Shown one piece after another: positions 1-64,000 of a stretch of DNA of 64,000 nt. The translations under genes were made by a program, and so were the position numbers. The stretch is taken from positions 890 through 64,889 of the forward strand of contig CAKPSO010000005.1 of assembly GCA_934183185.1 (NCBI GenBank), written 5' to 3'. The notes below the pieces were generated by a model, which saw only the letters and a program-made list of their open reading frames with translations, had not been told where the DNA came from and ran no database searches. Source of the stretch: an uncultured Bacilli bacterium. GTDB taxonomy: Bacteria > Bacillota_I > Bacilli_A > RF39 > UBA660. Positions within the stretch are counted from its first letter, which is position 1. Each line of letters starts with the position of its first letter.

Positions 1-1
1 T

Positions 2-295
2 TTAGAGTTTACTGAGATAAAATTTGAATTAATAAAAGAAGATGTTATGAATCGTTTCTTAACACGTAAAGAGATTAAAATGCGTAAATATCTAATTAAC
101 GAAATTAAAGATTCATATCGTAATAAGAATTTAAATAAACTTAAATTTTTATATACAGAATATTTTGATGACAATGAATCTAACCCAGAAGTTATGGTTA
201 ATTCACTAATAGATAGTATGACTAATGATTTAGATGATAAGCATATAAACTTATATAATTTATTATGCTTATCTCATAAGAAAAAACAAGTATGA
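2..295 (+). CDS. hypothetical protein, C-terminal part (reading frame open to window start)
   Basis: Frame 2 has no stop from nt 2 to TGA 293-295. No recognisable motif. Confidence 0.35.
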   Translation, partial: LEFTEIKFELIKEDVMNRFLTRKEIKMRKYLINEIKDSYRNKNLNKLKFLYTEYFDDNESNPEVMVNSLIDSMTNDLDDKHINLYNLLCLSHKKKQV

Positions 296-1297
296 TTAAT
301 AATCTATCTTCATACTTGTTTTTACTTTTTTCATAGTTTCTTCAGCTATTTTTTTGGCTTCTTTAGTGCCATGTTTTAATATTTTCTTTACTTCATCAGG
401 ATTTTCTTCATATTTATGTCTTCTTTCTCTGATTGGAGTAAGTATTTTTTCTAACTCTTGAATTAATTCTTTTTTACATTGAACACATCCACGAGTTCCC
501 TTTTTACATTCACTACATACATTTTCTAAATTAGGATTATCTACTAATTTATGATAATAGTAAACCATACAAATATCAGGATTGGCAGGATCATCTTTCT
601 TAATCTTATTAGGATCAGTTATTGCGCTCATTACTTTATTTTTAACAGTTTCACTATCATCAGTTAAATATAGGGCATTTCCTAAACTCTTACCCATTTT
701 TTCTTTTCCATCAAGTCCTTTAATACGTGGAGTTTTACTTAATAATGGTTCCGGTTCCTCAAGAGTAGTTCCATAAATATTATTGAATTTACGTACTATT
801 TCACGACACTGTTCAATTAATGGTAATTGATCTTCTCCAACAGGCACAAGTGTTCCATTAATAGAAGTAATATCAGCAGCTTGACTAACAGGATAACCAA
901 CAAAACCATAAGTTACGCCTTCACCATCTTTACCAAATAGTGACTTTTTTTGAGCTATTTCACTCTTTACTGTTGGATTACGATATAATCTAGACATAGT
1001 AACTAAATTAGAATAAAAAACTGTTAGTTCAGCAATTTCAGGTATTTGAGATTGAATAAATATATTTACTTTTTCTGGATCGATTCCAGCTGATAATAAA
1101 TCTAAAGTAATTTCTCTTACATTAGTTCTTACTTTTTCTGGATTATTAAAATTATCAGTTAAAGCTTGAACATCAGCTATTTCTAAGAAAAAATTATATT
1201 TACCTTGAAGATTAATCCAATTCTTTACAGCACCATATAAATGTCCAAAATGTAAATTACCAGTAGGACGTATTCCAGTTAAAATAGTTTTTTCCAT
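296..1297 (-). CDS. trpS: tryptophan--tRNA ligase
   Basis: Class I aaRS motifs: HIGH-like GIRPTGNLHFGHLYG and KMSKS-like KMGKS. 333 aa, typical TrpS size. Confidence 0.93.
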   Translation of the reverse strand: MEKTILTGIRPTGNLHFGHLYGAVKNWINLQGKYNFFLEIADVQALTDNFNNPEKVRTNVREITLDLLSAGIDPEKVNIFIQSQIPEIAELTVFYSNLVTMSRLYRNPTVKSEIAQKKSLFGKDGEGVTYGFVGYPVSQAADITSINGTLVPVGEDQLPLIEQCREIVRKFNNIYGTTLEEPEPLLSKTPRIKGLDGKEKMGKSLGNALYLTDDSETVKNKVMSAITDPNKIKKDDPANPDICMVYYYHKLVDNPNLENVCSECKKGTRGCVQCKKELIQELEKILTPIRERRHKYEENPDEVKKILKHGTKEAKKIAEETMKKVKTSMKIDY

Positions 1298-1390
1298 GTT
1301 ATCACTTCCTGGTTTTTATTTTATCATATTTTTAATAATTTTGTATAAAAAATGTTTTTTAGTAAATGATATTATTGAAGGAGGATAAAT

Positions 1391-1939
1391 ATGAAGCAAG
1401 TAAAAAAAATATTTGTTGGTATAATGGTACTTTTTTTAGCAGTTGGTTGTGGTAATATGATGAATACTCCTACTAAGAAAGTAGAGGAATTCTTAAGTAA
1501 ATATCAAACTCAGGATGAGAAAGTATTAGCTCAATTAGATGAAGTTATTGATAGTAGCGGTACTATGACTAAAGATCAAAAAGATAAATATCGAGATTTG
1601 ATGAAAAAACAGTATCAGAATTTAAGTTATAAGATAAAAGATGAGACTATAGATGGTAATAATGCTACAGTACAAGTAGAAATTGAAGTATATGATTATG
1701 CATCTTCTATATCTGAATCAGAAACATATCTTACTACTAATAAAGAGGAATTTATTAAGGAAGATACTAAAGAAGTAGATGATGAAAAATTTATGGATTA
1801 TAAGTTAAAACAATTATCTTTAGTAAAAGATAAAGTAAAGTATACCATTAATTTTACGCTTACTAAAACTGATGATAAGTGGATTCTTGATGATATTACT
1901 GAAATAGATCGTCAAAAGTTACATGGTTTATATTCATAA
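1391..1939 (+). CDS. putative lipoprotein
   Basis: Signal peptide ending in lipobox LAVGC. RBS GAAGGAGG upstream. Confidence 0.6.
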   Translation: MKQVKKIFVGIMVLFLAVGCGNMMNTPTKKVEEFLSKYQTQDEKVLAQLDEVIDSSGTMTKDQKDKYRDLMKKQYQNLSYKIKDETIDGNNATVQVEIEVYDYASSISESETYLTTNKEEFIKEDTKEVDDEKFMDYKLKQLSLVKDKVKYTINFTLTKTDDKWILDDITEIDRQKLHGLYS

Positions 1940-1980
1940 TAGGGGACTAATTTAGTTCCTTTTTTCATATGCTTTTATAG

Positions 1981-3063
1981 GTGATAGCTTTGAGAAAAAT
2001 TTTAGTCTTATTATTAATTTTAATATTAATTCCATCTCCAGTTTATGGAATAAGTGTTAGTAGTCGTAGTGCCTGTTTAATGGATAGTGATTCTGGTAGA
2101 GTCTTATATGCTAAGGATAAGGATAATCCTAGACTTATAGCTTCTATTACTAAGATAATGACAGCTATTATAGCTATAGAATCAGGTAGACTTGATGAAG
2201 AAGTAACTGTTGGGGAAGAAGTGCTTACTATGTATGGTTCTAACATTTATATTGAACTTGGAGAAAAGATGAAGTTACTTGATATGGTATATGGATTAAT
2301 GATGAGAAGTGGTAATGATGCAGCTATCGTAATAGCTACTTTTATTGGTGGTAATGAAGAAAACTTTGTGAAGATGATGAATGAAAAAGCTCAGGCTATT
2401 GGAATGACAAATACAGTTTTTAATAATTCTCATGGTTTAGATGAAGTAACACAGAATAAATCAACAGCTTATGATATGGCATTACTATCTAGTTATGCTT
2501 CTCATAATGAAATTTATATGAAAATAGTTGGAACTAAAAAATATAGTGTACAGAGTGATAGAAAGAGTTATTTATGGCATAATCGCAATAAATTATTAAC
2601 TAGTTATAGCTATGCTACTGGTGGTAAGACTGGTTATACTCCTAGTGCTGGTAGGACTTTAGTAACAAATGCTAGTAAAAATAATTTGAACCTAACAGTA
2701 GTTACTTTAAATGATGGTAATGAATATCAAACTCATGAAGAATTATATGAATATGCTTTTTCTAAATATCAAAATTACGTTATTCTTAATCCTAAAAAGT
2801 TTAAGATAGATGATGCTTATTATCCAGATAAAGTCTATATCCTTAATCAATTTACTTATCCGTTAACAGAAGAAGAAAAGGATCAGGTAAAAGTATTAGT
2901 TAAGTTAACTAAATTAAATCAGTACCGTGATAAGGATCAAGTTGGAGTAGTTATAGTAAAACTAGGAGATAAAGAAATATATAGTGAGAAAGTATATGTT
3001 AAAGTAGAAAGTACGAAGAAGAAAAATATATTTTCTAGGATTTGGTCGTGGTTATTTGATTAA
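1981..3063 (+). CDS. dacB: D-alanyl-D-alanine carboxypeptidase (sporulation PBP5*-type)
   Basis: SxxK (SITK), SxN (SGND) and KTG (KTGYT) motifs. Directly followed by spmA-spmB, as in the Bacillus dacB operon. Confidence 0.85.
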   Translation: MIALRKILVLLLILILIPSPVYGISVSSRSACLMDSDSGRVLYAKDKDNPRLIASITKIMTAIIAIESGRLDEEVTVGEEVLTMYGSNIYIELGEKMKLLDMVYGLMMRSGNDAAIVIATFIGGNEENFVKMMNEKAQAIGMTNTVFNNSHGLDEVTQNKSTAYDMALLSSYASHNEIYMKIVGTKKYSVQSDRKSYLWHNRNKLLTSYSYATGGKTGYTPSAGRTLVTNASKNNLNLTVVTLNDGNEYQTHEELYEYAFSKYQNYVILNPKKFKIDDAYYPDKVYILNQFTYPLTEEEKDQVKVLVKLTKLNQYRDKDQVGVVIVKLGDKEIYSEKVYVKVESTKKKNIFSRIWSWLFD

Positions 3064-3637
3064 TAAGATATGGGGTAGTTTTATTATAATTGGGATAGTA
3101 TATGCTATTATAATGGGTAATGTAGGTGGTATTAATAAAGAAATTATAGAGTGTGGTGATAGTAGTTTAAAACTATTTATTAGTATGTTTCCACTTATGA
3201 TTTTATGGAGCGGAATTATGAATATAGCTAAGAGTGCTGGTATACTTGATTTTTTAGCTAAATGTATGATGCCTGTTTTTAAAATTATATTTCCAGATTT
3301 AAAAAAAGATAATAAGGCTTTAGGATATATTGCTTCTAATTTAACTATTAACATGTTAGGCATACATAATGCTTCAACTCCTTTTGGATTAAAAGCAATG
3401 AAGTGTTTACAGGAAGAAAATCCTGATAAAAAGACTGCTACTCGTAGTATGATTACATTTTTAGTATTAAATACTAGTGGAGTTACATTAATAGCTACTG
3501 ATATATTATCTATTAGAAGTTCTATGGGTAGTAGTAATCCAGCTGAGTTATTAGGAATAACTATTATAGCTACTATTATAAATACAACTTTAGCTCTTTT
3601 GATGGATAGATTTTTATGGAGAGTGTCTAGAAAATGA
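3056..3637 (+). CDS. spmA: spore maturation protein A
   Basis: Polytopic membrane protein starting MINKIWG, nucleoside-recognition (Gate) like. Position in the dacB-spmA-spmB operon. Confidence 0.8.
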   Translation: MINKIWGSFIIIGIVYAIIMGNVGGINKEIIECGDSSLKLFISMFPLMILWSGIMNIAKSAGILDFLAKCMMPVFKIIFPDLKKDNKALGYIASNLTINMLGIHNASTPFGLKAMKCLQEENPDKKTATRSMITFLVLNTSGVTLIATDILSIRSSMGSSNPAELLGITIIATIINTTLALLMDRFLWRVSRK

Positions 3638-4161
3638 TAACTAATATTAGTAATTATTTTATACCTTTGATTGTGTTAGTAATTATTATTATAGCTATGA
3701 AGAAGAAGGTAGCTGTATTTGATGAATTCGTTATAGGAGCAGGTGAAGGTATTAAGTTAGCTATTAGTATTTTTCCATGTTTGATTGCAATGATATTTGG
3801 AATAAATATTTTACTTAGAAGTAATATTTTAGATCAGGTATTATCTTTATTTAAACCAATACTTGATTTTATTCATCTGCCAGCACCTATTTTGCCTATG
3901 GCTATTATTAGACCAATATCAGGTAATGCTAGTTTTGCGGTTATGATTGATATTATGAAAACATATGGGGTTGATTCATATATAGGTAGAATTGTATCTG
4001 TTATGCAAGGGGCTACGGACACTACTATTTACGTTATTTCATTGTACTTTGGAAGTATTGGGATTAAAAATATTAGATATGCATTGAAAGCTGGATTGTT
4101 TGCGGATTTAGTTACTTTAATTGTTAGTATTATGTTAGTTAGTATTGTGTTTGGAAGATGA
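3634..4161 (+). CDS. spmB: spore maturation protein B
   Basis: Membrane protein. 4-nt overlap with spmA. Operon synteny. Confidence 0.8.
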   Translation: MITNISNYFIPLIVLVIIIIAMKKKVAVFDEFVIGAGEGIKLAISIFPCLIAMIFGINILLRSNILDQVLSLFKPILDFIHLPAPILPMAIIRPISGNASFAVMIDIMKTYGVDSYIGRIVSVMQGATDTTIYVISLYFGSIGIKNIRYALKAGLFADLVTLIVSIMLVSIVFGR

Positions 4162-4239
4162 TTTTTAAAATAAAAATTGCTTTTTCTATGAAATAAAGTT
4201 ATAATCTAAGCAATGTAAAAAATGTCTGGAGGTAGACTT

Positions 4240-4983
4240 ATGGAACGTATACAAAAGGTTATAGCTAATAGTGGGGTTTGTTCACGTAGAAAAGCTGAAG
4301 AATTAATTAAAGCTGGTAGGGTAACTGTTGATGGTAATATAGCTAGAATTGGTACTTCTGTTAGTGAAAAGAATTTAATAGAAATTGATGATATTAAGGT
4401 AGAACAACAGGACAAAGTATATTATTTACTTAATAAACCTCGTGGAGTAGTTACTACTACTAGTGATGATAAGAATCGTAAGACTGTATTAGATCTTATT
4501 ACTACTGATAAAAGAATTTATCCAGTTGGTAGATTAGATTATGATACTACTGGAGCTTTATTACTTACTAACGATGGAGAGTTTGCTAATTTAATGATGC
4601 ACCCTAAAAATGAGGTTGATAAAGTATATATAGCTAAACTAGATAGAATTATTAAGTCAGATGAAGTAAAGAAATTAAAACAGGGTGTATTGATAGATGA
4701 TAATGTTTTAGTAAAGGCTTCTAGGGTAAAGGTTCGTAAGATAGATTATAACAATGAGAATTGTTTGGTAGAAATTACGATTCATGAAGGTAAGAATCAT
4801 CAGGTTAAGAAGATGTTTGAATCACTTGGTATTAGAGTTGATAAATTGAAAAGAGAAAGAATTGCTTTTTTAGATGTATTACATTTAAATTCAGGTGAAT
4901 ATAGAGAACTAAATAAAAAAGAAGTTCATCAGCTATATGCTTTGGCTTCTACTAATAATAAAGGGAAAAAAAGTTCACGTTAG
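4240..4983 (+). CDS. rluB: 23S rRNA pseudouridine synthase, RsuA/RluB family
   Basis: S4 domain RIQKVIANSGVCSRRKAEELIKAGRVTVDG. Catalytic GRLDYDTTGALLLTNDG. GGAGG RBS before ATG 4240. Confidence 0.88.
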   Translation: MERIQKVIANSGVCSRRKAEELIKAGRVTVDGNIARIGTSVSEKNLIEIDDIKVEQQDKVYYLLNKPRGVVTTTSDDKNRKTVLDLITTDKRIYPVGRLDYDTTGALLLTNDGEFANLMMHPKNEVDKVYIAKLDRIIKSDEVKKLKQGVLIDDNVLVKASRVKVRKIDYNNENCLVEITIHEGKNHQVKKMFESLGIRVDKLKRERIAFLDVLHLNSGEYRELNKKEVHQLYALASTNNKGKKSSR

Positions 4984-4997
4984 TTATGAACTTTTTT

Positions 4998-5201
4998 TTA
5001 TTTCTCAGTTTCAATAGCTCCTACAGGACAACTTTCAGAAGCATCCTTTACACTATCAATATCACTTTCATTAATTATATTGTCTGTTATTTCTTTTTTT
5101 ACTTCAGCTAGACCATCAGCACCAATTTTAAATACATTATCAGCTATAACAGTACAAGCACCACAACCAATACATACATCTTTTTTAACAAATGCTTTCA
5201 T
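4998..5201 (-). CDS. 4Fe-4S ferredoxin
   Basis: CIGCGAC ... CPVGAI cluster ligands. 67 aa. Confidence 0.85.
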   Translation of the reverse strand: MKAFVKKDVCIGCGACTVIADNVFKIGADGLAEVKKEITDNIINESDIDSVKDASESCPVGAIETEK

Positions 5202-5328
5202 AATTTCCTCCTTGTATCTTTATTATAACTTAAAAAAAATAAATCTACAATTATTTAAATATAAAATTTTTATTTCTTTACTCTTTATTTTATGCTATGA
5301 TATTGGTATATAGAATAGAGGTGGATGT

Positions 5329-6174
5329 ATGGTAAGCAGAATGGAACGTTATAATGATAACTCTTCTAGTAATAATAGTCGTTTGTCCAAAAATAGGGAA
5401 CTTTATGAAAATTTGTATACAAGTTCTAGTTATGCTGAGTTTACTGATATTAATTCTAGTAACGTTATTGATTTAAGTAGTGATGTATCTCATAAGATTG
5501 GTAAGAGAGAAGAATATCAGAAAAGAAAAGACATGTCTACTTTTGATGAAGATGATGATTATCAAATACCTAAAGTCACATCATATCAGACTAATCCTAC
5601 TTCAACACCTAGTTTTAAAAACTATGATATTAATTCAATTTTGGATCATGCTAAAAAGAGTCGTGTAGAAGTAGATGATTTAGAGAAAAAAAGAAAACTT
5701 CGTACAACTGAATATAATATTTTAGCTGATCTTACAGAAGAGAAGTTAAAAGAACATAAAGAGAAGAAAAGACAGGTTTTATCTGAACGAGAAAAGGATG
5801 AATTAGAAGAATTAGTTAATACTATTACCTCAAATACTATGCGTCAAGAAATAGATGCTGAACTATTTAAAGATTTGATGCCTACTGACAAAGATGAAAC
5901 TGTTGTTTCCTCAAATTTAAAACAACAAATAGAATTAGCTAGCACTGATACTATTACTACAGATAGTATGGAAGAGTCAGATACTGCTAAACTTGATCCA
6001 TCATTTTTTACTAAATCAATGGACTTATCAGGAGAAGACTTAGTATCTGATGAAGAATTAGATGATTCATTTAAAGATGATAATAATAAATCTAGATTAT
6101 TAAAAATAATAGTAGCTATTTTAGTAATAGTAATTATAATAGCTATTGTCTTTATTATTTACCAAGTATTATAA
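5329..6174 (+). CDS. hypothetical acidic protein with C-terminal membrane anchor
   Basis: Low-complexity Ser/Asp/Glu-rich body. C-terminal hydrophobic helix LLKIIVAILVIVIIIAIVFIIY. Confidence 0.5.
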   Translation: MVSRMERYNDNSSSNNSRLSKNRELYENLYTSSSYAEFTDINSSNVIDLSSDVSHKIGKREEYQKRKDMSTFDEDDDYQIPKVTSYQTNPTSTPSFKNYDINSILDHAKKSRVEVDDLEKKRKLRTTEYNILADLTEEKLKEHKEKKRQVLSEREKDELEELVNTITSNTMRQEIDAELFKDLMPTDKDETVVSSNLKQQIELASTDTITTDSMEESDTAKLDPSFFTKSMDLSGEDLVSDEELDDSFKDDNNKSRLLKIIVAILVIVIIIAIVFIIYQVL

Positions 6175-6216
6175 AATATGGTAGTTAAACTTTTTCTTTT
6201 TCATATATTTTATTAG

Positions 6217-6996
6217 GTGATACCTATGAGAACTAGAAGAGTACACTTTAGGAGAAAAAGAATTAGTCGAATAAAAAAGAAAAATTTATTTTTTATTTTA
6301 TTATTAGTAACTATAATTAGTATTTTTTCATTACTATTTTATATTAGTAAGAAGATTGAACCAATATTACTTGAAACAGCTGAACTTGAAGTTAATAAGT
6401 TTTCTACTATTATAGTGAATAAGGCTATTTCTCAGGTACTTGAGGATAAAATTAATGCTAATAACATTTTTGAAATGTCTAAAAACAAAAATGATGAGAT
6501 ACAAACTATAGATTTTAATCCAGTGATAGTAAATCAAATTTTAAGTGTTGCAACTACAGTAGTACAAAGTAATTTAAAACTTTTAGAGAGTGGTGAATTA
6601 GAATCCATTGGAGTTTATGATATGGATCTTTCTAAAAACAGAATAAATGATTTAGAAAAGGGAATTATTATGCGTATTCCTATGGGAGTTGTGTCTAATA
6701 ATAGCTTATTTTCTAACTTGGGTCCTAAGATACCGATAAGATTGCATTATCTTGGGGATGTTAATAGTAATATTACTACTAATATAACTCAGTATGGTAT
6801 TAATAATGCTATGATAGAAGTAGGAATTCATATAGAAATGACAGCTCAAATTATTTTGCCATTAATGACTAAGAAGAAAGTACTTGACTATAATATCCCA
6901 GTCGTTATTAAGATTGTGCAAGGAATAGTACCAAGTTATTATGGAAATGGATTACTAAAAGATTCAGCTATTTATTCACTTCCATTTAGTAATTAA
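6217..6996 (+). CDS. yunB: sporulation protein YunB-like
   Basis: N-terminal TM followed by a YunB-like body. Neighbours are yutD and DUF1292 genes. Size about 250 aa. Confidence 0.65.
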   Translation: MIPMRTRRVHFRRKRISRIKKKNLFFILLLVTIISIFSLLFYISKKIEPILLETAELEVNKFSTIIVNKAISQVLEDKINANNIFEMSKNKNDEIQTIDFNPVIVNQILSVATTVVQSNLKLLESGELESIGVYDMDLSKNRINDLEKGIIMRIPMGVVSNNSLFSNLGPKIPIRLHYLGDVNSNITTNITQYGINNAMIEVGIHIEMTAQIILPLMTKKKVLDYNIPVVIKIVQGIVPSYYGNGLLKDSAIYSLPFSN

Positions 6997-7016
6997 AAGA
7001 AGGATGAGGTAAAAAT

Positions 7017-7292
7017 ATGGAAACAATTAAATTAGGAAATAATGAATATGAAATTATTAATAATTATAAAGATGGTTATGACGAAGAATTAGTAGTTGAA
7101 AAATATACTGATTATTTTGAACCATTTGATTATATATTTGGTGATTTTTCATATGATAAGTTACGTCTAAAGGGATTTTATGAATCAAATAATAGTAACG
7201 TTCAAGTATTTAATGATATTAAAAATATGGAAGATTATATAAAAAACTACTGTTCTTATGAATGCCGTTACTTTTTATTAAAAAAAATCTAA
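7017..7292 (+). CDS. yutD: YutD family protein (DUF1027)
   Basis: YKDGYDEE...FDYIFGDFSYDKLRLKGFY...YCSYECRYFLLKK matches the YutD pattern. Confidence 0.8.
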   Translation: METIKLGNNEYEIINNYKDGYDEELVVEKYTDYFEPFDYIFGDFSYDKLRLKGFYESNNSNVQVFNDIKNMEDYIKNYCSYECRYFLLKKI

Positions 7293-7366
7293 AAAGTCAA
7301 TAAAAATAGTTGAATTATATGTAAAATATGGTAAAATGATATATAGATAATAAAGGAGGATAAAAA

Positions 7367-7648
7367 ATGTCAGAAGTTAAATCAAAAGATTCTAAAAAGA
7401 ATATGTCTATCGTACTAGAAGATGGTACTGTTGATACAGTTGAACTATTATTTGCTTTTGAGTTCAATGATACAAAAAAGGAATATGCTGTATATACAAA
7501 AAATGAAAAGGATGAAAGTGGAAATATAACTATTTATGTTTCATCAGTTATTCGCGATGGCGATGATATAAAACTTGGTAGTGTTGAAACTGATGAAGAT
7601 TGGTCTAAGATTAAAGATGTTTTAAGAGAACTTTCAAAGAATCAATAA
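7367..7648 (+). CDS. DUF1292 domain protein
   Basis: VLEDGTVDTVELLFAFEF...KEYAVY...ETDEDWSKIKDVL is the typical DUF1292 layout. Confidence 0.7.
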   Translation: MSEVKSKDSKKNMSIVLEDGTVDTVELLFAFEFNDTKKEYAVYTKNEKDESGNITIYVSSVIRDGDDIKLGSVETDEDWSKIKDVLRELSKNQ

Positions 7649-7667
7649 ATAGAAAGGTGATAGTTTT

Positions 7668-8687
7668 ATGGCAGACTTAGAAAATTTAAAGTTTACTACT
7701 GTTGATTTTGAAAATAGAATTACAGATGGTAAAGAATTTAATGGAGTTGGATATCCTAATCGTATACGTTTGCGTCAAACTAGTTATGCTAACGCTTTAG
7801 AAAAACTAGCTACTTATAGTAAAAATGTTGCTTTAGAAGCTACTGATACTAATGCTGATTCTGGATATACTATAAGTGATGTAAATATAGATAATGTTTC
7901 AATGGTTGCTCCTTCTAAACCAATTATGCTAAAGGGTGAAAAATTTAATAACATTAAGAAAAATTTAAATATCGCTCCAACTGTTCAGGAAGAAAAGAAA
8001 GAACAGGAAGATACAACTATAGAAGTACCTACTATTGATACTGAAAAGAATGAACCAGTAGTTGAAGATAAAGAAGAGAAAAATGAAGAAGTAGTGCCTA
8101 TGGTAGCAGAAACTAGTAAACAAAGTAGTAACGATATAGCTATGGATAATAGTGAAATTGATAAAGTTTATGAACAAATCCAAAAAGAGACTGAAGAAAC
8201 ATTACGTGCTAAAGAAACTGCATTAAAAGCTCAAAAGAGTGTTGAAACAGTTAAATTAGAAATAAAACAAAAAATGGAAGAATCAGATGCTAAGGTATTA
8301 GAAAAGAGTACTGAACAAGCAGAAATGCGTGCTAGAAAAGAAGCAGCATTAACAAGAAAACAAGAAATAGATCGTTCCATTATTGCAGCTTTCTCTAGTC
8401 AGAGACAGGCTTTAACATTAGCTAAAGAAAAATATCTAAAGCAACAAGAAACATCTCAAAACGAAATAAATGAACTACAAAAACAAGCAGAATTAAAAGC
8501 TCAAGAAAATAGTAATAAGATAGTTGAATTTCAAAGAACTATAGATCAAGATCGTAATGACTTAACTGAAGTGGAAAATGAAATAGCTAGAAAAGAAGCA
8601 ATTCTAAAAGCTTTATCTAATCCATTAGAACTTAATAATCCTTCTGTAGTTAATGAAGAAGAAAAAACTTATAAGAAAGTTGCTTAA
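7668..8687 (+). CDS. hypothetical coiled-coil protein
   Basis: Long E/K/Q-rich heptad-like C-terminal half. No enzymatic motif. Confidence 0.5.
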   Translation: MADLENLKFTTVDFENRITDGKEFNGVGYPNRIRLRQTSYANALEKLATYSKNVALEATDTNADSGYTISDVNIDNVSMVAPSKPIMLKGEKFNNIKKNLNIAPTVQEEKKEQEDTTIEVPTIDTEKNEPVVEDKEEKNEEVVPMVAETSKQSSNDIAMDNSEIDKVYEQIQKETEETLRAKETALKAQKSVETVKLEIKQKMEESDAKVLEKSTEQAEMRARKEAALTRKQEIDRSIIAAFSSQRQALTLAKEKYLKQQETSQNEINELQKQAELKAQENSNKIVEFQRTIDQDRNDLTEVENEIARKEAILKALSNPLELNNPSVVNEEEKTYKKVA

Positions 8688-8735
8688 TACATTAAAGAGT
8701 ACTATTATTAGTACTCTTTTCATATACTTTAATGG

Positions 8736-9668
8736 GTGAATATCATGAAAAATTATATAAATTATTATTATCATTTTTATGTAACTGATATTCGCTTATG
8801 TAGAGATAAATATTTTTTTTCTTATAATAATGATAAATATATGTTTTGTGAATGTACTGGGATAAAGCCATATATTAATAGTATATATAAACTATCTAAA
8901 CAGTTAAATTATTATAATAAATATTATCATGAAATGGTATATAATAAAGATTATTTGCTTGTTACTACTATTCAGAATAAAGAATATGTAATGTTAAAAC
9001 TTAGTAAAGTAGTGGGTGATAAAATAAGTATTTATGATATTAAGGGTAAAGATTATATAAATGTTAGTAAAGATTTTGATTTATTATTGAAGTTTCATTG
9101 GATAGATTATTGGGAAAATAAAATAGATTATTTTGAAAATATAATAATGACTAAGAAGTCAGAATATTATATTTATTTAGATAGTTTCTATTATTATGTT
9201 GGATTAGCAGAGAATGCAGTTATATATATAAAAGAAGCTATAACTAATATAGAGGAAAATTATAGTAATGATTTTGTTGCTTCACATAGAAGGTTTACTA
9301 CTGATATGTCATTAATTGATTTTTATAATCCAATATTATTGATAATAGATCATCGTAGTAGAGATGTAGCTGAATTTTTAAAGTATTCGTTTTTAAATAA
9401 TGATTATGATATTAATACTATTAGAGAGTATCTTAAAAAATATAATTTAACTAGGCTAGGGGCTCATTTATTATTTGGTAGACTATTATTCCCAAGCTTT
9501 TATTTCGATTGCTTAGAGGGTATAATAAATGGTAAAAAGAGTAATACTATTTATATGTTAGAAACTAGTATTAAAAATTATAATATGTTTTTAAATGATA
9601 TATTTGAAATATTGAGTAGTTGGTTTCAGATGCAAGAAATAAGCTGGCTTAAAATAAAAAAAATGTAA
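8736..9668 (+). CDS. CotS/YutH-like spore-coat kinase-fold protein (tentative)
   Basis: About 310 aa and Tyr/Asn-rich. Lies next to the nfu (yutI-like) gene, as yutH does in Bacillus. Kinase-fold motifs are weak. Confidence 0.4.
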   Translation: MNIMKNYINYYYHFYVTDIRLCRDKYFFSYNNDKYMFCECTGIKPYINSIYKLSKQLNYYNKYYHEMVYNKDYLLVTTIQNKEYVMLKLSKVVGDKISIYDIKGKDYINVSKDFDLLLKFHWIDYWENKIDYFENIIMTKKSEYYIYLDSFYYYVGLAENAVIYIKEAITNIEENYSNDFVASHRRFTTDMSLIDFYNPILLIIDHRSRDVAEFLKYSFLNNDYDINTIREYLKKYNLTRLGAHLLFGRLLFPSFYFDCLEGIINGKKSNTIYMLETSIKNYNMFLNDIFEILSSWFQMQEISWLKIKKM

Positions 9669-9908
9669 CTATTCAATTACATTTTCTACACTCTTAATTT
9701 CTGGTATTTCACTCATTAATGATAATTCTATGCCTTCTTTTAAAGTAGAGTCAATCATAGGACATCCCTGGCAGTGTCCAAGTAATTTTACGTATACTAT
9801 ACCATCTTTATATTCAATAAATTCAATGTCACCACCATCATTTATTAAAAATGGTCTTATTTTATCAATTATTTCATTGATTTTTTTTACTATTTCTTCG
9901 TCTTTCAT
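9669..9908 (-). CDS. NifU-like (Nfu) Fe-S cluster scaffold/carrier domain protein
   Basis: IRPFLINDGGDIEFIEYKDGIVYVKLLGHCQGCP motif. AGGTGA RBS before the internal ATG. Confidence 0.85.
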   Translation of the reverse strand: MKDEEIVKKINEIIDKIRPFLINDGGDIEFIEYKDGIVYVKLLGHCQGCPMIDSTLKEGIELSLMSEIPEIKSVENVIE

Positions 9909-10013
9909 TTTTATCACCTGTATACATTATATGATAAATGCTATGTAAATGCAATTTCTATTCTATTGATTTTGACAAATATGTTTGGTATAATTAACAC
10001 CAAGAAGGCGATA

Positions 10014-10376
10014 ATGATGTTGAAATACAAAAAGGGTAAGATAGTAACAGGATGTGTTACTGGTATTGAGAAATATGGAATATTTGTAGGCTTAGATGAA
10101 TTTTATAGTGGACTTATTCATATTTCAGAGATTTCTGATGGATTTGTGAGAGATATTAATGACTATGTTAATGTTGGGGAAACAATAAAAGTTAAGATTC
10201 TAGATACAGATGATGATCATTATCATGTTAAATTGAGTATTCGTAATATTAAGTATCGTATTTGTAATAAAAAAAGAAATAAAATAGTAGAAATTGGGAG
10301 TGGATTTGAGCCACTAAAAAATCATCTTGATGGGTGGATATCTATGAAAATTGATGAAAATTCAAAAAATGAATAA
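10014..10376 (+). CDS. S1 RNA-binding domain protein (YugI/CvfD-like)
   Basis: GKIVTGCVTGIEKYGIFVGL...GLIHISEISDGFVRDINDYVNVGETIKVKIL is an S1 fold signature. Confidence 0.8.
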   Translation: MMLKYKKGKIVTGCVTGIEKYGIFVGLDEFYSGLIHISEISDGFVRDINDYVNVGETIKVKILDTDDDHYHVKLSIRNIKYRICNKKRNKIVEIGSGFEPLKNHLDGWISMKIDENSKNE

Positions 10377-10403
10377 AAAAATTTATTTTTCTAATTATTT
10401 ATA

Positions 10404-10432
10404 TTGACAAATATTTTTATAAATGTTATATT
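10404..10432 (+). promoter_or_regulatory. sigmaA-type promoter of the tRNA array
   Basis: TTGACA (10404-10409), 17-nt spacer, TGtTATATT extended -10 (10424-10432). Lies about 25 nt before the first tRNA. Confidence 0.6.
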
Positions 10433-10457
10433 TGATAACGTCAAGTGATTAGTTCAT

Positions 10458-10534
10458 GGGCGATTAGCTCAGTTGGTTAGAGCACCTGCCTTACAAGCAG
10501 GGGGTCACAGGTTCGAGTCCTGTATCGCCCACCA
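10458..10534 (+). tRNA. tRNA-Val (anticodon TAC)
   Basis: Cloverleaf folded by hand. Anticodon loop CTTACAA, encoded CCA, discriminator A. Confidence 0.9.
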
Positions 10535-10547
10535 TTTTTATATTTAT

Positions 10548-10623
10548 GCCGAAATAGCTCAATTGGTAGAGCAATTGATTTGTAATCAATAGGTTACGGG
10601 TTCGATTCCTGTTTTCGGCACCA
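10548..10623 (+). tRNA. tRNA-Thr (TGT)
   Basis: Acceptor GCCGAAA/TTTCGGC. Loop TTTGTAA. CCA encoded. Confidence 0.9.
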
Positions 10624-10630
10624 TTATTTT

Positions 10631-10714
10631 GGAGAGGTAGCGAAGTGGCTAAACGCGGCAGACTGTAAATCTGTTCCTAACGGTTCGATGGTTCGAATCC
10701 ATCTCTCTCCACCA
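10631..10714 (+). tRNA. tRNA-Tyr (GTA)
   Basis: Long variable arm. Loop CTGTAAA. CCA encoded. Confidence 0.9.
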
Positions 10715-10720
10715 CTAGAT

Positions 10721-10795
10721 TGCCTCGTAGCCAAGTGGTAAGGCATCAGACTTTGACTCTGACATGCGCTAGTTCGAATCTAGCCGAGGCAGCCA
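10721..10795 (+). tRNA. tRNA-Gln (TTG)
   Basis: Acceptor TGCCTCG/CGAGGCA. Loop CTTTGAC. Confidence 0.88.
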
Positions 10796-10811
10796 TTTAA
10801 AAATATTATAC

Positions 10812-10887
10812 GCTTCGTTAGCTCAGTCGGTAGAGCATTTGACTTTTAATCAAAGGGTCTGGAGTTCGAATCTCCAACGAGGCACCA
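10812..10887 (+). tRNA. tRNA-Lys (TTT)
   Basis: Acceptor GCTTCGT/ACGAGGC. Loop CTTTTAA. Confidence 0.9.
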
Positions 10888-10895
10888 TATTTTGT

Positions 10896-10984
10896 GCCTG
10901 AGTGGCGGAATTGGTAGACGCACAGGACTTAAAATCCTGCGAGCTTCAACACTCGTGCCGGTTCAAGTCCGGCCTTAGGCACCA
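10896..10984 (+). tRNA. tRNA-Leu (TAA)
   Basis: Long variable arm. Loop CTTAAAA. Confidence 0.9.
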
Positions 10985-10987
10985 TAC

Positions 10988-11080
10988 GGAGGAATACCCA
11001 AGTCTGGTTGAAGGGACCGGTCTTGAAAACCGGGAGGTCGTGCAAGCGGCGCAGGGGTTCGAATCCCTTTTCCTCCGCCA
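10988..11080 (+). tRNA. tRNA-Ser (TGA)
   Basis: Long variable arm. Loop CTTGAAA. Confidence 0.9.
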
Positions 11081-11088
11081 TCTGATAT

Positions 11089-11165
11089 CGCGGGATAGAG
11101 CAGTCTGGTAGCTCGTTGGGCTCATAACCCAGAGGTCATAGGTTCAAATCCTATTCCCGCAACCA
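11089..11165 (+). tRNA. initiator tRNA-fMet (CAT)
   Basis: C1:A72 mismatch (CGCGGGA...TCCCGCA). GGG/CCC in the anticodon stem. Loop CTCATAA. Confidence 0.88.
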
Positions 11166-11169
11166 ATGT

Positions 11170-11245
11170 GGTCTCGTAGTGCAGGGGTTAACACGTCTGC
11201 CTGTCACGCAGAAGATCGCGGGTTCAATTCCCGTCGAGACCGCCA
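11170..11245 (+). tRNA. tRNA-Asp (GTC)
   Basis: Acceptor GGTCTCG/CGAGACC. Loop CTGTCAC. Confidence 0.9.
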
Positions 11246-11248
11246 TAT

Positions 11249-11324
11249 GGCTTCATAGCTCAGTCGGTAGAGCAAAGGACTGAAAATCCTTGTGTCACTG
11301 GTTCGATTCCAGTTGAAGCCACCA
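11249..11324 (+). tRNA. tRNA-Phe (GAA)
   Basis: Acceptor GGCTTCA/TGAAGCC. Loop CTGAAAA. Confidence 0.9.
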
Positions 11325-11355
11325 TTATAATTTTGAAACGTATAAGTTCGAAGCT

Positions 11356-11432
11356 GCGCTCGTAGCTCAGCTGGATAGAGTGTTTGGCTACGAACCAAAA
11401 GGTCAGGGGTTCGAATCCCTTCGAGCGCACCA
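11356..11432 (+). tRNA. tRNA-Arg (ACG)
   Basis: Acceptor GCGCTCG/CGAGCGC. Loop CTACGAA. Confidence 0.9.
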
Positions 11433-11433
11433 T

Positions 11434-11510
11434 CGAGATGTGGCTCAACTTGGTAGAGCACGTGGTTTGGGACCATGGGGTTGCAGGTTCAAATCCTGTC
11501 ATCTCGACCA
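11434..11510 (+). tRNA. tRNA-Pro (TGG)
   Basis: Acceptor CGAGATG/CATCTCG. Loop TTTGGGA. Only 1 nt after tRNA-Arg. Confidence 0.9.
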
Positions 11511-11520
11511 TTGAATATTA

Positions 11521-11547
11521 AAAGTCTTGAATTTCAAGGCTTTTTTT
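11521..11547 (+). terminator. intrinsic terminator of the tRNA array
   Basis: 9-bp stem AAAGTCTTG / CAAGGCTTT followed by a T-run. Confidence 0.7.
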
Positions 11548-11555
11548 CTGCTATA

Positions 11556-11645
11556 AAATGTTAATTTGTTTTCAAAAATTTAACGCGTTATTTAAATATG
11601 TTAAAAAAATCAAAAAAATTTAACATGTTTCTTGTATATGTTAAA
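11556..11645 (+). promoter_or_regulatory. phased operator-like half-site array upstream of fic
   Basis: ATGTTAA at 11558, 11598 and 11638 (40-nt phase). Palindromes TAACGCGTTA (11581-11590) and AACATGTT (11622-11629) lie midway. Confidence 0.45.
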
Positions 11646-11681
11646 TAATAGGTGTAATATTATATATGAGGAGATGAAAAT

Positions 11682-12737
11682 ATGAAGTTATTACCATTTA
11701 AAGATTATGATTTAAAAACTCCTAGAATACTTGAGGCATTGAATGATGCGTCTAGATCACTTGCAGAATTGAAAGGATTTGCTAATTCAATTCCAAATCA
11801 ACATATATTGATTAATGCAATAACTATTAATGAAGCTAAGGATAGTAGTGCTATAGAAAACATTGTTACTACACATGATAGTATTTATAAAGTATTAACA
11901 GAAAGTGGATTCAAAGAAGATGCCGCAAAAGAGGTAGTGGATTACAGAAGTGCTATTTGGCGTGGCTATGAAATTATTAGTGAAAAGGGCTTTATTTCTA
12001 CTAATATTTTGTTGGAACTTCAGGCGATGATTGAGCCCAACAAAACTGGTATAAGAAGGACACCTGGTACTAATTTAGTCAATAGTGCTACTGGAGAAAT
12101 TATTTATACACCGCCACAAACAGAAAATGAGATAAGAGACTTGCTTAAAAATTTAGAAGATTATATAAATGATTTTGATGATGATGTAGATCCATTGATT
12201 AAAATGGCTTTAATACATTACCAATTTGAAAGTATTCATCCATTTTATGATGGAAATGGTAGAACTGGAAGAATATTGAATATTTTATATTTAGTGTTAA
12301 ATAACTTATTAGATAGTCCGATTCTTTATTTAAGTAATTATATAAATAAAAATAAAAGTGATTACTATAGACTATTTACTGAATTTAGAGAAAAAAATAA
12401 TTATGAAGACTGGATTATATACATCTTAAAAGGGATAGAAGAAACTTCTAAAAATACAGTTGAGTTAATTAAGCAAGTACAGCTTGAAATGGAATCTTAT
12501 AAGAAAGAGTTTATAGATAAACTACCAAAAATATATTCTGATAAATTACTTGATTCTTTATTTTTTGAAGTTTATACAAGAATAAACTATATAGAGGATA
12601 GATGTAATGTTACAAGACAAACTGCAGTTACATATTTAAATCAACTAGTTGATGTGGGATTACTTGAGTATGAAAAAGTTGGGAGAGAGAGTATTTATAA
12701 AAATACGCGTTTAATTGACTTAGTTAGGAAATTTTAA
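11682..12737 (+). CDS. Fic family protein (putative AMPylase, autoinhibited class II-like) with C-terminal wHTH
   Basis: Fic motif HPFYDGNGRTGR. Upstream inhibitory-helix-like SSAIEN (S/TxxxE(G/N)). GAGGAG RBS. Confidence 0.9.
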   Translation: MKLLPFKDYDLKTPRILEALNDASRSLAELKGFANSIPNQHILINAITINEAKDSSAIENIVTTHDSIYKVLTESGFKEDAAKEVVDYRSAIWRGYEIISEKGFISTNILLELQAMIEPNKTGIRRTPGTNLVNSATGEIIYTPPQTENEIRDLLKNLEDYINDFDDDVDPLIKMALIHYQFESIHPFYDGNGRTGRILNILYLVLNNLLDSPILYLSNYINKNKSDYYRLFTEFREKNNYEDWIIYILKGIEETSKNTVELIKQVQLEMESYKKEFIDKLPKIYSDKLLDSLFFEVYTRINYIEDRCNVTRQTAVTYLNQLVDVGLLEYEKVGRESIYKNTRLIDLVRKF

Positions 12738-12753
12738 AATATTTTTTGATATT

Positions 12754-12789
12754 AGCTTAATAAAAGTATCATTTTATTAAGCTATTTTA
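12754..12789 (+). terminator. intrinsic terminator after fic
   Basis: Perfect 12-bp stem AGCTTAATAAAA / TTTTATTAAGCT, then a T-rich tail. Confidence 0.6.
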
Positions 12790-12877
12790 CTTCTATTTAC
12801 AAAAAGTTAACCTTTATTCTTGATGTTTAGTATTATTTTGTGGTAGAATTAATTTAGAAAAAATAGAGAGTAGGGGT

Positions 12878-14767
12878 ATGATGAAAAATTCACAGTATTC
12901 TAAGAAAATACTCTTGTTATCAATAAGTATAATAGTACTTTTAGTAATAGCTTTAGGAAGTACATATGCTATATTTACTTATACTAAATTAGGAACTACA
13001 GATAATACGATAACTACAGGTACATTAAAGTTCTTATATACAGAAAATAGTACCGGTGGAACAGGAATAAATATAAGTGAGGCAGAGCCAATATCAGATA
13101 CCCAAGGAAAAGAATTGGTAGGAGATAAGAATGTATTTGATTTCAAGGTAACAGGTACTAATACTAGTAATAGTGATTTACCATATGGAATAACTCTAAA
13201 AAAGAAAAATGATTCTACTTTAGTAGATGAAGGAGTAAAAGTATATTTAACTGAAGTAGCAGGAAATAGTGAAACAGTATTAATTGGACCAACTCTATAT
13301 AGTGAATTAACTCAGTCAGTACAGAGTAGTGATAATGAAAAGGTAGTATATGTTAATAAAGTAGCAGCTAATACTAAGAGTTATGAAAAGAGTTTTAGAT
13401 TAAGAATATGGATAGATGAAAATTTAGATTTTTCTAGTGGTAATTATAATAATAAAACATTTACAGCGACAGTAAATGTATACTCTAATGATAAAGTTAA
13501 AGAAGAAAAAATTGTATACAAAGAATCAATATTAAATGGAACAGATCCAGTATTAAAGGATAATTTAGTACCAATAAAAATAGCCAGTGATGGAACAGTA
13601 ACAAAAGCAGACTTATATCAGGAATGGTATAATTATGAAAATAAAGAATGGGCCAATGCCGTAATACTAAAAGATGAAACAAAAACATATAATAATGGAG
13701 AAACAATACCAGAATCAAATATTGAATCATACTTTGTATGGATACCTAGATATAAGTACCAAATATTTGATGAAGGAAATTATACAGGATTAACTAGTAT
13801 CGAAAACAAAGTTCAAACAATAAATGTAGTATTTGAGAATAAAGATACAACTCCATCAAATGGAACTACTAAAGGTACATGGTTAACACATCCAGCATTT
13901 ACTAGCTTTGATTCAAATGGTTTCTGGGTAGGAAAGTTTGAAACTGGATATGATGGGGCTACAAGTACTAGTGCAGCTCAAGTAAATAGTGTAGATACAA
14001 GCAAAATAATAATAAAGCCTAATGTATATTCATGGAGAAATATAAATGTAGGGAATATATTTAAAAATAGTTATGATTATCAAAGAAGTTTAGATAGTCA
14101 TATGATAAAGAATACCGAGTGGGGAGCTGTAGCATACCTTCAACATTCAATATATGGTAGTCAAGCTAGTGTAAGATTAAATAATAATAGTGCTTTTATT
14201 ACAGGATATATGGGTACTGAAGAACCAACCAAAGGGTACAGTTCATCAAGTATAGATGGTAATAGATATGAATCAACATCATTAGGAAAAGATGGAACAT
14301 ATACTGTAAATTATTTAAATAGTAAATCAACTGTAGCATCAACTACAGGAAACAAAAGTGGAATCTATGATATGTCCGGAGGAGCCTGGGAATGTGTAGC
14401 AGGCTATACAACTGGATCAACAACAGTAGGTGGAAGTAGTGGAATAGCTAGTTTATATTCCAACTTCTTTACTAATAGTACTTATACAAAATATTGGGAT
14501 AAGTATACATCAACTACTAATACACAGTATAATAATAGAATTTTAGGAGATGCAACTGGAGAGATGGGACCATTTGGAAATGAAAAAGATCCAGATAATA
14601 GTTCTAGACAAAAATCAAGTTGGTATGGAGATTTCGCTAACTTTGCTAATTCTTCTAATCCTTGGTTCCTACGCGGGGGCAATTGGAGCAGTGGCACTGC
14701 TTCTGGCGCCTTTGCATTCAGCAGCTTTTCAGGCACTACGAGCTCGCGTACAAGTCTTTCCGTGTAG
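12878..14767 (+). CDS. secreted or anchored modular protein: conserved N-module (TasA/camelysin-like, SipW-type-signal-like) + linker + FGE-sulfatase/C-type-lectin-fold-like head; 3' end apparently frameshifted
   Basis: N-terminus LGSTYAIFTYTKLGTTDNTITTGTLKF. Head motifs GIYDMSGGAWECVAGY and PWFLRGGNWSSG. The expected terminal SFRVVLAP is in the +2 frame after about 14750. Confidence 0.6.
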   Translation: MMKNSQYSKKILLLSISIIVLLVIALGSTYAIFTYTKLGTTDNTITTGTLKFLYTENSTGGTGINISEAEPISDTQGKELVGDKNVFDFKVTGTNTSNSDLPYGITLKKKNDSTLVDEGVKVYLTEVAGNSETVLIGPTLYSELTQSVQSSDNEKVVYVNKVAANTKSYEKSFRLRIWIDENLDFSSGNYNNKTFTATVNVYSNDKVKEEKIVYKESILNGTDPVLKDNLVPIKIASDGTVTKADLYQEWYNYENKEWANAVILKDETKTYNNGETIPESNIESYFVWIPRYKYQIFDEGNYTGLTSIENKVQTINVVFENKDTTPSNGTTKGTWLTHPAFTSFDSNGFWVGKFETGYDGATSTSAAQVNSVDTSKIIIKPNVYSWRNINVGNIFKNSYDYQRSLDSHMIKNTEWGAVAYLQHSIYGSQASVRLNNNSAFITGYMGTEEPTKGYSSSSIDGNRYESTSLGKDGTYTVNYLNSKSTVASTTGNKSGIYDMSGGAWECVAGYTTGSTTVGGSSGIASLYSNFFTNSTYTKYWDKYTSTTNTQYNNRILGDATGEMGPFGNEKDPDNSSRQKSSWYGDFANFANSSNPWFLRGGNWSSGTASGAFAFSSFSGTTSSRTSLSV

Positions 14768-14990
14768 TGCTTGCTCCTTAGGCACCGAAGGTGCTGTTAA
14801 CCCTCGCGTAAACAGGAATTGGAGAAAAGTATAAATCATTAAATTAAATAAAACTATTGATATATGAGGCTATAGCTTTTCTCTTTTTATGAAAAGATGT
14901 GGCCAAATTATGACGTTTGTATGTTTGAAATATACATAGTACAAATGTAGGAATATGGTTATAACAACTCAATTTTCTTTGTTAGTGTTA

Positions 14991-15142
14991 CTTGCTCACT
15001 TTGCTAATTCTTCTAACCATTGGTTCCTACACGGGGCAATTGGAACAATGGTACTGAATCTTGTGTATTTGCATTTAACTGCTTTTTAGACACTACGTAC
15101 ATGGTCAATTCTTTTCGTATAGTCCTAACACCAACTGTATAA
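14991..15142 (+). pseudogene. remnant of the 3' end of a second FGE-sulfatase-like head gene
   Basis: Aligns to 14637-14781 of the upstream gene. Reads RGNWNNGTESCVFAFNCFLDTTYMVNSFRIVLTPTV* after a 1-nt deletion in the G-run. No 5' part present. Confidence 0.7.
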
Positions 15143-15193
15143 AAAAGAAATCTGTCTTTAGTTAAAATATGATTAATAAATAGGAGAAAAATT

Positions 15194-15832
15194 ATGAATA
15201 ATGATAATAATAAAAATAATAAAATGTTTATGTTAGTAATTGGAATGTTACTTTTAGTAGTAATAACTGTAGGAGTAACATACGCTATATTTAGTTATAC
15301 TAAATTAGGAACAACAGATAATACTATACGTACTGGTAGTTTGAAATTTTTGTATACTGAAAATAGTGCTGGAGGAACAGGAATAAATATAAGTGAAGCA
15401 GAACCAATATCAGACGCACAAGGAAAATCTTTAGTAGGAGATAATAATGTATTTGACTTTAAAGTAGAAGGAACTAATGTAGGAAGTGATACTATTCCAT
15501 ATGAAGTAACATTAAGGAAGAAAAAAGATTCAACTATGGATGAAAATGATATAAAAATTTATTTACAAGATACTAATGATAATAGTGATTTATTAGTACC
15601 TACACTTTACAGTAATCTTAAACAAACTAAGGTGGATGTTGATGATAATATAGAAAAAACATTATATACTGGTGCAGTTAAATCTGGTGAGGTAGCTTAT
15701 CTTAAATCATTTAGATTAAGAATGTGGGTAGATAGTAATAGTACTCAAGAGGAAGTCAATGGTAAGACATTTAAAGCTACTGTAAATGTATATGCTAATG
15801 CTAAATTAGCTAGTGATACTATTGGTAATTAG
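15194..15832 (+). CDS. headless paralogue: conserved N-module only (TasA/camelysin-like)
   Basis: 212 aa. VGVTYAIFSYTKLGTTDNTIRTGSLKFLYTENSAGGTGINISEAEPISD is near-identical to the neighbours. AGGAG RBS. Confidence 0.7.
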   Translation: MNNDNNKNNKMFMLVIGMLLLVVITVGVTYAIFSYTKLGTTDNTIRTGSLKFLYTENSAGGTGINISEAEPISDAQGKSLVGDNNVFDFKVEGTNVGSDTIPYEVTLRKKKDSTMDENDIKIYLQDTNDNSDLLVPTLYSNLKQTKVDVDDNIEKTLYTGAVKSGEVAYLKSFRLRMWVDSNSTQEEVNGKTFKATVNVYANAKLASDTIGN

Positions 15833-15866
15833 AAATAGATAACATATCAACAAAATGGAGTTTTTT

Positions 15867-17330
15867 ATGGATAATAAAAATAATAATAGATTGGTTTTAT
15901 CATCTATACTTGGAATTATTAGTTTAATATTAATTACTTTGGGAGTAACATATGCAGTATTTACTTATATTAAGGAAGGAACTACAGATAATGTAGTTAC
16001 ATCTGGTACATTAAAGTTCTTGTATACAGAAAATAGTGCTGGAGGTACTGGAATAAATATAAGTGAAGCAGAACCAATATCGGATACACAAGGAAAATCT
16101 TTAGTAGGAGATAATAATGTATTTGACTTTAAAGTGGAAGCAACTAACACAGGTAGTGAAGTAATACCATATGAAGTAACACTAAGAAAGAAAGATATTT
16201 CTACTATGAGTGAAGATAATGTAAAAGTATATTTAACAGATGAAACAGAGAGTACTGATATAGTAGAACCAACTCTATATAGTAAATTAACACAAACTAA
16301 TATAGACGTAGGAACTAATATAGAGAAGACTCTATATAAAGGAGAAGTAGCAGCGAGTACTAATAATTATTTAAAGACATTTAGATTAAGAATGTGGATA
16401 GATGGAAATAGTAATCAAAATGATATAAATGGGAAATCATTTACAGGAATGGTAAATGTATATTCAAATGCTAAAGTAACTGAAAACACTAGTACTACTT
16501 TAAAAAATGAAATAATGAAGAATCCTATAGTAGAAGCAGAACCAACATTAACTAAAAATATTTCATCCTCTGGTGATGCAAGTGGATTATATTCTTCAAC
16601 TGCTACTAATACAGGAGCTGCAACTTATTATTTTAGAGGAGCAGTAGAAAATAACTATGTATCATTTGCAGGTCAAACATGGAGAATTGTAAGAGTAAAT
16701 GAAGATGGTACTATTCGTATGATTATGCAAGATGGAATTAATGATAATAAACTTAATTACTATAATACTAAAGGTACTTTAGGAGAATATTATAAAACTA
16801 TGTATTATACAAATAGTGAAGCTAAAACTACCCTTGATACTTGGTACAATACTAATATAGGAGTTAATGAAGAATATTCCAAATATGTAGTTACAGGTAA
16901 TTATTATTGTGAGCAGGCTAAAACTAGAACAAATGCTATCTATGGCTTTGAAAATGCTACTATGCCATTATATAGCGATTATACTGCAGAATTTAAATGT
17001 CAAACTGATGGAAATGGTTATGGCTTAGTAAATGCTAATATTGGGTTAATTACTTATGATGAAGTAGTATATGCTGGTGGTTATGCACATGTTTCAATTG
17101 AAAATACTTATCTATATGGTGGAACTACTAATTCTAATCAGTGGTTTACGATGTCTCCAGCTGGTACTGCAAATGAAGATGCTGTAATATGGGTTTTAAT
17201 TTCTGGTAAGTTTTTAGGTGATACTTCTGTTAAATATGGTCCATGTATACTTAGACCAGTAATTAATCTTAAAGCCAATACTATAGTTACTGGTACAGGT
17301 ACAGCTGATAATCCATATAAAGTTCAATAA
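15867..17330 (+). CDS. modular paralogue: conserved N-module + beta-rich head (YYFRG...WRIVRV...RPVINL, DUF6273-like)
   Basis: The N-module is clearly similar by eye to the 15194 ORF. The C-terminal head is homologous to the C-terminus of ORF 34844-35950. Confidence 0.7.
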   Translation: MDNKNNNRLVLSSILGIISLILITLGVTYAVFTYIKEGTTDNVVTSGTLKFLYTENSAGGTGINISEAEPISDTQGKSLVGDNNVFDFKVEATNTGSEVIPYEVTLRKKDISTMSEDNVKVYLTDETESTDIVEPTLYSKLTQTNIDVGTNIEKTLYKGEVAASTNNYLKTFRLRMWIDGNSNQNDINGKSFTGMVNVYSNAKVTENTSTTLKNEIMKNPIVEAEPTLTKNISSSGDASGLYSSTATNTGAATYYFRGAVENNYVSFAGQTWRIVRVNEDGTIRMIMQDGINDNKLNYYNTKGTLGEYYKTMYYTNSEAKTTLDTWYNTNIGVNEEYSKYVVTGNYYCEQAKTRTNAIYGFENATMPLYSDYTAEFKCQTDGNGYGLVNANIGLITYDEVVYAGGYAHVSIENTYLYGGTTNSNQWFTMSPAGTANEDAVIWVLISGKFLGDTSVKYGPCILRPVINLKANTIVTGTGTADNPYKVQ

Positions 17331-17336
17331 TCTATT

Positions 17337-17369
17337 AAAATCAATTAGTAAAGTCTAATTGATTTTTTT
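17337..17369 (+). terminator. intrinsic terminator of the paralogue cluster
   Basis: 12-bp stem AAAATCAATTAG / CTAATTGATTTT plus a T-run. Confidence 0.75.
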
Positions 17370-17418
17370 GCATGTTTTTTAATTCTTATCATATATTTAA
17401 ATAGAAAAGAGGGATAAG

Positions 17419-18189
17419 ATGAAAAAAATGGTGCCTTTTACTAAACAGATTCATTTTAAAACAATGATTGCTGAAGTAACTGATATTGAGGTAACTCATA
17501 ACTTAGAAATTAAAGAAGATAATACGATTGAGGGTGATATATTAGTAGACGGAAGATATAAAATACATGAAGCTAGTCAATTAGAAGAAAAATTCCATTA
17601 TAATTTACCATTTACTATAGAAGTAGACTCTAAATATGATATTTCTAAAGCTAGTATTGCGATTAGTGATTTTTACTTTGAAATTATTAATGAAGAAGAC
17701 TTAAAAATAAACGTTGAATTAGAAATATATGATGTAGATGAGAAAAAAGTAGAAGTTGGTACTAGAGAAGAAATAGAACCAATTCCTATTGAGGTTGATG
17801 AACAACCAAAAAAAATTGAAATACCTAGTATTGATGAGATAGAAGAAGATATTAAAGAAGAAGTAGTTGATACTAATAAGAATAATACTACTTTAGATAG
17901 TGAAAAAATTAACTTTAAAATTACAGATACTAATATAAATACCAATACTTCTACTTCTAATACTACTAATACTAATACTAATACTAATAAAAACTATAAT
18001 ACTATTTTTGATACTATATCTGGTGATGAGACATTCGTTACATACTATGTATATATAGTTAGGGAAACTGATACCATTGAAACTATCTTAGATAAATATC
18101 ATGTTACTAGAGAAGATTTATCACTATATAATAACTTAGATGATATAAAGATTGGTACTAAAGTAATAGTTCCATGTCACAATGAATAA
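17419..18189 (+). CDS. SpoVID-like spore-coat morphogenetic protein with C-terminal LysM
   Basis: N-terminal SpoVID-type beta region, acidic linker, Thr/Asn repeat, and LysM (YVYIVRETDTIETILDKYHVTREDLSLYNNL...IGTKVIVP). Followed by a ysxE-like gene, as in Bacillus. Confidence 0.6.
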   Translation: MKKMVPFTKQIHFKTMIAEVTDIEVTHNLEIKEDNTIEGDILVDGRYKIHEASQLEEKFHYNLPFTIEVDSKYDISKASIAISDFYFEIINEEDLKINVELEIYDVDEKKVEVGTREEIEPIPIEVDEQPKKIEIPSIDEIEEDIKEEVVDTNKNNTTLDSEKINFKITDTNINTNTSTSNTTNTNTNTNKNYNTIFDTISGDETFVTYYVYIVRETDTIETILDKYHVTREDLSLYNNLDDIKIGTKVIVPCHNE

Positions 18190-19072
18190 AATAGATGTAT
18201 TAAATAAATATAGTATAAAGCCATTATACTATCAAAAGAAGAAACATGTAGATATTATTACCTGTAGTAATGGTAGATATGTAATTAAAAAGACTAATAA
18301 TAGTAATATTTATGAATACCTAAGAGTTAGAAATTTTAATAATTTTCCTAATTCTATTACTAATAATACTGATTCTTATGAAATAGTAGATTATATAGAT
18401 GATATAGAAGTACCAATGGAACAAAGAGCTCAAGATTTAATATATTTAACTAGTATTTTACATGCTAAAACTACTTTTTATAAGAATTTAGATACTGATA
18501 CTATTAAAGAAATATATGAAAAGATAGTTAACATGCAGACTGATGTTTATCAGTACTATATGAATATACAAGATATAATAGAAACTGAAGTTTATATGTC
18601 TCCTAGTCATTATTTATTAATACGTAATATTTCACTTTTTTATAAATGTATTAGACTAAGTAAAGAATATATTGATAAGTGGTATGATATTATAAAAGAT
18701 AAAAAAAGATTAAGATATGCTATGACTCATGGTAATTTAGATAGTAGTCATATAATAGAAAATGAAGATATTTATTTAATTAGTTGGGATAAAGCTAAGA
18801 TAGATAATCCAATATACGATTTAAATAATCTTTATCGTAATAACTTTATTAGACTAGATTTAATAGATATGCTTAATATTTATGAATCTAAGTATGAGTT
18901 GAGTCATGATGAAAAGTATTTATTATTTAGTTTGGTTTTGATTCCTAATAGATTAGAAGTTATGGATACTGAATATTTAAATGTAGTAAATGTTAGAAAG
19001 ATAGTTGAATATATGCTTAAAATTAATAATACATTTTATAATCATATTTTACCTAAAACGGAGAGAAATTAA
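18182..19072 (+). CDS. CotS-family spore-coat kinase-fold protein (YsxE-like)
   Basis: THGNLDSSHIIENEDIYLISWDKAKIDNPIYDL (HGD/N...N...D catalytic-loop pattern). Overlaps the spoVID-like stop. Confidence 0.65.
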   Translation: MNKIDVLNKYSIKPLYYQKKKHVDIITCSNGRYVIKKTNNSNIYEYLRVRNFNNFPNSITNNTDSYEIVDYIDDIEVPMEQRAQDLIYLTSILHAKTTFYKNLDTDTIKEIYEKIVNMQTDVYQYYMNIQDIIETEVYMSPSHYLLIRNISLFYKCIRLSKEYIDKWYDIIKDKKRLRYAMTHGNLDSSHIIENEDIYLISWDKAKIDNPIYDLNNLYRNNFIRLDLIDMLNIYESKYELSHDEKYLLFSLVLIPNRLEVMDTEYLNVVNVRKIVEYMLKINNTFYNHILPKTERN

Positions 19073-19082
19073 TCTCTCTGTT

Positions 19083-19301
19083 TTAAAATATAATTCTAAT
19101 AAAGCCAATTATAACGCAAGCCATTAGTAAGAATATTAATATAGCATTTAATCTAGTAGTTATGAAAATAGTAAATATTACTTGCCACATTAATATAATT
19201 AATAATGATAGAAGAATACCCATATACCATAAACTACTTCTTCTTTTTATTTTACACATTTCACATCTACAGAAAAAGCCATGTCTTTTTGATTTAAACA
19301 T
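19083..19301 (-). CDS. small membrane protein, hypothetical
   Basis: CxC..C N-terminus followed by two TM helices. 72 aa. Confidence 0.4.
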   Translation of the reverse strand: MFKSKRHGFFCRCEMCKIKRRSSLWYMGILLSLLIILMWQVIFTIFITTRLNAILIFLLMACVIIGFIRIIF

Positions 19302-19388
19302 AAGATTTCACCTACTATAATATATGCCTGTCAAACTAGTTTGACAATTAATCTTAATTACTTTATAATGTTTTTAGGAAGTGTTACT

Positions 19389-19682
19389 ATGGATATTAAT
19401 TATGATAATAAATCTAATGGAAATAAGTTCTGTTTCGGGGAACTTAGAAGAGAATATTTAAAGAATGATGGTAGTTTAGCTACTGATGTTCATACTAATA
19501 TAGCTTTAGTTAGATTAGATGAGGATAGGTATATTCGTTATTGGGATTATTTAGCTGGTAGGGTTGATAATGTTTTAACTACTAGTCCTAGTATGTTTAA
19601 TACCTGGTATGTGGATAAAAATAGTGTAGTTGATTCTGTTACTTCAGCTATTGAACAGAATGTTAGTAATAGAAAAAGATAA
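19389..19682 (+). CDS. hypothetical protein
   Basis: AGGAAG RBS before ATG 19389. No motif recognised. Confidence 0.4.
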   Translation: MDINYDNKSNGNKFCFGELRREYLKNDGSLATDVHTNIALVRLDEDRYIRYWDYLAGRVDNVLTTSPSMFNTWYVDKNSVVDSVTSAIEQNVSNRKR

Positions 19683-19689
19683 ATAAAAA

Positions 19690-19907
19690 CATAGAAGTCG
19701 AGGTATAAAAGATATTTTTAGTAGAGAGCTTATGGTGGGTGAAAATAAGTAAAAGTGCTTTTATTGGTAGCGATGGAGTTTAATTAGTGAGTTTAGTAGC
19801 TAATTACGGTACTTGCCGTTATAAGAAATTGAGGGTATTCTAATTTAGAATGAATTAAGGTGGTACCGCGGGTTAACTCGTCCTTATATATAGGGAGGAG
19901 TTTTTTT
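19690..19907 (+). promoter_or_regulatory. T-box riboswitch leader (probable Val specifier GUA)
   Basis: AGAGAG bulge plus GGTGGGTGAAA distal loop. T-box AATTAAGGTGGTACCGCG (19853-19870). Terminator ACTCGTCCTT/AGGGAGGAGT plus T7. Specifier loop TTGGTAG (19764-19770). Confidence 0.8.
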
Positions 19908-20651
19908 ATGAATTATTTTAATGTTAGAGAAGAATTTGATAAGTATGTAGATAGTTTTGGTAATAGTGAAATGATCCTTTTGAAAAAGTATCATAGTTAT
20001 GCAGTTAGTGATTTAATGGCAGAACTTGCTTATAGGTTAGAGCTAACTGATGAACAGATAGTGATTGCTAGAATTATTGGTTTACTTCATGATATTGGTA
20101 GATTTGAACAGTATAAGGAATATAAATCTTTTTCTGATAAGAACTTTGATCATGCTAAGATGGGATGCAAATATTTATTTGATGAAGGACATATTCGTGA
20201 TTACTTAGATGATAATAGTTATGATGATATTATTAAGAATGCTATTTGGTATCATAATGTTTTAGAATTACCAGTATTAGATGGAAATGTTTATTTGTTT
20301 AGTAAGATGATATGTGATATGGATAAAGTTGATATCTATAAACAGATGGCTATTCACTTTCATATGGAATTTGATGCTAAAGAAGTTAATGAAAAAGTAT
20401 TAGAAAAGTTTAAAATAGGTAAATTAATAGATATTAATATTGAGAAAAGTAAGAGTGATGCTATTATTACGCAGTTGGCTTTTATATATGATTTTAATTT
20501 TAATGAAAGTTATGATATATTAGTTGATACTGATAACTTTGACTTATATTTGTCAGTAGTTGAAGTTTCAGAGGATAGTGAAAAGTTATGGAAAAAATTA
20601 AGAGAATTATGCTTTGATAAAATTAATAGAGGAGTAGATATAAATGAATGA
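19908..20651 (+). CDS. HD-domain metal-dependent phosphohydrolase
   Basis: H...HDIGR (LLHDIGRFEQ), a downstream DHAKMG and WYHN. First gene after the T-box terminator. Confidence 0.75.
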   Translation: MNYFNVREEFDKYVDSFGNSEMILLKKYHSYAVSDLMAELAYRLELTDEQIVIARIIGLLHDIGRFEQYKEYKSFSDKNFDHAKMGCKYLFDEGHIRDYLDDNSYDDIIKNAIWYHNVLELPVLDGNVYLFSKMICDMDKVDIYKQMAIHFHMEFDAKEVNEKVLEKFKIGKLIDINIEKSKSDAIITQLAFIYDFNFNESYDILVDTDNFDLYLSVVEVSEDSEKLWKKLRELCFDKINRGVDINE

Positions 20652-21087
20652 AAGAGGAACTTTGTGGATAGTGCCAGATGAAAATAAAATTATGCAGCCT
20701 TTATTTAAGGAACAAGTTGGTGATGGTATTAGTCATACTACACACATGATAGAATTTATTAGAAAATATGGTTTAGATTTAGATGTTAAGGAAACTGATT
20801 ACCATGAGGGGCCATGTATGATTGCTGAAGATGGACATTTAGTTATTAAGTCAACAGATGATGTATCTCAGTTAATATTTTATATTCCAGATGTAATTAC
20901 TAATCGTCAGATTGAGTTTGTTTGTGAAAATCAATTTATGTTTTCTAATTATCAATTAATTGGTGGATACTCACTAAGATATTTAGATGGGGAAATAGTG
21001 TGGAAAACATTACATGGTATGAATGAAATTATGCTAGAGATTAATAAAAAAAATATGGCATACAGTGAAAATATAAAGAGGAGGTAG
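20644..21087 (+). CDS. hypothetical protein, tandem paralogue A
   Basis: LWIVPDENKIMQP...AEDGHLVIK...IFYIPDVIT. Paralogous to the next ORF. 8-nt overlap with the HD gene. Confidence 0.55.
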   Translation: MNERGTLWIVPDENKIMQPLFKEQVGDGISHTTHMIEFIRKYGLDLDVKETDYHEGPCMIAEDGHLVIKSTDDVSQLIFYIPDVITNRQIEFVCENQFMFSNYQLIGGYSLRYLDGEIVWKTLHGMNEIMLEINKKNMAYSENIKRR

Positions 21088-21091
21088 TAGT

Positions 21092-21532
21092 ATGGAAATA
21101 ATGAAAAATAAATTATGGATTATAGCTAATGAAAATATGATACAACCTAGTGTATTTACTAAAGATGTATCTTCTACTGATAATTATAGTAATGCTTTAA
21201 GAGAATTTAATAATAGATATCAATTAAATCTTAATATTGATGACTATTTTACTTCAGCTTATTTACTTGCAGAGATGGGACATATGGTAGTTATGAAGAA
21301 TAATATAGATAAACAAGTAATAATATATATTCCAAGGGAAGTAACAGTAGGACAGTTAAATTGGTTTAGAGATAATCAAAGTGAACTTTCTAATACTGCT
21401 ATTACTGCTATGGTAAATGGATATATTTTAAGTGATGGAGTTGATAGTGCTGAACTACATAGTATTAATGAAGTGTTGTTGGCTTTAGATAAAAACAGAA
21501 TTAATGTACATAGTAATTTTATGAGGAAATAA
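21092..21532 (+). CDS. hypothetical protein, tandem paralogue B
   Basis: LWIIANENMIQP...AEMGHMVVMK...IIYIPREVT. GAGGAGG RBS. Confidence 0.55.
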   Translation: MEIMKNKLWIIANENMIQPSVFTKDVSSTDNYSNALREFNNRYQLNLNIDDYFTSAYLLAEMGHMVVMKNNIDKQVIIYIPREVTVGQLNWFRDNQSELSNTAITAMVNGYILSDGVDSAELHSINEVLLALDKNRINVHSNFMRK

Positions 21533-21533
21533 T

Positions 21534-21665
21534 ATGTTAGATAAAAAATATGATCATAAGAGTGTTGAAGAAAATAAGTATGATTTTTGGAAAGATAATG
21601 GTTTTTTTGAAGCAGGAAAAGATAAGAGCAAGGTACCTTTTTGTGTAGTAATACCACTTCTTTAA
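21534..21665 (+). pseudogene. valS 5' fragment (43 codons), duplicate of 23778-23899
   Basis: 122 nt almost identical to the true valS start, differing in a short cluster at codons 10-11 (KSVEE vs KIVEE). Diverges after ...GTAGTAATACC and stops at TAA 21663. Confidence 0.85.
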
Positions 21666-21690
21666 ATAAAAAATTATAGGAGGTGATTTA

Positions 21691-23418
21691 ATGGAGAGAG
21701 ATTTAAAATTAATAAAGGAAAAGTATGGCGAAAAAATGATGCACTATTGTAGATCAGAATTATCAACTATTTTAGAAAATGATGGGTTATTACCAAGTTT
21801 ACTTTTAGAACATTTTAATGAAAGTCATATGTTATATGATGATATTGAAAAAGAGGGTAAACTAGAAGAATTTAAAAACTATATATATAGTTTAATTGAT
21901 GTTGAAAATAATAATGAAAAATTAGAAAATAGAACGCCAGAAGAATTATTAAGTAAAGCTGGTTATAATTTTTATGAATGTAAAACAGAGGAAGATATTC
22001 AATCATTTAAAAAATATTATTTTAAAGGTGAAGAACTATGTACATTTAAAGGTGGAAGATTAGAAAAATGTCATGTATTTTTTGCTGTTAAAAAGAATGT
22101 AGATGAAATAAAAAGAGAAAATTTTTCTAAACCTAAGAGACAAGATGAATATGGAACATCTGTTATAAGTATTCAGTTTACAAAAGGAAGTTGTGCTTTA
22201 TCAATTAAGAATAGATATAATCATACAGTAAATAATCCAGATGCAACTTTTTCAAATAATCTAGATAATATAATAGAAGGATTAGCAAAAAGTTTTGAAA
22301 ATCAATATGGGTTTGTTCAAGAAAATAATAGTGATTTTGAATTAAAAAATTATGTTAATGTTAAAGGAAAATATTATAAATATAATTATGAAATTGATAA
22401 TGTTTATTATTGCTTAGATAATATTATAATAGATAATTTTGATGTAAAAAAATATGATGATGAGAGATACATTGTATTCGATTATTTTGTACTTGATTTA
22501 AAAGAAAAGAAAATTTTAACAGAAGTGGAAGATGATTCATTTATAGATGGAATAGTAGATATAGATAAAATAAATATTGTAAAGTTAGAAAATGGAAAAG
22601 CAATTCATTTAATCCCTATAAATGGGGAAGAAATTATAATTGAATTAGATAAACAAAATAGGATTGTAAAATATAAAAATAATAATATTAAACGATGCGA
22701 TGATGATTTTTTGTATTTCAATGAGTCATTACAAGAATTAAATTTGCCAAACCTAGAACGATGTGGTGATAATTTTATATATTATAATAAATCATTACAG
22801 GAATTAAATTTACCAAGCCTAGAACGATGTGGAGATAGTTTTTTGATTTCTAATGAATCATTACAGGAATTAAATTTACCAAGCCTAGAACGATGTGAAG
22901 ATAGTTTTTTGCTTTCTAATGAATCATTACAAGAATTAAATTTGCCAAACTTAAAACAATGTGGAGATGGTTTTTTGTTTAGCAATCAATCACTACAAGA
23001 ATTAAATTTACCAAACCTAGAACGGTGTGGTAATAATTTTATATATTATAATGAATCATTACAGGAATTAAATTTACCAAACTTAAAACAATGTAGAGAT
23101 GGTTTTTTGTCTAAAAATAACTCATTACAAGAATTAAATTTGCCAAACCTAGAACGATGTGGTAATAATTTTATATATTATAATGAATCATTACAGGAAT
23201 TAAATTTACAAAACCTAGAACAATGTGGAGATAGTTTTTTGTCTAAAAATAACTCATTACAGGAATTAAATTTACCAAACTTAGAACAATGTGGAGATAA
23301 GTTTTTATATTATAATCGTTCATTACAAGAATTAAATTTACCAAGCCTAGAACGATGTGAAAATAGTTTTTTGCTTAGCAATCAATCACTACAAGAATTA
23401 AATTTGCCAAAAAAATAA
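21691..23418 (+). CDS. leucine-rich-repeat protein (about 330-aa unknown N-domain + 10.5 x 22-aa LRR), no signal peptide
   Basis: Repeats SLQELNLPNLERCGDNFIYYNx. GGAGG RBS. Confidence 0.75.
   Translation: MERDLKLIKEKYGEKMMHYCRSELSTILENDGLLPSLLLEHFNESHMLYDDIEKEGKLEEFKNYIYSLIDVENNNEKLENRTPEELLSKAGYNFYECKTEEDIQSFKKYYFKGEELCTFKGGRLEKCHVFFAVKKNVDEIKRENFSKPKRQDEYGTSVISIQFTKGSCALSIKNRYNHTVNNPDATFSNNLDNIIEGLAKSFENQYGFVQENNSDFELKNYVNVKGKYYKYNYEIDNVYYCLDNIIIDNFDVKKYDDERYIVFDYFVLDLKEKKILTEVEDDSFIDGIVDIDKINIVKLENGKAIHLIPINGEEIIIELDKQNRIVKYKNNNIKRCDDDFLYFNESLQELNLPNLERCGDNFIYYNKSLQELNLPSLERCGDSFLISNESLQELNLPSLERCEDSFLLSNESLQELNLPNLKQCGDGFLFSNQSLQELNLPNLERCGNNFIYYNESLQELNLPNLKQCRDGFLSKNNSLQELNLPNLERCGNNFIYYNESLQELNLQNLEQCGDSFLSKNNSLQELNLPNLEQCGDKFLYYNRSLQELNLPSLERCENSFLLSNQSLQELNLPKK
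22691..23412 (+). repeat. 66-bp tandem coding repeat (LRR units)
   Basis: About 11 in-frame units with high nucleotide identity. Confidence 0.9.
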
Positions 23419-23473
23419 AAACTAATTTGCTATTTAATATATTAAAACAAGGCAAAAAAAGGTGAGAATAATA

Positions 23474-23755
23474 ATGAAAAAAGTAACTGTAAAAGATAAA
23501 GAAGACTATATCTACTATTTAATAGATGGTAACATGGAGTATAAATTAAAAATAGAATTCTATGATTTAAATATTTTACCTAAAAAAGGAGATAATCTTT
23601 ATCTAGATGAAAAACTTTTAAAAGAAAAAATATTGCTATCATTTGGTTTAATTAATAATACTGATGGAAAAGATATCAATTTATTAAAGGAAGATGAAAT
23701 AATAATTTTAGATAATGGTAAAGAAAAAATTTATTTAAAAAGATACTATGGTTAG
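23474..23755 (+). CDS. hypothetical small protein
   Basis: AGGTGA RBS. 93 aa. No motif. Confidence 0.45.
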   Translation: MKKVTVKDKEDYIYYLIDGNMEYKLKIEFYDLNILPKKGDNLYLDEKLLKEKILLSFGLINNTDGKDINLLKEDEIIILDNGKEKIYLKRYYG

Positions 23756-23777
23756 TTAAATATAAAGGAGAATAAAT

Positions 23778-26312
23778 ATGTTAGATAAAAAATATGATCA
23801 TAAGATAGTAGAAGAAAATAAGTATGATTTTTGGAAAGATAATGGTTTTTTTGAAGCAGGAAAAGATAAGAGCAAGGTACCTTTTTGTGTAGTAATACCT
23901 CCTCCTAATGTAACTGGTAGGCTTCATTTAGGACATGCTTGGGATACTACTTTACAGGATATAATGATTCGTTATAAAAGAATGGATGGTTATGATACTT
24001 TATGGTTACCAGGAATGGATCATGCCGGTATAGCTACTCAAGCTAAAGTTGATAAGAAATTAAAAGAACAGGGTATTAAGCCTCGTGAAATGGATAGAGA
24101 AGAGTGGTTGAAAGTAGCTTGGGATTGGAAAAGAGAGTATGCTGAAAACATTCATGAGCAGTGGAAAACATTGGGATTATCACTTGATTATTCTAGAGAA
24201 AGATTTACTCTTGATGATGGCTTATCTAAAGCAGTAAGACGTGTGTTTGTTGACTTATATAATGAAGGCTTAATCTATAGAGGAGAAAGAATTATTAACT
24301 GGGATCCAGTTCAAATGACTGCTTTATCTAATGAAGAAGTTATTTATAAGGATGATGAAGGAGCTTTTTATCATTTAAAATATTATTTAGAAGATAAGAG
24401 TATGTACCTTGATGTTGCAACTACTCGTCCTGAAACTTTGTTTGGTGATACGGCAGTTGCGGTTAATCCTAGTGATGAAAGATATAAAGATTTGATAGGT
24501 AAGAAGGTAATTTTACCAGTAGTTAATAAATTAATTCCAATAGTTGGTGACATCCATGCTGATCCAGAATTTGGTACAGGTGTGGTTAAGATAACTCCAG
24601 CTCATGATCCTAACGATTTTGAAGTTGGAAATCGTCATAATTTGGAAAGAATAGTAGTAATGAATCCTGATGCTACTATGAATGAAAATGCAGGTAAATA
24701 CTGTGGCTTAACTCGTGAAGAGTGTAGAGAAAAGTTACTAGAAGACTTGAAAAAAGAAGATTTACTTATTTCTATAGAACCAATGGTACATAGTGTTGGG
24801 CATAGTGAAAGAAGTGATGCGGTAGTAGAACCATATTTATCTAAACAGTGGTTTGTTAAAATGAGGCCACTAGCTGATAGAGTACTTGAAAATCAGAGAA
24901 ATAAAGATACTAAGGTAAACTTCGTTCCTGAACGTTATGAAAAAACAATGAATCATTGGATGGAAATAACTTATGATTGGTGTATTTCACGTCAATTATG
25001 GTGGGGGCATAGAATACCGGCTTGGTATAAAGATGATCAAGTATATGTTGGAATGGAATCCCCTACTGAGGAAGGATGGGTACAAGATAATGATGTCTTG
25101 GATACATGGTTTAGTAGTGCTTTATGGCCATTTAGTACTTTGGGTTGGCCAGAGGAAACAGAAGATTTAAAGAGATACTATCCTAATAACTGCTTAGTAA
25201 CTGGATATGATATTATACCATTCTGGGTAAATCGTATGACTTTTCAGGGACTTCATTTTACTAACTCTAGGCCATTTAATGATTGCCTAATTCATGGGCT
25301 TATTCGTGATAAGATTGGTAGAAAAATGTCTAAATCCTTAGGTAATGGAGTAGATCCTATGGATGTAGTTAATGAATATGGGGCTGATTCATTACGTTTC
25401 TTCTTAACTACTAATAGTGCTCCTGGTATGGATTTAAGATATGATGAAGAAAAAGTAAAATCTACTTGGAATTTCATCAATAAATTATGGAATGCATCAC
25501 GATATGTACTTATGAATATGGAAGAATTTAAAGGTGAAGATTATACGCTAGATAACTTATCTTTAAGTGATAAATGGATATTAGAAAAATTAAATAAACT
25601 TATAGCTAGTATTAGAAGTAGTATGGATAAATATGAATATCATAATGTTGGTAATGAACTTTATACCTTTATTTGGGAAGATTTCTGTGATTGGTATATT
25701 GAACTTTCTAAAGTAAATATGAATAATACTACTAAGAGTGTATTATTAAAGGTATTAACTGCTATTTTAAAAATGCTTCATCCATTCATGCCATATGTAA
25801 CTGAAGAAATATATCAGATGTTACCTATTAAAGAGGCTAAATCAATAATGATTAGTTCTTATCCAGTAGTAGAAAATATTGACTATAGCAGTGATAGGGA
25901 ACTTATGGATAAAATTATTTTAGATATAGTAGCTATTCGTAATTTAAAGCAATCTAATAATATAACTAAGGATGCTAAAATTATGATTAATGTAGATGAT
26001 GCTTTAAAAGATATTTATTATTCTCAATTGAAAATAAAAGAAGATAATATAATTACAGAAGAGGTTAGTGATTTCTTAAGTAATAATTATCAGTCTAAAA
26101 ATATTAATATTACCTACTATTATGAGGGAAGTAGTGAAGATTCATCTAAAAAACAAGAGGAGATAGAAAAGTTAAAATCTTCTATAGCTAGGCGTACTCA
26201 GTTATTAGCTAATAGTAATTATGTTAATAAAGCTCCAGCTAATATAGTAGAAATGGATAGAAAAAAACTAGCTGAAGAGAAAGAAAGATTATCTTTATTG
26301 GAAAATAATTAA
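23778..26312 (+). CDS. valS: valine--tRNA ligase
   Basis: HIGH ([15 protein letters not shown]), KMSKS (KMSKSLGN), and a C-terminal coiled coil. Confidence 0.95.
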
Positions 26313-26354
26313 TTATAGATATTAAAATAAAATATGATAATTCTTAAAATAAAT

Positions 26355-26386
26355 AGCTTAAAGTAGTACTTTAGGTTATTTTTTTA
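26355..26386 (+). terminator. intrinsic terminator after valS
   Basis: About 9-bp stem around AAAGTAGTACTTT, then T7. Confidence 0.55.
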
Positions 26387-26490
26387 ACTTTTTTAAAACT
26401 TTATGCAGTCATCTTCCAACTTTCTTATAATAATTATATTAGGGTGTATCATTGATACACTTAAATATTTAAGGAAAGGGGGAAAATATA

Positions 26491-27345
26491 GTGATATCAC
26501 TTATTGAAAAAGAAACTCTAGTAAATGATAACTTTGTATCACTGTTATCTGATACAACATTTAAGTATCTATATAAAAACATAGATACTAGAAGCTGGTT
26601 ACAAACTATTATTAAAGAAGTATTTCTATTAGATATTACAGATTATCAATTAACAGATAATGAATCAAATACTGGTAATAAAGTAAAAGATTATCGAATG
26701 GATTTAAAACTAGTAAATGGAAAGAATACTATAATAATAGAAATGAATAAAGAGTATTATGAATTTATAGATTCAAAGAACTACCAATACTTGTACCGTG
26801 AAGCTGGAAGTTTATATGATACAGGAGAAGATTATCAAGATAGAAAGACTAAACTAATTTCATTCAATAACTATAGAAATAAGAAGATACCATCATTAAA
26901 GATGGGAAGTTATGTATTTATAGATCCAAAAACTAAATTAAGAATAGAAGATATAGAAAGTTATGAGATTTATTTACCTAATTATAAGAAAGTATGTTAT
27001 GATAGTAGTGAATTAGAAGTTAGCTTAAGTTTATTTAGTGCAGATAGTTTTGATAAGATGAGGAAGCTAACTAATAATCCAAGAGATATAAAGATTATAG
27101 AAGAATTGGAGAGATTAGCTATGGATGAAGAATTCAAATTACATTATAACGCTGAAGCGGTCAAAAGAAAGACAGAGAATTCTATCAAGAAAGAATCTTA
27201 TCGACATGGACTAGAAGATGGTTCTAAGCAAGAAAAATTAGAGATAGCTCAAGCTATGCTAAATGAAAGGTTGGATATGCAGCTTATTTCTAGAACTACC
27301 GGTTTATCAGTAGAAGAGATAGAAAAATTTTGCCAATCATTATAA
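26491..27345 (+). CDS. Rpn-family / PD-(D/E)XK nuclease-family putative transposase
   Basis: DYRMDLKLV...IIIEMNKE (D...D...E.K-like core). C-terminal GLSVEEIEKF helix typical of the family. GTG start. Confidence 0.6.
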   Translation: MISLIEKETLVNDNFVSLLSDTTFKYLYKNIDTRSWLQTIIKEVFLLDITDYQLTDNESNTGNKVKDYRMDLKLVNGKNTIIIEMNKEYYEFIDSKNYQYLYREAGSLYDTGEDYQDRKTKLISFNNYRNKKIPSLKMGSYVFIDPKTKLRIEDIESYEIYLPNYKKVCYDSSELEVSLSLFSADSFDKMRKLTNNPRDIKIIEELERLAMDEEFKLHYNAEAVKRKTENSIKKESYRHGLEDGSKQEKLEIAQAMLNERLDMQLISRTTGLSVEEIEKFCQSL

Positions 27346-27464
27346 ACATTATAAATGTATTGGACTTATTAAGTATCAATATTTAATTTCTTTACTTAGA
27401 GTATTAATAATAGGGAATTGTTAATACTCTTTTGTTTTGATATAATAGTTACTGGTGATTACTA

Positions 27465-27983
27465 GTGAGAAAAAATATTTATAAAATTATGTTGTTAGTA
27501 TTTTTTTTAGATCAGTTTGTTAAAAATATAGTTTTACAGAATATAGATATGGGTGATACAATAACTATTATTCCAAAGTTTTTTTACCTTACATATGTAA
27601 AAAATACTGGTGGAGCTTGGAGTATTATGGATAATTATCCAATTATTTTAACCTTAATTAGTTTTATATGTTTAATAGGACTTAATTATTATTTATCTAA
27701 GAGAGATATTTATAGTAAGTTAGAAACTATTTATTTAGGGCTAATTATGGGAGGAGTACTTGGAAATTTTATAGATAGAGTTTTATATGATGGAGTGATA
27801 GATTTTATTAGTATTCATATTTTTAGTTATCAGTATCCTATCTTTAATATAGCTGATATTATGATAGTAGTTGGATTTATTCTTATTTTAATAGAAATTA
27901 TTTGGGGTGATAAAGATGGAAATAGAAGTAAAGAAAGAAAATATTCGTTTAGATCAATATTTAGTAGAAGAACTAGAAATTAG
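27465..27983 (+). CDS. lspA: lipoprotein signal peptidase II
   Basis: NTGGAWS, GNFIDR, VIDFI and FNIADI motifs. The 3' tail overlaps rluD. Confidence 0.85.
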   Translation: MRKNIYKIMLLVFFLDQFVKNIVLQNIDMGDTITIIPKFFYLTYVKNTGGAWSIMDNYPIILTLISFICLIGLNYYLSKRDIYSKLETIYLGLIMGGVLGNFIDRVLYDGVIDFISIHIFSYQYPIFNIADIMIVVGFILILIEIIWGDKDGNRSKERKYSFRSIFSRRTRN

Positions 27984-28809
27984 TCGTAGCAAGATACAAA
28001 AATTAATTAAAGATGGTAGAATAACTCTTAATGGGAAACAAGTAAATGTTAGTGCTTTAGTTAAGTTAGGAGATATTATTACTGTTAGTGATAACTTAGA
28101 TTTTGAAATTAATATAACAGGAGAAGACATACCATTAGATATAGTTTATGAAGATAAGTATCTTTTAGTTATTAATAAACCTTCAGGTATGGTTGTTCAT
28201 CCTGCTCCAGGTAATTATCACGGTACTATGGTAAATGCTTTGATATATCGTTTTGAATTAAGTAGTAAGGATCCTATTAGACCAGGTATAGTTCATAGAA
28301 TAGATAAAGATACAAGTGGACTATTAGTTGTGGCTAAAGATGATTATACTCACGAATTACTTAGTGATATGATTAGTAAGAAGGAAGTAGAAAGAATATA
28401 TTATGCCTTGGTAGATGGAATTATTCCTCATGAAACTGGTACTATTGATGCTCCTATTGGAAGAGATCCTAATAATAGGCAGAAAATGAAAGTTACTGAT
28501 ATTAATAGTAAGAATGCTGTTACTCATTTTAGAGTGTTAAAGAGATATAGTACTAATCAAACACTAATTGAATGTAAGCTTGAAACTGGTAGGACACATC
28601 AAATTAGGGTTCATATGGCATATATTGGATATCCTATATATAATGATCCAGTTTATGGTAAAACTAAACATCCTAGTAGTTTTGGACAGTTCTTACATTC
28701 TAAAAGATTAAAGTTTATACATCCTATTACTCATGAATTATTAGAATTTGATACACCATTACCTGATGAATTTAAAAATTATTTAGATAAAATAGATGGA
28801 CTAAATTAG
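27916..28809 (+). CDS. rluD: RluA-family 23S rRNA pseudouridine synthase
   Basis: S4 domain plus HRIDKDTSGLLVVAK. lspA-rluD synteny. Confidence 0.88.
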   Translation: MEIEVKKENIRLDQYLVEELEISRSKIQKLIKDGRITLNGKQVNVSALVKLGDIITVSDNLDFEINITGEDIPLDIVYEDKYLLVINKPSGMVVHPAPGNYHGTMVNALIYRFELSSKDPIRPGIVHRIDKDTSGLLVVAKDDYTHELLSDMISKKEVERIYYALVDGIIPHETGTIDAPIGRDPNNRQKMKVTDINSKNAVTHFRVLKRYSTNQTLIECKLETGRTHQIRVHMAYIGYPIYNDPVYGKTKHPSSFGQFLHSKRLKFIHPITHELLEFDTPLPDEFKNYLDKIDGLN

Positions 28810-28858
28810 AAAACTAGTATATAATTTTCGCTGTACTTGTATATACGAGGAGGTTATT

Positions 28859-29998
28859 ATGAACGAAGAAACAATTAGTAGAAAAGATAGAATAACTATG
28901 AAATTATTACATTACTTTATTACTGAAAAGAATTATAGTCCTATTATCTTACAGGGTGTAGAGGATGAAATATGGCTAGAGAATTTAGATGCTCCTTATC
29001 GTATAGTTAGAATTGTATCTAATTATATTCATAATGATGAGCAGTTAAATTTTGATTTATTTAAAACTGGAAAAATAGTTAAGAAAATAAAGGGAAAGAT
29101 GTTTGCTTTTAAAGTAAAAGTATTAAATATTTATACTGATTTAGGTGATAATGTACATTTAGATAAAACTATTAATTATGATTCTATGTTTTTATATGAA
29201 GAGAATGATATAGATAAATATGAATTTATATTTAAGGCATTTCCAGATATTAAAGATAAGCTTGAATTTAATGAGACAGGGCTTGATTTATTTATTAAGA
29301 TTACTAATGATATTAACCAAAAAAATAAAGTTAATGCTGATCAGGCTAAAGATGTATTTGAAGCAAAGAAGCCTGTTGCTACATCTATTATAATAATAAT
29401 TAATCTTTTAATTTATTTTGGTTTTATGCTTATGGGTAATTATGATAGTATAGTTGATAGATTTTGTGTATATGGTCCTTTAATTAGGAGTGGTGAGTAT
29501 TATCGTTTATTAACTGGAATTTTCTTACACGGTAATATAATACATTTATTATTTAACTGTTATGCTTTATGGATTATAGGTACACAGGTAGAAAATTATA
29601 TGGGTAAATGGAAGTACATTATTATTTACTTGTTTTCCGGTATAATGGGCAGTTTATTCTCTATAACCTTCAGTAAATATGCTAGTATTGGAGCTAGTGG
29701 CGCTATTTTTGGACTTTTGGGTTGCATACTATATTTTGGATATCATTATCGTGTATATTTAGGTAGCGTTATTAAAAGCCAGATTATTCCTTTAATTGTA
29801 TTTAACTTAATGTTTGGTTTTATGCTTAGCGGTGTAGATAACTTTGCTCATGTTGGAGGTTTAATAGGTGGTGTTTTAATTACTATTGCGTTAGGGGTTA
29901 AGTATAAGAGTACTACTTTTGAAAAGACTAATGGTTTGATAGTAACATTATTATTAACATGCTTTATGATTTATATGGGAATATTACTTCCTCGTTAG
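28859..29998 (+). CDS. rhomboid family intramembrane serine protease
   Basis: FLHGNIIHLLFN, GASGAIFGLLG (catalytic Ser), AHVGGLIGG (catalytic His). Confidence 0.85.
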   Translation: MNEETISRKDRITMKLLHYFITEKNYSPIILQGVEDEIWLENLDAPYRIVRIVSNYIHNDEQLNFDLFKTGKIVKKIKGKMFAFKVKVLNIYTDLGDNVHLDKTINYDSMFLYEENDIDKYEFIFKAFPDIKDKLEFNETGLDLFIKITNDINQKNKVNADQAKDVFEAKKPVATSIIIIINLLIYFGFMLMGNYDSIVDRFCVYGPLIRSGEYYRLLTGIFLHGNIIHLLFNCYALWIIGTQVENYMGKWKYIIIYLFSGIMGSLFSITFSKYASIGASGAIFGLLGCILYFGYHYRVYLGSVIKSQIIPLIVFNLMFGFMLSGVDNFAHVGGLIGGVLITIALGVKYKSTTFEKTNGLIVTLLLTCFMIYMGILLPR

Positions 29999-30085
29999 AA
30001 ATTAGTTTGAAATATAACTAATTTTTTTCTGTTTAATTTTCATTTAATATTTCTCTAATACACTTTTATTAGAAAGGAGAAAAGT

Positions 30086-30585
30086 ATGTATGAAAATATC
30101 TTTAAAAGAGTAGAACAGAAATATCTTTTAACAGAAAAAGAATATAAACTACTATTTAAAAAATAAATAAATATTTGATAAATGATAAATATTTTAAAAG
30201 TACTATCTGTAATATCTATTTTGATACTGTTAATAATGATTTAATTATAAATTCATTAGAAAAACCAGTATTTAAGGAAAAATAAGACTTAGAAGTTATC
30301 AAGTACCTAATGATGACAGAAATAAAAGAAAAATATATGAAAGTAGTTGGTAAAGAAAGAATTAAGATTAAGTTGAAAGATTTTTATGATTACTTAGAGA
30401 CTAATAATTATGATAAAAGTAATCAGATTATGAATGAGATTAATTATTATTTTAAATATTATGGTTTGAAACCAGCTATTTATATTGCTTATGATCGCGT
30501 TAGTTACTGCAGTAATGATGATAAGGGATTACGAATTACTGTTGTTTCTAATCTTAGAAGTAGAAATAATAATTATTATGGTTAA
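30086..30585 (+). pseudogene. VTC-domain (polyphosphate-polymerase-like) gene, frameshifted and 3'-truncated
   Basis: MYENIFKRVEQKYLLTEKEYKLLFKK* continues in other frames: ...ICNIYFDTVNNDLIINSLEKPVFKEKIRLRSY... then ...EIKEKYMKVVGKERI.... At least two frameshifts. Confidence 0.7.
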
Positions 30586-31060
30586 TGGTAATTTAGGTAC
30601 ATCAGTAGCTATTATGGGGGTCTTTAGTTTAGTAAGATTTAGAAGTTTACCAGGAACAAGTAAAGAGATACTAAGTGTTTTCTTTGCTATTACTGTAGGA
30701 TTAGCTACAGGTATGGGATATTTATTATTTGTGTTAATTATAACTATTATGGGATGTTTCAGCTTATTAGTGTTTTCTAAAGTAAGTTTATTTGATCAGA
30801 ATAAAAAGAGCAAGTTATTAAAAATAACTATTTCTGAGAACTTAGATTATACAGAAGTATTTAATGATATTTTTACTAAGTATACAACAGAAGTTAAATT
30901 AGAACAGGTAAAAACGACTAATATGGGGAGTATGTTTGAGATTACTTATTGTATTAGTTTGAATGATGATATTAATGAAAAATTTATAGATGAGTTAAGA
31001 GTAAAAAATGGTAATTTAAAAATTATATTGACTCATCCATTAGAAGAAAGTGACTTGTAA
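30584..31060 (+). CDS. DUF4956-like membrane protein, N-terminally truncated
   Basis: MVNGNLGTSVAIMGVFSLVRFRS...GLATGMGY core. The usual first roughly 70 aa are missing. Usual partner of VTC genes. Confidence 0.55.
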   Translation, partial: NGNLGTSVAIMGVFSLVRFRSLPGTSKEILSVFFAITVGLATGMGYLLFVLIITIMGCFSLLVFSKVSLFDQNKKSKLLKITISENLDYTEVFNDIFTKYTTEVKLEQVKTTNMGSMFEITYCISLNDDINEKFIDELRVKNGNLKIILTHPLEESDL

Positions 31061-31356
31061 TGAAAAAGAAAAAGAAATTAATAATACTGTTTATCTTACT
31101 AGTAGTATTATTTATAGTTATATATTTAGTTTTAAATAAAAGTAATGATAGTGAAATTACTAAAATTACTGATATTGATGTAGAAGTAAAGTTAGATAAT
31201 AGTGATGAAGAAATAAATATAACTTTGGATGAAAATTCTAAAATTAAGTTAACTGGAGATAGCTATGTTACTAGTTTAGATGATAGTGATAGTACTTATA
31301 GTAATATTGATTTTAATGGATATAAATTATATGTAAATGGTAAAGCTATTAATTAA
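31060..31356 (+). CDS. small secreted or anchored hypothetical protein
   Basis: N-terminal TM/signal. 98 aa. Confidence 0.4.
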   Translation: MKKKKKLIILFILLVVLFIVIYLVLNKSNDSEITKITDIDVEVKLDNSDEEINITLDENSKIKLTGDSYVTSLDDSDSTYSNIDFNGYKLYVNGKAIN

Positions 31357-31460
31357 TTAGGAGACCTGATGGCCTCTTTTTGGTTAAATTAGTAAAAAAT
31401 ATTTTATCTATTACTTAAAACATGCTATACTAATATTAGAGAATATAAGGGAGGTATATT

Positions 31461-33674
31461 ATGGATTTTAATGATGAGTTATCACAGGAAGATAATCAAC
31501 AACATCAGAATCGTTTTATTTTTTCTAATGATTATTACGAGGATATGCCTCTAGAAGATGATAATCGTCTTGATGTAGCTAAGAAGGTAGAACCATTTAT
31601 TAGTAATTCTAGTAGTAGTGGAAGTAATATACCTATTCATCAAACTAATGATATGGATCAATTAGTACAGAATGAGTATAGTGATACTAATACTTTTGAT
31701 TTTTTTGGACATGATGCTAATACTAAAATACCAGATACTAAACCGGATGAAGTAAAAGTAGATAGTGTTCCAGAAGAAGATGTTGAATTAGAAAAAACAG
31801 TAGAACCTAAAAAAAGTACTTATCAGGAAGATTCATTCTTTAGTGCACTTGGAAATAGTATTATAAAAAAGAGGCCAGTTGTGGATGAAAATGTAGTACA
31901 TTTAGATAAACCTGAGGTTAAAGAAGATCCACTTAATATAGGTAGAGTTCCTGAAATGCCTGAGTATCATGATTTTACTCTTCAAGCAGATATTTCTCAA
32001 GATGTTGATCAGAGTAGTGATATTTCAGTTGAAAAAGTTGACACTACAGGAGTAGATAATAGTATTATTGATAATATAGTTGATTATCAAAGTAAGATAC
32101 CAGAAGCAGTAAATGATAAAAATAGTCAGTATATAATTGGTGGTGATACGCAGCCTAAAGAAGACAAAACTGCTATTACTAATTTTATGGATCAGAATCA
32201 AAAAGTTAGTAATTTATCTATAGATACTGGAGTAAACCAAGAGCTTGAACAACAACTAATTAAACAAAGAGAGTTAGAGGAAGAAGAAAGAAGAAAAAAT
32301 AATCCAGATTTACAGGATTATTTACACTATACACCTAAAGAAAGTGAAATGGAAACATTATATAGAGCTGGTGGTAAAAGTATTACTAGGGAGAAGAAAA
32401 ATAAAATTCCTACTATTTCTCCAATGTTTGAAAAGAAATTAGTAAATCAAGAATCAGTAGTCCAAAATCAACCTCAAGTAGTTAATATTGATGAGGAGAT
32501 CAAAAATAAACCTCAGAATATTGATGAGATGATAGAAGATATTTTAAATGTACCTAATTTAAGTAATATGGTAGTACCAATTAATCAGGCTGAAAATCCA
32601 GGAGTATCTTTTGGTAGTATGGAACCTGTAGAAAAGAAAGATGAAGTAAAAGAGGGTGAACCTACTACGGTTTATGATGAGAAAAAGGATAACTTTGATT
32701 ATGATCAAAACTTTGATAATGTTGTGGTTAAAAAATCAGATTTACTTGATAAATTGAAAGAACAAGCTGATAAAGATGGTAGAATTAGTATTTTAGCTCG
32801 CTATGGTGAGGACTTCTGCAGTAGAGATTATGTTACTAATCCAGCTATTGGTAGAGCTGAGGAGATAAAACAGCTAATATTAATATTACTTACACCTGAA
32901 AAATCTGGTATATTAATTGGTAAACCTGGTATAGGTAAGACTAGTATAGTCGAAGGGTTAGCTTATCAATTACAGAGAGATAATGTTCCTGATGCTTTAA
33001 AAGGTTACGTTATAGTTAGTGTTAAAACAGCTTCATTACTTGGAACATTACCTACTGGTGAGACTAGACTTCAAACCTTAGTAGATGAGTTGAAACAATT
33101 AGATAAAATTATTTTATTTATAGATGAAGTACATATGTTAATTGGGGCTACTAATGATTCTGCTTTGGACTTTGCTAATATGTTTAAGGAAAGTCTTGGA
33201 CGTGGTAGTATTAAGGTAATAGGAGCAACTACTACTGAGGAGTATGAAAGATACATATTACGTGATAAAGCATTCGTTAGACGTTTTCAAAAAGTAGAAG
33301 TTCAGGAACCAAATCGAGAGCAAACTATTAAAATATTAATCGGAACATTACCAAAAATCGAAAAATCTACAGGTGCCAAGTTAAAATATACACAATTTAT
33401 TCAATCAGAAATTATGGCATTTATTGTGGACATAACTACTGAATATAAGAGAATATATGGTATTGGTTCACGTTATCCTGATATATGTTTAACATTACTT
33501 GCTCAAGCTTTTTCACAGGCTGTGTTTGCTAATAGAAAAGAAGTGACTATTATCGATATTCGTAGAGCTATAGAAAATTCTAAGAATATTTATCCAGATG
33601 TTATAAAGAAAGAACTTGTTAACTTTGATAAGAAGTTTAAAGATATTATTCAGGAAGAAGAAAGCCAAAAATAA
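31461..33674 (+). CDS. AAA+ ATPase with a single ClpA/ClpB D1-like module and a roughly 440-aa disordered N-region
   Basis: NPAIGRAEEIKQLI, Walker A GKPGIGKTS, Walker B ILFIDEVH, VIGATTTEEY, VRRFQKVEV. Confidence 0.7.
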   Translation: MDFNDELSQEDNQQHQNRFIFSNDYYEDMPLEDDNRLDVAKKVEPFISNSSSSGSNIPIHQTNDMDQLVQNEYSDTNTFDFFGHDANTKIPDTKPDEVKVDSVPEEDVELEKTVEPKKSTYQEDSFFSALGNSIIKKRPVVDENVVHLDKPEVKEDPLNIGRVPEMPEYHDFTLQADISQDVDQSSDISVEKVDTTGVDNSIIDNIVDYQSKIPEAVNDKNSQYIIGGDTQPKEDKTAITNFMDQNQKVSNLSIDTGVNQELEQQLIKQRELEEEERRKNNPDLQDYLHYTPKESEMETLYRAGGKSITREKKNKIPTISPMFEKKLVNQESVVQNQPQVVNIDEEIKNKPQNIDEMIEDILNVPNLSNMVVPINQAENPGVSFGSMEPVEKKDEVKEGEPTTVYDEKKDNFDYDQNFDNVVVKKSDLLDKLKEQADKDGRISILARYGEDFCSRDYVTNPAIGRAEEIKQLILILLTPEKSGILIGKPGIGKTSIVEGLAYQLQRDNVPDALKGYVIVSVKTASLLGTLPTGETRLQTLVDELKQLDKIILFIDEVHMLIGATNDSALDFANMFKESLGRGSIKVIGATTTEEYERYILRDKAFVRRFQKVEVQEPNREQTIKILIGTLPKIEKSTGAKLKYTQFIQSEIMAFIVDITTEYKRIYGIGSRYPDICLTLLAQAFSQAVFANRKEVTIIDIRRAIENSKNIYPDVIKKELVNFDKKFKDIIQEEESQK

Positions 33675-33700
33675 AAAAATCCTCAAAATTTGGGGATTTT

Positions 33701-34267
33701 TTACTTTGCTTGTGGTAGATTTGATAGATAGTATTCATACAATTCTTTAAAACGATTAAAGTGTACTATTTCTCTTTGTCTTAACCATAGTAATGGACCA
33801 ATTACATCTGGATCATCCGTTAAATCTATTAAGTGTTCATATACAGCACGGGCTTTTTGTTCAGCAGCCATGTCTTCTGATAAGTCAGCTATTGGATCTC
33901 CTGTAGTAGCAAAGTAAGCTACAGTAAATGGAACACCATTGGAGTCAGTTGGATATAATGCAGAATCATGTTCAGCATAGTGTGTATCTAAGCCAGCAGC
34001 TTTAATTTCTTCCATTGAAGCCCCTTGCATTAATTGATATACCATTGTACATATCATTTCAATATGAGCTAATTCTTCGGTTCCAATATCTGTAAGTAGT
34101 GCTTTGCCACGATTATCTGGCATAGTATATCTTTGGTTTAAATAACGTAGAGCAGCAGCCATTTCTCCATTTGCTCCACCGTATTGAGTAATTAAATAAC
34201 GAGCCATTCGTAGATCTTTTTTCTTTATTGAAATCGGATACTGTAATCTTTTTTCATATTTCCACAT
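33701..34267 (-). CDS. cotJC: spore coat protein CotJC (manganese-catalase family)
   Basis: MWKYEKRLQYP...YGGANGEMAAALRYLNQRY...EELAHIEM. Confidence 0.9.
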   Translation of the reverse strand: MWKYEKRLQYPISIKKKDLRMARYLITQYGGANGEMAAALRYLNQRYTMPDNRGKALLTDIGTEELAHIEMICTMVYQLMQGASMEEIKAAGLDTHYAEHDSALYPTDSNGVPFTVAYFATTGDPIADLSEDMAAEQKARAVYEHLIDLTDDPDVIGPLLWLRQREIVHFNRFKELYEYYLSNLPQAK

Positions 34268-34269
34268 TT

Positions 34270-34710
34270 TTAGTTTTCCTCCATTTCCCATGGCCAACTG
34301 TAAGCTTCCCAACTAAAAGTACTATTATTAGATGGAGTATTTACTGATAGTGGACCATATTTACTTTCATATCTTTTAATAGCCTCATCTGCCATACTTT
34401 GATATCTGTTAAATAACCCAATCATATTAGTATCATCTGGATATACATCAAGATATAAATTTAGTTCATGAGCAGCAAAACTTAGTTGATCAACATTAAG
34501 TAATAATTCAGCTTGCTCATTATTTGGTATTAATCTAGTAGGTCTATAATTTTTATACTGCTGGTATAAGTTATTAAATAAATTACCCTTAATAAAACCA
34601 TCGTATGGTTCAGCTAACATTTGATTATTAGTTACTTGGTTTTCACGATTTAAAAATATATTATTATGTGGATTCATATCTTGATAACCATAATTAAAAT
34701 TATTATTCAT
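34270..34710 (-). CDS. cotJB: spore coat protein CotJB with extended N-region
   Basis: LLNVDQLSFAAHELNLYLDVYPDD...YESKYGPL. GAGGAGAG RBS before ATG 34710. Confidence 0.8.
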   Translation of the reverse strand: MNNNFNYGYQDMNPHNNIFLNRENQVTNNQMLAEPYDGFIKGNLFNNLYQQYKNYRPTRLIPNNEQAELLLNVDQLSFAAHELNLYLDVYPDDTNMIGLFNRYQSMADEAIKRYESKYGPLSVNTPSNNSTFSWEAYSWPWEMEEN

Positions 34711-34843
34711 AAAATCTCTCCTCAACATAATGTATGACATACACATATTCTTGTATAGGCAAAATCCCAAAAATAAAAGATGTTTATTGTATTAGAAAGC
34801 ATTATTTGGTATAATGATATATATAAATGAAGGAGAGTTATGT

Positions 34844-35950
34844 ATGAAAGATTTTATTAATGATATAGGTAAGAAAAAATTATTAATAATACTTGGTAGT
34901 ATAGTAGGAGCTATTGTGTTAATAATTATTATTCTGCTTTTATATAATGCTTTTTTTAAGAAGAATAGTTATAGCTCAGTTGAAGATAAGGTACTACAAG
35001 CAGCTAAGGAATATTATTCAGATAATGCTAATTTATTACCTAAAAATATTAATGATGAGGTAAGTATTAATAGTACTACTTTAACTTCTGGTGACTATTT
35101 AAAAAGTTTAGATGAATTAGTGCCAGATAAAAATGTTAATTGTACCGCAACAGTAACAGTTACTAAGATAAGTGATAGTTATAGATATGTTTCTAAGTTA
35201 AAGTGTGGAGAAAAGTATGAGACTAAGACTATAGCTGATTATATTAAGAGTACTGATGGGACAGTTATATCAGGTCAAGGATTATATGAAATGAATGGAG
35301 ATTTAGTATATCGTGGTGATAATCCTAATAATAATATTAGTTTTGCTGGTAAGAAATGGAATATAGTTAAGATTGAAAATGGACAGTTAGAATTGATTTT
35401 AAATGAGAAATCAACTAGAGTTACTTGGGATGATCGTTTCAATGTTGAACGTAATCAAGATGATGGTATAAATAATTATTCTGTTAGTAGAGCTAATGAT
35501 TATTTGACTAACTTATATAATAGTGATGAGTTAATAAAGAGTGATGATAAGCTTGTGGTTACTGCTCATAATTTATATATTGGTAAAAGAAGCATTGATG
35601 TTTCTTATAATGATGGTTCTATAGAAAAATCAGAAACATTAGAGAATAAATATATTGGATTTTTGCCATTATTTGATTATATTAATGCTAGTTTAGATAG
35701 TAATTGTCTTTCTGCTTCAACACAGTCATGTGCTAATTATAATTATTTGGGTAGTGTTGGATATAATTGGTGGACTATGACGGGTGATTCTGATACTACT
35801 CATAAAGTTTATAGAATTAATACTGATGGTAAAATATCATTATCTAGAGCTTCTACTACTGTATATGCTAGGCCAGTAATTTATTTGGCTAAGGATGCTG
35901 TTTATGTAAAGGGTAATGGTACAACTTCTAATCCTTATGTAGTTAAGTAA
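34844..35950 (+). CDS. membrane-anchored protein with the same beta-rich head as ORF 15867-17330
   Basis: GLYEMNGDLVYRGDNPNNNISFAGKKWNIVKIENG...YNWWTMTGDSD...ARPVIYLAKDAVYVKGNGTTSNPYVV. Confidence 0.65.
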   Translation: MKDFINDIGKKKLLIILGSIVGAIVLIIIILLLYNAFFKKNSYSSVEDKVLQAAKEYYSDNANLLPKNINDEVSINSTTLTSGDYLKSLDELVPDKNVNCTATVTVTKISDSYRYVSKLKCGEKYETKTIADYIKSTDGTVISGQGLYEMNGDLVYRGDNPNNNISFAGKKWNIVKIENGQLELILNEKSTRVTWDDRFNVERNQDDGINNYSVSRANDYLTNLYNSDELIKSDDKLVVTAHNLYIGKRSIDVSYNDGSIEKSETLENKYIGFLPLFDYINASLDSNCLSASTQSCANYNYLGSVGYNWWTMTGDSDTTHKVYRINTDGKISLSRASTTVYARPVIYLAKDAVYVKGNGTTSNPYVVK

Positions 35951-36038
35951 TATAATTTAAGTTTTTAACGAAAATAGACTAGACAAAATACACTTTTATT
36001 GATAGAATAAGAGTGTATTTTTTATTAAATACAAATTT

Positions 36039-36115
36039 GGCGGTATTGGTGAAGTGGTTAACACGCCGGATTGTGGCTCCGGTATGCAAGGGTTCGATCC
36101 CCTTATTCCGCCCCA
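36039..36115 (+). tRNA. tRNA-His (GTG)
   Basis: Extra G-1 paired to discriminator C. Loop TTGTGGC. CCA encoded. Confidence 0.88.
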
Positions 36116-36157
36116 TTTTGAAATTTACGCACACCTTTGTGTGTTAAATAAGTAAAA

Positions 36158-36188
36158 GTTCGTAATACTTGGTATTATGGACTTTTTT
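36158..36188 (+). terminator. intrinsic terminator after tRNA-His
   Basis: 11-bp stem GTTCGTAATAC / GTATTATGGAC (two G-U pairs) plus T6. Confidence 0.6.
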
Positions 36189-36212
36189 CTTTGCGAAGGT
36201 GGTGAATAATAA

Positions 36213-36503
36213 ATGAATGTGTCCATAGAAACTTTAGAATTTCCTTTGTGTATAAAAAATAAAATATTAAGGATTAAAGATATTACTAAACTAAACATAG
36301 GATATATATCAGGTAAGAACATAATCTTTAAAAACACTAATTTAGGGTTATTTGAGCCACATAAAGTTATTATTAGTAATAATTATAACGGAATAGTATT
36401 ACTTTGTTATAATGAGGATACAACGCTTTATAGGGATGATTTAAGTACAATTACAATAAATGAGATAACAGATATAATTAAGGTGTTATTAGAAAAAAAT
36501 TAA
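36213..36503 (+). CDS. hypothetical small protein, paralogue of 58217-58492
   Basis: Shared TNL..(F/I)EPH(K/R)VII core and the same position (tRNA - terminator - this ORF - recombinase). Confidence 0.5.
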   Translation: MNVSIETLEFPLCIKNKILRIKDITKLNIGYISGKNIIFKNTNLGLFEPHKVIISNNYNGIVLLCYNEDTTLYRDDLSTITINEITDIIKVLLEKN

Positions 36504-36714
36504 AAAAATTTTAAAATTTATTTTTTCCTTTATTTATAAGGACTTAACGACAATTTTTGGGTATGATTTTCAAAAAAGTGGCCGTTGCATGTCCTAAAAA
36601 AATGTGGTATATATGGTAATATACGACAATTGTAGATAGTTGTATATTTATGTAGTTTGGTAGTTCTAACACAAGGGAAATTCTCTTGTGTTTTTTTGTC
36701 GTTAAAAAATATAG

Positions 36715-38199
<1,485 letters not shown>

Positions 38200-38202
38200 T
38201 AT

Positions 38203-38466
38203 ATGTTTAGAGAAAATTGTTTTGATTTAGTAATTAATTCTAATGATAAAAATATAATATTATCTAATTATCAATCTAATGAAGATATAGAAAATTATAC
38301 AAAATCATTAAGCGAATTTTATAAGATAAATCAAAGAAATTTAAATATTAATTCACTTAATTTAGAAGAATTAAATAAAGATAATAATTTATTACAGATA
38401 ATTCCTAATAAAAAAGATAAGAGATTTGATAAAGAAACTCTAACATTATTATCAATTAATGCTTAA
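38203..38466 (+). CDS. hypothetical protein
   Basis: Asn-rich 87 aa. No motif. Confidence 0.35.
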   Translation: MFRENCFDLVINSNDKNIILSNYQSNEDIENYTKSLSEFYKINQRNLNINSLNLEELNKDNNLLQIIPNKKDKRFDKETLTLLSINA

Positions 38467-38489
38467 AATATGGTAAAATATTAAGTGAA

Positions 38490-39311
38490 ATGGAGATGAT
38501 TTTTTTGCAAAAATTAATAATGATTGGAACAGGACATGGATTTGTATTTGATTGCTATAATACATGTTTTCTAATGCAAAATGATGATAAGTATTTTCTA
38601 ATTGATACAGGAGGAAGCGCTCATATTGTTCAGAATTTACAAAAGCTAAATATAAATCTTGGTCAAATTCATGATATATTTATCTCTCATTGTCATACTG
38701 ATCATATACTTGGGTTATTTTGGATTTTAAAAAGATTAGCTGGGATGATACGTTCTGGAGAATATGAAGGCTCTTTAAATATATATTGTAATGATGAAGT
38801 AGCAAATTCAATAAGGAACATTTATCCTAATTTATTTCCTAATTTATATGTTGATTTGATCACTAAATATTTAAATATTGTTATTTTAAATGATAATGAA
38901 ACGAAAAATATTGCTGGCAAAGATTATACTTTTTTTGATGTAAAGGCAAGAAAAAATAAATTATATGGGCTCGAAACAAAATTAGATAATAATAAAAAAC
39001 TTGTTTTTCTTGGTGATGAAACTTGCAATCCAGAAATTTATGATAAAATAAAAAACTGTGATTATGTAATGCATGAAGCCTTTTGTTTAGACAGTGAACA
39101 AGATATTTTTAACCCTTATGAAAAACACCATTCTACTGTAAAATCAGTGTGTGAAAATTTTAAAGATTTTAATATAAAAAACTTAATATTATTTCATACT
39201 GAAGATACGCATCTAAATAATAGAAAAGAATTATATTTAAACGAGGGCAAACAGTATTATTCTAATAATATTTTAATACCTGATGATTTAGAAACAATAG
39301 AATTAAATTAG
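38490..39311 (+). CDS. MBL-fold metallo-hydrolase
   Basis: HxHxDH motif (ISHCHTDH), with later H and D ligands. Confidence 0.75.
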   Translation: MEMIFLQKLIMIGTGHGFVFDCYNTCFLMQNDDKYFLIDTGGSAHIVQNLQKLNINLGQIHDIFISHCHTDHILGLFWILKRLAGMIRSGEYEGSLNIYCNDEVANSIRNIYPNLFPNLYVDLITKYLNIVILNDNETKNIAGKDYTFFDVKARKNKLYGLETKLDNNKKLVFLGDETCNPEIYDKIKNCDYVMHEAFCLDSEQDIFNPYEKHHSTVKSVCENFKDFNIKNLILFHTEDTHLNNRKELYLNEGKQYYSNNILIPDDLETIELN

Positions 39312-39326
39312 AAAGGAGATCTTTAA

Positions 39327-39965
39327 ATGGAAGAAATTAAATTATCTCAAATTGATGATAGTGAGTTAACAGATGAACAAATTGATAATATTGTTTATTC
39401 AAATATTGATGATGATAAACTACCATCAGAATACGCTCTCGTTTTTGGAAATAGTATGTTGATTAAAGAAAGAGTAAATACTTCTGTAGATGCCTATAAA
39501 AGAGGTAGAATTAAAAAAATAATATTCATGGGTGGAGCTAACGGGGTTAGTAACCAAAATAATTCTATTATTCCAGAAGCAATAAAAATGAAAGAATTAG
39601 CAGTATCTTTAGGTGTAAATGAAGATGATATATTAATAGATGATGCTTCAAATAATAGTTTTGAAAATGTAGAAAATGCAATGAAATTATTACCAAATGA
39701 TGTTAATCATATTTCTATTATTACAAGTGAATTTCATTTAAAAAGATGTTACGCAATATTAAAGAAGAATCATCCAAATATTTCAGTTACAATGATTTCC
39801 TCAAAAGATGGTTTTTCTGATCGTGATAATTGGTTTTTATCAGATAATTCATGGAATTCTGGAAGAAGTCTTGCAACTTATGAAGCTCATTTATTAGTAA
39901 AATATGCTAAAGAAAATAAAATTTATGATTTAGAAATAAAAGAATTTAATCAAAAATTAATATAA
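39327..39965 (+). CDS. YdcF/DUF218 family protein
   Basis: ALVFGNS...RIKKIIFMGG...IITSEFHLKRC. Confidence 0.7.
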   Translation: MEEIKLSQIDDSELTDEQIDNIVYSNIDDDKLPSEYALVFGNSMLIKERVNTSVDAYKRGRIKKIIFMGGANGVSNQNNSIIPEAIKMKELAVSLGVNEDDILIDDASNNSFENVENAMKLLPNDVNHISIITSEFHLKRCYAILKKNHPNISVTMISSKDGFSDRDNWFLSDNSWNSGRSLATYEAHLLVKYAKENKIYDLEIKEFNQKLI

Positions 39966-39981
39966 TAAAGGAGAAATAAAT

Positions 39982-40629
39982 ATGAAAATAACTAAATATC
40001 CACAATCATGTTTATTAGTTGAAACAAACAATAAAAAAATCCTAATTGATGCTGGAGGATTAAAATATCAAGAAAAATTTCTAGATAATTGGAAAACTGT
40101 TGATTTAGTTTTAATCACTCATAAGCATGGTGATCATATTAAAATTGATGTTTTAAAAGAATTAAATAAACCGATTTATTCTACTCAAGAAGTACAAAAT
40201 ACTTATCCAGAAATAGAATTTAATATTGTAAAAGAAAATGATGTATTACAATTTGACAATATAAAAGTAGAAGTTGTAAAAGCGATTCATGGATATAATC
40301 CTAACTTAAAGGATGGTAAAGAAGTTTTTGAAAATGTTGGATATATAATTGATGATGGTATTTGCAGATTATATATAACAAGTGATACAATTTGTTTTAA
40401 AAATGATTATAAAGCTGATATTGTTGCATTACCAATAACAGCACATGGTCTTACTATGTCATCATATGAAGCTTCTTTATTTGCAATTGAATTAGGTGCT
40501 AAATTAGTACTACCAATTCATATGGATAATGATGCATACCCAACTAATTTAGAATATATGAAAGAAAATTTTGAAAGATTTAATATTAATTATAAAGTAT
40601 TAGAGATTGAAAAAACTATAGAAGTCTAA
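39982..40629 (+). CDS. MBL-fold metallo-hydrolase (small type)
   Basis: ITHKHGDH motif. 215 aa. Confidence 0.7.
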   Translation: MKITKYPQSCLLVETNNKKILIDAGGLKYQEKFLDNWKTVDLVLITHKHGDHIKIDVLKELNKPIYSTQEVQNTYPEIEFNIVKENDVLQFDNIKVEVVKAIHGYNPNLKDGKEVFENVGYIIDDGICRLYITSDTICFKNDYKADIVALPITAHGLTMSSYEASLFAIELGAKLVLPIHMDNDAYPTNLEYMKENFERFNINYKVLEIEKTIEV

Positions 40630-40686
40630 TCATTGTAGCATAATAAATTTTGAACGAGAAATCGTTCTTTTTTTATTACTTAAATT

Positions 40687-40890
40687 TTGAAAGAAGGTGA
40701 TTTTATTAATTATTTCTTTGAAATAGTTGTGCCACATTTGTTAGAGTATTTTAAAGAAAATGCAAAGGATATACCTTATTCTTTGCTTTCTGAAGTATTA
40801 ATTAATAATGAGAACTATGAAAAGGAAGTGAAAGAAATGATTGAAGAATCTAATGAAGTTAGTAAAAAATATAAAGAAAAAATAATATGA
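40687..40890 (+). CDS. hypothetical small protein
   Basis: TTG start. 67 aa. No motif. Confidence 0.3.
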   Translation: MKEGDFINYFFEIVVPHLLEYFKENAKDIPYSLLSEVLINNENYEKEVKEMIEESNEVSKKYKEKII

Positions 40891-40960
40891 ATGTTAAGAC
40901 ATGCTAAAGTTTATTTGGTATAATATTTATAGGAAAAAATTAATGAAATGAGGTGTTGTT

Positions 40961-41866
40961 GTGAATATTAAAAACATACAAAAAGTATTGTTAGAATGTT
41001 ACTCAAAAGATTTATGTTATCCTAAAGTTCAAGATGATTGGGATGAGAATAATAAATGCTTTGGTATGTGTGCAATAACATCTCTAATCATTAATGATTA
41101 TTTTGATGGAGATATTTGTAAGATTCACGTGGATGGAATTAGTCACTATTTCAACTTGATAGATAATAAGATTATAGATCTAACCTCAGGTCAGTTTAAT
41201 CATAATATAGATTATAAGGACTATCAAATTATAGATAGGCAAAAAATATTAACTGATGACACAAAGAATAGATATAACATATTAAAAGCAAGATTAATAA
41301 AAAAATTGTTAAAACAAGTTGATGAAAAAGTATATTTTTGTAAATCTTGCGATAAATTAGTTGATAAGTTTTCTAATGATGCAACAGTGTTTTTAGGTAA
41401 AGATAATAATATCGTATTAGTTGGAGAAGCTCCTGCAAACAATGGTTGGAGAAAAAGTCATAAATTATGGAAAGATGTTAATGGCAAGGTATTACCTAGT
41501 GGAGTTGTTTTACAAAAATTATTTGATATTATTGATAGAGATATTTTTGAAACTACTTTTTTAGAATCTGTTAAATGTTATCCACTTGAAAGAAAAAATT
41601 TAGAAACTTGTTCTAAAAATTGTAAGAATATAATGTTAAAACAATTAAGAATTTTAAATCCTAAATTGATTATTACTTTAGGAGAATTTCCAACTAGAAA
41701 TTTATTGGATTTTGAGTTTAAAAAGTTTGCAGATGTAGTTGGTGATATGTATGAGGTTAATGGATATAAAATACTGCCTATATACCATCCTAGTCCCATA
41801 TCTCCAAAGAGTTATTCAGGTAATGTTCCAATTTTTGAAAAATTAACAAAAATATTGATAGCATAA
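40961..41866 (+). CDS. YunG-like domain fused to a uracil-DNA-glycosylase-superfamily (family 4/5-like) domain
   Basis: N: CFGMCAITSLIINDYFDGDI...HYFNLIDNKIIDLTSGQF. C: LVGEAPANNGWRKS (motif A-like) and IYHPSPISP (motif B). Confidence 0.65.
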   Translation: MNIKNIQKVLLECYSKDLCYPKVQDDWDENNKCFGMCAITSLIINDYFDGDICKIHVDGISHYFNLIDNKIIDLTSGQFNHNIDYKDYQIIDRQKILTDDTKNRYNILKARLIKKLLKQVDEKVYFCKSCDKLVDKFSNDATVFLGKDNNIVLVGEAPANNGWRKSHKLWKDVNGKVLPSGVVLQKLFDIIDRDIFETTFLESVKCYPLERKNLETCSKNCKNIMLKQLRILNPKLIITLGEFPTRNLLDFEFKKFADVVGDMYEVNGYKILPIYHPSPISPKSYSGNVPIFEKLTKILIA

Positions 41867-41984
41867 CTTTTACTATTTAGGTGCAAAATTTGCTAGTTTA
41901 TTGTCTTACGTTGAAATTTATGAGCATACTTTTCTTTACAAATATGATAAAATATAATCAAATAAAACTTATTTGGAGGTTTAT

Positions 41985-42446
41985 ATGAAAGAAAGAATTG
42001 CTCATTTAAATTCAACTATTTGCTATTTAAAAAATGATAATAAAATTTTAATGATTAAATTTTCTAAAAAGTGGGGACAAGTTTATGCTCCACCTGGAGG
42101 AAAATTTGAGTCTGGGGAAACACCTTTGGATTGTATTAAAAGGGAGTTTTATGAAGAAACAGGATTAACTTTAATAAATCCAAAACTTCAGGGTATATCC
42201 TATTGGCAAGATACTGCAGAGGGAATTATATTTATATATACTGCTGAAGAATATGAAGGTAAATTAAATATGACTTCTTCTGAAGGTAAATTAGAGTGGA
42301 TAAAAATTGATGATTTATTATCGATAAAACAGTTTGATCAAAATGAAAAATTTACTTCTTATTTGTTTAAAGATGAATTGTTTGAAGGAAAATTCTTATT
42401 AGATGATAAATGCAAAGTTTTAAAATATGAAATAAGAAATATGTAG
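41985..42446 (+). CDS. NUDIX hydrolase
   Basis: Nudix box GGKFESGETPLDCIKREFYEETGL. Confidence 0.85.
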   Translation: MKERIAHLNSTICYLKNDNKILMIKFSKKWGQVYAPPGGKFESGETPLDCIKREFYEETGLTLINPKLQGISYWQDTAEGIIFIYTAEEYEGKLNMTSSEGKLEWIKIDDLLSIKQFDQNEKFTSYLFKDELFEGKFLLDDKCKVLKYEIRNM

Positions 42447-42602
42447 TTGATAAATGAAGATAGTAGATCTATAAAAATCTATTAAAGGGAAAATAACTAT
42501 GAGAAAAATATTTTAGTTACTGAGAAAGTCGTTGGTACTAAAATTAAATAGTTAGTTATTAGGAGTTCTTGGCAGAATCCAATAATAATGGTGGTGAAAT
42601 AA

Positions 42603-43231
42603 ATGACTAGGATATTGTCTGTCGAAGAAACCAGAAAATGTTTGAGAGCATGGCGTGAATTTGCTGATAGAGATGCATTAGAAGTTTTAACAGTTTGCAA
42701 TGGTGGATTAGTTGTATTTATAGCTAAAAAATACTTAGGAAGAGGCTTAACATTTGATGAATTGAAATCAGCAGGAAACGAAGGATTATTAAATGCAATC
42801 AATAATTTGATTATAAGGAAAGACCAATAGAAGGATTTGGAACATATATTTCTATAGCTATTACGAATAAAATAAAAAATGAATTAAGGGATTATAATAA
42901 ACATAGCTATGTATTATGCTTTGAACAACCAATAGGTCAAAATAAAGATGGTAGCGAAAAGAAATTAGAAGATTTAGTTGGAACTGATGAAGAACAATTA
43001 TTTGAAGATGTTATTTCTAAAATGAAAATAAATATCGTTCGAGAGGCTCTACAACGTTTAACTCCTAGAGAACGACAAATTGTTTTACTACGATATGGCC
43101 TTGATGATCGCAAAAAAACACTAGACCAAATGGCTGAGATGTTTGGCTGTTCTAGAACTGCAGTCTATGTGCAAGAACAAAAGACACTAGTCAAAATGAA
43201 ACATACTATACAAGAAATACAAAAAAATTAA
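42603..43231 (+). pseudogene. sigma-70 family (sporulation or phage-type group 3-like) sigma factor with a 1-nt frameshift near 42808-42815
   Basis: Region 2 (LVVFIAKKY...ELKSAGNEGLLNAI) continues in the +1 frame: ...ERPIEGFGTYISIAITNKI...PIGQNKDGSE.... Region 4 is LTPRERQIVLLRYGL... Confidence 0.7.
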
Positions 43232-43325
43232 CAGAGTTTATAGCTCAACAAATCTCAGAAATTTATTGTTCATGAACTCATACAATCAGTATTTCTTAAG
43301 GAAATAATATTGTTAATTATATTAT

Positions 43326-43363
43326 AAAAAAGCACTCATCATGCAAATGAAAAGTGCTTTTTT
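43326..43363. terminator. bidirectional intrinsic terminator (rpmB / island end)
   Basis: AAAAAAGCACT ... AGTGCTTTTTT, a symmetric A/T-flanked hairpin. Confidence 0.65.
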
Positions 43364-43395
43364 ATTATAATTTAAATGTGTAAAAAAAGAAGTAA

Positions 43396-43587
43396 CTATT
43401 CGTTTACTTCTTCAACTTTTGCATCTTTACGTGCTGTTCTTAATTCTCTAGCACTAACTCTAACCTTAGTTCCATCTTCTAATCTAACTACTTGAAGATT
43501 AACACCTTGTTTTTTACGAGTCTTGTTTAAAGCATGAGAACGTTTATTTCCGAATAAAGGTTTTTTACTAGTAACTTTAACTGCCAT
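43396..43587 (-). CDS. rpmB: 50S ribosomal protein L28
   Basis: FGNKRSHALNKTRKKQGVNLQ is typical of L28. 63 aa. Confidence 0.92.
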   Translation of the reverse strand: MAVKVTSKKPLFGNKRSHALNKTRKKQGVNLQVVRLEDGTKVRVSARELRTARKDAKVEEVNE

Positions 43588-43667
43588 TTCAATTCCTCCT
43601 TTGATACATAATTAACTTGCGCTTATAACTTTATCATATATTTTTACTTTAGTCAAATGAAATATAG

Positions 43668-44426
43668 TTAATTTAGTATTTTTTGCAGTAATTTATGTGA
43701 ATTTTTTTCCTCATTTTCATAGTATTCTTTAATATTATCTGGAATAATAATATGTTTTTCTAACTCAATATTTTCAATTATACTTTTTAAGTTTATTTTC
43801 TGTATTTCTTTTAACTTTTCCCTAAATATTGGATATTGATCTATTAAAATAGAATATTCAGTAAAACCCATAAAGTCCCATAATGGATTCCTACAGAAGA
43901 AGTTATCTATACTTCTTTCAAATGATTGTTCATAATCATAGATGGGAGCTAATCTTAAATACTTATTTATTTCATTTATCTCAAATGTTAAGTTACACCC
44001 ACATCTATCTTTTTGCATCATATAAGTATCTAGGGCTAGTAGTTTAAAAAAATCATCTAAAAATTCTTCCCTGTTAGCATCGTTAATACATTCACTTAGA
44101 TAAAACTCTATATGATTTTCAAAATTATCACGTCTAAGTCTATAACTTAAAAAACTATTATGATCTAAATATACATATCCCATTCTTTTAAAACTAGGAG
44201 ATGATAATATAATATCATTAAATTCTGATTTAGCTATATAGTAATCAACTGTTCTTAGATTTATCTCTTTGGCTATTTTAGAGCCAATTAATTCATTAAT
44301 ATTAAAACATTTAAAATAATTAGGATTTTTAATATCTGCTTTATTATAGCTAGTTTTTATTAATTCTTCTTGAAGTATGATATAGTCTTCATCTATTTGA
44401 TAATCATGCCATTTAATATAACCCAT
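43668..44426 (-). CDS. hypothetical protein
   Basis: Weak resemblance to a HipA_C/kinase-like core (LAPIYDYE). Not sufficient for a call. Confidence 0.4.
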   Translation of the reverse strand: MGYIKWHDYQIDEDYIILQEELIKTSYNKADIKNPNYFKCFNINELIGSKIAKEINLRTVDYYIAKSEFNDIILSSPSFKRMGYVYLDHNSFLSYRLRRDNFENHIEFYLSECINDANREEFLDDFFKLLALDTYMMQKDRCGCNLTFEINEINKYLRLAPIYDYEQSFERSIDNFFCRNPLWDFMGFTEYSILIDQYPIFREKLKEIQKINLKSIIENIELEKHIIIPDNIKEYYENEEKNSHKLLQKILN

Positions 44427-44516
44427 AGTATCACCACTTTTTTTCACATACGTTATCATATTTTTTTAGATAAGTCTATACTTTTGTGGTAATATATTAT
44501 TAGGGAGGAATAAGCT

Positions 44517-47468
44517 ATGTATACACCACTTAATATAAAAACTAATTATTCATTATTATCTAGTCTTATTAGAATAGATGACTTATTAAAATATGCAAAA
44601 GAACATAACTTTTCCTCATTAGCTATAGCTGATGATAATATGTTTGCAACTATGGAATTCTATAAAAAATGTAAAAGTAATAATATTAAACCAATTATTG
44701 GGTTAGAAGTAAAATTAGAAAATGGTATCTTATTAATATATGCTAAAGACTATGTTGGTTATCAATCACTTATAAAGCTTTCTACTATTCAGTCTGAGGG
44801 ATTAGTTACTTTGGGAGATATTATTAACTATAGTAAAAATGTAATTACTATTATTCCAGTAATATATGAGGATATATATAACTTACTTAATAATAAGATA
44901 TCTGATATTTATACATCTTATTCTAATAAAGATGAAGAAGAATTGGCCCGTAAAATTAGTAATAAAATAGTATATGTATCTGAAGTACGTTATTTATATA
45001 AACAGGATAGTAATTATTTAAAATATTTATATATGATACGTGATTCTAAAACTATAACTAGTACTGTTGATTATGATATTTATGATAAAGAGATAAAGTT
45101 AGATGATATATATGATTATTCAAGTAATAGTGGTTTATTTCAAACTAATGAGATAGCTAGTTTATGTGATTTAGAGTTTCCAAAATCAGAATTATTATTA
45201 CCAATATATAAGGAAACTAATGGGCTATCAGTACACGAATACTTAACTAATTTAGCACAGGCTGGATTAGTAAGACGTCTTAATAATCGAGTTTCTCAAA
45301 AGTATATTGATCGCTTGGTTTATGAATTAGACATAGTTGATAGAATGGGATTTTCTAATTACTTTTTAGTTGTATATGATTTTATTAAATATGCTAAGAA
45401 AAATAAAATATTAGTTGGTCCTGGACGTGGTAGTGGAGCAGGTTCATTAATATGTTATTCTATTGGGATAACTGATATAGATCCTATTAAGTATGATTTA
45501 TTATTTGAAAGATTTTTAAATCCTGAGCGAGTTAGTATGCCAGATATAGATACTGATTTTCCAGATGTTTATCGTGAACAGGTAATAGATTATGTAGTTA
45601 ATAAATATGGACTAAAACGAGTTAGTGGAATAGTAACATTTGGTACTTTAGCTGCTAAGCAGGCAATACGTGATGTATCAAGAGTATTAAATGTACCTTT
45701 ATTCCAAGTTGATTTAATAACTAAGAAAATTCCTAGTTTTACTAAGAAAAAATTAAATGATTTCTATAAAGAAAATATTGACTTTAGGAACTTGATAAAT
45801 AGTGATGAGAAATTAAAGAAGATGTTTCAAATAGCAGTAATGGTAGAGGGATTTCCTAGACATACATCTAGTCATGCAGCAGGAATTATTATGTGTAAAA
45901 AAGATTTAGATGAAGTTATTCCATTAATAAAAGATAATAATATGTATTTAAGTGCTTATACTATGGAATATTTAGAGGAACTTGGTCTACTTAAAATGGA
46001 TTTTTTAGGATTAAAAACACTAACTACTATTATGAATATTATTAATGATATTAATGCTGGTAATGAGGGTAGTAGTACGGTAGTTGACTTTAATAGTATT
46101 CCTTTAAATGATGATAGGGTACTTGAGTGTTTTAGAAAAGCTGATACTCTAGGTATTTTTCAGTTTGAATCTGATGGGATGCGTAAATTTTTAAGAGATT
46201 TACATCCAGATTCTTTTGAAGATATTTTTGCGGCTATTGCGTTATTTAGACCTGGACCTGCTTCAAATATTGATTCTTATATTAGAAGAAAAGAAGGTAA
46301 GGAGAAGATTACATATTTGGATGATAGTCTAGAACCAATTTTAAAAAGTACTAAGGGTATTATTATTTATCAGGAACAAATTATTCAAATAGCTAATATT
46401 TATGCTGGTTATACTTTAGGAGAAGCTGATATTTTAAGACGTGCTATGAGTAAGAAAAAAATGGATGTTTTGGTACAGGAAGAATCTAAATTTATTCAAA
46501 GAAGTGTGGAAAAGGGGCATTCAAAAGATGTAGCTAAGCAAATATTTGATTTGATTTTAAACTTCGCTAATTATGGTTTTAATCGTTCACATTCAGTTGC
46601 ATATTCATTAATAGCTTATAAAATGGCTTATTTAAAGGTATATTATCCACTATATTTTTATGCTAGTTTATTAACCTCTGTAATTGATGGGGAAATTAAG
46701 ACTAAGAATTATATTATGGAAGCTAAAGCCCATGGCGTTAAAATATTACCCCCTAGTATAAATAAGAGTGGACTTGAATATATAGTTGAAAAAGATGGAT
46801 TACGTTTTCCATTATCAGCTATTAAGAGTATAGGAGTTCAGACTGCTAGAAGTATTATTGATAATCGTAATTATCGTTATACTGATATTTTTGACTTCGT
46901 TAGTAAGACTATAATTAGTGGTATTAATAGTAAGACTATTGAAGTGTTAATTGATGTAGGATGTTTTGAGGAATTGGGATATAACCATCAAACTCTTCAT
47001 CATAACTTAGACAGTATTATGAACTATGCTGAATTAGTTAAGAATCTTGATCCAGACTATGTATTAAAACCTGATATCGAGGTAGTAGATGACTATTCAA
47101 AAGATTATTTAGTTAAAAGAGAAAAAGAATTACTAGGTTTTTACCTTAGTAATCATCCTGTTACTTTTTATAAATCAAACTATCAGGATATTATATCATT
47201 AGATAAAGCCAAAAATTATCTTGGAAAAAATATTACTACTGTTGTGTTAGTAGAAAGATTTAGAGTTATTCAAACTAAGAATGGTGATGATATGATGTTC
47301 TTTGATGGTAGCGATGAATATGGAAAGATGGATTTTACTCTATTTCCTAAATTGTATCAACAGTATTCATTCTTGAAATCTGGTGATATTATTAAAGTAG
47401 TTGGTAATGTTGAAAGAAGATATGATAATTATCAAGTAATAATAAATAAATTAGAAAAATTAAATTAA
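44517..47468 (+). CDS. dnaE: DNA polymerase III alpha subunit, DnaE type
   Basis: N-terminal PHP domain. GPGRGSGAGSLICYSIGITDIDP. Pol III alpha core. OB fold at the C-terminus. Confidence 0.93.
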   Translation: MYTPLNIKTNYSLLSSLIRIDDLLKYAKEHNFSSLAIADDNMFATMEFYKKCKSNNIKPIIGLEVKLENGILLIYAKDYVGYQSLIKLSTIQSEGLVTLGDIINYSKNVITIIPVIYEDIYNLLNNKISDIYTSYSNKDEEELARKISNKIVYVSEVRYLYKQDSNYLKYLYMIRDSKTITSTVDYDIYDKEIKLDDIYDYSSNSGLFQTNEIASLCDLEFPKSELLLPIYKETNGLSVHEYLTNLAQAGLVRRLNNRVSQKYIDRLVYELDIVDRMGFSNYFLVVYDFIKYAKKNKILVGPGRGSGAGSLICYSIGITDIDPIKYDLLFERFLNPERVSMPDIDTDFPDVYREQVIDYVVNKYGLKRVSGIVTFGTLAAKQAIRDVSRVLNVPLFQVDLITKKIPSFTKKKLNDFYKENIDFRNLINSDEKLKKMFQIAVMVEGFPRHTSSHAAGIIMCKKDLDEVIPLIKDNNMYLSAYTMEYLEELGLLKMDFLGLKTLTTIMNIINDINAGNEGSSTVVDFNSIPLNDDRVLECFRKADTLGIFQFESDGMRKFLRDLHPDSFEDIFAAIALFRPGPASNIDSYIRRKEGKEKITYLDDSLEPILKSTKGIIIYQEQIIQIANIYAGYTLGEADILRRAMSKKKMDVLVQEESKFIQRSVEKGHSKDVAKQIFDLILNFANYGFNRSHSVAYSLIAYKMAYLKVYYPLYFYASLLTSVIDGEIKTKNYIMEAKAHGVKILPPSINKSGLEYIVEKDGLRFPLSAIKSIGVQTARSIIDNRNYRYTDIFDFVSKTIISGINSKTIEVLIDVGCFEELGYNHQTLHHNLDSIMNYAELVKNLDPDYVLKPDIEVVDDYSKDYLVKREKELLGFYLSNHPVTFYKSNYQDIISLDKAKNYLGKNITTVVLVERFRVIQTKNGDDMMFFDGSDEYGKMDFTLFPKLYQQYSFLKSGDIIKVVGNVERRYDNYQVIINKLEKLN

Positions 47469-47548
47469 AAGTATTAAAACCATTAAAAATAGTTTATTAT
47501 CCCTTTATTTTATGGTATATTTGTATTAAAAGCAAAGGTAGTGATAGA

Positions 47549-48379
47549 ATGAGACTAAATTTTCAGACAAATGATTATTTACTTATATGGAATTTATTAT
47601 ATGGTGCTTCTATTTCTCCTAGAGTACATAGCTTTAAGCAAAAGCTTTGGACTACTTATAAAAAACAGTATAATGGTGGATTTAAAGATAAAGAAGAAAT
47701 GCTACAGGACTTTAAAAATTATATTCCAGATGATGATACTCTTTATAACTTAGTATTAGAAAGTGATACTTTTATGACTATAAAGAGAGAAACTGAAAAA
47801 CATCGTGTTGAACTTTTAAAAATATGGGATGAGAATAAGAAAAATATTATTAAGAACTTAAAAGAAATACTAAGATTTCCAATGAAAGATAATTATAATA
47901 TTTTAGTATTACATCCACATATGGATACTTTACTAACTTCTAATTCAACCTCAAATATTGGTTGGGGGTTTCGTAATGATTTAAGTGACTGTATTATGAC
48001 TTTGACTAATATTATTTATACATTAGTTAGTTATGAATTAAAGGGATTTCAAAAAGAATATAAAGAAATAGTTCAGGCAGTACTTGAACTTTCTATATAT
48101 AATGAATTATATACTAGAATATCTGGTATTTCTAATCACTTAGCAGGAGATAAGACTTTAAGTTTTTTAAAACGTCAAATATATCCATATTGGTTAATGT
48201 ATTTGGGATGCGATAAAGAAGATATGACACATTATATGATGCGTGATCAAATAGCTTTTGATATAGACGAATATACGATTGAGAAAGGGTTAAAGAAAGT
48301 TAATTTATATGATTTTATAAAATTCTGTATTAGAAATCAAAAACATATTATACGTATTAATACTTTAGAAATAATATAG
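47549..48379 (+). CDS. hypothetical protein
   Basis: 276 aa between dnaE and polC. No motif recognised. Confidence 0.45.
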   Translation: MRLNFQTNDYLLIWNLLYGASISPRVHSFKQKLWTTYKKQYNGGFKDKEEMLQDFKNYIPDDDTLYNLVLESDTFMTIKRETEKHRVELLKIWDENKKNIIKNLKEILRFPMKDNYNILVLHPHMDTLLTSNSTSNIGWGFRNDLSDCIMTLTNIIYTLVSYELKGFQKEYKEIVQAVLELSIYNELYTRISGISNHLAGDKTLSFLKRQIYPYWLMYLGCDKEDMTHYMMRDQIAFDIDEYTIEKGLKKVNLYDFIKFCIRNQKHIIRINTLEII

Positions 48380-48427
48380 ATTTCATATTAGAAATTTATT
48401 TTATTCTAAATAGCAGGGGGAAGTACA

Positions 48428-51400
48428 ATGAATGAGGATAAAATAAAAATATTATTTAAACAATTAAATTTATCACAGGAAGAACAGGATAAATATAAAG
48501 ATTTAAGTTTAGATAAAGTAAAAGTAAATGAAAAACTTGGTAGTTGGACTTTTGTGTTAAAAGCTAATTCTATACTTCCTTTGACTGATTATGTTTTTTT
48601 AAGTGAGGGATGCAGAAAAGCTTTTCAGGATATTAAGATAGTAAATATATGTATTTTGCCTATTAATAAAACTAATGATTATTTTAATGATTACTATAGT
48701 TATGCTTTAAATAACTGTAAAGATATATTAGTATTTGCTCCTATATTTAAAGATAGTTTAATAGAAGTTGATGATTCTTATTACATTGAAACAACTAATA
48801 TTGAAGAGGATAAGCAGGTTAATAGTTTACTTTCTAAATTAAACTGGTTATTAAGTTTGTATGGCTTTGATGTAGAAGTTAAGACTAAATTAAATGAAGA
48901 AAAAGAAAAAAGTGTACGTAAAGAGATAGAATTAGAGCTTGCTCAAACTAAGGTTAATGTTCAACCAGTTATTAATAAAAGTGAAAGTACTACTACTTTT
49001 CAACCTAAAACAGATGGGGCTCAAAAACAGTATCGTCGTAGTAAAAAGGAAGATGATCCTAGTGTAATTATTGGTAGAAAGATAACAGATACTCCAATTC
49101 AAATGAAGAGTATTATTGGGGAAGCTGATAATGTTACAGTAGAGGGTTATGTTTTTGGAATAGATTTTTTTGAATCTAGTAAGACAGATTTTAAAATTAT
49201 TACTTTAAAGGTTACTGATTACTCAGATAGTATTTACTGTAAGGTATTTGCACGTGGTGATGAAGAGTATCAGAATATTAAGAAAGATTTAAAAGAGGGA
49301 AAATGGTTCTTAATAAAGGGTTATATTAAGAATGATCAATATTCAAAAGAATTAGTTTTAAATGCTAGAGATATTAATATCGTTAAGAAAGAAAGTAAAA
49401 AGATAGAAGATAATGCTTTAGTAAAAAGAGTAGAGTTACATGCTCATACTATGATGAGTCAGATGGATGGTATTACTAAACTTGATTTGGGTAAACATAC
49501 TTGTGAGTTAGTGGAACGTACTATTCAAATGGGTTATAGGGGAGTAGCTATTACTGATCATAATGGATGTCAGGCTTTTCCAATATCATTTGGAATTATT
49601 AAGGGACATAATAAGAGTATTCGTAAGAAGATTAAGGAAAATATTGAAGCTTTAAAAGAAGAAATAGATAATGAAACTGATAGTTCTAAGAAAGAAGAGT
49701 TAGAATCTAAACTTAATGATGAAATAGAAAAATCAAAGAATCCTCCTATATTTAAAGGATTATATGGAACTGAGTTAACATTAGTAGATGATACAGTTAA
49801 TATTGTTGTTAGGCCAACTGATGATGATATGATTCATAATACTTATGTAGTATTTGATACAGAAACTACTGGATTTAATGCTGGTGGTGCGGATCAAATG
49901 ATTGAAATAGGTGCTGTTAAAATAAAAGATGGAGAAATAATTGATCGCTTTGATCAGTTAATTGATCCAAAGAGACATATACCAGATAAGATTACGGAAC
50001 TTACATGTATTACTGATGATATGGTTAGGGGAAAGAAATCTGAAGAAGAAGTAACTAAAATGTTCTTAGAGTGGACAGGTAATCTACCTATGGTTGCTCA
50101 TAATGCTAAGTTTGATATTTCATTTATTGAGATGGCTATGTATAAATATAACCTTGGTGAATTTAAAAATACCGTGATAGATACTTTAGAATTATCTCGT
50201 GCCTTAGATCAGGGATATTCTAGGCATTCATTGTCAGCACTTGTTAAAAGATATGATGTACCTTGGGAAGAGGATGCTCACCATAGAGCTGACTATGATG
50301 CAGAGGGAACAGCTTTTGTATTTAGTAAGATGTTAAAAAAGTTAGAAATGCAAAAGTATGAAAAAATAAGTGATTTAGATAATTTAATTTCTAAAGATGA
50401 GATGTATAAATTTGGTAGAACTTATCATTTTAATGCTATCGCTATTAATAAAAAAGGGTTAAAGAATTTATTTAAAATTATCTCTTTAGCTAATACTATT
50501 TATTTATATAAGACTCCACGTATTCTAAGAAGTAAGTTGAATGAATTAAGAGATGGATTACTTATTGGTAGTGGATGCTATGAATCAGAGGTATTTACAG
50601 AAGCTAGAAGTAAAGAGGGAGAAGAATTAACTAATATTATTAATTTTTATGATTATGTTGAGGTTCAACCTCCTGAAGTTTATGATCATCTAATTCAGTT
50701 AAATGACTTTAAGGATGGAAATGAATTAAAGACTCATATTAAGAAAATTATAAGTGCAGTAAAAGAAGCTGGAAAGATAATAGTGGCTACTGGTGATGTC
50801 CATCATTTTGAAAGGGAAGATAAAATATATCGTGAAATTATAGTTAATCAGAAAGTACCTGGTGGGGGAAGACATCCTTTGGCTAAGAAGGATATTACTT
50901 CTATTCCATCTCAGCATTTTAGAACTACTGATGAGATGTTAAATGATTTTTCTTTCTTAGATAGTGATCTTGCTTATGAAATAGTAGTTACTAATACTAA
51001 TAAAGTTTTAGATATGGTTGATGAAATTGAAGTTATTCCTGATACTGGTGGTACACCTTTTTCTCCACGTGTAAAAAGTGATGATGAAAAGAGTTATCTA
51101 GATTGTCCACGTGTAGTTACTGATTTGGTTTATACGAAGGCTAAAAATTGGTATGGAGAACCACTTCCATATAGTATTGAGGAAAGACTTGGTACTGAAC
51201 TTTATGGTGATATTGTGTTAACATCTATTAAACATGATTTAGCTGATTTAGATAAAGAAGAGTTAACTAAGGAGTCATTTAAAAGACTACATGAAATTAT
51301 TTTAAAGGGAAGAGATAGCGTCTTTGATCAAGTTAGAAATTATTTGAAAAATACGAGTGAAGAAAAGTTGGATGAAGCAGGACTTGAAAAAAAATTAAAG

Positions 51401-53215
51401 TCATCTCTTGGTGGTGTAATAGGTGCTGGATTTGATCCTATATATTTAATAGCTCAGAGATTAGTTAAGCATTCTAATGATGAAGGATATTTAGTTGGAT
51501 CACGTGGTTCAGTTGGTTCTAGTTTTGTTGCTACCATGATGGGAATAACTGAGGTTAATCCATTATCTGCTCATTATCGTTGTAGTAAGTGTAAACTTAG
51601 TATTTTTGAAGATGAAAATGGGAATCCATTAGGAGCTACTTATTCATCAGGATTTGATTTACCTGATAAAGAATGCCCTAACTGTCATATTCCATTAATA
51701 AAAGATGGACAGGATATGCCGTTTGCTACATTCTTAGGATTTAATGCTGACAAAGTTCCTGATATTGACTTAAACTTTTCTGATTTAAACCAGGCTAGTA
51801 CTCATGCTTATACTAAGGTACTATTTGGTAGTGACAATGTTTTTCGTGCTGGTACTATTGGTACAGTAGCTGATAAAACAGCTTTTGGATTCGTTAGAGG
51901 ATATCTTGAAGAACATGGTATCGTTAATATGCGAAGTGCTGAAATAGAAAGATTAGCTATTGGATGTACGGGTGTTAAAAGAACTACTGGTCAACATCCA
52001 GGTGGAATAGTAGTTATTCCTGATTATATGGAATGTTTTGACTTTACACCATTTCAATTTCCAGCAGAAGATCCAACTTCACCATGGCGTACTACTCACT
52101 TTGATTATCACTCAATAGAAGAATGTGTTTTAAAACTAGATATATTAGGACATTCTGATCCAACTCAGTTACGTTTAATTCAACTTCAATCTGGTACTGA
52201 TATAATGAAAGTACCACTTGATGATAAAGAAACCATGAGTATTTTTACATCTACTAAGGCTTTAGGAGTTACTAAAGAAGAAATTATGTGTAATACTGGT
52301 ACTTTAGGTATTCCAGAGTTTGGGACACCATTTACTATTCAGTTAGTAGAAGATACTAAACCTACTACTTTTGCTGAACTTATTAAAATATCTGGTTTAT
52401 CACATGGTACTGATGTATGGTTGGGTAATGCTAAGGATTTATGTACTCCAGATGAGAATGGTAATATTCAAGTACCATTTAAAGAGACTATTGGCTGTCG
52501 TGATGATATTATGGTTTATCTAATGTATAATGGCGTTAAGCCAATTAAAGCCTTTAAAATAATGGAGTTTGTTCGTAAAGGTAAAGCTAGTAAAGATCCT
52601 GAAACTTGGAAGAGCCATGTTGAAACTATGCGTGAAGCTAAAATTCCGGAGTGGTTTATTGAGTCTTGTCGTAAAATTAAGTATATGTTCCCTAAGGCTC
52701 ATGCTGCAGCATACGTTATTAGTGCCTTTAGAATAGCTTGGTATAAAGTACATATGCCAGTATACTTTTATGCATCCTGGTTTTCATCTAAGGCAACTGA
52801 TGTTGATGTTGAAGCTATGATTGGTGGATATACGCCAATAAAGAATAGAATTGTGGATATTCAAAATAAAGGATATGAAGCAACAAATAAGGAAAATGGC
52901 CAACTTGAAAGTTTAAAACTAGCACTTGAAGCAACAGCTAGAGGTATGAAATTCTTAAACGTTGATTTATATAATAGTGAAGCAACAGTTTGGAAAGCAG
53001 TTAGTGATACAGAAATTTATCCACCATTTAACTCTATTGAAGGATTAGGAGATACAGTTGCTCAAAATATAGTTAATGAAAGACAAAATAAAGAATTTTT
53101 AAGTATAGAGGACTTACAAAAAAGAGCTAAAATATCTCAAACATTAATTGATAAAATGAGAATAATGGGTATTTTAAAAGATTTACCTGAATCAAGTCAA
53201 ATGACTTTGTTTTAA
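48428..53215 (+). CDS. polC: DNA polymerase III PolC type
   Basis: OB domain, split PHP domain, DEDD exonuclease (VVFDTETTGF), Zn motif CSKC...CPNC, polymerase core. Confidence 0.95.
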   Translation: MNEDKIKILFKQLNLSQEEQDKYKDLSLDKVKVNEKLGSWTFVLKANSILPLTDYVFLSEGCRKAFQDIKIVNICILPINKTNDYFNDYYSYALNNCKDILVFAPIFKDSLIEVDDSYYIETTNIEEDKQVNSLLSKLNWLLSLYGFDVEVKTKLNEEKEKSVRKEIELELAQTKVNVQPVINKSESTTTFQPKTDGAQKQYRRSKKEDDPSVIIGRKITDTPIQMKSIIGEADNVTVEGYVFGIDFFESSKTDFKIITLKVTDYSDSIYCKVFARGDEEYQNIKKDLKEGKWFLIKGYIKNDQYSKELVLNARDINIVKKESKKIEDNALVKRVELHAHTMMSQMDGITKLDLGKHTCELVERTIQMGYRGVAITDHNGCQAFPISFGIIKGHNKSIRKKIKENIEALKEEIDNETDSSKKEELESKLNDEIEKSKNPPIFKGLYGTELTLVDDTVNIVVRPTDDDMIHNTYVVFDTETTGFNAGGADQMIEIGAVKIKDGEIIDRFDQLIDPKRHIPDKITELTCITDDMVRGKKSEEEVTKMFLEWTGNLPMVAHNAKFDISFIEMAMYKYNLGEFKNTVIDTLELSRALDQGYSRHSLSALVKRYDVPWEEDAHHRADYDAEGTAFVFSKMLKKLEMQKYEKISDLDNLISKDEMYKFGRTYHFNAIAINKKGLKNLFKIISLANTIYLYKTPRILRSKLNELRDGLLIGSGCYESEVFTEARSKEGEELTNIINFYDYVEVQPPEVYDHLIQLNDFKDGNELKTHIKKIISAVKEAGKIIVATGDVHHFEREDKIYREIIVNQKVPGGGRHPLAKKDITSIPSQHFRTTDEMLNDFSFLDSDLAYEIVVTNTNKVLDMVDEIEVIPDTGGTPFSPRVKSDDEKSYLDCPRVVTDLVYTKAKNWYGEPLPYSIEERLGTELYGDIVLTSIKHDLADLDKEELTKESFKRLHEIILKGRDSVFDQVRNYLKNTSEEKLDEAGLEKKLKSSLGGVIGAGFDPIYLIAQRLVKHSNDEGYLVGSRGSVGSSFVATMMGITEVNPLSAHYRCSKCKLSIFEDENGNPLGATYSSGFDLPDKECPNCHIPLIKDGQDMPFATFLGFNADKVPDIDLNFSDLNQASTHAYTKVLFGSDNVFRAGTIGTVADKTAFGFVRGYLEEHGIVNMRSAEIERLAIGCTGVKRTTGQHPGGIVVIPDYMECFDFTPFQFPAEDPTSPWRTTHFDYHSIEECVLKLDILGHSDPTQLRLIQLQSGTDIMKVPLDDKETMSIFTSTKALGVTKEEIMCNTGTLGIPEFGTPFTIQLVEDTKPTTFAELIKISGLSHGTDVWLGNAKDLCTPDENGNIQVPFKETIGCRDDIMVYLMYNGVKPIKAFKIMEFVRKGKASKDPETWKSHVETMREAKIPEWFIESCRKIKYMFPKAHAAAYVISAFRIAWYKVHMPVYFYASWFSSKATDVDVEAMIGGYTPIKNRIVDIQNKGYEATNKENGQLESLKLALEATARGMKFLNVDLYNSEATVWKAVSDTEIYPPFNSIEGLGDTVAQNIVNERQNKEFLSIEDLQKRAKISQTLIDKMRIMGILKDLPESSQMTLF

Positions 53216-53386
53216 GTATTAATATATTATACTTTCAAATAATATCAGGTAGTTATCTTAATGAAGATTTAAAATATTTTAATATTTAGTAATTTAGTTA
53301 ATCTAGTTAATATTTTAATACATAATATATGGTGTATTATATAATTATTTAGATTAACTTTTATATTTGTTTGGAGTGTGATATTT

Positions 53387-54133
53387 ATGAAAAATCCAAT
53401 TGGTATACTTGATTCTGGTATTGGGGGAGTAACTGTATTAAATGAAATTATTATGCTACTTCCTAATGAAGAATACATATATTGTAGTGATTCATTAAAT
53501 AACCCTTATGGTGAAAAGAGTGTAGAACAGGTATTTAATTATGTAGATAATATTATGAAATATTTTATAAGTAAAAAGTGTAAAGCTGTTGTGTTTGCCT
53601 GTAATACGGCTACTGCTTTAACTATAGATAAAATAAGAGAAAAGTATCCAGATATTATTATAGTTGGAATAGAACCGGCTTATAAGATGGTTTATGATTA
53701 TGCTAAAGATAAAAATACTATAGTAATGGCTACTAAGGGTACTACTAATAGTAAGCGTTTTCAAGAATTATATCATCATTATGATAATGGAAAAACTATA
53801 TTGGTAATCTGTCATGAATTAGCTAATTTAATAGAAGAAGGAAAAGATAGAGAAATTGATGAATACTTGATTAAAACTCTTCCTACCAATAAAAAAATAG
53901 AAGCTGTTGTTTTAGGGTGTACTCATTATCCATTGATAAAGGATAAAATAATTAAAGTATTAGGAAATGTTAGTTTCTATGATGGGGCAAACGGTGTAGC
54001 TAATAGACTTTATCATTTATTAGAAGATAATAATTTAATTAATAATAATAGTAATGGTAAAATTACTTTTATTGATTCTAGTAGTAGTATAAAAAAAGAA
54101 AATAGATTCTGGGATTTACTTAGTAAGAATTAG
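53387..54133 (+). CDS. murI: glutamate racemase
   Basis: IGILDSGIGG, ACNTA, GCTHYP. Confidence 0.92.
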   Translation: MKNPIGILDSGIGGVTVLNEIIMLLPNEEYIYCSDSLNNPYGEKSVEQVFNYVDNIMKYFISKKCKAVVFACNTATALTIDKIREKYPDIIIVGIEPAYKMVYDYAKDKNTIVMATKGTTNSKRFQELYHHYDNGKTILVICHELANLIEEGKDREIDEYLIKTLPTNKKIEAVVLGCTHYPLIKDKIIKVLGNVSFYDGANGVANRLYHLLEDNNLINNNSNGKITFIDSSSSIKKENRFWDLLSKN

Positions 54134-54222
54134 AAACTTATATATTTACTGTTTTTTACATAGTATATTCTATTTATTTTGTACTTTAGGGTATTTAGTG
54201 ATATACTTTAAATGGTGATAAA

Positions 54223-54939
54223 ATGGTTACTTCTATTAGAAATAAGAACTTAAATTACATACAATATGGTAGTGGAGAAGACATTGTGTTATTACATGGC
54301 TGGGGACAAAATATAGAAATGATGAAGCCTCTTGGTGATTGCTTTCCTGATAAGAGAATAACGATACTTGATTTTCCTGGCTTTGGAGAAAGCGAAGAAC
54401 CAGAATGCGCATATACTATTTATGATTATGTAGAAACACTAGAAGAATTATTAAAGAGATTAAATATTACTAATCCTATTATAATGGGACATTCTTTTGG
54501 TGGTAGAGTAGCTATATGTTATGCATCTAGAAACCAGGTAAAAAAATTAGTTTTATTTGGTTCTCCATGTATTAGGAATAATAAAAAATCACTTAAAGAA
54601 AGTATTCTTAAAAGTATTAAAAAACTACCAGGTATGAATAAAATAGGAGAATTTGCTAAAAATTATATTGGTTCACCAGATTATAAGAATGCTACTCCTG
54701 TTATGCGGGAAACATTAGTAAAAATAATTAATGAAGATTTATCAGAATGTGCTAAGAAAATTACGTGTCCTACATTATTAATATGGGGTACTAATGATGA
54801 ACAGGCACCAGTAGAAGATGCTAGAAAGTTAGAAAAATTACTTCAAGATGGGGCTTTAATTGAATTAGAAGGATTAACTCATTACGCATATTTAGAGGCA
54901 TTACCACATATAAGTAATATTCTTCATAATTTTATTTAG
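54223..54939 (+). CDS. alpha/beta-fold hydrolase
   Basis: LLHGWGQN oxyanion region. Nucleophile elbow GHSFGG. Confidence 0.75.
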   Translation: MVTSIRNKNLNYIQYGSGEDIVLLHGWGQNIEMMKPLGDCFPDKRITILDFPGFGESEEPECAYTIYDYVETLEELLKRLNITNPIIMGHSFGGRVAICYASRNQVKKLVLFGSPCIRNNKKSLKESILKSIKKLPGMNKIGEFAKNYIGSPDYKNATPVMRETLVKIINEDLSECAKKITCPTLLIWGTNDEQAPVEDARKLEKLLQDGALIELEGLTHYAYLEALPHISNILHNFI

Positions 54940-54953
54940 GGGAGGAGATAAAT

Positions 54954-56546
54954 ATGAACTTTTATGTATTATGTTTTCTTATAATATTAGTATTTAATAT
55001 TATTAAGAATAAAAAATCTCTACATATGTTACAGCAGAATTTGTATAATGAAAATAATCGTTATCTTAAATGGCTAAAAAATAATACTAAGAATGTATTT
55101 GTATCATTAGATTTTATAGCTATGATATTAATTATATTAGCCGTTACTTTAAATAAAGGAAAGATAGTATTACTAATACTTGCTATGATTCTTTATGTAG
55201 CTGAAGCTTTACGTTTAATAAGTAACTATAATAATGAAAAGGTAAAAAAACCATTAGTTATAACGAAAAGAATAAAAAGATTGATTATAACTATCAGTAT
55301 ATTATTTTTAATACCAGTATTAATATATGTAATAAATTATGACTATGAATTAGAATTAATTCTAGTATCTAGTGTTATGACTTATTTAAGTTATATTATA
55401 GTATGGATGGCTAAAGTTATTAATACTCCTGTTGAGAGATTTGTATATCATTATTATGAGGCTAAGGCTAAGAATAAATTAAAAAGTATGAGTAATCTAA
55501 AAGTAATAGGAATAACAGGTAGTTATGGTAAAACTAGTAGTAAGAATATATTGAGTGATATTTTAAATATTAAATATGTATGTAGACCTACTCCTAAAAA
55601 TCTTAATACTGAGTATGGTTTAATGATTACTATTAATAATTATTTAGATAAATTTGATGATATATTTATTGCAGAAATGGGTGCTTATAAAAGAGGAGAA
55701 ATTAAAACACTATGTGATATGGTTCATCCAAAGTATGGGATTTTAACTACTATTGGACTTGCACACTTAGAGTCATTTGGTAGTCCTGAGAATATTATTA
55801 AAACTAAGTTTGAACTAATAGAAAGTTTAAAAGAGGATGGAGTAGCAGTACTTAATGGCGATGATCCTAAACAAATATCTTATCCTGTTAAAAGTAAATG
55901 CAAAAAGATTTGGATAGGTATTAATAATAAAGATGTGGATTTATACGCTACTGATATTAATTATAGTTATAAAGGTAGTACCTTTAATGTAGTATTTAAG
56001 AAAGATCCTAATAAGTATTCTTTTGAAACTAAATTATTAGGTACACATAATATATATAACATTTTAGCTGGGATAGCTTTAGGTAAAGAGTTTGGCATGA
56101 GTATGGATGAACTAGAAAGAGGAGTTCGAAAGGTTAAGCCAATTGAAAGTAGGCTAGAGTTAAGAAATTATGGTTATATGTATCAAATAAATGATGCTTA
56201 CAATTCTAATCCAGTAGGAGCTAAGATGGCTTTGGAAGTACTTGATTTAATGCCAGGTACTAAGGTAGTAGTTACTCCGGGTATGACTGAATTGGGTGAA
56301 AAAGAAGCAGAATTAAATAATATTTTTGGTAGTCAAATAAGTAAAGTTGCGGATTACGTTATATTAGTTGGTGAAAAGAGAACTAAACCAATTTTTAAGG
56401 GAATTATGGAAAGTGGTTTTGATAAAGATAAAATATATGTCGTAAATAGTGTTTATGATGCATATACATTATTACAGAAAATGGAAAGTGATAAGGAAAT
56501 ATATGCATTGTTTGAAAATGACTTGCCGGATATTTATAATGAGTAG
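54954..56546 (+). CDS. murF: MurF-like UDP-MurNAc-tripeptide--D-Ala-D-Ala ligase with N-terminal polytopic membrane extension
   Basis: GITGSYGKTSSK P-loop. NDAYNSNP. Followed by ddl. The first roughly 160 aa are hydrophobic helices. Confidence 0.75.
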   Translation: MNFYVLCFLIILVFNIIKNKKSLHMLQQNLYNENNRYLKWLKNNTKNVFVSLDFIAMILIILAVTLNKGKIVLLILAMILYVAEALRLISNYNNEKVKKPLVITKRIKRLIITISILFLIPVLIYVINYDYELELILVSSVMTYLSYIIVWMAKVINTPVERFVYHYYEAKAKNKLKSMSNLKVIGITGSYGKTSSKNILSDILNIKYVCRPTPKNLNTEYGLMITINNYLDKFDDIFIAEMGAYKRGEIKTLCDMVHPKYGILTTIGLAHLESFGSPENIIKTKFELIESLKEDGVAVLNGDDPKQISYPVKSKCKKIWIGINNKDVDLYATDINYSYKGSTFNVVFKKDPNKYSFETKLLGTHNIYNILAGIALGKEFGMSMDELERGVRKVKPIESRLELRNYGYMYQINDAYNSNPVGAKMALEVLDLMPGTKVVVTPGMTELGEKEAELNNIFGSQISKVADYVILVGEKRTKPIFKGIMESGFDKDKIYVVNSVYDAYTLLQKMESDKEIYALFENDLPDIYNE

Positions 56547-56558
56547 GAGGAATTTAAA

Positions 56559-57779
56559 ATGAAAATTAGATTAGGCGTTATATTTGGTGGAGAGAGTGTT
56601 GAACATGAGGTTAGTATTATCTCAGCAGTTCAAGCTATGTATAAAATGGATAATGAGAAATATGAAGTTATTCCAATTTATATTACTAAAAATAGAGAAT
56701 GGTATACAGGTGAAGCTTTAAAAGATATTGAGACTTATCAGGATCTTGATTTATTAAAGAGATACTCTACTAATGTAGTTTTATATGCTAAAGGAGATAG
56801 ATTTATTCTTCAAAGTAAGAATGGTCTATTTAAGAAAACAGTAAAAGAGTTAGATATGGTATTTCCAATAGTACATGGTACTAATGTAGAAGATGGTGTG
56901 TTACAAGGATATTTACAATCTATTGGTATTCCTTTTGTTGGTGGGGATGTGTATGCATCAGTTGTAGGGCAAGATAAGATATTCATGAAACAGATCTTTA
57001 CTTGTGAAAACTTACCTATAAGTGATTATGTATGGTTCTATGATACTGAGTATCAAGAAGATGATATGAAAATTATTGAAAAAGTAGAAAAATTGGGATA
57101 TCCTGTAATTATTAAACCATGTACTTTAGGAAGTAGTGTTGGAATAACTGTAGCAAGTAATAGAGATGAGCTAAAAGAAGCTATTGATAATGCAATTAGT
57201 TATGATAATAGAATAGTTGTTGAAAAAGTAGTAGAAAACTTAATGGAATTAAATATAAGTGTTTTAGGTAATTATGAAAATCAACAAGTTAGCGCTATAG
57301 AACAGGTAATGCCAACTAGTAAGTTCTTAACTTATGAAGATAAGTACATTGGAAGTGGTAAGACTAAAGGTAAATCAGGTGTTAAGTTTAAATCATCTAA
57401 GGGAATGGTTTCTGCTAGTCGTGTTGTTCCTGCTAAGATAAATGATGAATTAAAGAGTGAAATAGAGGAAATTGCTGTAAAAGCATTTAAGGCTTTAAAG
57501 AGTGCTGGTGTTGTTCGTATTGACTTTTTGGTGGATACAAAGACTAATAAGGTATATATTAATGAAGTAAATAATATTCCAGGTTCTTTATCATTCTATT
57601 TATGGGAACCTATTGGTAAATCTTATTCTGAATTATTGGATGATTTAATAAATATAGGTATTAAGGATTATAAGAGACGTACTGCTAAAACTCATTCATT
57701 TGAATCTAATATTTTAAAAGGATTTACTGAGTTAGGTGGAGTTAAGGGTATGAAAGGCTCTAAAGGTAAGTTAAGATAA
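56559..57779 (+). CDS. ddl: D-alanine--D-alanine ligase
   Basis: LGVIFGGESVEHEVSIISA. ATP-grasp core. EVNNIPG. Confidence 0.9.
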   Translation: MKIRLGVIFGGESVEHEVSIISAVQAMYKMDNEKYEVIPIYITKNREWYTGEALKDIETYQDLDLLKRYSTNVVLYAKGDRFILQSKNGLFKKTVKELDMVFPIVHGTNVEDGVLQGYLQSIGIPFVGGDVYASVVGQDKIFMKQIFTCENLPISDYVWFYDTEYQEDDMKIIEKVEKLGYPVIIKPCTLGSSVGITVASNRDELKEAIDNAISYDNRIVVEKVVENLMELNISVLGNYENQQVSAIEQVMPTSKFLTYEDKYIGSGKTKGKSGVKFKSSKGMVSASRVVPAKINDELKSEIEEIAVKAFKALKSAGVVRIDFLVDTKTNKVYINEVNNIPGSLSFYLWEPIGKSYSELLDDLINIGIKDYKRRTAKTHSFESNILKGFTELGGVKGMKGSKGKLR

Positions 57780-57879
57780 GTACTGTTATGGTACTTTTTC
57801 TTTTTGCCTAAATTTCAAAAAAAATAAAAAAATTATCAAAATAAACTTTTCATTTGATAAAAATGTGATATAATAGGAA

Positions 57880-58000
57880 CGTACTTGAAAAAATTTATGG
57901 GCTGTTAGCTCAGTTGGTAGAGCAACTGACTCTTAATCAGTGGGTCTAGGGTTCGAATCCCTAACAGCCCACCATATGTATATTAATTTTTTCAAGTACG
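57880..58000. repeat. perfect 16-bp inverted repeat bracketing tRNA-Lys(CTT)
   Basis: CGTACTTGAAAAAATT (57880-57895) and AATTTTTTCAAGTACG (57985-58000). Confidence 0.9.
57899..57974 (+). tRNA. tRNA-Lys (CTT)
   Basis: Acceptor GGGCTGT/ACAGCCC. Loop CTCTTAA. CCA encoded. Confidence 0.88.
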
Positions 58001-58002
58001 AT

Positions 58003-58036
58003 AAAACTAACTATTAATTTATAGTTAGTTTTTTTA
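58003..58036 (+). terminator. intrinsic terminator between the two tRNA genes
   Basis: AAAACTAACTAT / ATAGTTAGTTTT plus a T-run. Confidence 0.7.
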
Positions 58037-58040
58037 TAAA

Positions 58041-58116
58041 GCCGACTTAGCACAGCTGGTAGTGCAACGCACTCGTAACGCGTAGGTCGTAGGTTCGAAT
58101 CCCACAGTCGGCACCA
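58041..58116 (+). tRNA. tRNA-Thr (CGT)
   Basis: Acceptor GCCGACT/AGTCGGC. Loop CTCGTAA. CCA encoded. Confidence 0.88.
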
Positions 58117-58159
58117 TTGAGCAATCTATTCTAACTTTTGTTAGATTTAAACATATAGT

Positions 58160-58187
58160 ATCAACTTCAAGAAGAAGTTGATTTTTT
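58160..58187 (+). terminator. intrinsic terminator after tRNA-Thr
   Basis: ATCAACTTC / GAAGTTGAT plus T5. Confidence 0.7.
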
Positions 58188-58216
58188 GCATTTAAGGAAA
58201 GAAAGGATAGATTTAG

Positions 58217-58492
58217 ATGATTAAATTAAAAACAAAAGAATTACATTTTGATGAAGAACTAAAAAAGAAAATTGAATTTATATGTGATTTTTGTAATACT
58301 AAACCAACAATTATAAATGGTAGTATCAAAAACATAGAACACACAAATTTGAACTATATAGAACCTCATAGAGTTATTATTAAAGGTATTACTTTTTTAG
58401 TTTTTAATTATTCTAAAACTATATATGTTGGAAGTCTTGCAAATTCCCTAGAAATAAAAGATTTGGAAAGCTTTATTAAATCATTAGATTAA
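58217..58492 (+). CDS. hypothetical small protein, paralogue of 36213-36503
   Basis: TNLNYIEPHRVII core. Conserved position. Confidence 0.5.
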   Translation: MIKLKTKELHFDEELKKKIEFICDFCNTKPTIINGSIKNIEHTNLNYIEPHRVIIKGITFLVFNYSKTIYVGSLANSLEIKDLESFIKSLD

Positions 58493-58558
58493 ATGTATTG
58501 AAACTTAATCAACTTCTCTTAAAATGCCTTTAAATAGGCAAAAAATGGTAAATATGTC

Positions 58559-58586
58559 TTGACTTTAAGATTTAAATATCTATAAT
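58559..58586 (+). promoter_or_regulatory. sigmaA-type promoter upstream of the recombinase leader
   Basis: TTGACT, 16-nt spacer, TATAAT. Confidence 0.45.
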
Positions 58587-58725
58587 AAGTAACCAAGAAA
58601 CAAGTTTTATGTTTTTGGGGGTTAATATGAAACGAAGTTTGAATTATATTAATACAACTTATTTAGATTTTAAGAGGTGTCAAAGGCATAAAAATATTTA
58701 ATGTGTCTTTGTCGCCTCTTTTTAG

Positions 58726-60669
<1,944 letters not shown>

Positions 60670-60915
60670 AATTTTTTGCTAACTTTTTTCTAAAAAAAGT
60701 TATAACAATCGTGGTAAGTTTTGTTTGCAAAGCAAATGAAATTAGCGATAGATTGTTAAATAAAATTATGAAAGAATTGCTTACGATAGTTTGCAATTAC
60801 TTGAATAATTTTTATAGATAAAATAATAAGCAGTGCTTACTATTTTATCAGAAGTCTTGTGTAGTTTTATTCCATTACGAAGTTTTGGAATATTACGAAA
60901 TAAGACAGGTGGATT

Positions 60916-60990
60916 CTAAGGTTGCCTAAACCTTAGCCCCCAGATTTTGATACTTGTGTCAAAATCTATAGGGGGTTAGAGATTTTGACA
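60916..60990 (+). promoter_or_regulatory. oriT-like inverted-repeat cluster upstream of mob
   Basis: Hairpin CTAAGGTT/AACCTTAG (60916-60936). 14-bp arm CCCCCAGATTTTGA / TCAAAATCT-ata-GGGGG (60937-60975). GATTTTGA repeated at 60981-60988. Confidence 0.45.
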
Positions 60991-61051
60991 GAGCAAAATT
61001 ACCCTACTATAAATAGTAGGTCTCTGTTCTAAAAAAGGGGGAATATAAAAT

Positions 61052-62404
61052 ATGGATGACAAGGAAGAATTATCTTATTCATTGCATTTAAGTAATGATA
61101 AAAATAAATCTAAAAAAGCAAGAAGAAGTGTAAAAAATACTGAAACTGGAACTACTTCTCTATCTAATAATGCTATTCAAAACCATCAGCAATTATCAAA
61201 AGTTGATAAACACAATTTAAGAAAATATGATGAAGAACAAGAACTAATTTGCACGATTAAAGGTACTCCATCTATTGTTGAAGATACCAAAAATTTGTAT
61301 TTAAAATTGTTTGAAGATGCTAGAATTAAATACAACGAAAAGCAAACTAGAAATGATAGAAAGATAGAAAACTATTTTAATCATATCTCAAATGATAACA
61401 AACGAGATCTTGCTTGTGAGATTATTATTGAACTTGGAGATATGGATTTTTGGTCTGATAAAGATGATAAATTCAAGCATAAAATGGTAGAAGTTTTTAA
61501 AGAACAAATCATAGATTTAGAAGAAGTTGTACCTGATTTTAAAATAGCCAATGCAACCATTCATTTTGATGAATCTAGTCCACATTTACATATTGTTGGA
61601 GTTCCATTTAAGGATGGAATGAAAAATGGTATGGAAAAACAAGTTGGTAAATCTGATGTCTTTAATAAAATAAGCCTAAAAGAAATTCAAGACAAAATGA
61701 GAGTATATTGTATTAATTCGTTCAATAGAATTTATCATTTAAACTACACTCTTAAAGTAAAAGAAGAAGGTAGAAATGTTGATATTAATGTTGCTAATAT
61801 GAATAAATATAAAAAATTTAAACGAGAACAAGAAAAATATAAAAAACAACTTAAAGAATTAAATAATAAAACAAATGAATTACAAAATAAATCTAATGAG
61901 ATTAATGATATTATTGATAATTTAAAACCTACAATAATGAATAAAAACAACTTCACTATTTCTAATGAAGATATAGATAAAATCAAAAGGTATATAGAGC
62001 AAACTAATGACACCACTTCAAATTTAAGAGATGCTAATGATGTAAATATAGTTTTAAAAAAATATGAAGATGATTTAAGAGAACACTCTAACGAAGTTAG
62101 AAATTTAAAAAAGAAAATAAAAATTCGTGATGATAGAATTGAAGAATTAGAATATGACTTGAATGATGCAAACAATACTATTGATGAGTTGGAAGATAAA
62201 GTATCAGAATTACAAAAAATAGTTGATTACTTTAAAGAGTTATGGAAAAAGTTTATAGAATTTTTACAAAACAAATTTTTCTCTAATAATAAGTATGATG
62301 ACTTTATTAACGCTTTATATGATGAAGATATACTAGATGACAATGATATTGAAATTATTCAAAACAGTTCTAAAGACAATGAAAAAGATGACTTTGAAAG
62401 GTAG
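61052..62404 (+). CDS. MobV-family (Pre/Mob) relaxase
   Basis: HxDE..PH.H motif: IHFDESSPHLHIVGVP. Long C-terminal coiled coil. Confidence 0.8.
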   Translation: MDDKEELSYSLHLSNDKNKSKKARRSVKNTETGTTSLSNNAIQNHQQLSKVDKHNLRKYDEEQELICTIKGTPSIVEDTKNLYLKLFEDARIKYNEKQTRNDRKIENYFNHISNDNKRDLACEIIIELGDMDFWSDKDDKFKHKMVEVFKEQIIDLEEVVPDFKIANATIHFDESSPHLHIVGVPFKDGMKNGMEKQVGKSDVFNKISLKEIQDKMRVYCINSFNRIYHLNYTLKVKEEGRNVDINVANMNKYKKFKREQEKYKKQLKELNNKTNELQNKSNEINDIIDNLKPTIMNKNNFTISNEDIDKIKRYIEQTNDTTSNLRDANDVNIVLKKYEDDLREHSNEVRNLKKKIKIRDDRIEELEYDLNDANNTIDELEDKVSELQKIVDYFKELWKKFIEFLQNKFFSNNKYDDFINALYDEDILDDNDIEIIQNSSKDNEKDDFER

Positions 62405-62471
62405 TAAAAAATGCTGATTTATAGTATAATTTTATTTAGAAATTGTTAATTTTCAAAGTTGGAGGTAGTAT

Positions 62472-63218
62472 ATGCACAAAAATGAAATATTAGATAAAGT
62501 CGATAAACTTATAAAAATGTATAATAATGGCGAGCTTGGTGGTGAGGTAATGCCAGAAGATGCAAATCCTCATTTTGAAAAATCTTCTTTAGAAAATTAC
62601 TTATATTTTACTTTACCTATGGCATTAAATTATCAAAGAAACTCTTATACCCTTTGGGAAAGTGCATTAAAAACATATAATGATCTAGAAACTAAATTTG
62701 TATTTAATCCTAAAATTTGTTTGGAAAAAACCTTTGAAGAAGTACAATATGCTTTAACTAAATATAAAGTTGCTTTGCAAAAACAAAAGCAAACTGAAAT
62801 TTGGTTATCACTATGTAACACCTTTGTAGAATTATTTGATGGCGATATAAGAAAGTTATTTGATACATTAGATAATGATGTAGATAAAATTAGAGATTAT
62901 ATTCAAAAAGAAAATAAAAAGAAATTCCCATACTTATCTGGAACTAAAATTTGTAATTATTGGATGTATGTAATTTATCAGTATACTGATAGAAAATATA
63001 CAAATATAGAAAATTTAACTGTTGCTCCAGATACTCATGTATGTAAAGCAACTCATAAATTAGGATTAATTACAGATGATGAATTTAATTCTAGTAATGT
63101 TCAACAAATTGTTATAGATAAATGGCAGGAACTATTTAAAAATACAAAATATAAACCAATTGACATTCATACACCACTTTGGTTATGGAGCAGAAATGGT
63201 TTTAAGGAGGTAAAGTAA
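62472..63218 (+). CDS. HhH-GPD-superfamily-like protein (putative DNA glycosylase), tentative
   Basis: FPYLSGTKICNYWMYVI...VAPDTHVCKATHKLGLI resembles LPGVGxKTA...VDTHVxRvxxRLGL of the EndoIII/AlkA fold. Confidence 0.4.
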   Translation: MHKNEILDKVDKLIKMYNNGELGGEVMPEDANPHFEKSSLENYLYFTLPMALNYQRNSYTLWESALKTYNDLETKFVFNPKICLEKTFEEVQYALTKYKVALQKQKQTEIWLSLCNTFVELFDGDIRKLFDTLDNDVDKIRDYIQKENKKKFPYLSGTKICNYWMYVIYQYTDRKYTNIENLTVAPDTHVCKATHKLGLITDDEFNSSNVQQIVIDKWQELFKNTKYKPIDIHTPLWLWSRNGFKEVK

Positions 63219-63769
63219 TGAAAGTATTAATAGGGACAAAAAATCCAGGAAAAATCGAAGGAGCAACAGAAGCATTTAAAAATTATTTTGACGATTTTGA
63301 TATTGATGGTATTCCAGTTTCATCAGATGTTAGCGAGGAACCAGTAAATAACGAAATCTATGAAGGTGCTAGGAATCGTGTTAATAATTTAATGCAATAT
63401 GCTTTAGAAAATGGTATAGATGCTGAATATTTTCTAGGTGTAGAATCTGGAATAACTAATTTGTTAGGTAAATGGGTTATTATCAATATTGCTGTTATTA
63501 AAGATAAAAATGGTTATGAAAGTTGGGGAACAAGTCCTGCTTTCCCTGTGCCAGACAAATATGTTGATGAGATAATTTCAACTGATTTAGGAAAGGTTAT
63601 GGATAAAATATTTATGCAAAATGATTTAAGAAGTGGCAAAGGAGGTATTAGTTTTGTTACTAATGGAATAATTAATAGAATAGATTTAACTAGAGAAGCA
63701 TTTATAATGGCACTTACCCAACATACAAATGAAATTTGGAATGATAGAAAAGTATTAGAGAGAAAATGA
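63218..63769 (+). CDS. inosine/xanthosine triphosphatase, YjjX (DUF84) family
   Basis: KVLIGTKNPGKIEGATEAF...EEPVNNEIYEGARNRV...GVESGI matches YjjX along its length. Confidence 0.8.
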   Translation: MKVLIGTKNPGKIEGATEAFKNYFDDFDIDGIPVSSDVSEEPVNNEIYEGARNRVNNLMQYALENGIDAEYFLGVESGITNLLGKWVIINIAVIKDKNGYESWGTSPAFPVPDKYVDEIISTDLGKVMDKIFMQNDLRSGKGGISFVTNGIINRIDLTREAFIMALTQHTNEIWNDRKVLERK

Positions 63770-63781
63770 GGAGGGAATAAA

Positions 63782-64000
63782 ATGAGTAGAAATATTATTA
63801 TAACTGGTGGGGATGATGGTCTAGGTAAAGCAATAGCAAAGTTATTAAGTGAAAAAAACAACGTTATTACTATTTCAAAAACAAAAGAAAATGCTATGAG
63901 AATTTCAAAAGAAATACCTAAGGCTGAATGTTATACTTGTGATATTACTAAACCTGATGAAGTTAATAATACTATTAAAACTATTATTGAAAATCAAGGA
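63782..64000 (+). CDS. short-chain dehydrogenase/reductase, N-terminal part (runs off the window)
   Basis: TGGDDGLGKAIA Rossmann motif. Confidence 0.7.
   Translation, partial: MSRNIIITGGDDGLGKAIAKLLSEKNNVITISKTKENAMRISKEIPKAECYTCDITKPDEVNNTIKTIIENQG

What the first reader, a model, noticed from the sequence alone, without database searches (positions are those of the whole stretch)
11682..17369. Candidate new surface-fibre/adhesin module: three tandem paralogues with one conserved TasA-like N-module and exchangeable C-terminal heads, next to Fic at the end of a tRNA array
ORFs 12878, 15194 and 15867 share a roughly 190-aa N-terminal module.
- The module starts with a hydrophobic segment ending G(S/V)TYA(I/V)F(T/S)Y.K.GTTDN...(T/S)G(T/S)LKF. 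That resembles the SipW-type signal/N-terminus of TasA/camelysin (..GGTWAAFND......ASGTLDL).
- It continues with the near-invariant FLYTENS(A/T)GGTGINISEAEPISD(T/A)QGK. This stretch is conserved even at the DNA level, which suggests recent duplication or gene conversion.
- The three proteins differ only in what follows: an FGE-sulfatase/C-type-lectin-like head (629 aa), nothing (212 aa), or a beta-rich WRIVRV...RPVINL head.

A headless 'major subunit' plus head-bearing variants is the logic of donor-strand fibres with tip adhesins. No sipW, tapA or sortase gene is in the window. The cluster sits directly after a 12-tRNA array and a Fic gene, a typical accessory-island position. I know of no described system with this composition.
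Basis: partly seen in the sequence, partly recalled or inferred. Interest (0 to 1): 0.75.

Follow-up and report, generated by a model that had tools for sequence, protein, structure and literature searches.

The report
Modular surface adhesins with DGR relic
Three neighbouring genes in an uncultured human-gut bacterium belong to a very large, unnamed protein family that uses one conserved front module to display interchangeable sugar- or protein-binding heads, and one head was once diversified by a retroelement.

Summary
ORFs 12878-14767, 15194-15832 and 15855/15867-17330 share a ~205-aa N-module; one is headless and two carry different heads. No Pfam, NCBIfam or PHROG model matches the module, yet it defines a family of at least 4,840 clusters (50% identity), multi-copy in uncultured gut Bacilli MAGs.

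It consists of a signal-like segment with a near-invariant (T/S)-x-(A/S/G)|xF(T/N/S)Y site, a strongly conserved ~30-aa stretch that AlphaFold leaves disordered, and a confident eight-strand beta-sandwich.

It is not a demonstrable TasA/camelysin member: only the signal and N-terminal strand align, and weakly. However, seven related genomes carry a dedicated operon: an anchor-type N-module, a canonical N-module, a SipW-class signal peptidase and two membrane proteins. This parallels tapA-sipW-tasA. The window has no such operon.

Both heads are C-type-lectin-class binding domains: head A is distantly FGE-sulfatase-like and head B is DUF6273.

Its variable region, target-end hairpin and a decaying template copy are present, but no reverse transcriptase. 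An orthologous locus (L021) has a complete DGR.

A donor-strand fibre is plausible but untested.

The parts
12878..14767 (+). Paralogue A (629 aa): N-module (aa 1-~205; predicted cleavage TYA31|I32) plus head A, a distant FGE-sulfatase/C-type-lectin-like domain (aa ~215-629)
   Evidence: ORF list; paralogue alignment; family HMM E = 3e-84; head A orthologues fused to the N-module in at least 12 loci; 3 of 14 orthologues hit PF03781; PDB profile hit 5VF4
14636..14771 (+). DGR variable region (VR) at the 3' end of paralogue A, running just past the stop codon
   Evidence: Homologous to the VR of the complete DGR in L021, with the same ~357-nt offset to its repeat. Differences from strain L080 fall on template-adenine positions (17/28 against 14/107, P = 9e-7). 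It is the most diverged segment among strains
14781..14803 (+). GC-rich hairpin GGCACC-GAA-GGTGCT followed by GTTAACCC, immediately 3' of the VR; a candidate DGR target-recognition element
   Evidence: Conserved after the VR in the window, L080 and the active L021 element, and absent after every template copy
14994..15126 (+). Decayed template repeat (TR) copy of the VR; non-coding relic
   Evidence: 79% identical to the VR. The 26 mismatches fall on A (12), T (11) and C (3). It is the odd one out at 12 of 15 TR-TR differences, mostly C>T or G>A. The decay is shared with strains L081/L082. No RT or Avd is found in the window
15194..15832 (+). Paralogue B (212 aa): headless N-module (predicted cleavage TYA31|I32)
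   Evidence: AlphaFold model: helix 5-35, disordered 33-60, beta-sandwich 63-201 with pLDDT above 90. 41 of 106 family members in related loci are likewise headless
15855..17330 (+). Paralogue C (491 aa from 15855; probably 487 aa from 15867): N-module plus head B (DUF6273-like, aa ~244-491)
   Evidence: Head B is fused to the N-module in at least 22 loci. 6 of 20 orthologues hit DUF6273. AlphaFold model. Foldseek top hit 9QA6, probability 1.00, 289 columns; its N-terminal domain is DUF6273
34814..35950 (+). Distant paralogue of head B on a different N-terminal membrane anchor, without the N-module
   Evidence: BLAST link to head B; weak DUF6273 hit of 14.6 bits against a cutoff of 23.5
11682..12737 (+). 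Fic-family gene immediately upstream. It is a neighbour conserved in close strains, with no functional link shown
   Evidence: Pfam Fic_N, Fic and SoFic-like_C all above cutoff. Present upstream in L081 and L082. Absent from the other family loci, where it forms a singleton cluster
10458..11510 (+). Array of 12 tRNA genes (context only)
   Evidence: ARAGORN; Rfam

Best explanation
The three genes encode members of a large, unannotated family of exported surface proteins of uncultured gut Bacilli. Each member has a common N-terminal 'carrier' module, and most (about 60% in the related loci) have an exchangeable ligand-binding or enzymatic head.

Shown:
- The module has three parts: a signal-like hydrophobic segment ending in a conserved type-I signal-peptidase site, a highly conserved ~30-residue stretch, and an eight-strand beta-sandwich.
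- The two window heads are C-type-lectin-class domains (FGE-sulfatase-like and DUF6273).
- Head A is a DGR variable protein. The window keeps its variable region and target-end hairpin, but the template copy is decaying and no reverse transcriptase is nearby.
- Related genomes carry one dedicated operon holding an anchor-type N-module, a canonical N-module, a SipW-class signal peptidase and two small membrane proteins.

Inferred:
- The SipW-class peptidase cuts after TYA31.
- This frees the conserved N-terminal stretch, which then docks the subunit onto another N-module's sandwich. The partner could be a membrane-tethered anchor paralogue or another subunit, by beta-strand complementation as in TapA/TasA.
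- The headless 212-aa protein would then act as a structural subunit, and the headed ones as adhesin-bearing subunits.

Whether this produces a polymeric fibre or only a cell-bound display complex is not resolved.
For: Family and module:
- The HMM separates the three ORFs from all other window ORFs.
- 114 unnamed close homologues; 4,840 clusters at E <= 1e-3; 106 members in 79 genome loci, with more than 10 copies in some genomes.

Cleavage site: among 330 members, -3 is T/S in 97% and -1 is A/S/G in 98%, followed by xF(T/N/S)Y. TasA has the same layout, GGGTWA|AFND, and its mature start at residue 28 is confirmed by PDB 8AUR.

N-terminal resemblance to TasA: hhalign gives E = 0.0017 over N-module 5-70 against TasA 2-62.

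SipW linkage: the operon yabE-NMOD-NMOD-sipW-memA-memB-rsmA occurs in 7 genomes. The peptidase passes the TIGR02228 cutoff.

Structure: in both AlphaFold models a confident beta-sandwich follows a disordered but highly conserved N-terminal stretch.

Anchor-type paralogue: a long polar tail, a TM segment and, in two genomes, a Pro/Thr-rich linker.

Heads.

DGR:
- L021 has 12 of 12 VR/TR mismatches at template adenines, plus bAvd and an RT.
- The window VR/TR pair has the same geometry.
- Between-strain differences are enriched at template adenines, P = 9e-7.
- The target-end hairpin is conserved.

Published parallels: TasA donor-strand exchange and TapA (PMC9674648); AbpA (PMC9245690); DGR-diversified type V pilus adhesins (bioRxiv 10.1101/2024.11.15.621889).
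Against: - The window itself has no sipW or core operon. Whether its genome has one elsewhere is unknown.
- The core operon was retrieved in only 7 of roughly 20 genomes sampled. Retrieval was capped at 80 loci and biased against the more divergent core-operon paralogues.
- TIGR04088 scores 9.1 bits against a cutoff of 19.
- The similarity to TasA disappears once the signal peptide is removed (E = 0.22), and the bodies do not align.
- Foldseek finds only generic beta-sandwiches with TM-scores of 0.35 or less.
- AlphaFold extends the helix through the proposed cleavage site.
- An N-module-sortase fusion fits a cell-bound stalk better than a fibre.
- No multimer prediction or experiment was possible, so cleavage and strand complementation are both inferences.
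Confidence: 0.55

Rival explanations
1. Membrane-tethered stalk, not a cleaved or assembling subunit. The N-terminal hydrophobic segment is an uncleaved signal-anchor. Each protein stays in the membrane on its own, and the beta-sandwich simply spaces the head away from the cell. The conserved juxtamembrane stretch would serve folding, or contact with the membrane proteins of the core operon.
For: - AlphaFold predicts one continuous helix, 5-35, through the TYA motif.
- The hydrophobic run is long, with a median of 21 residues.
- Fusions to a sortase domain through a long Pro-rich linker occur. Sortases act at the membrane-wall interface.
- Core-operon type-1 paralogues look like genuine membrane anchors.
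- No polymerisation evidence exists.
Against: - Small residues at -3 and -1 are conserved in 97-98% of 330 members. This is unexpected for a pure anchor.
- The operon partnership with a SipW-class signal peptidase is conserved.
- The most conserved part of the whole protein is an unstructured stretch just outside the membrane. That is hard to explain for a passive spacer.
Confidence: 0.25
2. A true but highly diverged TasA/camelysin (PF12389) homologue, forming TasA-type biofilm-matrix or spore-associated fibres. The heads would be later additions.
For: - The signal and N-terminal strand align in register with TasA 2-62 (35% identity to TasA itself; hhalign E = 0.003 against the single sequence and 0.0017 against the family profile).
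- SipW synteny.
- TasA was first described as spore-coat associated (PMC9674648). The window genes sit between yutH-like and spoVID/ysxE-like genes.
Against: - No PF12389 hit at E <= 1-10 for any member tested.
- hhalign probability is only 10-15% and rests largely on the hydrophobic signal. The mature-only E is 0.22, and the sandwich bodies show no similarity.
- TasA is absent from the top 50 Foldseek hits.
- The spore-gene neighbourhood is ancestral synteny shared with housekeeping genes such as tig, lon and valS.
Confidence: 0.12
3. Phage- or prophage-derived receptor-binding proteins. DGR targets with C-type-lectin heads are typical of phage tail fibres, so the cluster could be a prophage remnant.
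For: - DGRs and DUF6273/C-type-lectin targets are common in gut phages (PMC10743442).
- The BFVD fold search returns tail-fibre-like beta-sandwich modules at E ~1e-3.
- Serine recombinases occur elsewhere in the window.
Against: - No PHROG family matches any of the proteins.
- tblastn of the N-module against 50,697 phage genomes finds nothing.
- All members carry N-terminal export signals.
- Neighbours are housekeeping and sporulation genes, with no phage structural genes.
- BFVD TM-scores are 0.33 or less.
Confidence: 0.03

Closest known systems
tapA-sipW-tasA system of Bacillus subtilis (TasA/camelysin family, PF12389) and archaeal AbpA bundling pili
   Same: - A dedicated SipW-class (S26B, archaeal/ER-type) signal peptidase lies in an operon with two paralogous secreted beta-sandwich proteins.
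- One of the two looks like an anchor or initiator.
- The cleavage-site context is similar: G-x-T-aromatic-A | x-F-(N/T/S).
- A conserved N-terminal stretch of the mature protein is unstructured in the monomer model.
   Different: - There is no detectable homology of the sandwich body. No PF12389 hit is found, and hhalign matches only the signal and N-terminal strand.
- The family is massively multi-copy and dispersed through the genome.
- Most members carry large C-terminal heads (C-type-lectin-like, LRR, ConA-like lectin, glycine-rich, sortase), which TasA lacks.
- Two extra membrane proteins sit in the operon.
- The window locus itself has no sipW.
DGR-diversified adhesins of Bacteroides type V pili (bioRxiv 10.1101/2024.11.15.621889) and classical DGR variable proteins (Mtd; TvpA; TaqVP, PDB 5VF4)
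   Same: - The variable region sits at the C-terminus of a C-type-lectin/FGE-like domain.
- The orthologous locus L021 has a VR, a TR, Avd and an RT, with adenine-only mismatches.
- The binding head is carried on a module that, in type V pili, assembles by strand exchange.
   Different: - The host is a Gram-positive-type gut Bacillus, and the carrier module is unrelated to FimA-type pilins.
- In the window the element is a relic: no RT or Avd, and the template is decaying.
- The L021 cassette also has a small MutS-domain-I gene.
DUF6273 domain proteins (N-terminal domain of Thomasclavelia ramosa IgA peptidase ThomasA, PDB 9QA6; phage tentaclins)
   Same: Head B matches the structure that contains the ThomasA DUF6273 domain (Foldseek probability 1.00, 289 columns), and orthologues hit PF19789. 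DUF6273 is reported as C-type-lectin-like and as a DGR target.
   Different: - The window copy itself scores below every Pfam threshold.
- Here the domain is C-terminal, on the N-module carrier.
- No VR/TR pair was found for it.
- Its ligand is unknown. In ThomasA the domain is dispensable for IgA cleavage.

Membership tests
TasA/camelysin (Pfam PF12389, Peptidase_M73) | Match to the family HMM at or above the gathering score | tested here: not met
   No PF12389 hit at E <= 1 for the three window proteins or at E <= 10 for core-operon members. All 120 listed TasA homologues carry PF12389.
TasA/camelysin (Pfam PF12389, Peptidase_M73) | Profile-profile homology over the jelly-roll body | tested here: not met
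   hhalign of A2 against A5 aligns only N-module 5-70 to TasA 2-62 (E = 0.0017, probability 15%). The mature-only comparison gives E = 0.22, and body-only shows no similarity.
TasA/camelysin (Pfam PF12389, Peptidase_M73) | TasA-like jelly-roll fold | tested here: inconclusive
SipW-dependent-type signal peptide (NCBIfam TIGR04088) | HMM score at or above the cutoff of 19 bits | tested here: not met
   The best score is 9.1 bits (E = 1.5), a partial match for ORF 12878 only.
SipW-dependent secreted proteins (functional class) | Type-I signal-peptidase site with the G-x-T-aromatic-A|x-F context | tested here: met
   Among 330 members, -3 is T/S in 97% and -1 is A/S/G in 98%, with F at +2 and Y at +4. 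TasA GGGTWA|AFND was checked against 8AUR.
SipW-dependent secreted proteins (functional class) | Genetic linkage to a SipW-class (S26B) signal peptidase | tested here: inconclusive
   Absent from the 64-kb window. Present in an operon with two N-module paralogues in 7 related genomes. The peptidase scores 86.8 bits on TIGR02228 against a cutoff of 51.85.
Donor-strand-exchange fibres (TasA, AbpA, chaperone-usher and type V pili) | The N-terminal strand of one subunit completes the sandwich of the next, giving polymer formation | not testable with these tools
   Only monomer predictions were available. The N-terminal 30 residues are disordered in both models, which is compatible with this feature but not diagnostic.
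Diversity-generating retroelement target (variable protein) | VR/TR pair whose mismatches fall only on template adenines | tested here: inconclusive
   - Orthologous locus L021: 12 of 12 mismatches at adenines.
- Window: 12 of 26 at adenines, the rest at T and C.
- Between-strain VR differences are enriched at template adenines (odds ratio 10, P = 9e-7).
- The window TR shows AT-biased decay.
Diversity-generating retroelement target (variable protein) | Reverse transcriptase and Avd nearby | tested here: not met
   tblastn with the L021 RT and Avd finds nothing in the window or in close strains. L021 has bAvd (72 bits against a cutoff of 40) and an RT (PHROG E = 7e-110).
Diversity-generating retroelement target (variable protein) | Target-end recognition element (GC-rich stretch and hairpin) after the VR but not after the TR | tested here: met
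   A GCAC..GTGC hairpin followed by ATTAACCC is conserved after the VR in the window, L080 and L021, and absent after all TR copies.
FGE-sulfatase / C-type-lectin fold (PF03781) | HMM match or structural match | tested here: inconclusive
   The window head A has no hit at E <= 10. Three of 14 orthologues hit PF03781 (best E = 1.3e-3). The profile hits the DGR variable protein 5VF4 at E = 0.5 on the HPAF, EW.A.A and G..D..G..WE motifs. No structure of head A was predicted.
DUF6273 (PF19789) | HMM match or structural match | tested here: met
   The sequence-level match is indirect: the window ORF 15855 has no Pfam hit, and 6 of 20 orthologues hit PF19789 (best E = 2.2e-6). The structural match is direct: the top Foldseek hit is 9QA6 (probability 1.00, 289 columns), whose residues 31-322 are annotated as DUF6273.
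Type IV pilins / sortase-dependent pilins | Class III signal (cleavage before the hydrophobic helix) with a prepilin peptidase; or an LPXTG sorting signal with a pilin sortase | tested here: not met
   Pilin_N scores 14 bits against a cutoff of 25.2. No prepilin-peptidase or sortase motif is in the window. No LPXTG-type C-termini occur in any family member.

The most novel reading that the evidence does not exclude
The N-module defines a previously unrecognised SipW-dependent, strand-complementation surface filament or display scaffold of gut Bacilli. Onto it, dozens of dispersed paralogues load interchangeable binding heads, some of them hypermutated by DGRs. It would be a Gram-positive counterpart of DGR-diversified type V pili, built from a carrier fold with no detectable homology to TasA or to any pilin.
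Probability: 0.3. Interest if true: 0.85.

Novelty: new variant of a known kind. Interest (0 to 1): 0.65.

Why it matters
Uncultured low-GC gut Bacilli (labelled Bacilli, 'Tenericutes' or Ca. Scybalousia in the MAG records) are common in human and animal guts. How they attach to or sense their surroundings is essentially unknown.

This family has thousands of sequence clusters, more than ten copies per genome in some MAGs, and heads that are lectin-like, LRR, glycine-rich or enzymatic. It is probably a major part of their surface. It is invisible to current annotation, with no Pfam, NCBIfam or PHROG match and no source name.

If the SipW-linked assembly model holds, the TasA/AbpA principle would extend to a new carrier fold. 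It would also give a second, independent example of a DGR diversifying the adhesive part of a strand-assembled surface structure.

Practically, the conserved N-module is a handle for finding the adhesin repertoire of these organisms in metagenomes. The VR alleles are strain markers.

Tried and rejected
- **Direct family assignment.** Pfam, NCBIfam and PHROG scans of the three proteins gave nothing. phmmer and profile searches of PDB sequences gave only chance-level hits for the N-module.
- **TasA homology.** TIGR04088 scored below its cutoff. hhalign against TasA and against a 40-sequence PF12389 profile matched only the signal and N-strand. With the signal removed the match was not significant. 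I therefore reject membership.
- **Foldseek of the N-module** against PDB and BFVD gave only generic beta-sandwiches.
- **Active DGR in the window.** Rejected: mismatches are not adenine-specific; there is no RT or Avd; the window and L081/L082 share TR decay while their VRs keep the undecayed bases.
- **Simple pseudogene remnant for 14994-15126.** Rejected in favour of a relic template repeat, because of three features shared with the active L021 element: the same offset, the Asn-rich frame and the VR-specific hairpin.
- **Window ORF 34814 as a fourth N-module gene.** Rejected: it shares only the head.
- **Conserved genes interleaved with N-module genes upstream of spoVID (c23, c24, c13, c14) as an assembly machine.** Rejected: they are an HD-domain protein, GreA, trigger factor and Lon.
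- **Sortase substrates among family members.** None found.
- **Phage origin.** No support.
- **Rfam** found only the tRNAs in 10000-18000. Promoter and terminator scans were uninformative: counts equalled the shuffled expectation.
- **Fic as part of the system.** It is conserved only in close strains.


Full report
**1. The observation**

The window comes from a low-GC (about 27%) Firmicute. Almost all its genes are on the + strand, and it has sporulation genes (yutH-, spoVID- and ysxE-like).

The reported features are all present:
- A 12-tRNA array lies at 10458-11510.
- A Fic gene lies at 11682-12737 and passes three Pfam cutoffs.
- Three ORFs lie at 12878-14767 (629 aa), 15194-15832 (212 aa) and 15855-17330 (491 aa).

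The three proteins align over about 205 N-terminal residues. Conservation is uneven. Residues 32-92 are 69-97% identical in protein and 75-94% in DNA. Residues 93-205 are only 49-58% identical in protein. The 61-92 segment of the second and third genes is 94% identical in DNA, which fits local gene conversion for that pair.

A family HMM scores the three at E = 1e-84 to 1e-89 and nothing else in the window below E = 0.09. The window has no SipW-type peptidase, sortase or prepilin peptidase motif.

**2. The N-module family**

No Pfam, NCBIfam or PHROG model matches the module, and no PDB sequence does either. It is nevertheless a large family:
- 114 close homologues, none named by any source.
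- 4,840 clusters at 50% identity with E <= 1e-3, and 569 with E <= 1e-30.
- 106 members in 79 loci of uncultured gut MAGs labelled Bacilli, 'Tenericutes' or Candidatus Scybalousia, with more than ten copies in some genomes.

Close strains of the window organism occur in Hadza human-gut metagenomes.

Of the 106 members, 41 are headless (about 200-260 aa) and 65 carry C-terminal extensions of up to about 700 aa.

The family genes are scattered among housekeeping genes such as tig, lon, greA, metG and rsmA. The position just upstream of spoVID-ysxE is occupied by N-module genes in six other genomes besides the window. Three contigs from close strains show the same layout as the window. Two have the full Fic - head A gene - 212-aa - 487-aa - spoVID order, and the third starts inside the head A gene. 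This is a stable chromosomal locus, not a recently acquired island. Fic is conserved only within the close strains.

**3. Anatomy of the module**

The N-terminus has a short K-rich stretch and then a run of about 21 uncharged residues.

Next comes a strikingly uniform site. Among 330 members, -3 is T/S in 97% and -1 is A/S/G in 98%. The following residues are hydrophobic (+1), F (+2), T/N/S (+3) and Y (+4). This fits the type-I signal-peptidase (-3, -1) rule. It also mirrors TasA, GGGTWA|AFND, whose mature start at residue 28 I verified against PDB 8AUR.

AlphaFold2 models were made of the headless protein and of the 491-aa protein. Both show a helix for the hydrophobic segment and a low-confidence, unstructured stretch (about residues 33-60). 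This stretch is one of the two most conserved parts of the protein. After it comes a confident eight-strand beta-sandwich, with pLDDT mostly above 90 in the headless model and about 80-90 in the 491-aa model.

**4. Is it TasA-like?**

Membership of the TasA/camelysin family fails:
- No PF12389 hit.
- TIGR04088 scores 9.1 bits against a cutoff of 19.
- hhalign of the family profile against a 40-sequence PF12389 profile aligns only N-module 5-70 with TasA 2-62 (E = 0.0017, probability 15%).
- With the signal peptide removed, the same register is found but is not significant (E = 0.22). The sandwich bodies show no similarity.

The functional analogy, however, gained support from gene context. Seven related genomes have one conserved operon between yabE and rsmA: NMOD - NMOD - signal peptidase - two small membrane proteins.
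- The peptidase passes the cutoff of TIGR02228, the archaeal/ER-type class to which SipW belongs (86.8 bits against 51.85). It also hits the SipW equivalog at E = 1e-23.
- The first paralogue (type 1) has a 20-35-aa polar tail, a TM segment and a degenerate motif. In two genomes it also has a Pro/Thr-rich linker before the sandwich. It looks like a membrane-tethered base.
- The second paralogue (type 2) has the canonical signal and motif.

This is the logic of tapA-sipW-tasA. There, SipW processes both proteins, TasA polymerises through its N-terminal donor strand, and TapA, with a similar N-terminus, is proposed to supply the first strand and start the fibre (PMC9674648).

**5. The heads**

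*Head A (ORF 12878, about 420 aa)* recurs fused to the N-module in at least 12 loci.
- Three of 14 orthologues hit FGE-sulfatase weakly (best E = 1.3e-3).
- The only PDB sequence hit of the head A profile is 5VF4 (E = 0.5), aligned on FGE-type motifs. 5VF4 is the Thermus aquaticus DGR variable protein, which has a C-type-lectin fold (bioRxiv 10.1101/432187).

*Head B (ORF 15855, about 250-280 aa)* recurs in at least 22 loci, often behind a cadherin-like spacer.
- Six of 20 orthologues hit DUF6273 (best E = 2.2e-6).
- The model's top Foldseek hit is the Thomasclavelia ramosa IgA peptidase 9QA6 (probability 1.00, 289 columns). Its residues 31-322 are a DUF6273 domain of unknown function, dispensable for IgA cleavage (PMC12402451).
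- DUF6273 domains have been modelled as C-type-lectin-like and are DGR targets in gut phages (PMC10743442).
- A second, distant copy of head B sits on a different membrane anchor at 34814-35950.

Elsewhere the N-module carries ALK/LTK glycine-rich domains, DUF285/LRR, three Laminin_G_3 (ConA-like lectin) domains and a sortase domain. So the module is a general carrier for extracellular binding or enzymatic domains.

**6.

The last ~135 nt of ORF 12878 (14636-14771) recur 357-358 nt downstream at 14994-15126.

The closest head A orthologue, L021, has the same geometry as part of a complete DGR:
- a VR at 11754-11894 and a TR at 12110-12250;
- 12 of 12 mismatches at template adenines;
- an Asn-rich TR reading frame;
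- bAvd (72 bits against a cutoff of 40) and a DGR-type RT (PHROG E = 7e-110).

In the window the 26 mismatches fall on A (12), T (11) and C (3). No RT or Avd exists in the window or in close strains.

Comparison with strain L080 is informative:
- VR differences between strains concentrate on template-adenine positions: 17 of 28 against 14 of 107 elsewhere (odds ratio 10, P = 9e-7).
- The window's TR copy is the odd one out at 12 of 15 TR-TR differences, mostly C>T or G>A.

Four strains show three VR alleles that differ by 16-22%, against 3-4.5% in the N-module and the spacer. But the window and L081/L082 share the TR decay while their VRs keep the undecayed bases. So the VRs were written before the template decayed. 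This is frozen DGR diversity, not ongoing mutagenesis, unless an RT elsewhere in the genome uses another template.

A GCAC..GTGC hairpin followed by ATTAACCC lies just 3' of the VR in the window, L080 and L021, and after none of the TR copies. This is the expected asymmetry of a DGR target end.

DGR targeting independently marks head A as a ligand-binding surface.

**7. Mechanism**

*Shown:*
- the family and its modular architecture;
- the conserved cleavage-type site;
- the sandwich fold;
- the C-type-lectin-class heads;
- the DGR history;
- the SipW-class operon in relatives.

*Inferred, at about 0.55 for the overall export-and-display model:* the module is exported and cut after TYA31 by a SipW-class peptidase. 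The freed, conserved N-terminal stretch then docks onto another N-module.

*Inferred, at about 0.3:* this docking is iterative beta-strand complementation that produces a fibre or scaffold. Headless subunits would be the structural units, and headed ones would decorate or cap it.

The main rival (0.25) is an uncleaved membrane stalk. It is favoured by the long hydrophobic run, AlphaFold's continuous helix and the sortase fusion. It is disfavoured by the -3/-1 conservation and the peptidase operon.

A true but very diverged TasA homologue (0.12) and a phage origin (0.03) are less likely.

**8. Comparison and novelty**

The system works most like tapA-sipW-tasA and, for head A, like DGR-diversified adhesins of Bacteroides type V pili (bioRxiv 10.1101/2024.11.15.621889). 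It is not a demonstrable member of PF12389, TIGR04088, the type IV pilins or the sortase-dependent pilins.

I found no description of the family in the searchable literature. I rate it a new variant of a known kind, with interest 0.65.

The most novel reading still open is a new SipW-dependent strand-complementation scaffold with exchangeable, partly DGR-diversified heads. That would deserve about 0.85, and I give it a probability of about 0.3.

Noticed in passing
L021:12432-12866: The complete DGR cassette next to the head A orthologue has a small (145 aa) MutS-domain-I protein (PF01624, 48 bits) between the template repeat and Avd. This is an unusual accessory gene for a DGR.
   Followed up: partly
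L062:9935-11251 and L063:10843-12138: An N-module is fused through a ~100-aa Pro/Glu/Ser-rich linker to a sortase catalytic domain (PF04203, E = 1e-24), right after the core sipW operon. No LPXTG-type substrates were found among family members, so its role is unexplained.
   Followed up: partly
window 34814-35950: A membrane-anchored protein with a distant DUF6273-like head (related to head B) but no N-module. A 74%-identical orthologue is in L005.
   Followed up: partly
window 36040-38199 and 57899-60669: tRNA-His is followed by a split serine-recombinase gene (36730-37362 and 37564-38199). tRNA-Lys and tRNA-Thr are followed by a 637-aa large serine recombinase (58756-60669). These are probably integrated or decayed mobile elements.
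   Followed up: no
window 26491-27345; L021:14393-15223; L034:6551-7414: A conserved ~280-aa protein family recurs near N-module loci, and in L021 lies directly after the DGR reverse transcriptase. It was not annotated here.
   Followed up: no
window 14550-14834 (+, alternative frame): A 94-aa ORF overlaps the VR in another frame and has 'homologues' in other loci. This is most likely a by-product of the GC-rich, conserved VR DNA and not a gene.
   Followed up: partly
window 12878-14633 compared with L081 and L082: Head A is mosaic among strains. L081 and L082 are identical over 13491-14100 and from the VR to the TR, but differ by 21/610 in the N-module and 32/533 in 14101-14633. This indicates recombination within the gene.
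   Followed up: partly
window 21691-23418: A 575-aa protein with an internal ~190-nt imperfect repeat. Its 597-aa orthologue in close strains has weak LRR_5 hits, so it may be another surface protein.
   Followed up: no

Follow-up and report, generated by a model that had tools for sequence, protein, structure and literature searches.

The valS locus of this uncultured Bacilli bacterium lies on the plus strand of the window (the whole 64,000-nt stretch of DNA that was analysed) and opens with a T-box leader at 19683..19888, which matches Rfam RF00230 with 119 bits and carries a GUA (Val) specifier as read from the alignment. It is followed on the same strand by the ORFs of an HD hydrolase (19908-20651, Pfam HD) and of paralogues A (20644-21087) and B (21092-21532); across the genus, the copy number of such A/B-like genes is 0, 1 or 2. 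The last gene is an intact valS (23778..26312, plus strand), which is single-copy in the genome and encodes an 844-aa ValRS with full Pfam architecture. Between paralogue B and valS we found a two-gene module of 2.1 kb, bordered by a duplicated valS 5′ end. No terminator-like site was found on the plus strand from 19900 to 23778, module included, and when T-box position was compared in the window species, sp2, sp4, G013 and G017, the sole T-box stood before HD in five loci of four lineages, whether the module was present or absent. The original prediction that the insertion uncouples valS from its T-box finds no support in these observations; valS most probably is still the last gene of a T-box(Val)-controlled operon, presumably co-transcribed with the genes before it.

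The duplication consists of direct repeats of 122 nt at 21534-21655 and 23778-23899, identical at 119 of 122 bases; by a simple base-composition estimate, about 7e-48 such repeat pairs would be expected by chance in the window. The three mismatches are at valS nt 29, 30 and 33 (AGT GTT in the left copy, ATA GTA in the right), all within codons 10-11. Placed 1 nt past the stop of paralogue B, which is the native context of valS, the left copy opens an ORF of 43 codons that stops at 21663-21665, while the right copy is the start of the full-length gene. The repeat, its mismatch cluster and the 43-codon ORF agree with what had first been read from the locus, as does the presence of an LRR gene and a 93-aa ORF between the copies. 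The displaced 5′ end is in register with valS nt 1-122, and against the allele of most relatives (CCA CC.) its homology extends 2 nt more, to nt 124 (21534..21657, plus strand); we therefore place the joint at AATACCAC/TTCTTTAA, where the slash marks the junction. The illegitimate joint and the leader of the LRR gene (TTCTTTAAAT...AAATTATAGGAGGTGATTTA) occupy 21658..21690 on the plus strand, as judged by comparison with sp2 and sp4. At most 2-4 nt of possible microhomology (CCAC) is available at the joint, and no inverted repeats were found at the module borders. One further match to the valS 5′ piece was weak (39 nt on contig 44, 85%) and was discarded as an apparent chance resemblance.

The first gene of the module (21691..23418, plus strand; ORF and Pfam) encodes a 575-aa LRR_5/BspA-type protein, in which a 333-aa N-domain of unassigned fold precedes about ten 22-aa LRR_5 repeats (66 nt each); repeat number varies, and the protein measures 443-663 aa between contigs. 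Its AF2 model has a pLDDT of 79.6, the modelled N-domain gave no fold match in the PDB with Foldseek at E<=0.001, and a Pfam search of this domain for a mobility enzyme returned nothing. An exact look-up of the window's LRR protein found no record. The family of the N-domain comprises more than 4,000 protein clusters. The second gene, orf93 (ORF at 23474..23755, plus strand), encodes a small all-beta protein of 93 aa (AF2 pLDDT 83.5) for which Foldseek returned weak OB-fold-like PDB matches only. Next comes a module-borne spacer of 22 nt, TTAAATATAAAGGAGAATAAAT (23756..23777, plus strand), which has AAAGGAG 8 nt upstream of the valS ATG and supplies the Shine-Dalgarno of valS, in accordance with the new ribosome-binding site that had been proposed. 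The spacer is the same or 1 base different in all lineages with a close module (sp1-sp4, sp1 being the window species), and close orf93 homologues (78-100% identity) stand directly 5′ of valS in all contexts examined. Of the 214 genera of the family that were sampled, 23 contain more distant LRR/orf93-like pairs, and G013 and G004 have paralogous LRR genes of 58-60% identity that lack flanking repeats. No toxin or immunity signature was found at the module.

Within the species, the order HD-A-B-43aa-LRR-orf93-valS was recovered in every conspecific contig reaching the locus, from several samples and pipelines (Hadza SPAdes-style NODE, k141-named and MERR22 scaffolds), and neither the 21 contigs that encode exactly this B protein nor the 8 that encode exactly this ValRS included a conspecific empty site. 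A recent event private to one strain is not what we observe, as all conspecific contigs reaching the locus carry the insertion and the joint is also present in a second species. From HD through valS the strains are 99.6-100% identical, against 97-99% in the flanks on both sides, and this low-diversity block is consistent with a local gene-specific sweep. The swept haplotype was possibly imported whole from a sister lineage, in which case the sweep would set no limit on how old the duplication is. In a scan of JGI metagenomes, the left-copy allele had 0 matches and the spacer was found in 3 contigs. JGI contigs L103 and L104 are sp2-like only to a point inside valS and divergent beyond it, the break of L104 lying near a conserved motif of 14 protein letters; they could reflect either a genuine crossover, anchored in valS, in some distant recipient or an assembly chimera, and were left out of the evidence.

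Comparison with relatives revealed the empty site that the original prediction expected, in the form HD-(0 or 1 A-like gene)-valS with neither module nor duplicate, in 14/14 same-genus species read at the valS locus, which supports the reading of the module as an insertion. In G007, one of these 14, a B-like gene is directly followed by valS without the module, and G007 is conspecific with the module-bearing contigs L039, L042 and L043 (nucleotide identity of HD 96.5%, of valS 96-99%). The context of the left copy in the window (B stop, RBS and ATG) resembles the native junctions of G017 and G007. Module-bearing and module-free haplotypes of the G007 species differ across the whole HD-valS interval, the A-like gene being present or absent and the B-like gene only 82% identical, and in that species an ordinary double crossover, not a simple insertion, is the probable way in which the module moved. 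In sp2 contigs, which include the module-bearing ones conspecific with G007, the joint (AATACCAC/TTCTTTA) and the leader are identical to those of the window, with a decayed valS remnant of 28 nt (24/28 identical to their own valS) fused past the B-like stop; this remnant starts at a 10-nt microhomology, GAAAAGATAA, common to the B-like 3′ end and valS nt 81-92. The more distant sp4 has the order T-box-HD-165aa-LRR-orf93-valS with the same leader motif, an identical spacer and no valS remnant. Moreover, the TAA that closes the 43-codon ORF of the window (in TTTAAAT) matches the stop of the 165-aa gene of sp4, and LRR-orf93-valS as found in sp4 is likely the source arrangement.

Between sp1 and sp2, synonymous divergence (dS) amounts to 0.94-0.97 in valS and about 1.2 in HD, but to 0.11-0.21 in the LRR N-domain and 0-0.04 in orf93; between sp1 and sp4, valS stands at 1.14 and the module at 0.31 and 0.21, and identity falls sharply at the valS start. 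The valS identity gradient of sp2 recurs in G007, G013 and G017, which lack the module, thus valS itself has diverged vertically. In the module tree, the sp1 module is nested inside sp2 module diversity, whereas in the valS tree sp1 falls outside (G017,(G013,G007/sp2)). On this sequence comparison, the module has moved horizontally among several uncultured gut Bacilli species.

The differences between the two copies bear on how the repeat arose. All three fall within 5 nt (chance about 0.0024), at the codon that is most variable between species. The left copy stands alone at nt 29-33, where the right copy shares its allele with every other module carrier; at nt 123 the left copy has the A of relatives, and the T of the right copy is private. 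The copies resemble a pair of natural alleles, and the states at nt 29-33 and 123 would form the reciprocal hybrid pattern predicted by a single crossover. Over nt 34-122 both sp1 copies are identical to each other and no sampled donor matches them, the valS of sp2 differing at nt 45, 72 and 114 (and elsewhere too in some contigs); thus either the direct donor is unsampled or the copies were homogenised by gene conversion.

Campbell-type integration of non-replicating circles by a single crossover is an insertion-duplication, as with suicide vectors. The locus shares its traits; the insert is flanked by direct repeats of the target segment, one copy breaks off at the end of the carried homology, an intact essential gene is restored, no dedicated recombinase seems to take part, and 122-124 nt falls in the reported range of 109-950 bp (PMC3240628). 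That range comes from E. coli, where single crossovers of re-circularised DNA accounted for 56 of 60 events presumed to be illegitimate, and the 14 sequenced events had duplications of this size (PMC3240628). Unlike a Campbell plasmid, the insert is a natural chromosomal two-gene module of related species, the circle is presumed, and the module has since passed between species and is in all sampled members of one. The original prediction of a Campbell insertion of a circular element thus stands as to structure, with the E. coli precedent behind it, but the "element" looks like a chromosomal fragment, as in sp4. We consider it probable that the repeat is the scar of an insertion made through homologous recombination without a recombinase, the source being a chromosomal fragment of a relative. 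The best fit is integration by a single crossover (Campbell-type) or by homology-facilitated illegitimate recombination, and sequence alone does not distinguish a circular intermediate from a linear event.

The steps would be as follows. A relative with LRR-orf93 natively before valS, a putative donor, would have provided a fragment with the last bases of the upstream gene, the LRR gene, orf93, the 22-nt spacer and valS as far as nt ~124. This fragment would have closed on itself into a circle, a presumed intermediate, and crossed over once with the resident valS ("ends-in"), leaving the module between a truncated, displaced valS 5′ copy that abuts gene B and an intact valS, which would then run on the module's own spacer and Shine-Dalgarno. 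The joint AATACCAC/TTCTTTAA would have arisen once, and the module with its joint would later have passed among at least three species-level lineages; in the window species it may have spread on a haplotype of ~6.4 kb from HD to valS, present in every sampled contig.

A linear fragment, taken up for example by natural transformation, could have done the same without any circle, by homology-facilitated illegitimate recombination (de Vries & Wackernagel 2002; Prudhomme et al. 2002, as cited in PMC5361080); we regard this as the less likely route. The right end of the fragment would pair with the resident valS past nt 124, the heterologous left end would be joined illegitimately at nt 124, and LRR-orf93-valS(1-124) would go in as a loop, giving the same final structure. 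The joint, with its 2-4 nt of possible microhomology at most, may suit this route, in which a conserved anchor (here valS) and one illegitimate joint import heterologous genes, and the sp2 remnant at its 10-nt microhomology is the trace expected from a second such event or from a microhomology deletion. The route has also been proposed for displaced-fragment arrays at T6SS and Rhs loci (PMC5361080). Like the module, units of these Rhs/CDI/T6SS arrays are anchored in a conserved gene, keep the displaced gene fragment as an orphan and are exchanged between strains and species; there, however, toxin-gene 3′ tips are displaced downstream, whereas at this locus it is the 5′ end of a housekeeping gene, for an aminoacyl-tRNA synthetase, that is displaced upstream (PMC5361080 for the arrays). 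Yet the expected product of homology-facilitated illegitimate recombination is deletion (PMC3240628) or replacement (PMC5361080) of recipient DNA, whereas this locus has gained a second copy of 124 nt of its anchor gene. Were the window species the first recipient, the whole left copy should be resident, but at nt 123 the A of the relatives stands in the left copy and the T in the functional one. Moreover, the preponderance of circle crossovers among presumed illegitimate E. coli events argues against a linear route (PMC3240628).

Duplication in situ of the valS 5′ end in an LRR-orf93-valS genome, by unequal sister-chromatid exchange or replication slippage and with later deletions, or by the related route of transformation-induced merodiploidy, seems quite improbable to us. 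In its favour, the copies are 97.5% identical, and in S. pneumoniae tandem duplications are reportedly generated by transformation. Nonetheless, several steps would be required, a tandem duplication would double the module too, the left copy sits in a native B/valS junction as in module-free relatives, and the clustering of the three differences at a naturally variable codon looks like a second allele. We give equally little credit to a site-specific or homing module, in which the LRR N-domain, orf93 or a host protein would cut or recombine at the valS 5′ end. It would account for the finding of close module copies always directly before valS (five lineages) and for the abrupt loss of identity at the valS start between sp1 and sp4; against it, the searches assigned neither module protein to a nuclease or recombinase family or fold, orf93 contains no His and no Cys, and none of nine distant LRR/orf93-like loci examined had valS within the 1.8-3.3 kb available.

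An ancient vertical insertion followed by many precise losses, with low module divergence kept by selection, is hardly credible; precise loss through direct repeats is easy and the distribution is patchy, but vertical inheritance is rejected on the synonymous divergence of the module, 5 to >20 times below that of valS and HD, and on the conflict between the module and valS trees. An assembly artefact (a loop through the repeat, or two strains mixed) could be imagined for a window taken from a 54-contig metagenome-assembled genome at a locus where Logan contigs break at the repeat, and is rejected with near certainty, since the structure is in every conspecific contig reaching the locus and its order and copy-specific differences recur across samples and pipelines, including a 132-kb contig at ~70x coverage. 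Transposition was already dismissed in the original prediction and is rejected here as well, with no transposase or integrase found by Pfam within the 2.1-kb module, no recombinase by Pfam in ten ORFs scanned across 18182-27345, no recombinase-like fold in the predicted structures of the two module proteins, no terminal inverted repeats, and a repeat of 122 nt that is too long for a target-site duplication. Like integron cassettes, insertion sequences and integrase islands, this is a small accessory module at a fixed site, present or absent among relatives; unlike them, it has no integrase or transposase in itself or its immediate neighbours and no short target duplication, and its site is not a tRNA gene.

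Returning to recombinase-free insertion by homologous recombination, perhaps the module and its valS 5′ piece make up a self-sufficient "homology-arm" mobile unit, a circle inserting at valS through host RecA only, a reading that we offer tentatively. If this is true, the circle would form when the copies recombine with each other or when a taken-up fragment anneals, any relative whose valS begins in a similar way would be a possible recipient, and the unit would pass from one species to the next and sweep through each, all the while residing in the operon of an essential gene, until loss of the left repeat, as in sp2, locked the module in place.

The conceptual novelty is moderate, because the recombination outcome is already known from laboratory genetics. 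What the locus offers is a clean natural case in which accessory genes pass between species with no recognisable mobile-element machinery at the locus, a conserved essential gene serving as landing pad and the scar recording the event. It also gives a dated series of states, from the likely source arrangement through a fresh insertion with intact repeat and a decayed remnant to the empty site, and its diversity trough is what a gene-specific sweep could leave in an uncultured human-gut lineage. Finally, it flags a very large family of LRR/orf93 gene pairs of unassigned function, one branch of which rides in a tRNA-sensing operon.

The 5′ end of valS is present twice in the window, as the original prediction had rightly observed. 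The 122-nt stretches at 21534–21655 (left copy) and 23778–23899 (right copy) differ at three mismatches, valS nt 29, 30 and 33, where AGT GTT in the left copy corresponds to ATA GTA in the right; a simple base-composition estimate puts the chance expectation of such repeat pairs in the window at ~7e-48. The left copy begins one base after the stop of gene B, the paralogue of gene A behind the HD hydrolase gene (HD), and runs for 43 codons to a TAA at 21663–21665, while the right copy begins a ValRS of 844 aa whose class-I architecture is complete. Between them lies what we call the module: an LRR gene of LRR_5/BspA type (21691–23418), with about ten 66-nt repeats behind an N-terminal domain of 333 aa, then orf93, a 93-aa ORF (23474–23755), and a 22-nt spacer with AAAGGAG 8 nt before the valS ATG. 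No inverted repeats were found at the module borders. Compared with the allele of most relatives (CCA CC.), the homology of the left copy reaches nt 124, thus the joint is AATACCAC followed directly by TTCTTTAA.

The window is contig 5 of a 54-contig, 1.29-Mb metagenome-assembled genome from an uncultured gut Bacilli bacterium, and whether the duplication was an assembly artefact had been asked at the outset. This was rejected, since the order HD-A-B-43aa-LRR-orf93-valS and the same copy-specific differences recur in every conspecific contig reaching the locus, these contigs coming from several samples and assembly pipelines and including one of 132 kb at ~70x coverage. Across contigs (window 21691–23418; L038–L101) the LRR protein varies from 442 to 663 aa, mostly by multiples of 22 aa; therefore, the repeat number is either polymorphic or was collapsed by assemblers.

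The empty site was found in related genomes. All 14 same-genus species read at the valS locus have HD, none or one A/B-like gene, and valS, with neither a module nor a second valS start, and orf93 was not found in any of the 28 other representative genomes of the genus. At the native junction of module-free species, the end of an A/B-like gene is followed by a GGAGG-type Shine-Dalgarno sequence and then the ATG; the window has a similar junction between B and the left copy, and thus the left copy occupies the original valS position. The interval between HD and valS is itself a variable islet, the A/B family (window 20644–21532; L024–L037) numbering 0, 1 or 2 copies across the genus and its alleles within one species being only 82% identical. 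In one genome (L037, G010:C11, 1591–4017) an intact 808-aa ORF lies between an A-like gene and the canonical valS, in the same slot as the module; it is only ~28% identical to ValRS, in an alignment spanning roughly the first 730 residues, and with it the T-box operon may include a second class-I synthetase-like gene that has diverged widely.

The two valS copies look like two alleles rather than one decayed copy, judging from where they differ. All three differences fall within 5 nt, for which the chance under three independent changes is ~0.0024, and they fall on the codon with most variation among species. At nt 29–33 the right copy matches all other module carriers and the allele of the left copy is unique; at nt 123 the A seen in the relatives stands in the left copy, against a private T in the right. 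This reciprocal pattern is what a single crossover of a donor piece with the resident gene would produce. The sampled alleles of sp2, another module-bearing lineage, differ from those of the window's species (sp1) at nt 45, 72 and 114, and in some contigs elsewhere too, where both sp1 copies agree; therefore, the direct donor is unsampled or the copies were homogenised later.

The sp2 lineage is represented by metagenome contigs (L039, L042–44, L074–77, L097–101 and L102) from Hadza and other cohorts, which carry LRR-orf93-valS with joint and leader identical to the window. Their valS-copy remnant is only ~28 nt in all contigs, 24/28 identical to their own valS, and a 10-nt microhomology (GAAAAGATAA) marks the point, just past the stop codon of a B-like gene, where it is fused. 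The insertion event is common to all sampled sp1 members and, by way of this same joint, to another species. By sequence identity (HD 96.5%, valS 96–99% at the nucleotide level, with valS sequences intermingled in the tree), the sp2 contigs are conspecific with the genus representative G007, in which valS comes immediately after a B-like gene; therefore, the module is polymorphic in that species. Its module-bearing and module-free haplotypes differ across the whole HD-valS interval, the A-like gene being present or absent and the B-like gene 82% identical. Two contigs, L104 (OGWY01004239.1, 620–3220) and L103 (CDZY01028215.1), resemble sp2 as far as 1.36 kb and 0.8 kb into valS, respectively, orf93 included, and are unrelated beyond; the mosaic ValRS encoded by L104 is intact at 867 aa and breaks near a conserved motif. 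They represent either a real valS-anchored crossover or chimeric assembly. A further contig, L046, has orf93-valS, its valS being ~95% identical to that of module-free G013.

The module has moved horizontally. Between sp1 and sp2, dS is 0.11–0.21 for the LRR N-domain and 0–0.04 for orf93, against 0.94–0.97 for valS and ~1.2 for HD; between sp1 and sp4, a further module-bearing lineage, the values are 0.31, 0.21 and 1.14, with HD saturated. When the module tree is rooted on sp4, sp1 falls within the sp2 diversity (98/100 support), while the valS tree places sp1 outside (G017,(G013,(G007,sp2))). The identity of valS to the window declines along the gene (~96/87/82%) in sp2 and in module-free G007, G013 and G017 alike, and thus valS diverged vertically and the module is much younger. 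Among conspecific contigs the HD-to-valS block (~6.4 kb, 19908–26312) is 99.6–100% identical and the flanks on both sides (18182–19907 and 26313–27345) 97–99%, a diversity trough centred on the module that is consistent with the recent spread of one haplotype by recombination.

One arrangement, further out, has no valS remnant. The sp4 lineage (ValRS 71% identical to that of the window), which includes the GTDB representative CAKPFM01, has the order ABC transporter, T-box, HD, 165-aa gene, LRR, orf93, valS, with no valS fragment; its orf93-valS spacer is identical to that of the window, and the two have in common the LRR leader motif TTTAAAT..AAATTAT..GG.GGT.ATT.AATGG. The stop codon of the sp4 165-aa gene is the TAA inside TTTAAAT; therefore, CTTCTTTAA, which follows valS nt 124 in the window, is best interpreted as the end of a gene that lay upstream in the donor. 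The LRR gene is broken into two ORFs in some sp4 contigs. A fifth lineage (L072/73) also has LRR-orf93-valS, with orf93 78% identical. More distant LRR/orf93-like pairs (30–44% identity) were found in 23 of the 214 genera sampled from the family; at the nine loci examined in other genera (L083–L091) the two genes always adjoin, in reversed order at two, with no valS within the 1.8–3.3 kb examined. This adjacency suggests a functional two-gene unit. The LRR N-domain family itself comprises >4,000 protein clusters.

As to the route of insertion, if a circular molecule with a short piece of the valS 5′ end recombined once with valS, the module would be left flanked by repeats, and we hold this route to be reasonably probable. 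Of 60 E. coli events initially regarded as illegitimate recombination, 56 turned out to be single crossovers by DNA that had re-circularised; in the 14 that were sequenced, the homologous locus was duplicated over 109–950 bp (PMC3240628). The same product would arise if a linear fragment recombined by a homology-facilitated illegitimate event, a mechanism that has already been put forward to explain displaced fragments at T6SS and Rhs loci (PMC5361080), though here we judge it rather unlikely. Neither module protein matched a nuclease, recombinase or transposase family or fold; the predicted LRR N-domain model (pLDDT 79.6) had no PDB match at E<=0.001, and that of orf93 (pLDDT 83.5) is all-beta with only weak OB-fold-like matches. 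The single-crossover idea of the original prediction is reasonable at its core, its inserted "element" looking instead like a chromosomal gene pair borrowed from a relative.

It had also been claimed that the insertion uncoupled valS from the T-box (19683–19888; specifier GUA, Val). This is unsupported, since the + strand downstream of the T-box's own terminator showed no terminator-like site as far as valS, and the sole T-box lies before HD in sp2, sp4, G013 and G017, with or without the module. Promoter-like matches inside the module were no commoner than in shuffled sequence. The valS gene probably stays under T-box control, in a predicted common transcript. A perfect sigma-70 consensus (TTGACA, 17 nt, TATAAT) at 19341–19369, ~315 nt upstream of the T-box and before a 97-aa ORF, may place the start of the leader transcript far upstream of the T-box.

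The recombination outcome is of a known kind, and the natural cross-species history together with the series of states makes this locus a good but not exceptional case.
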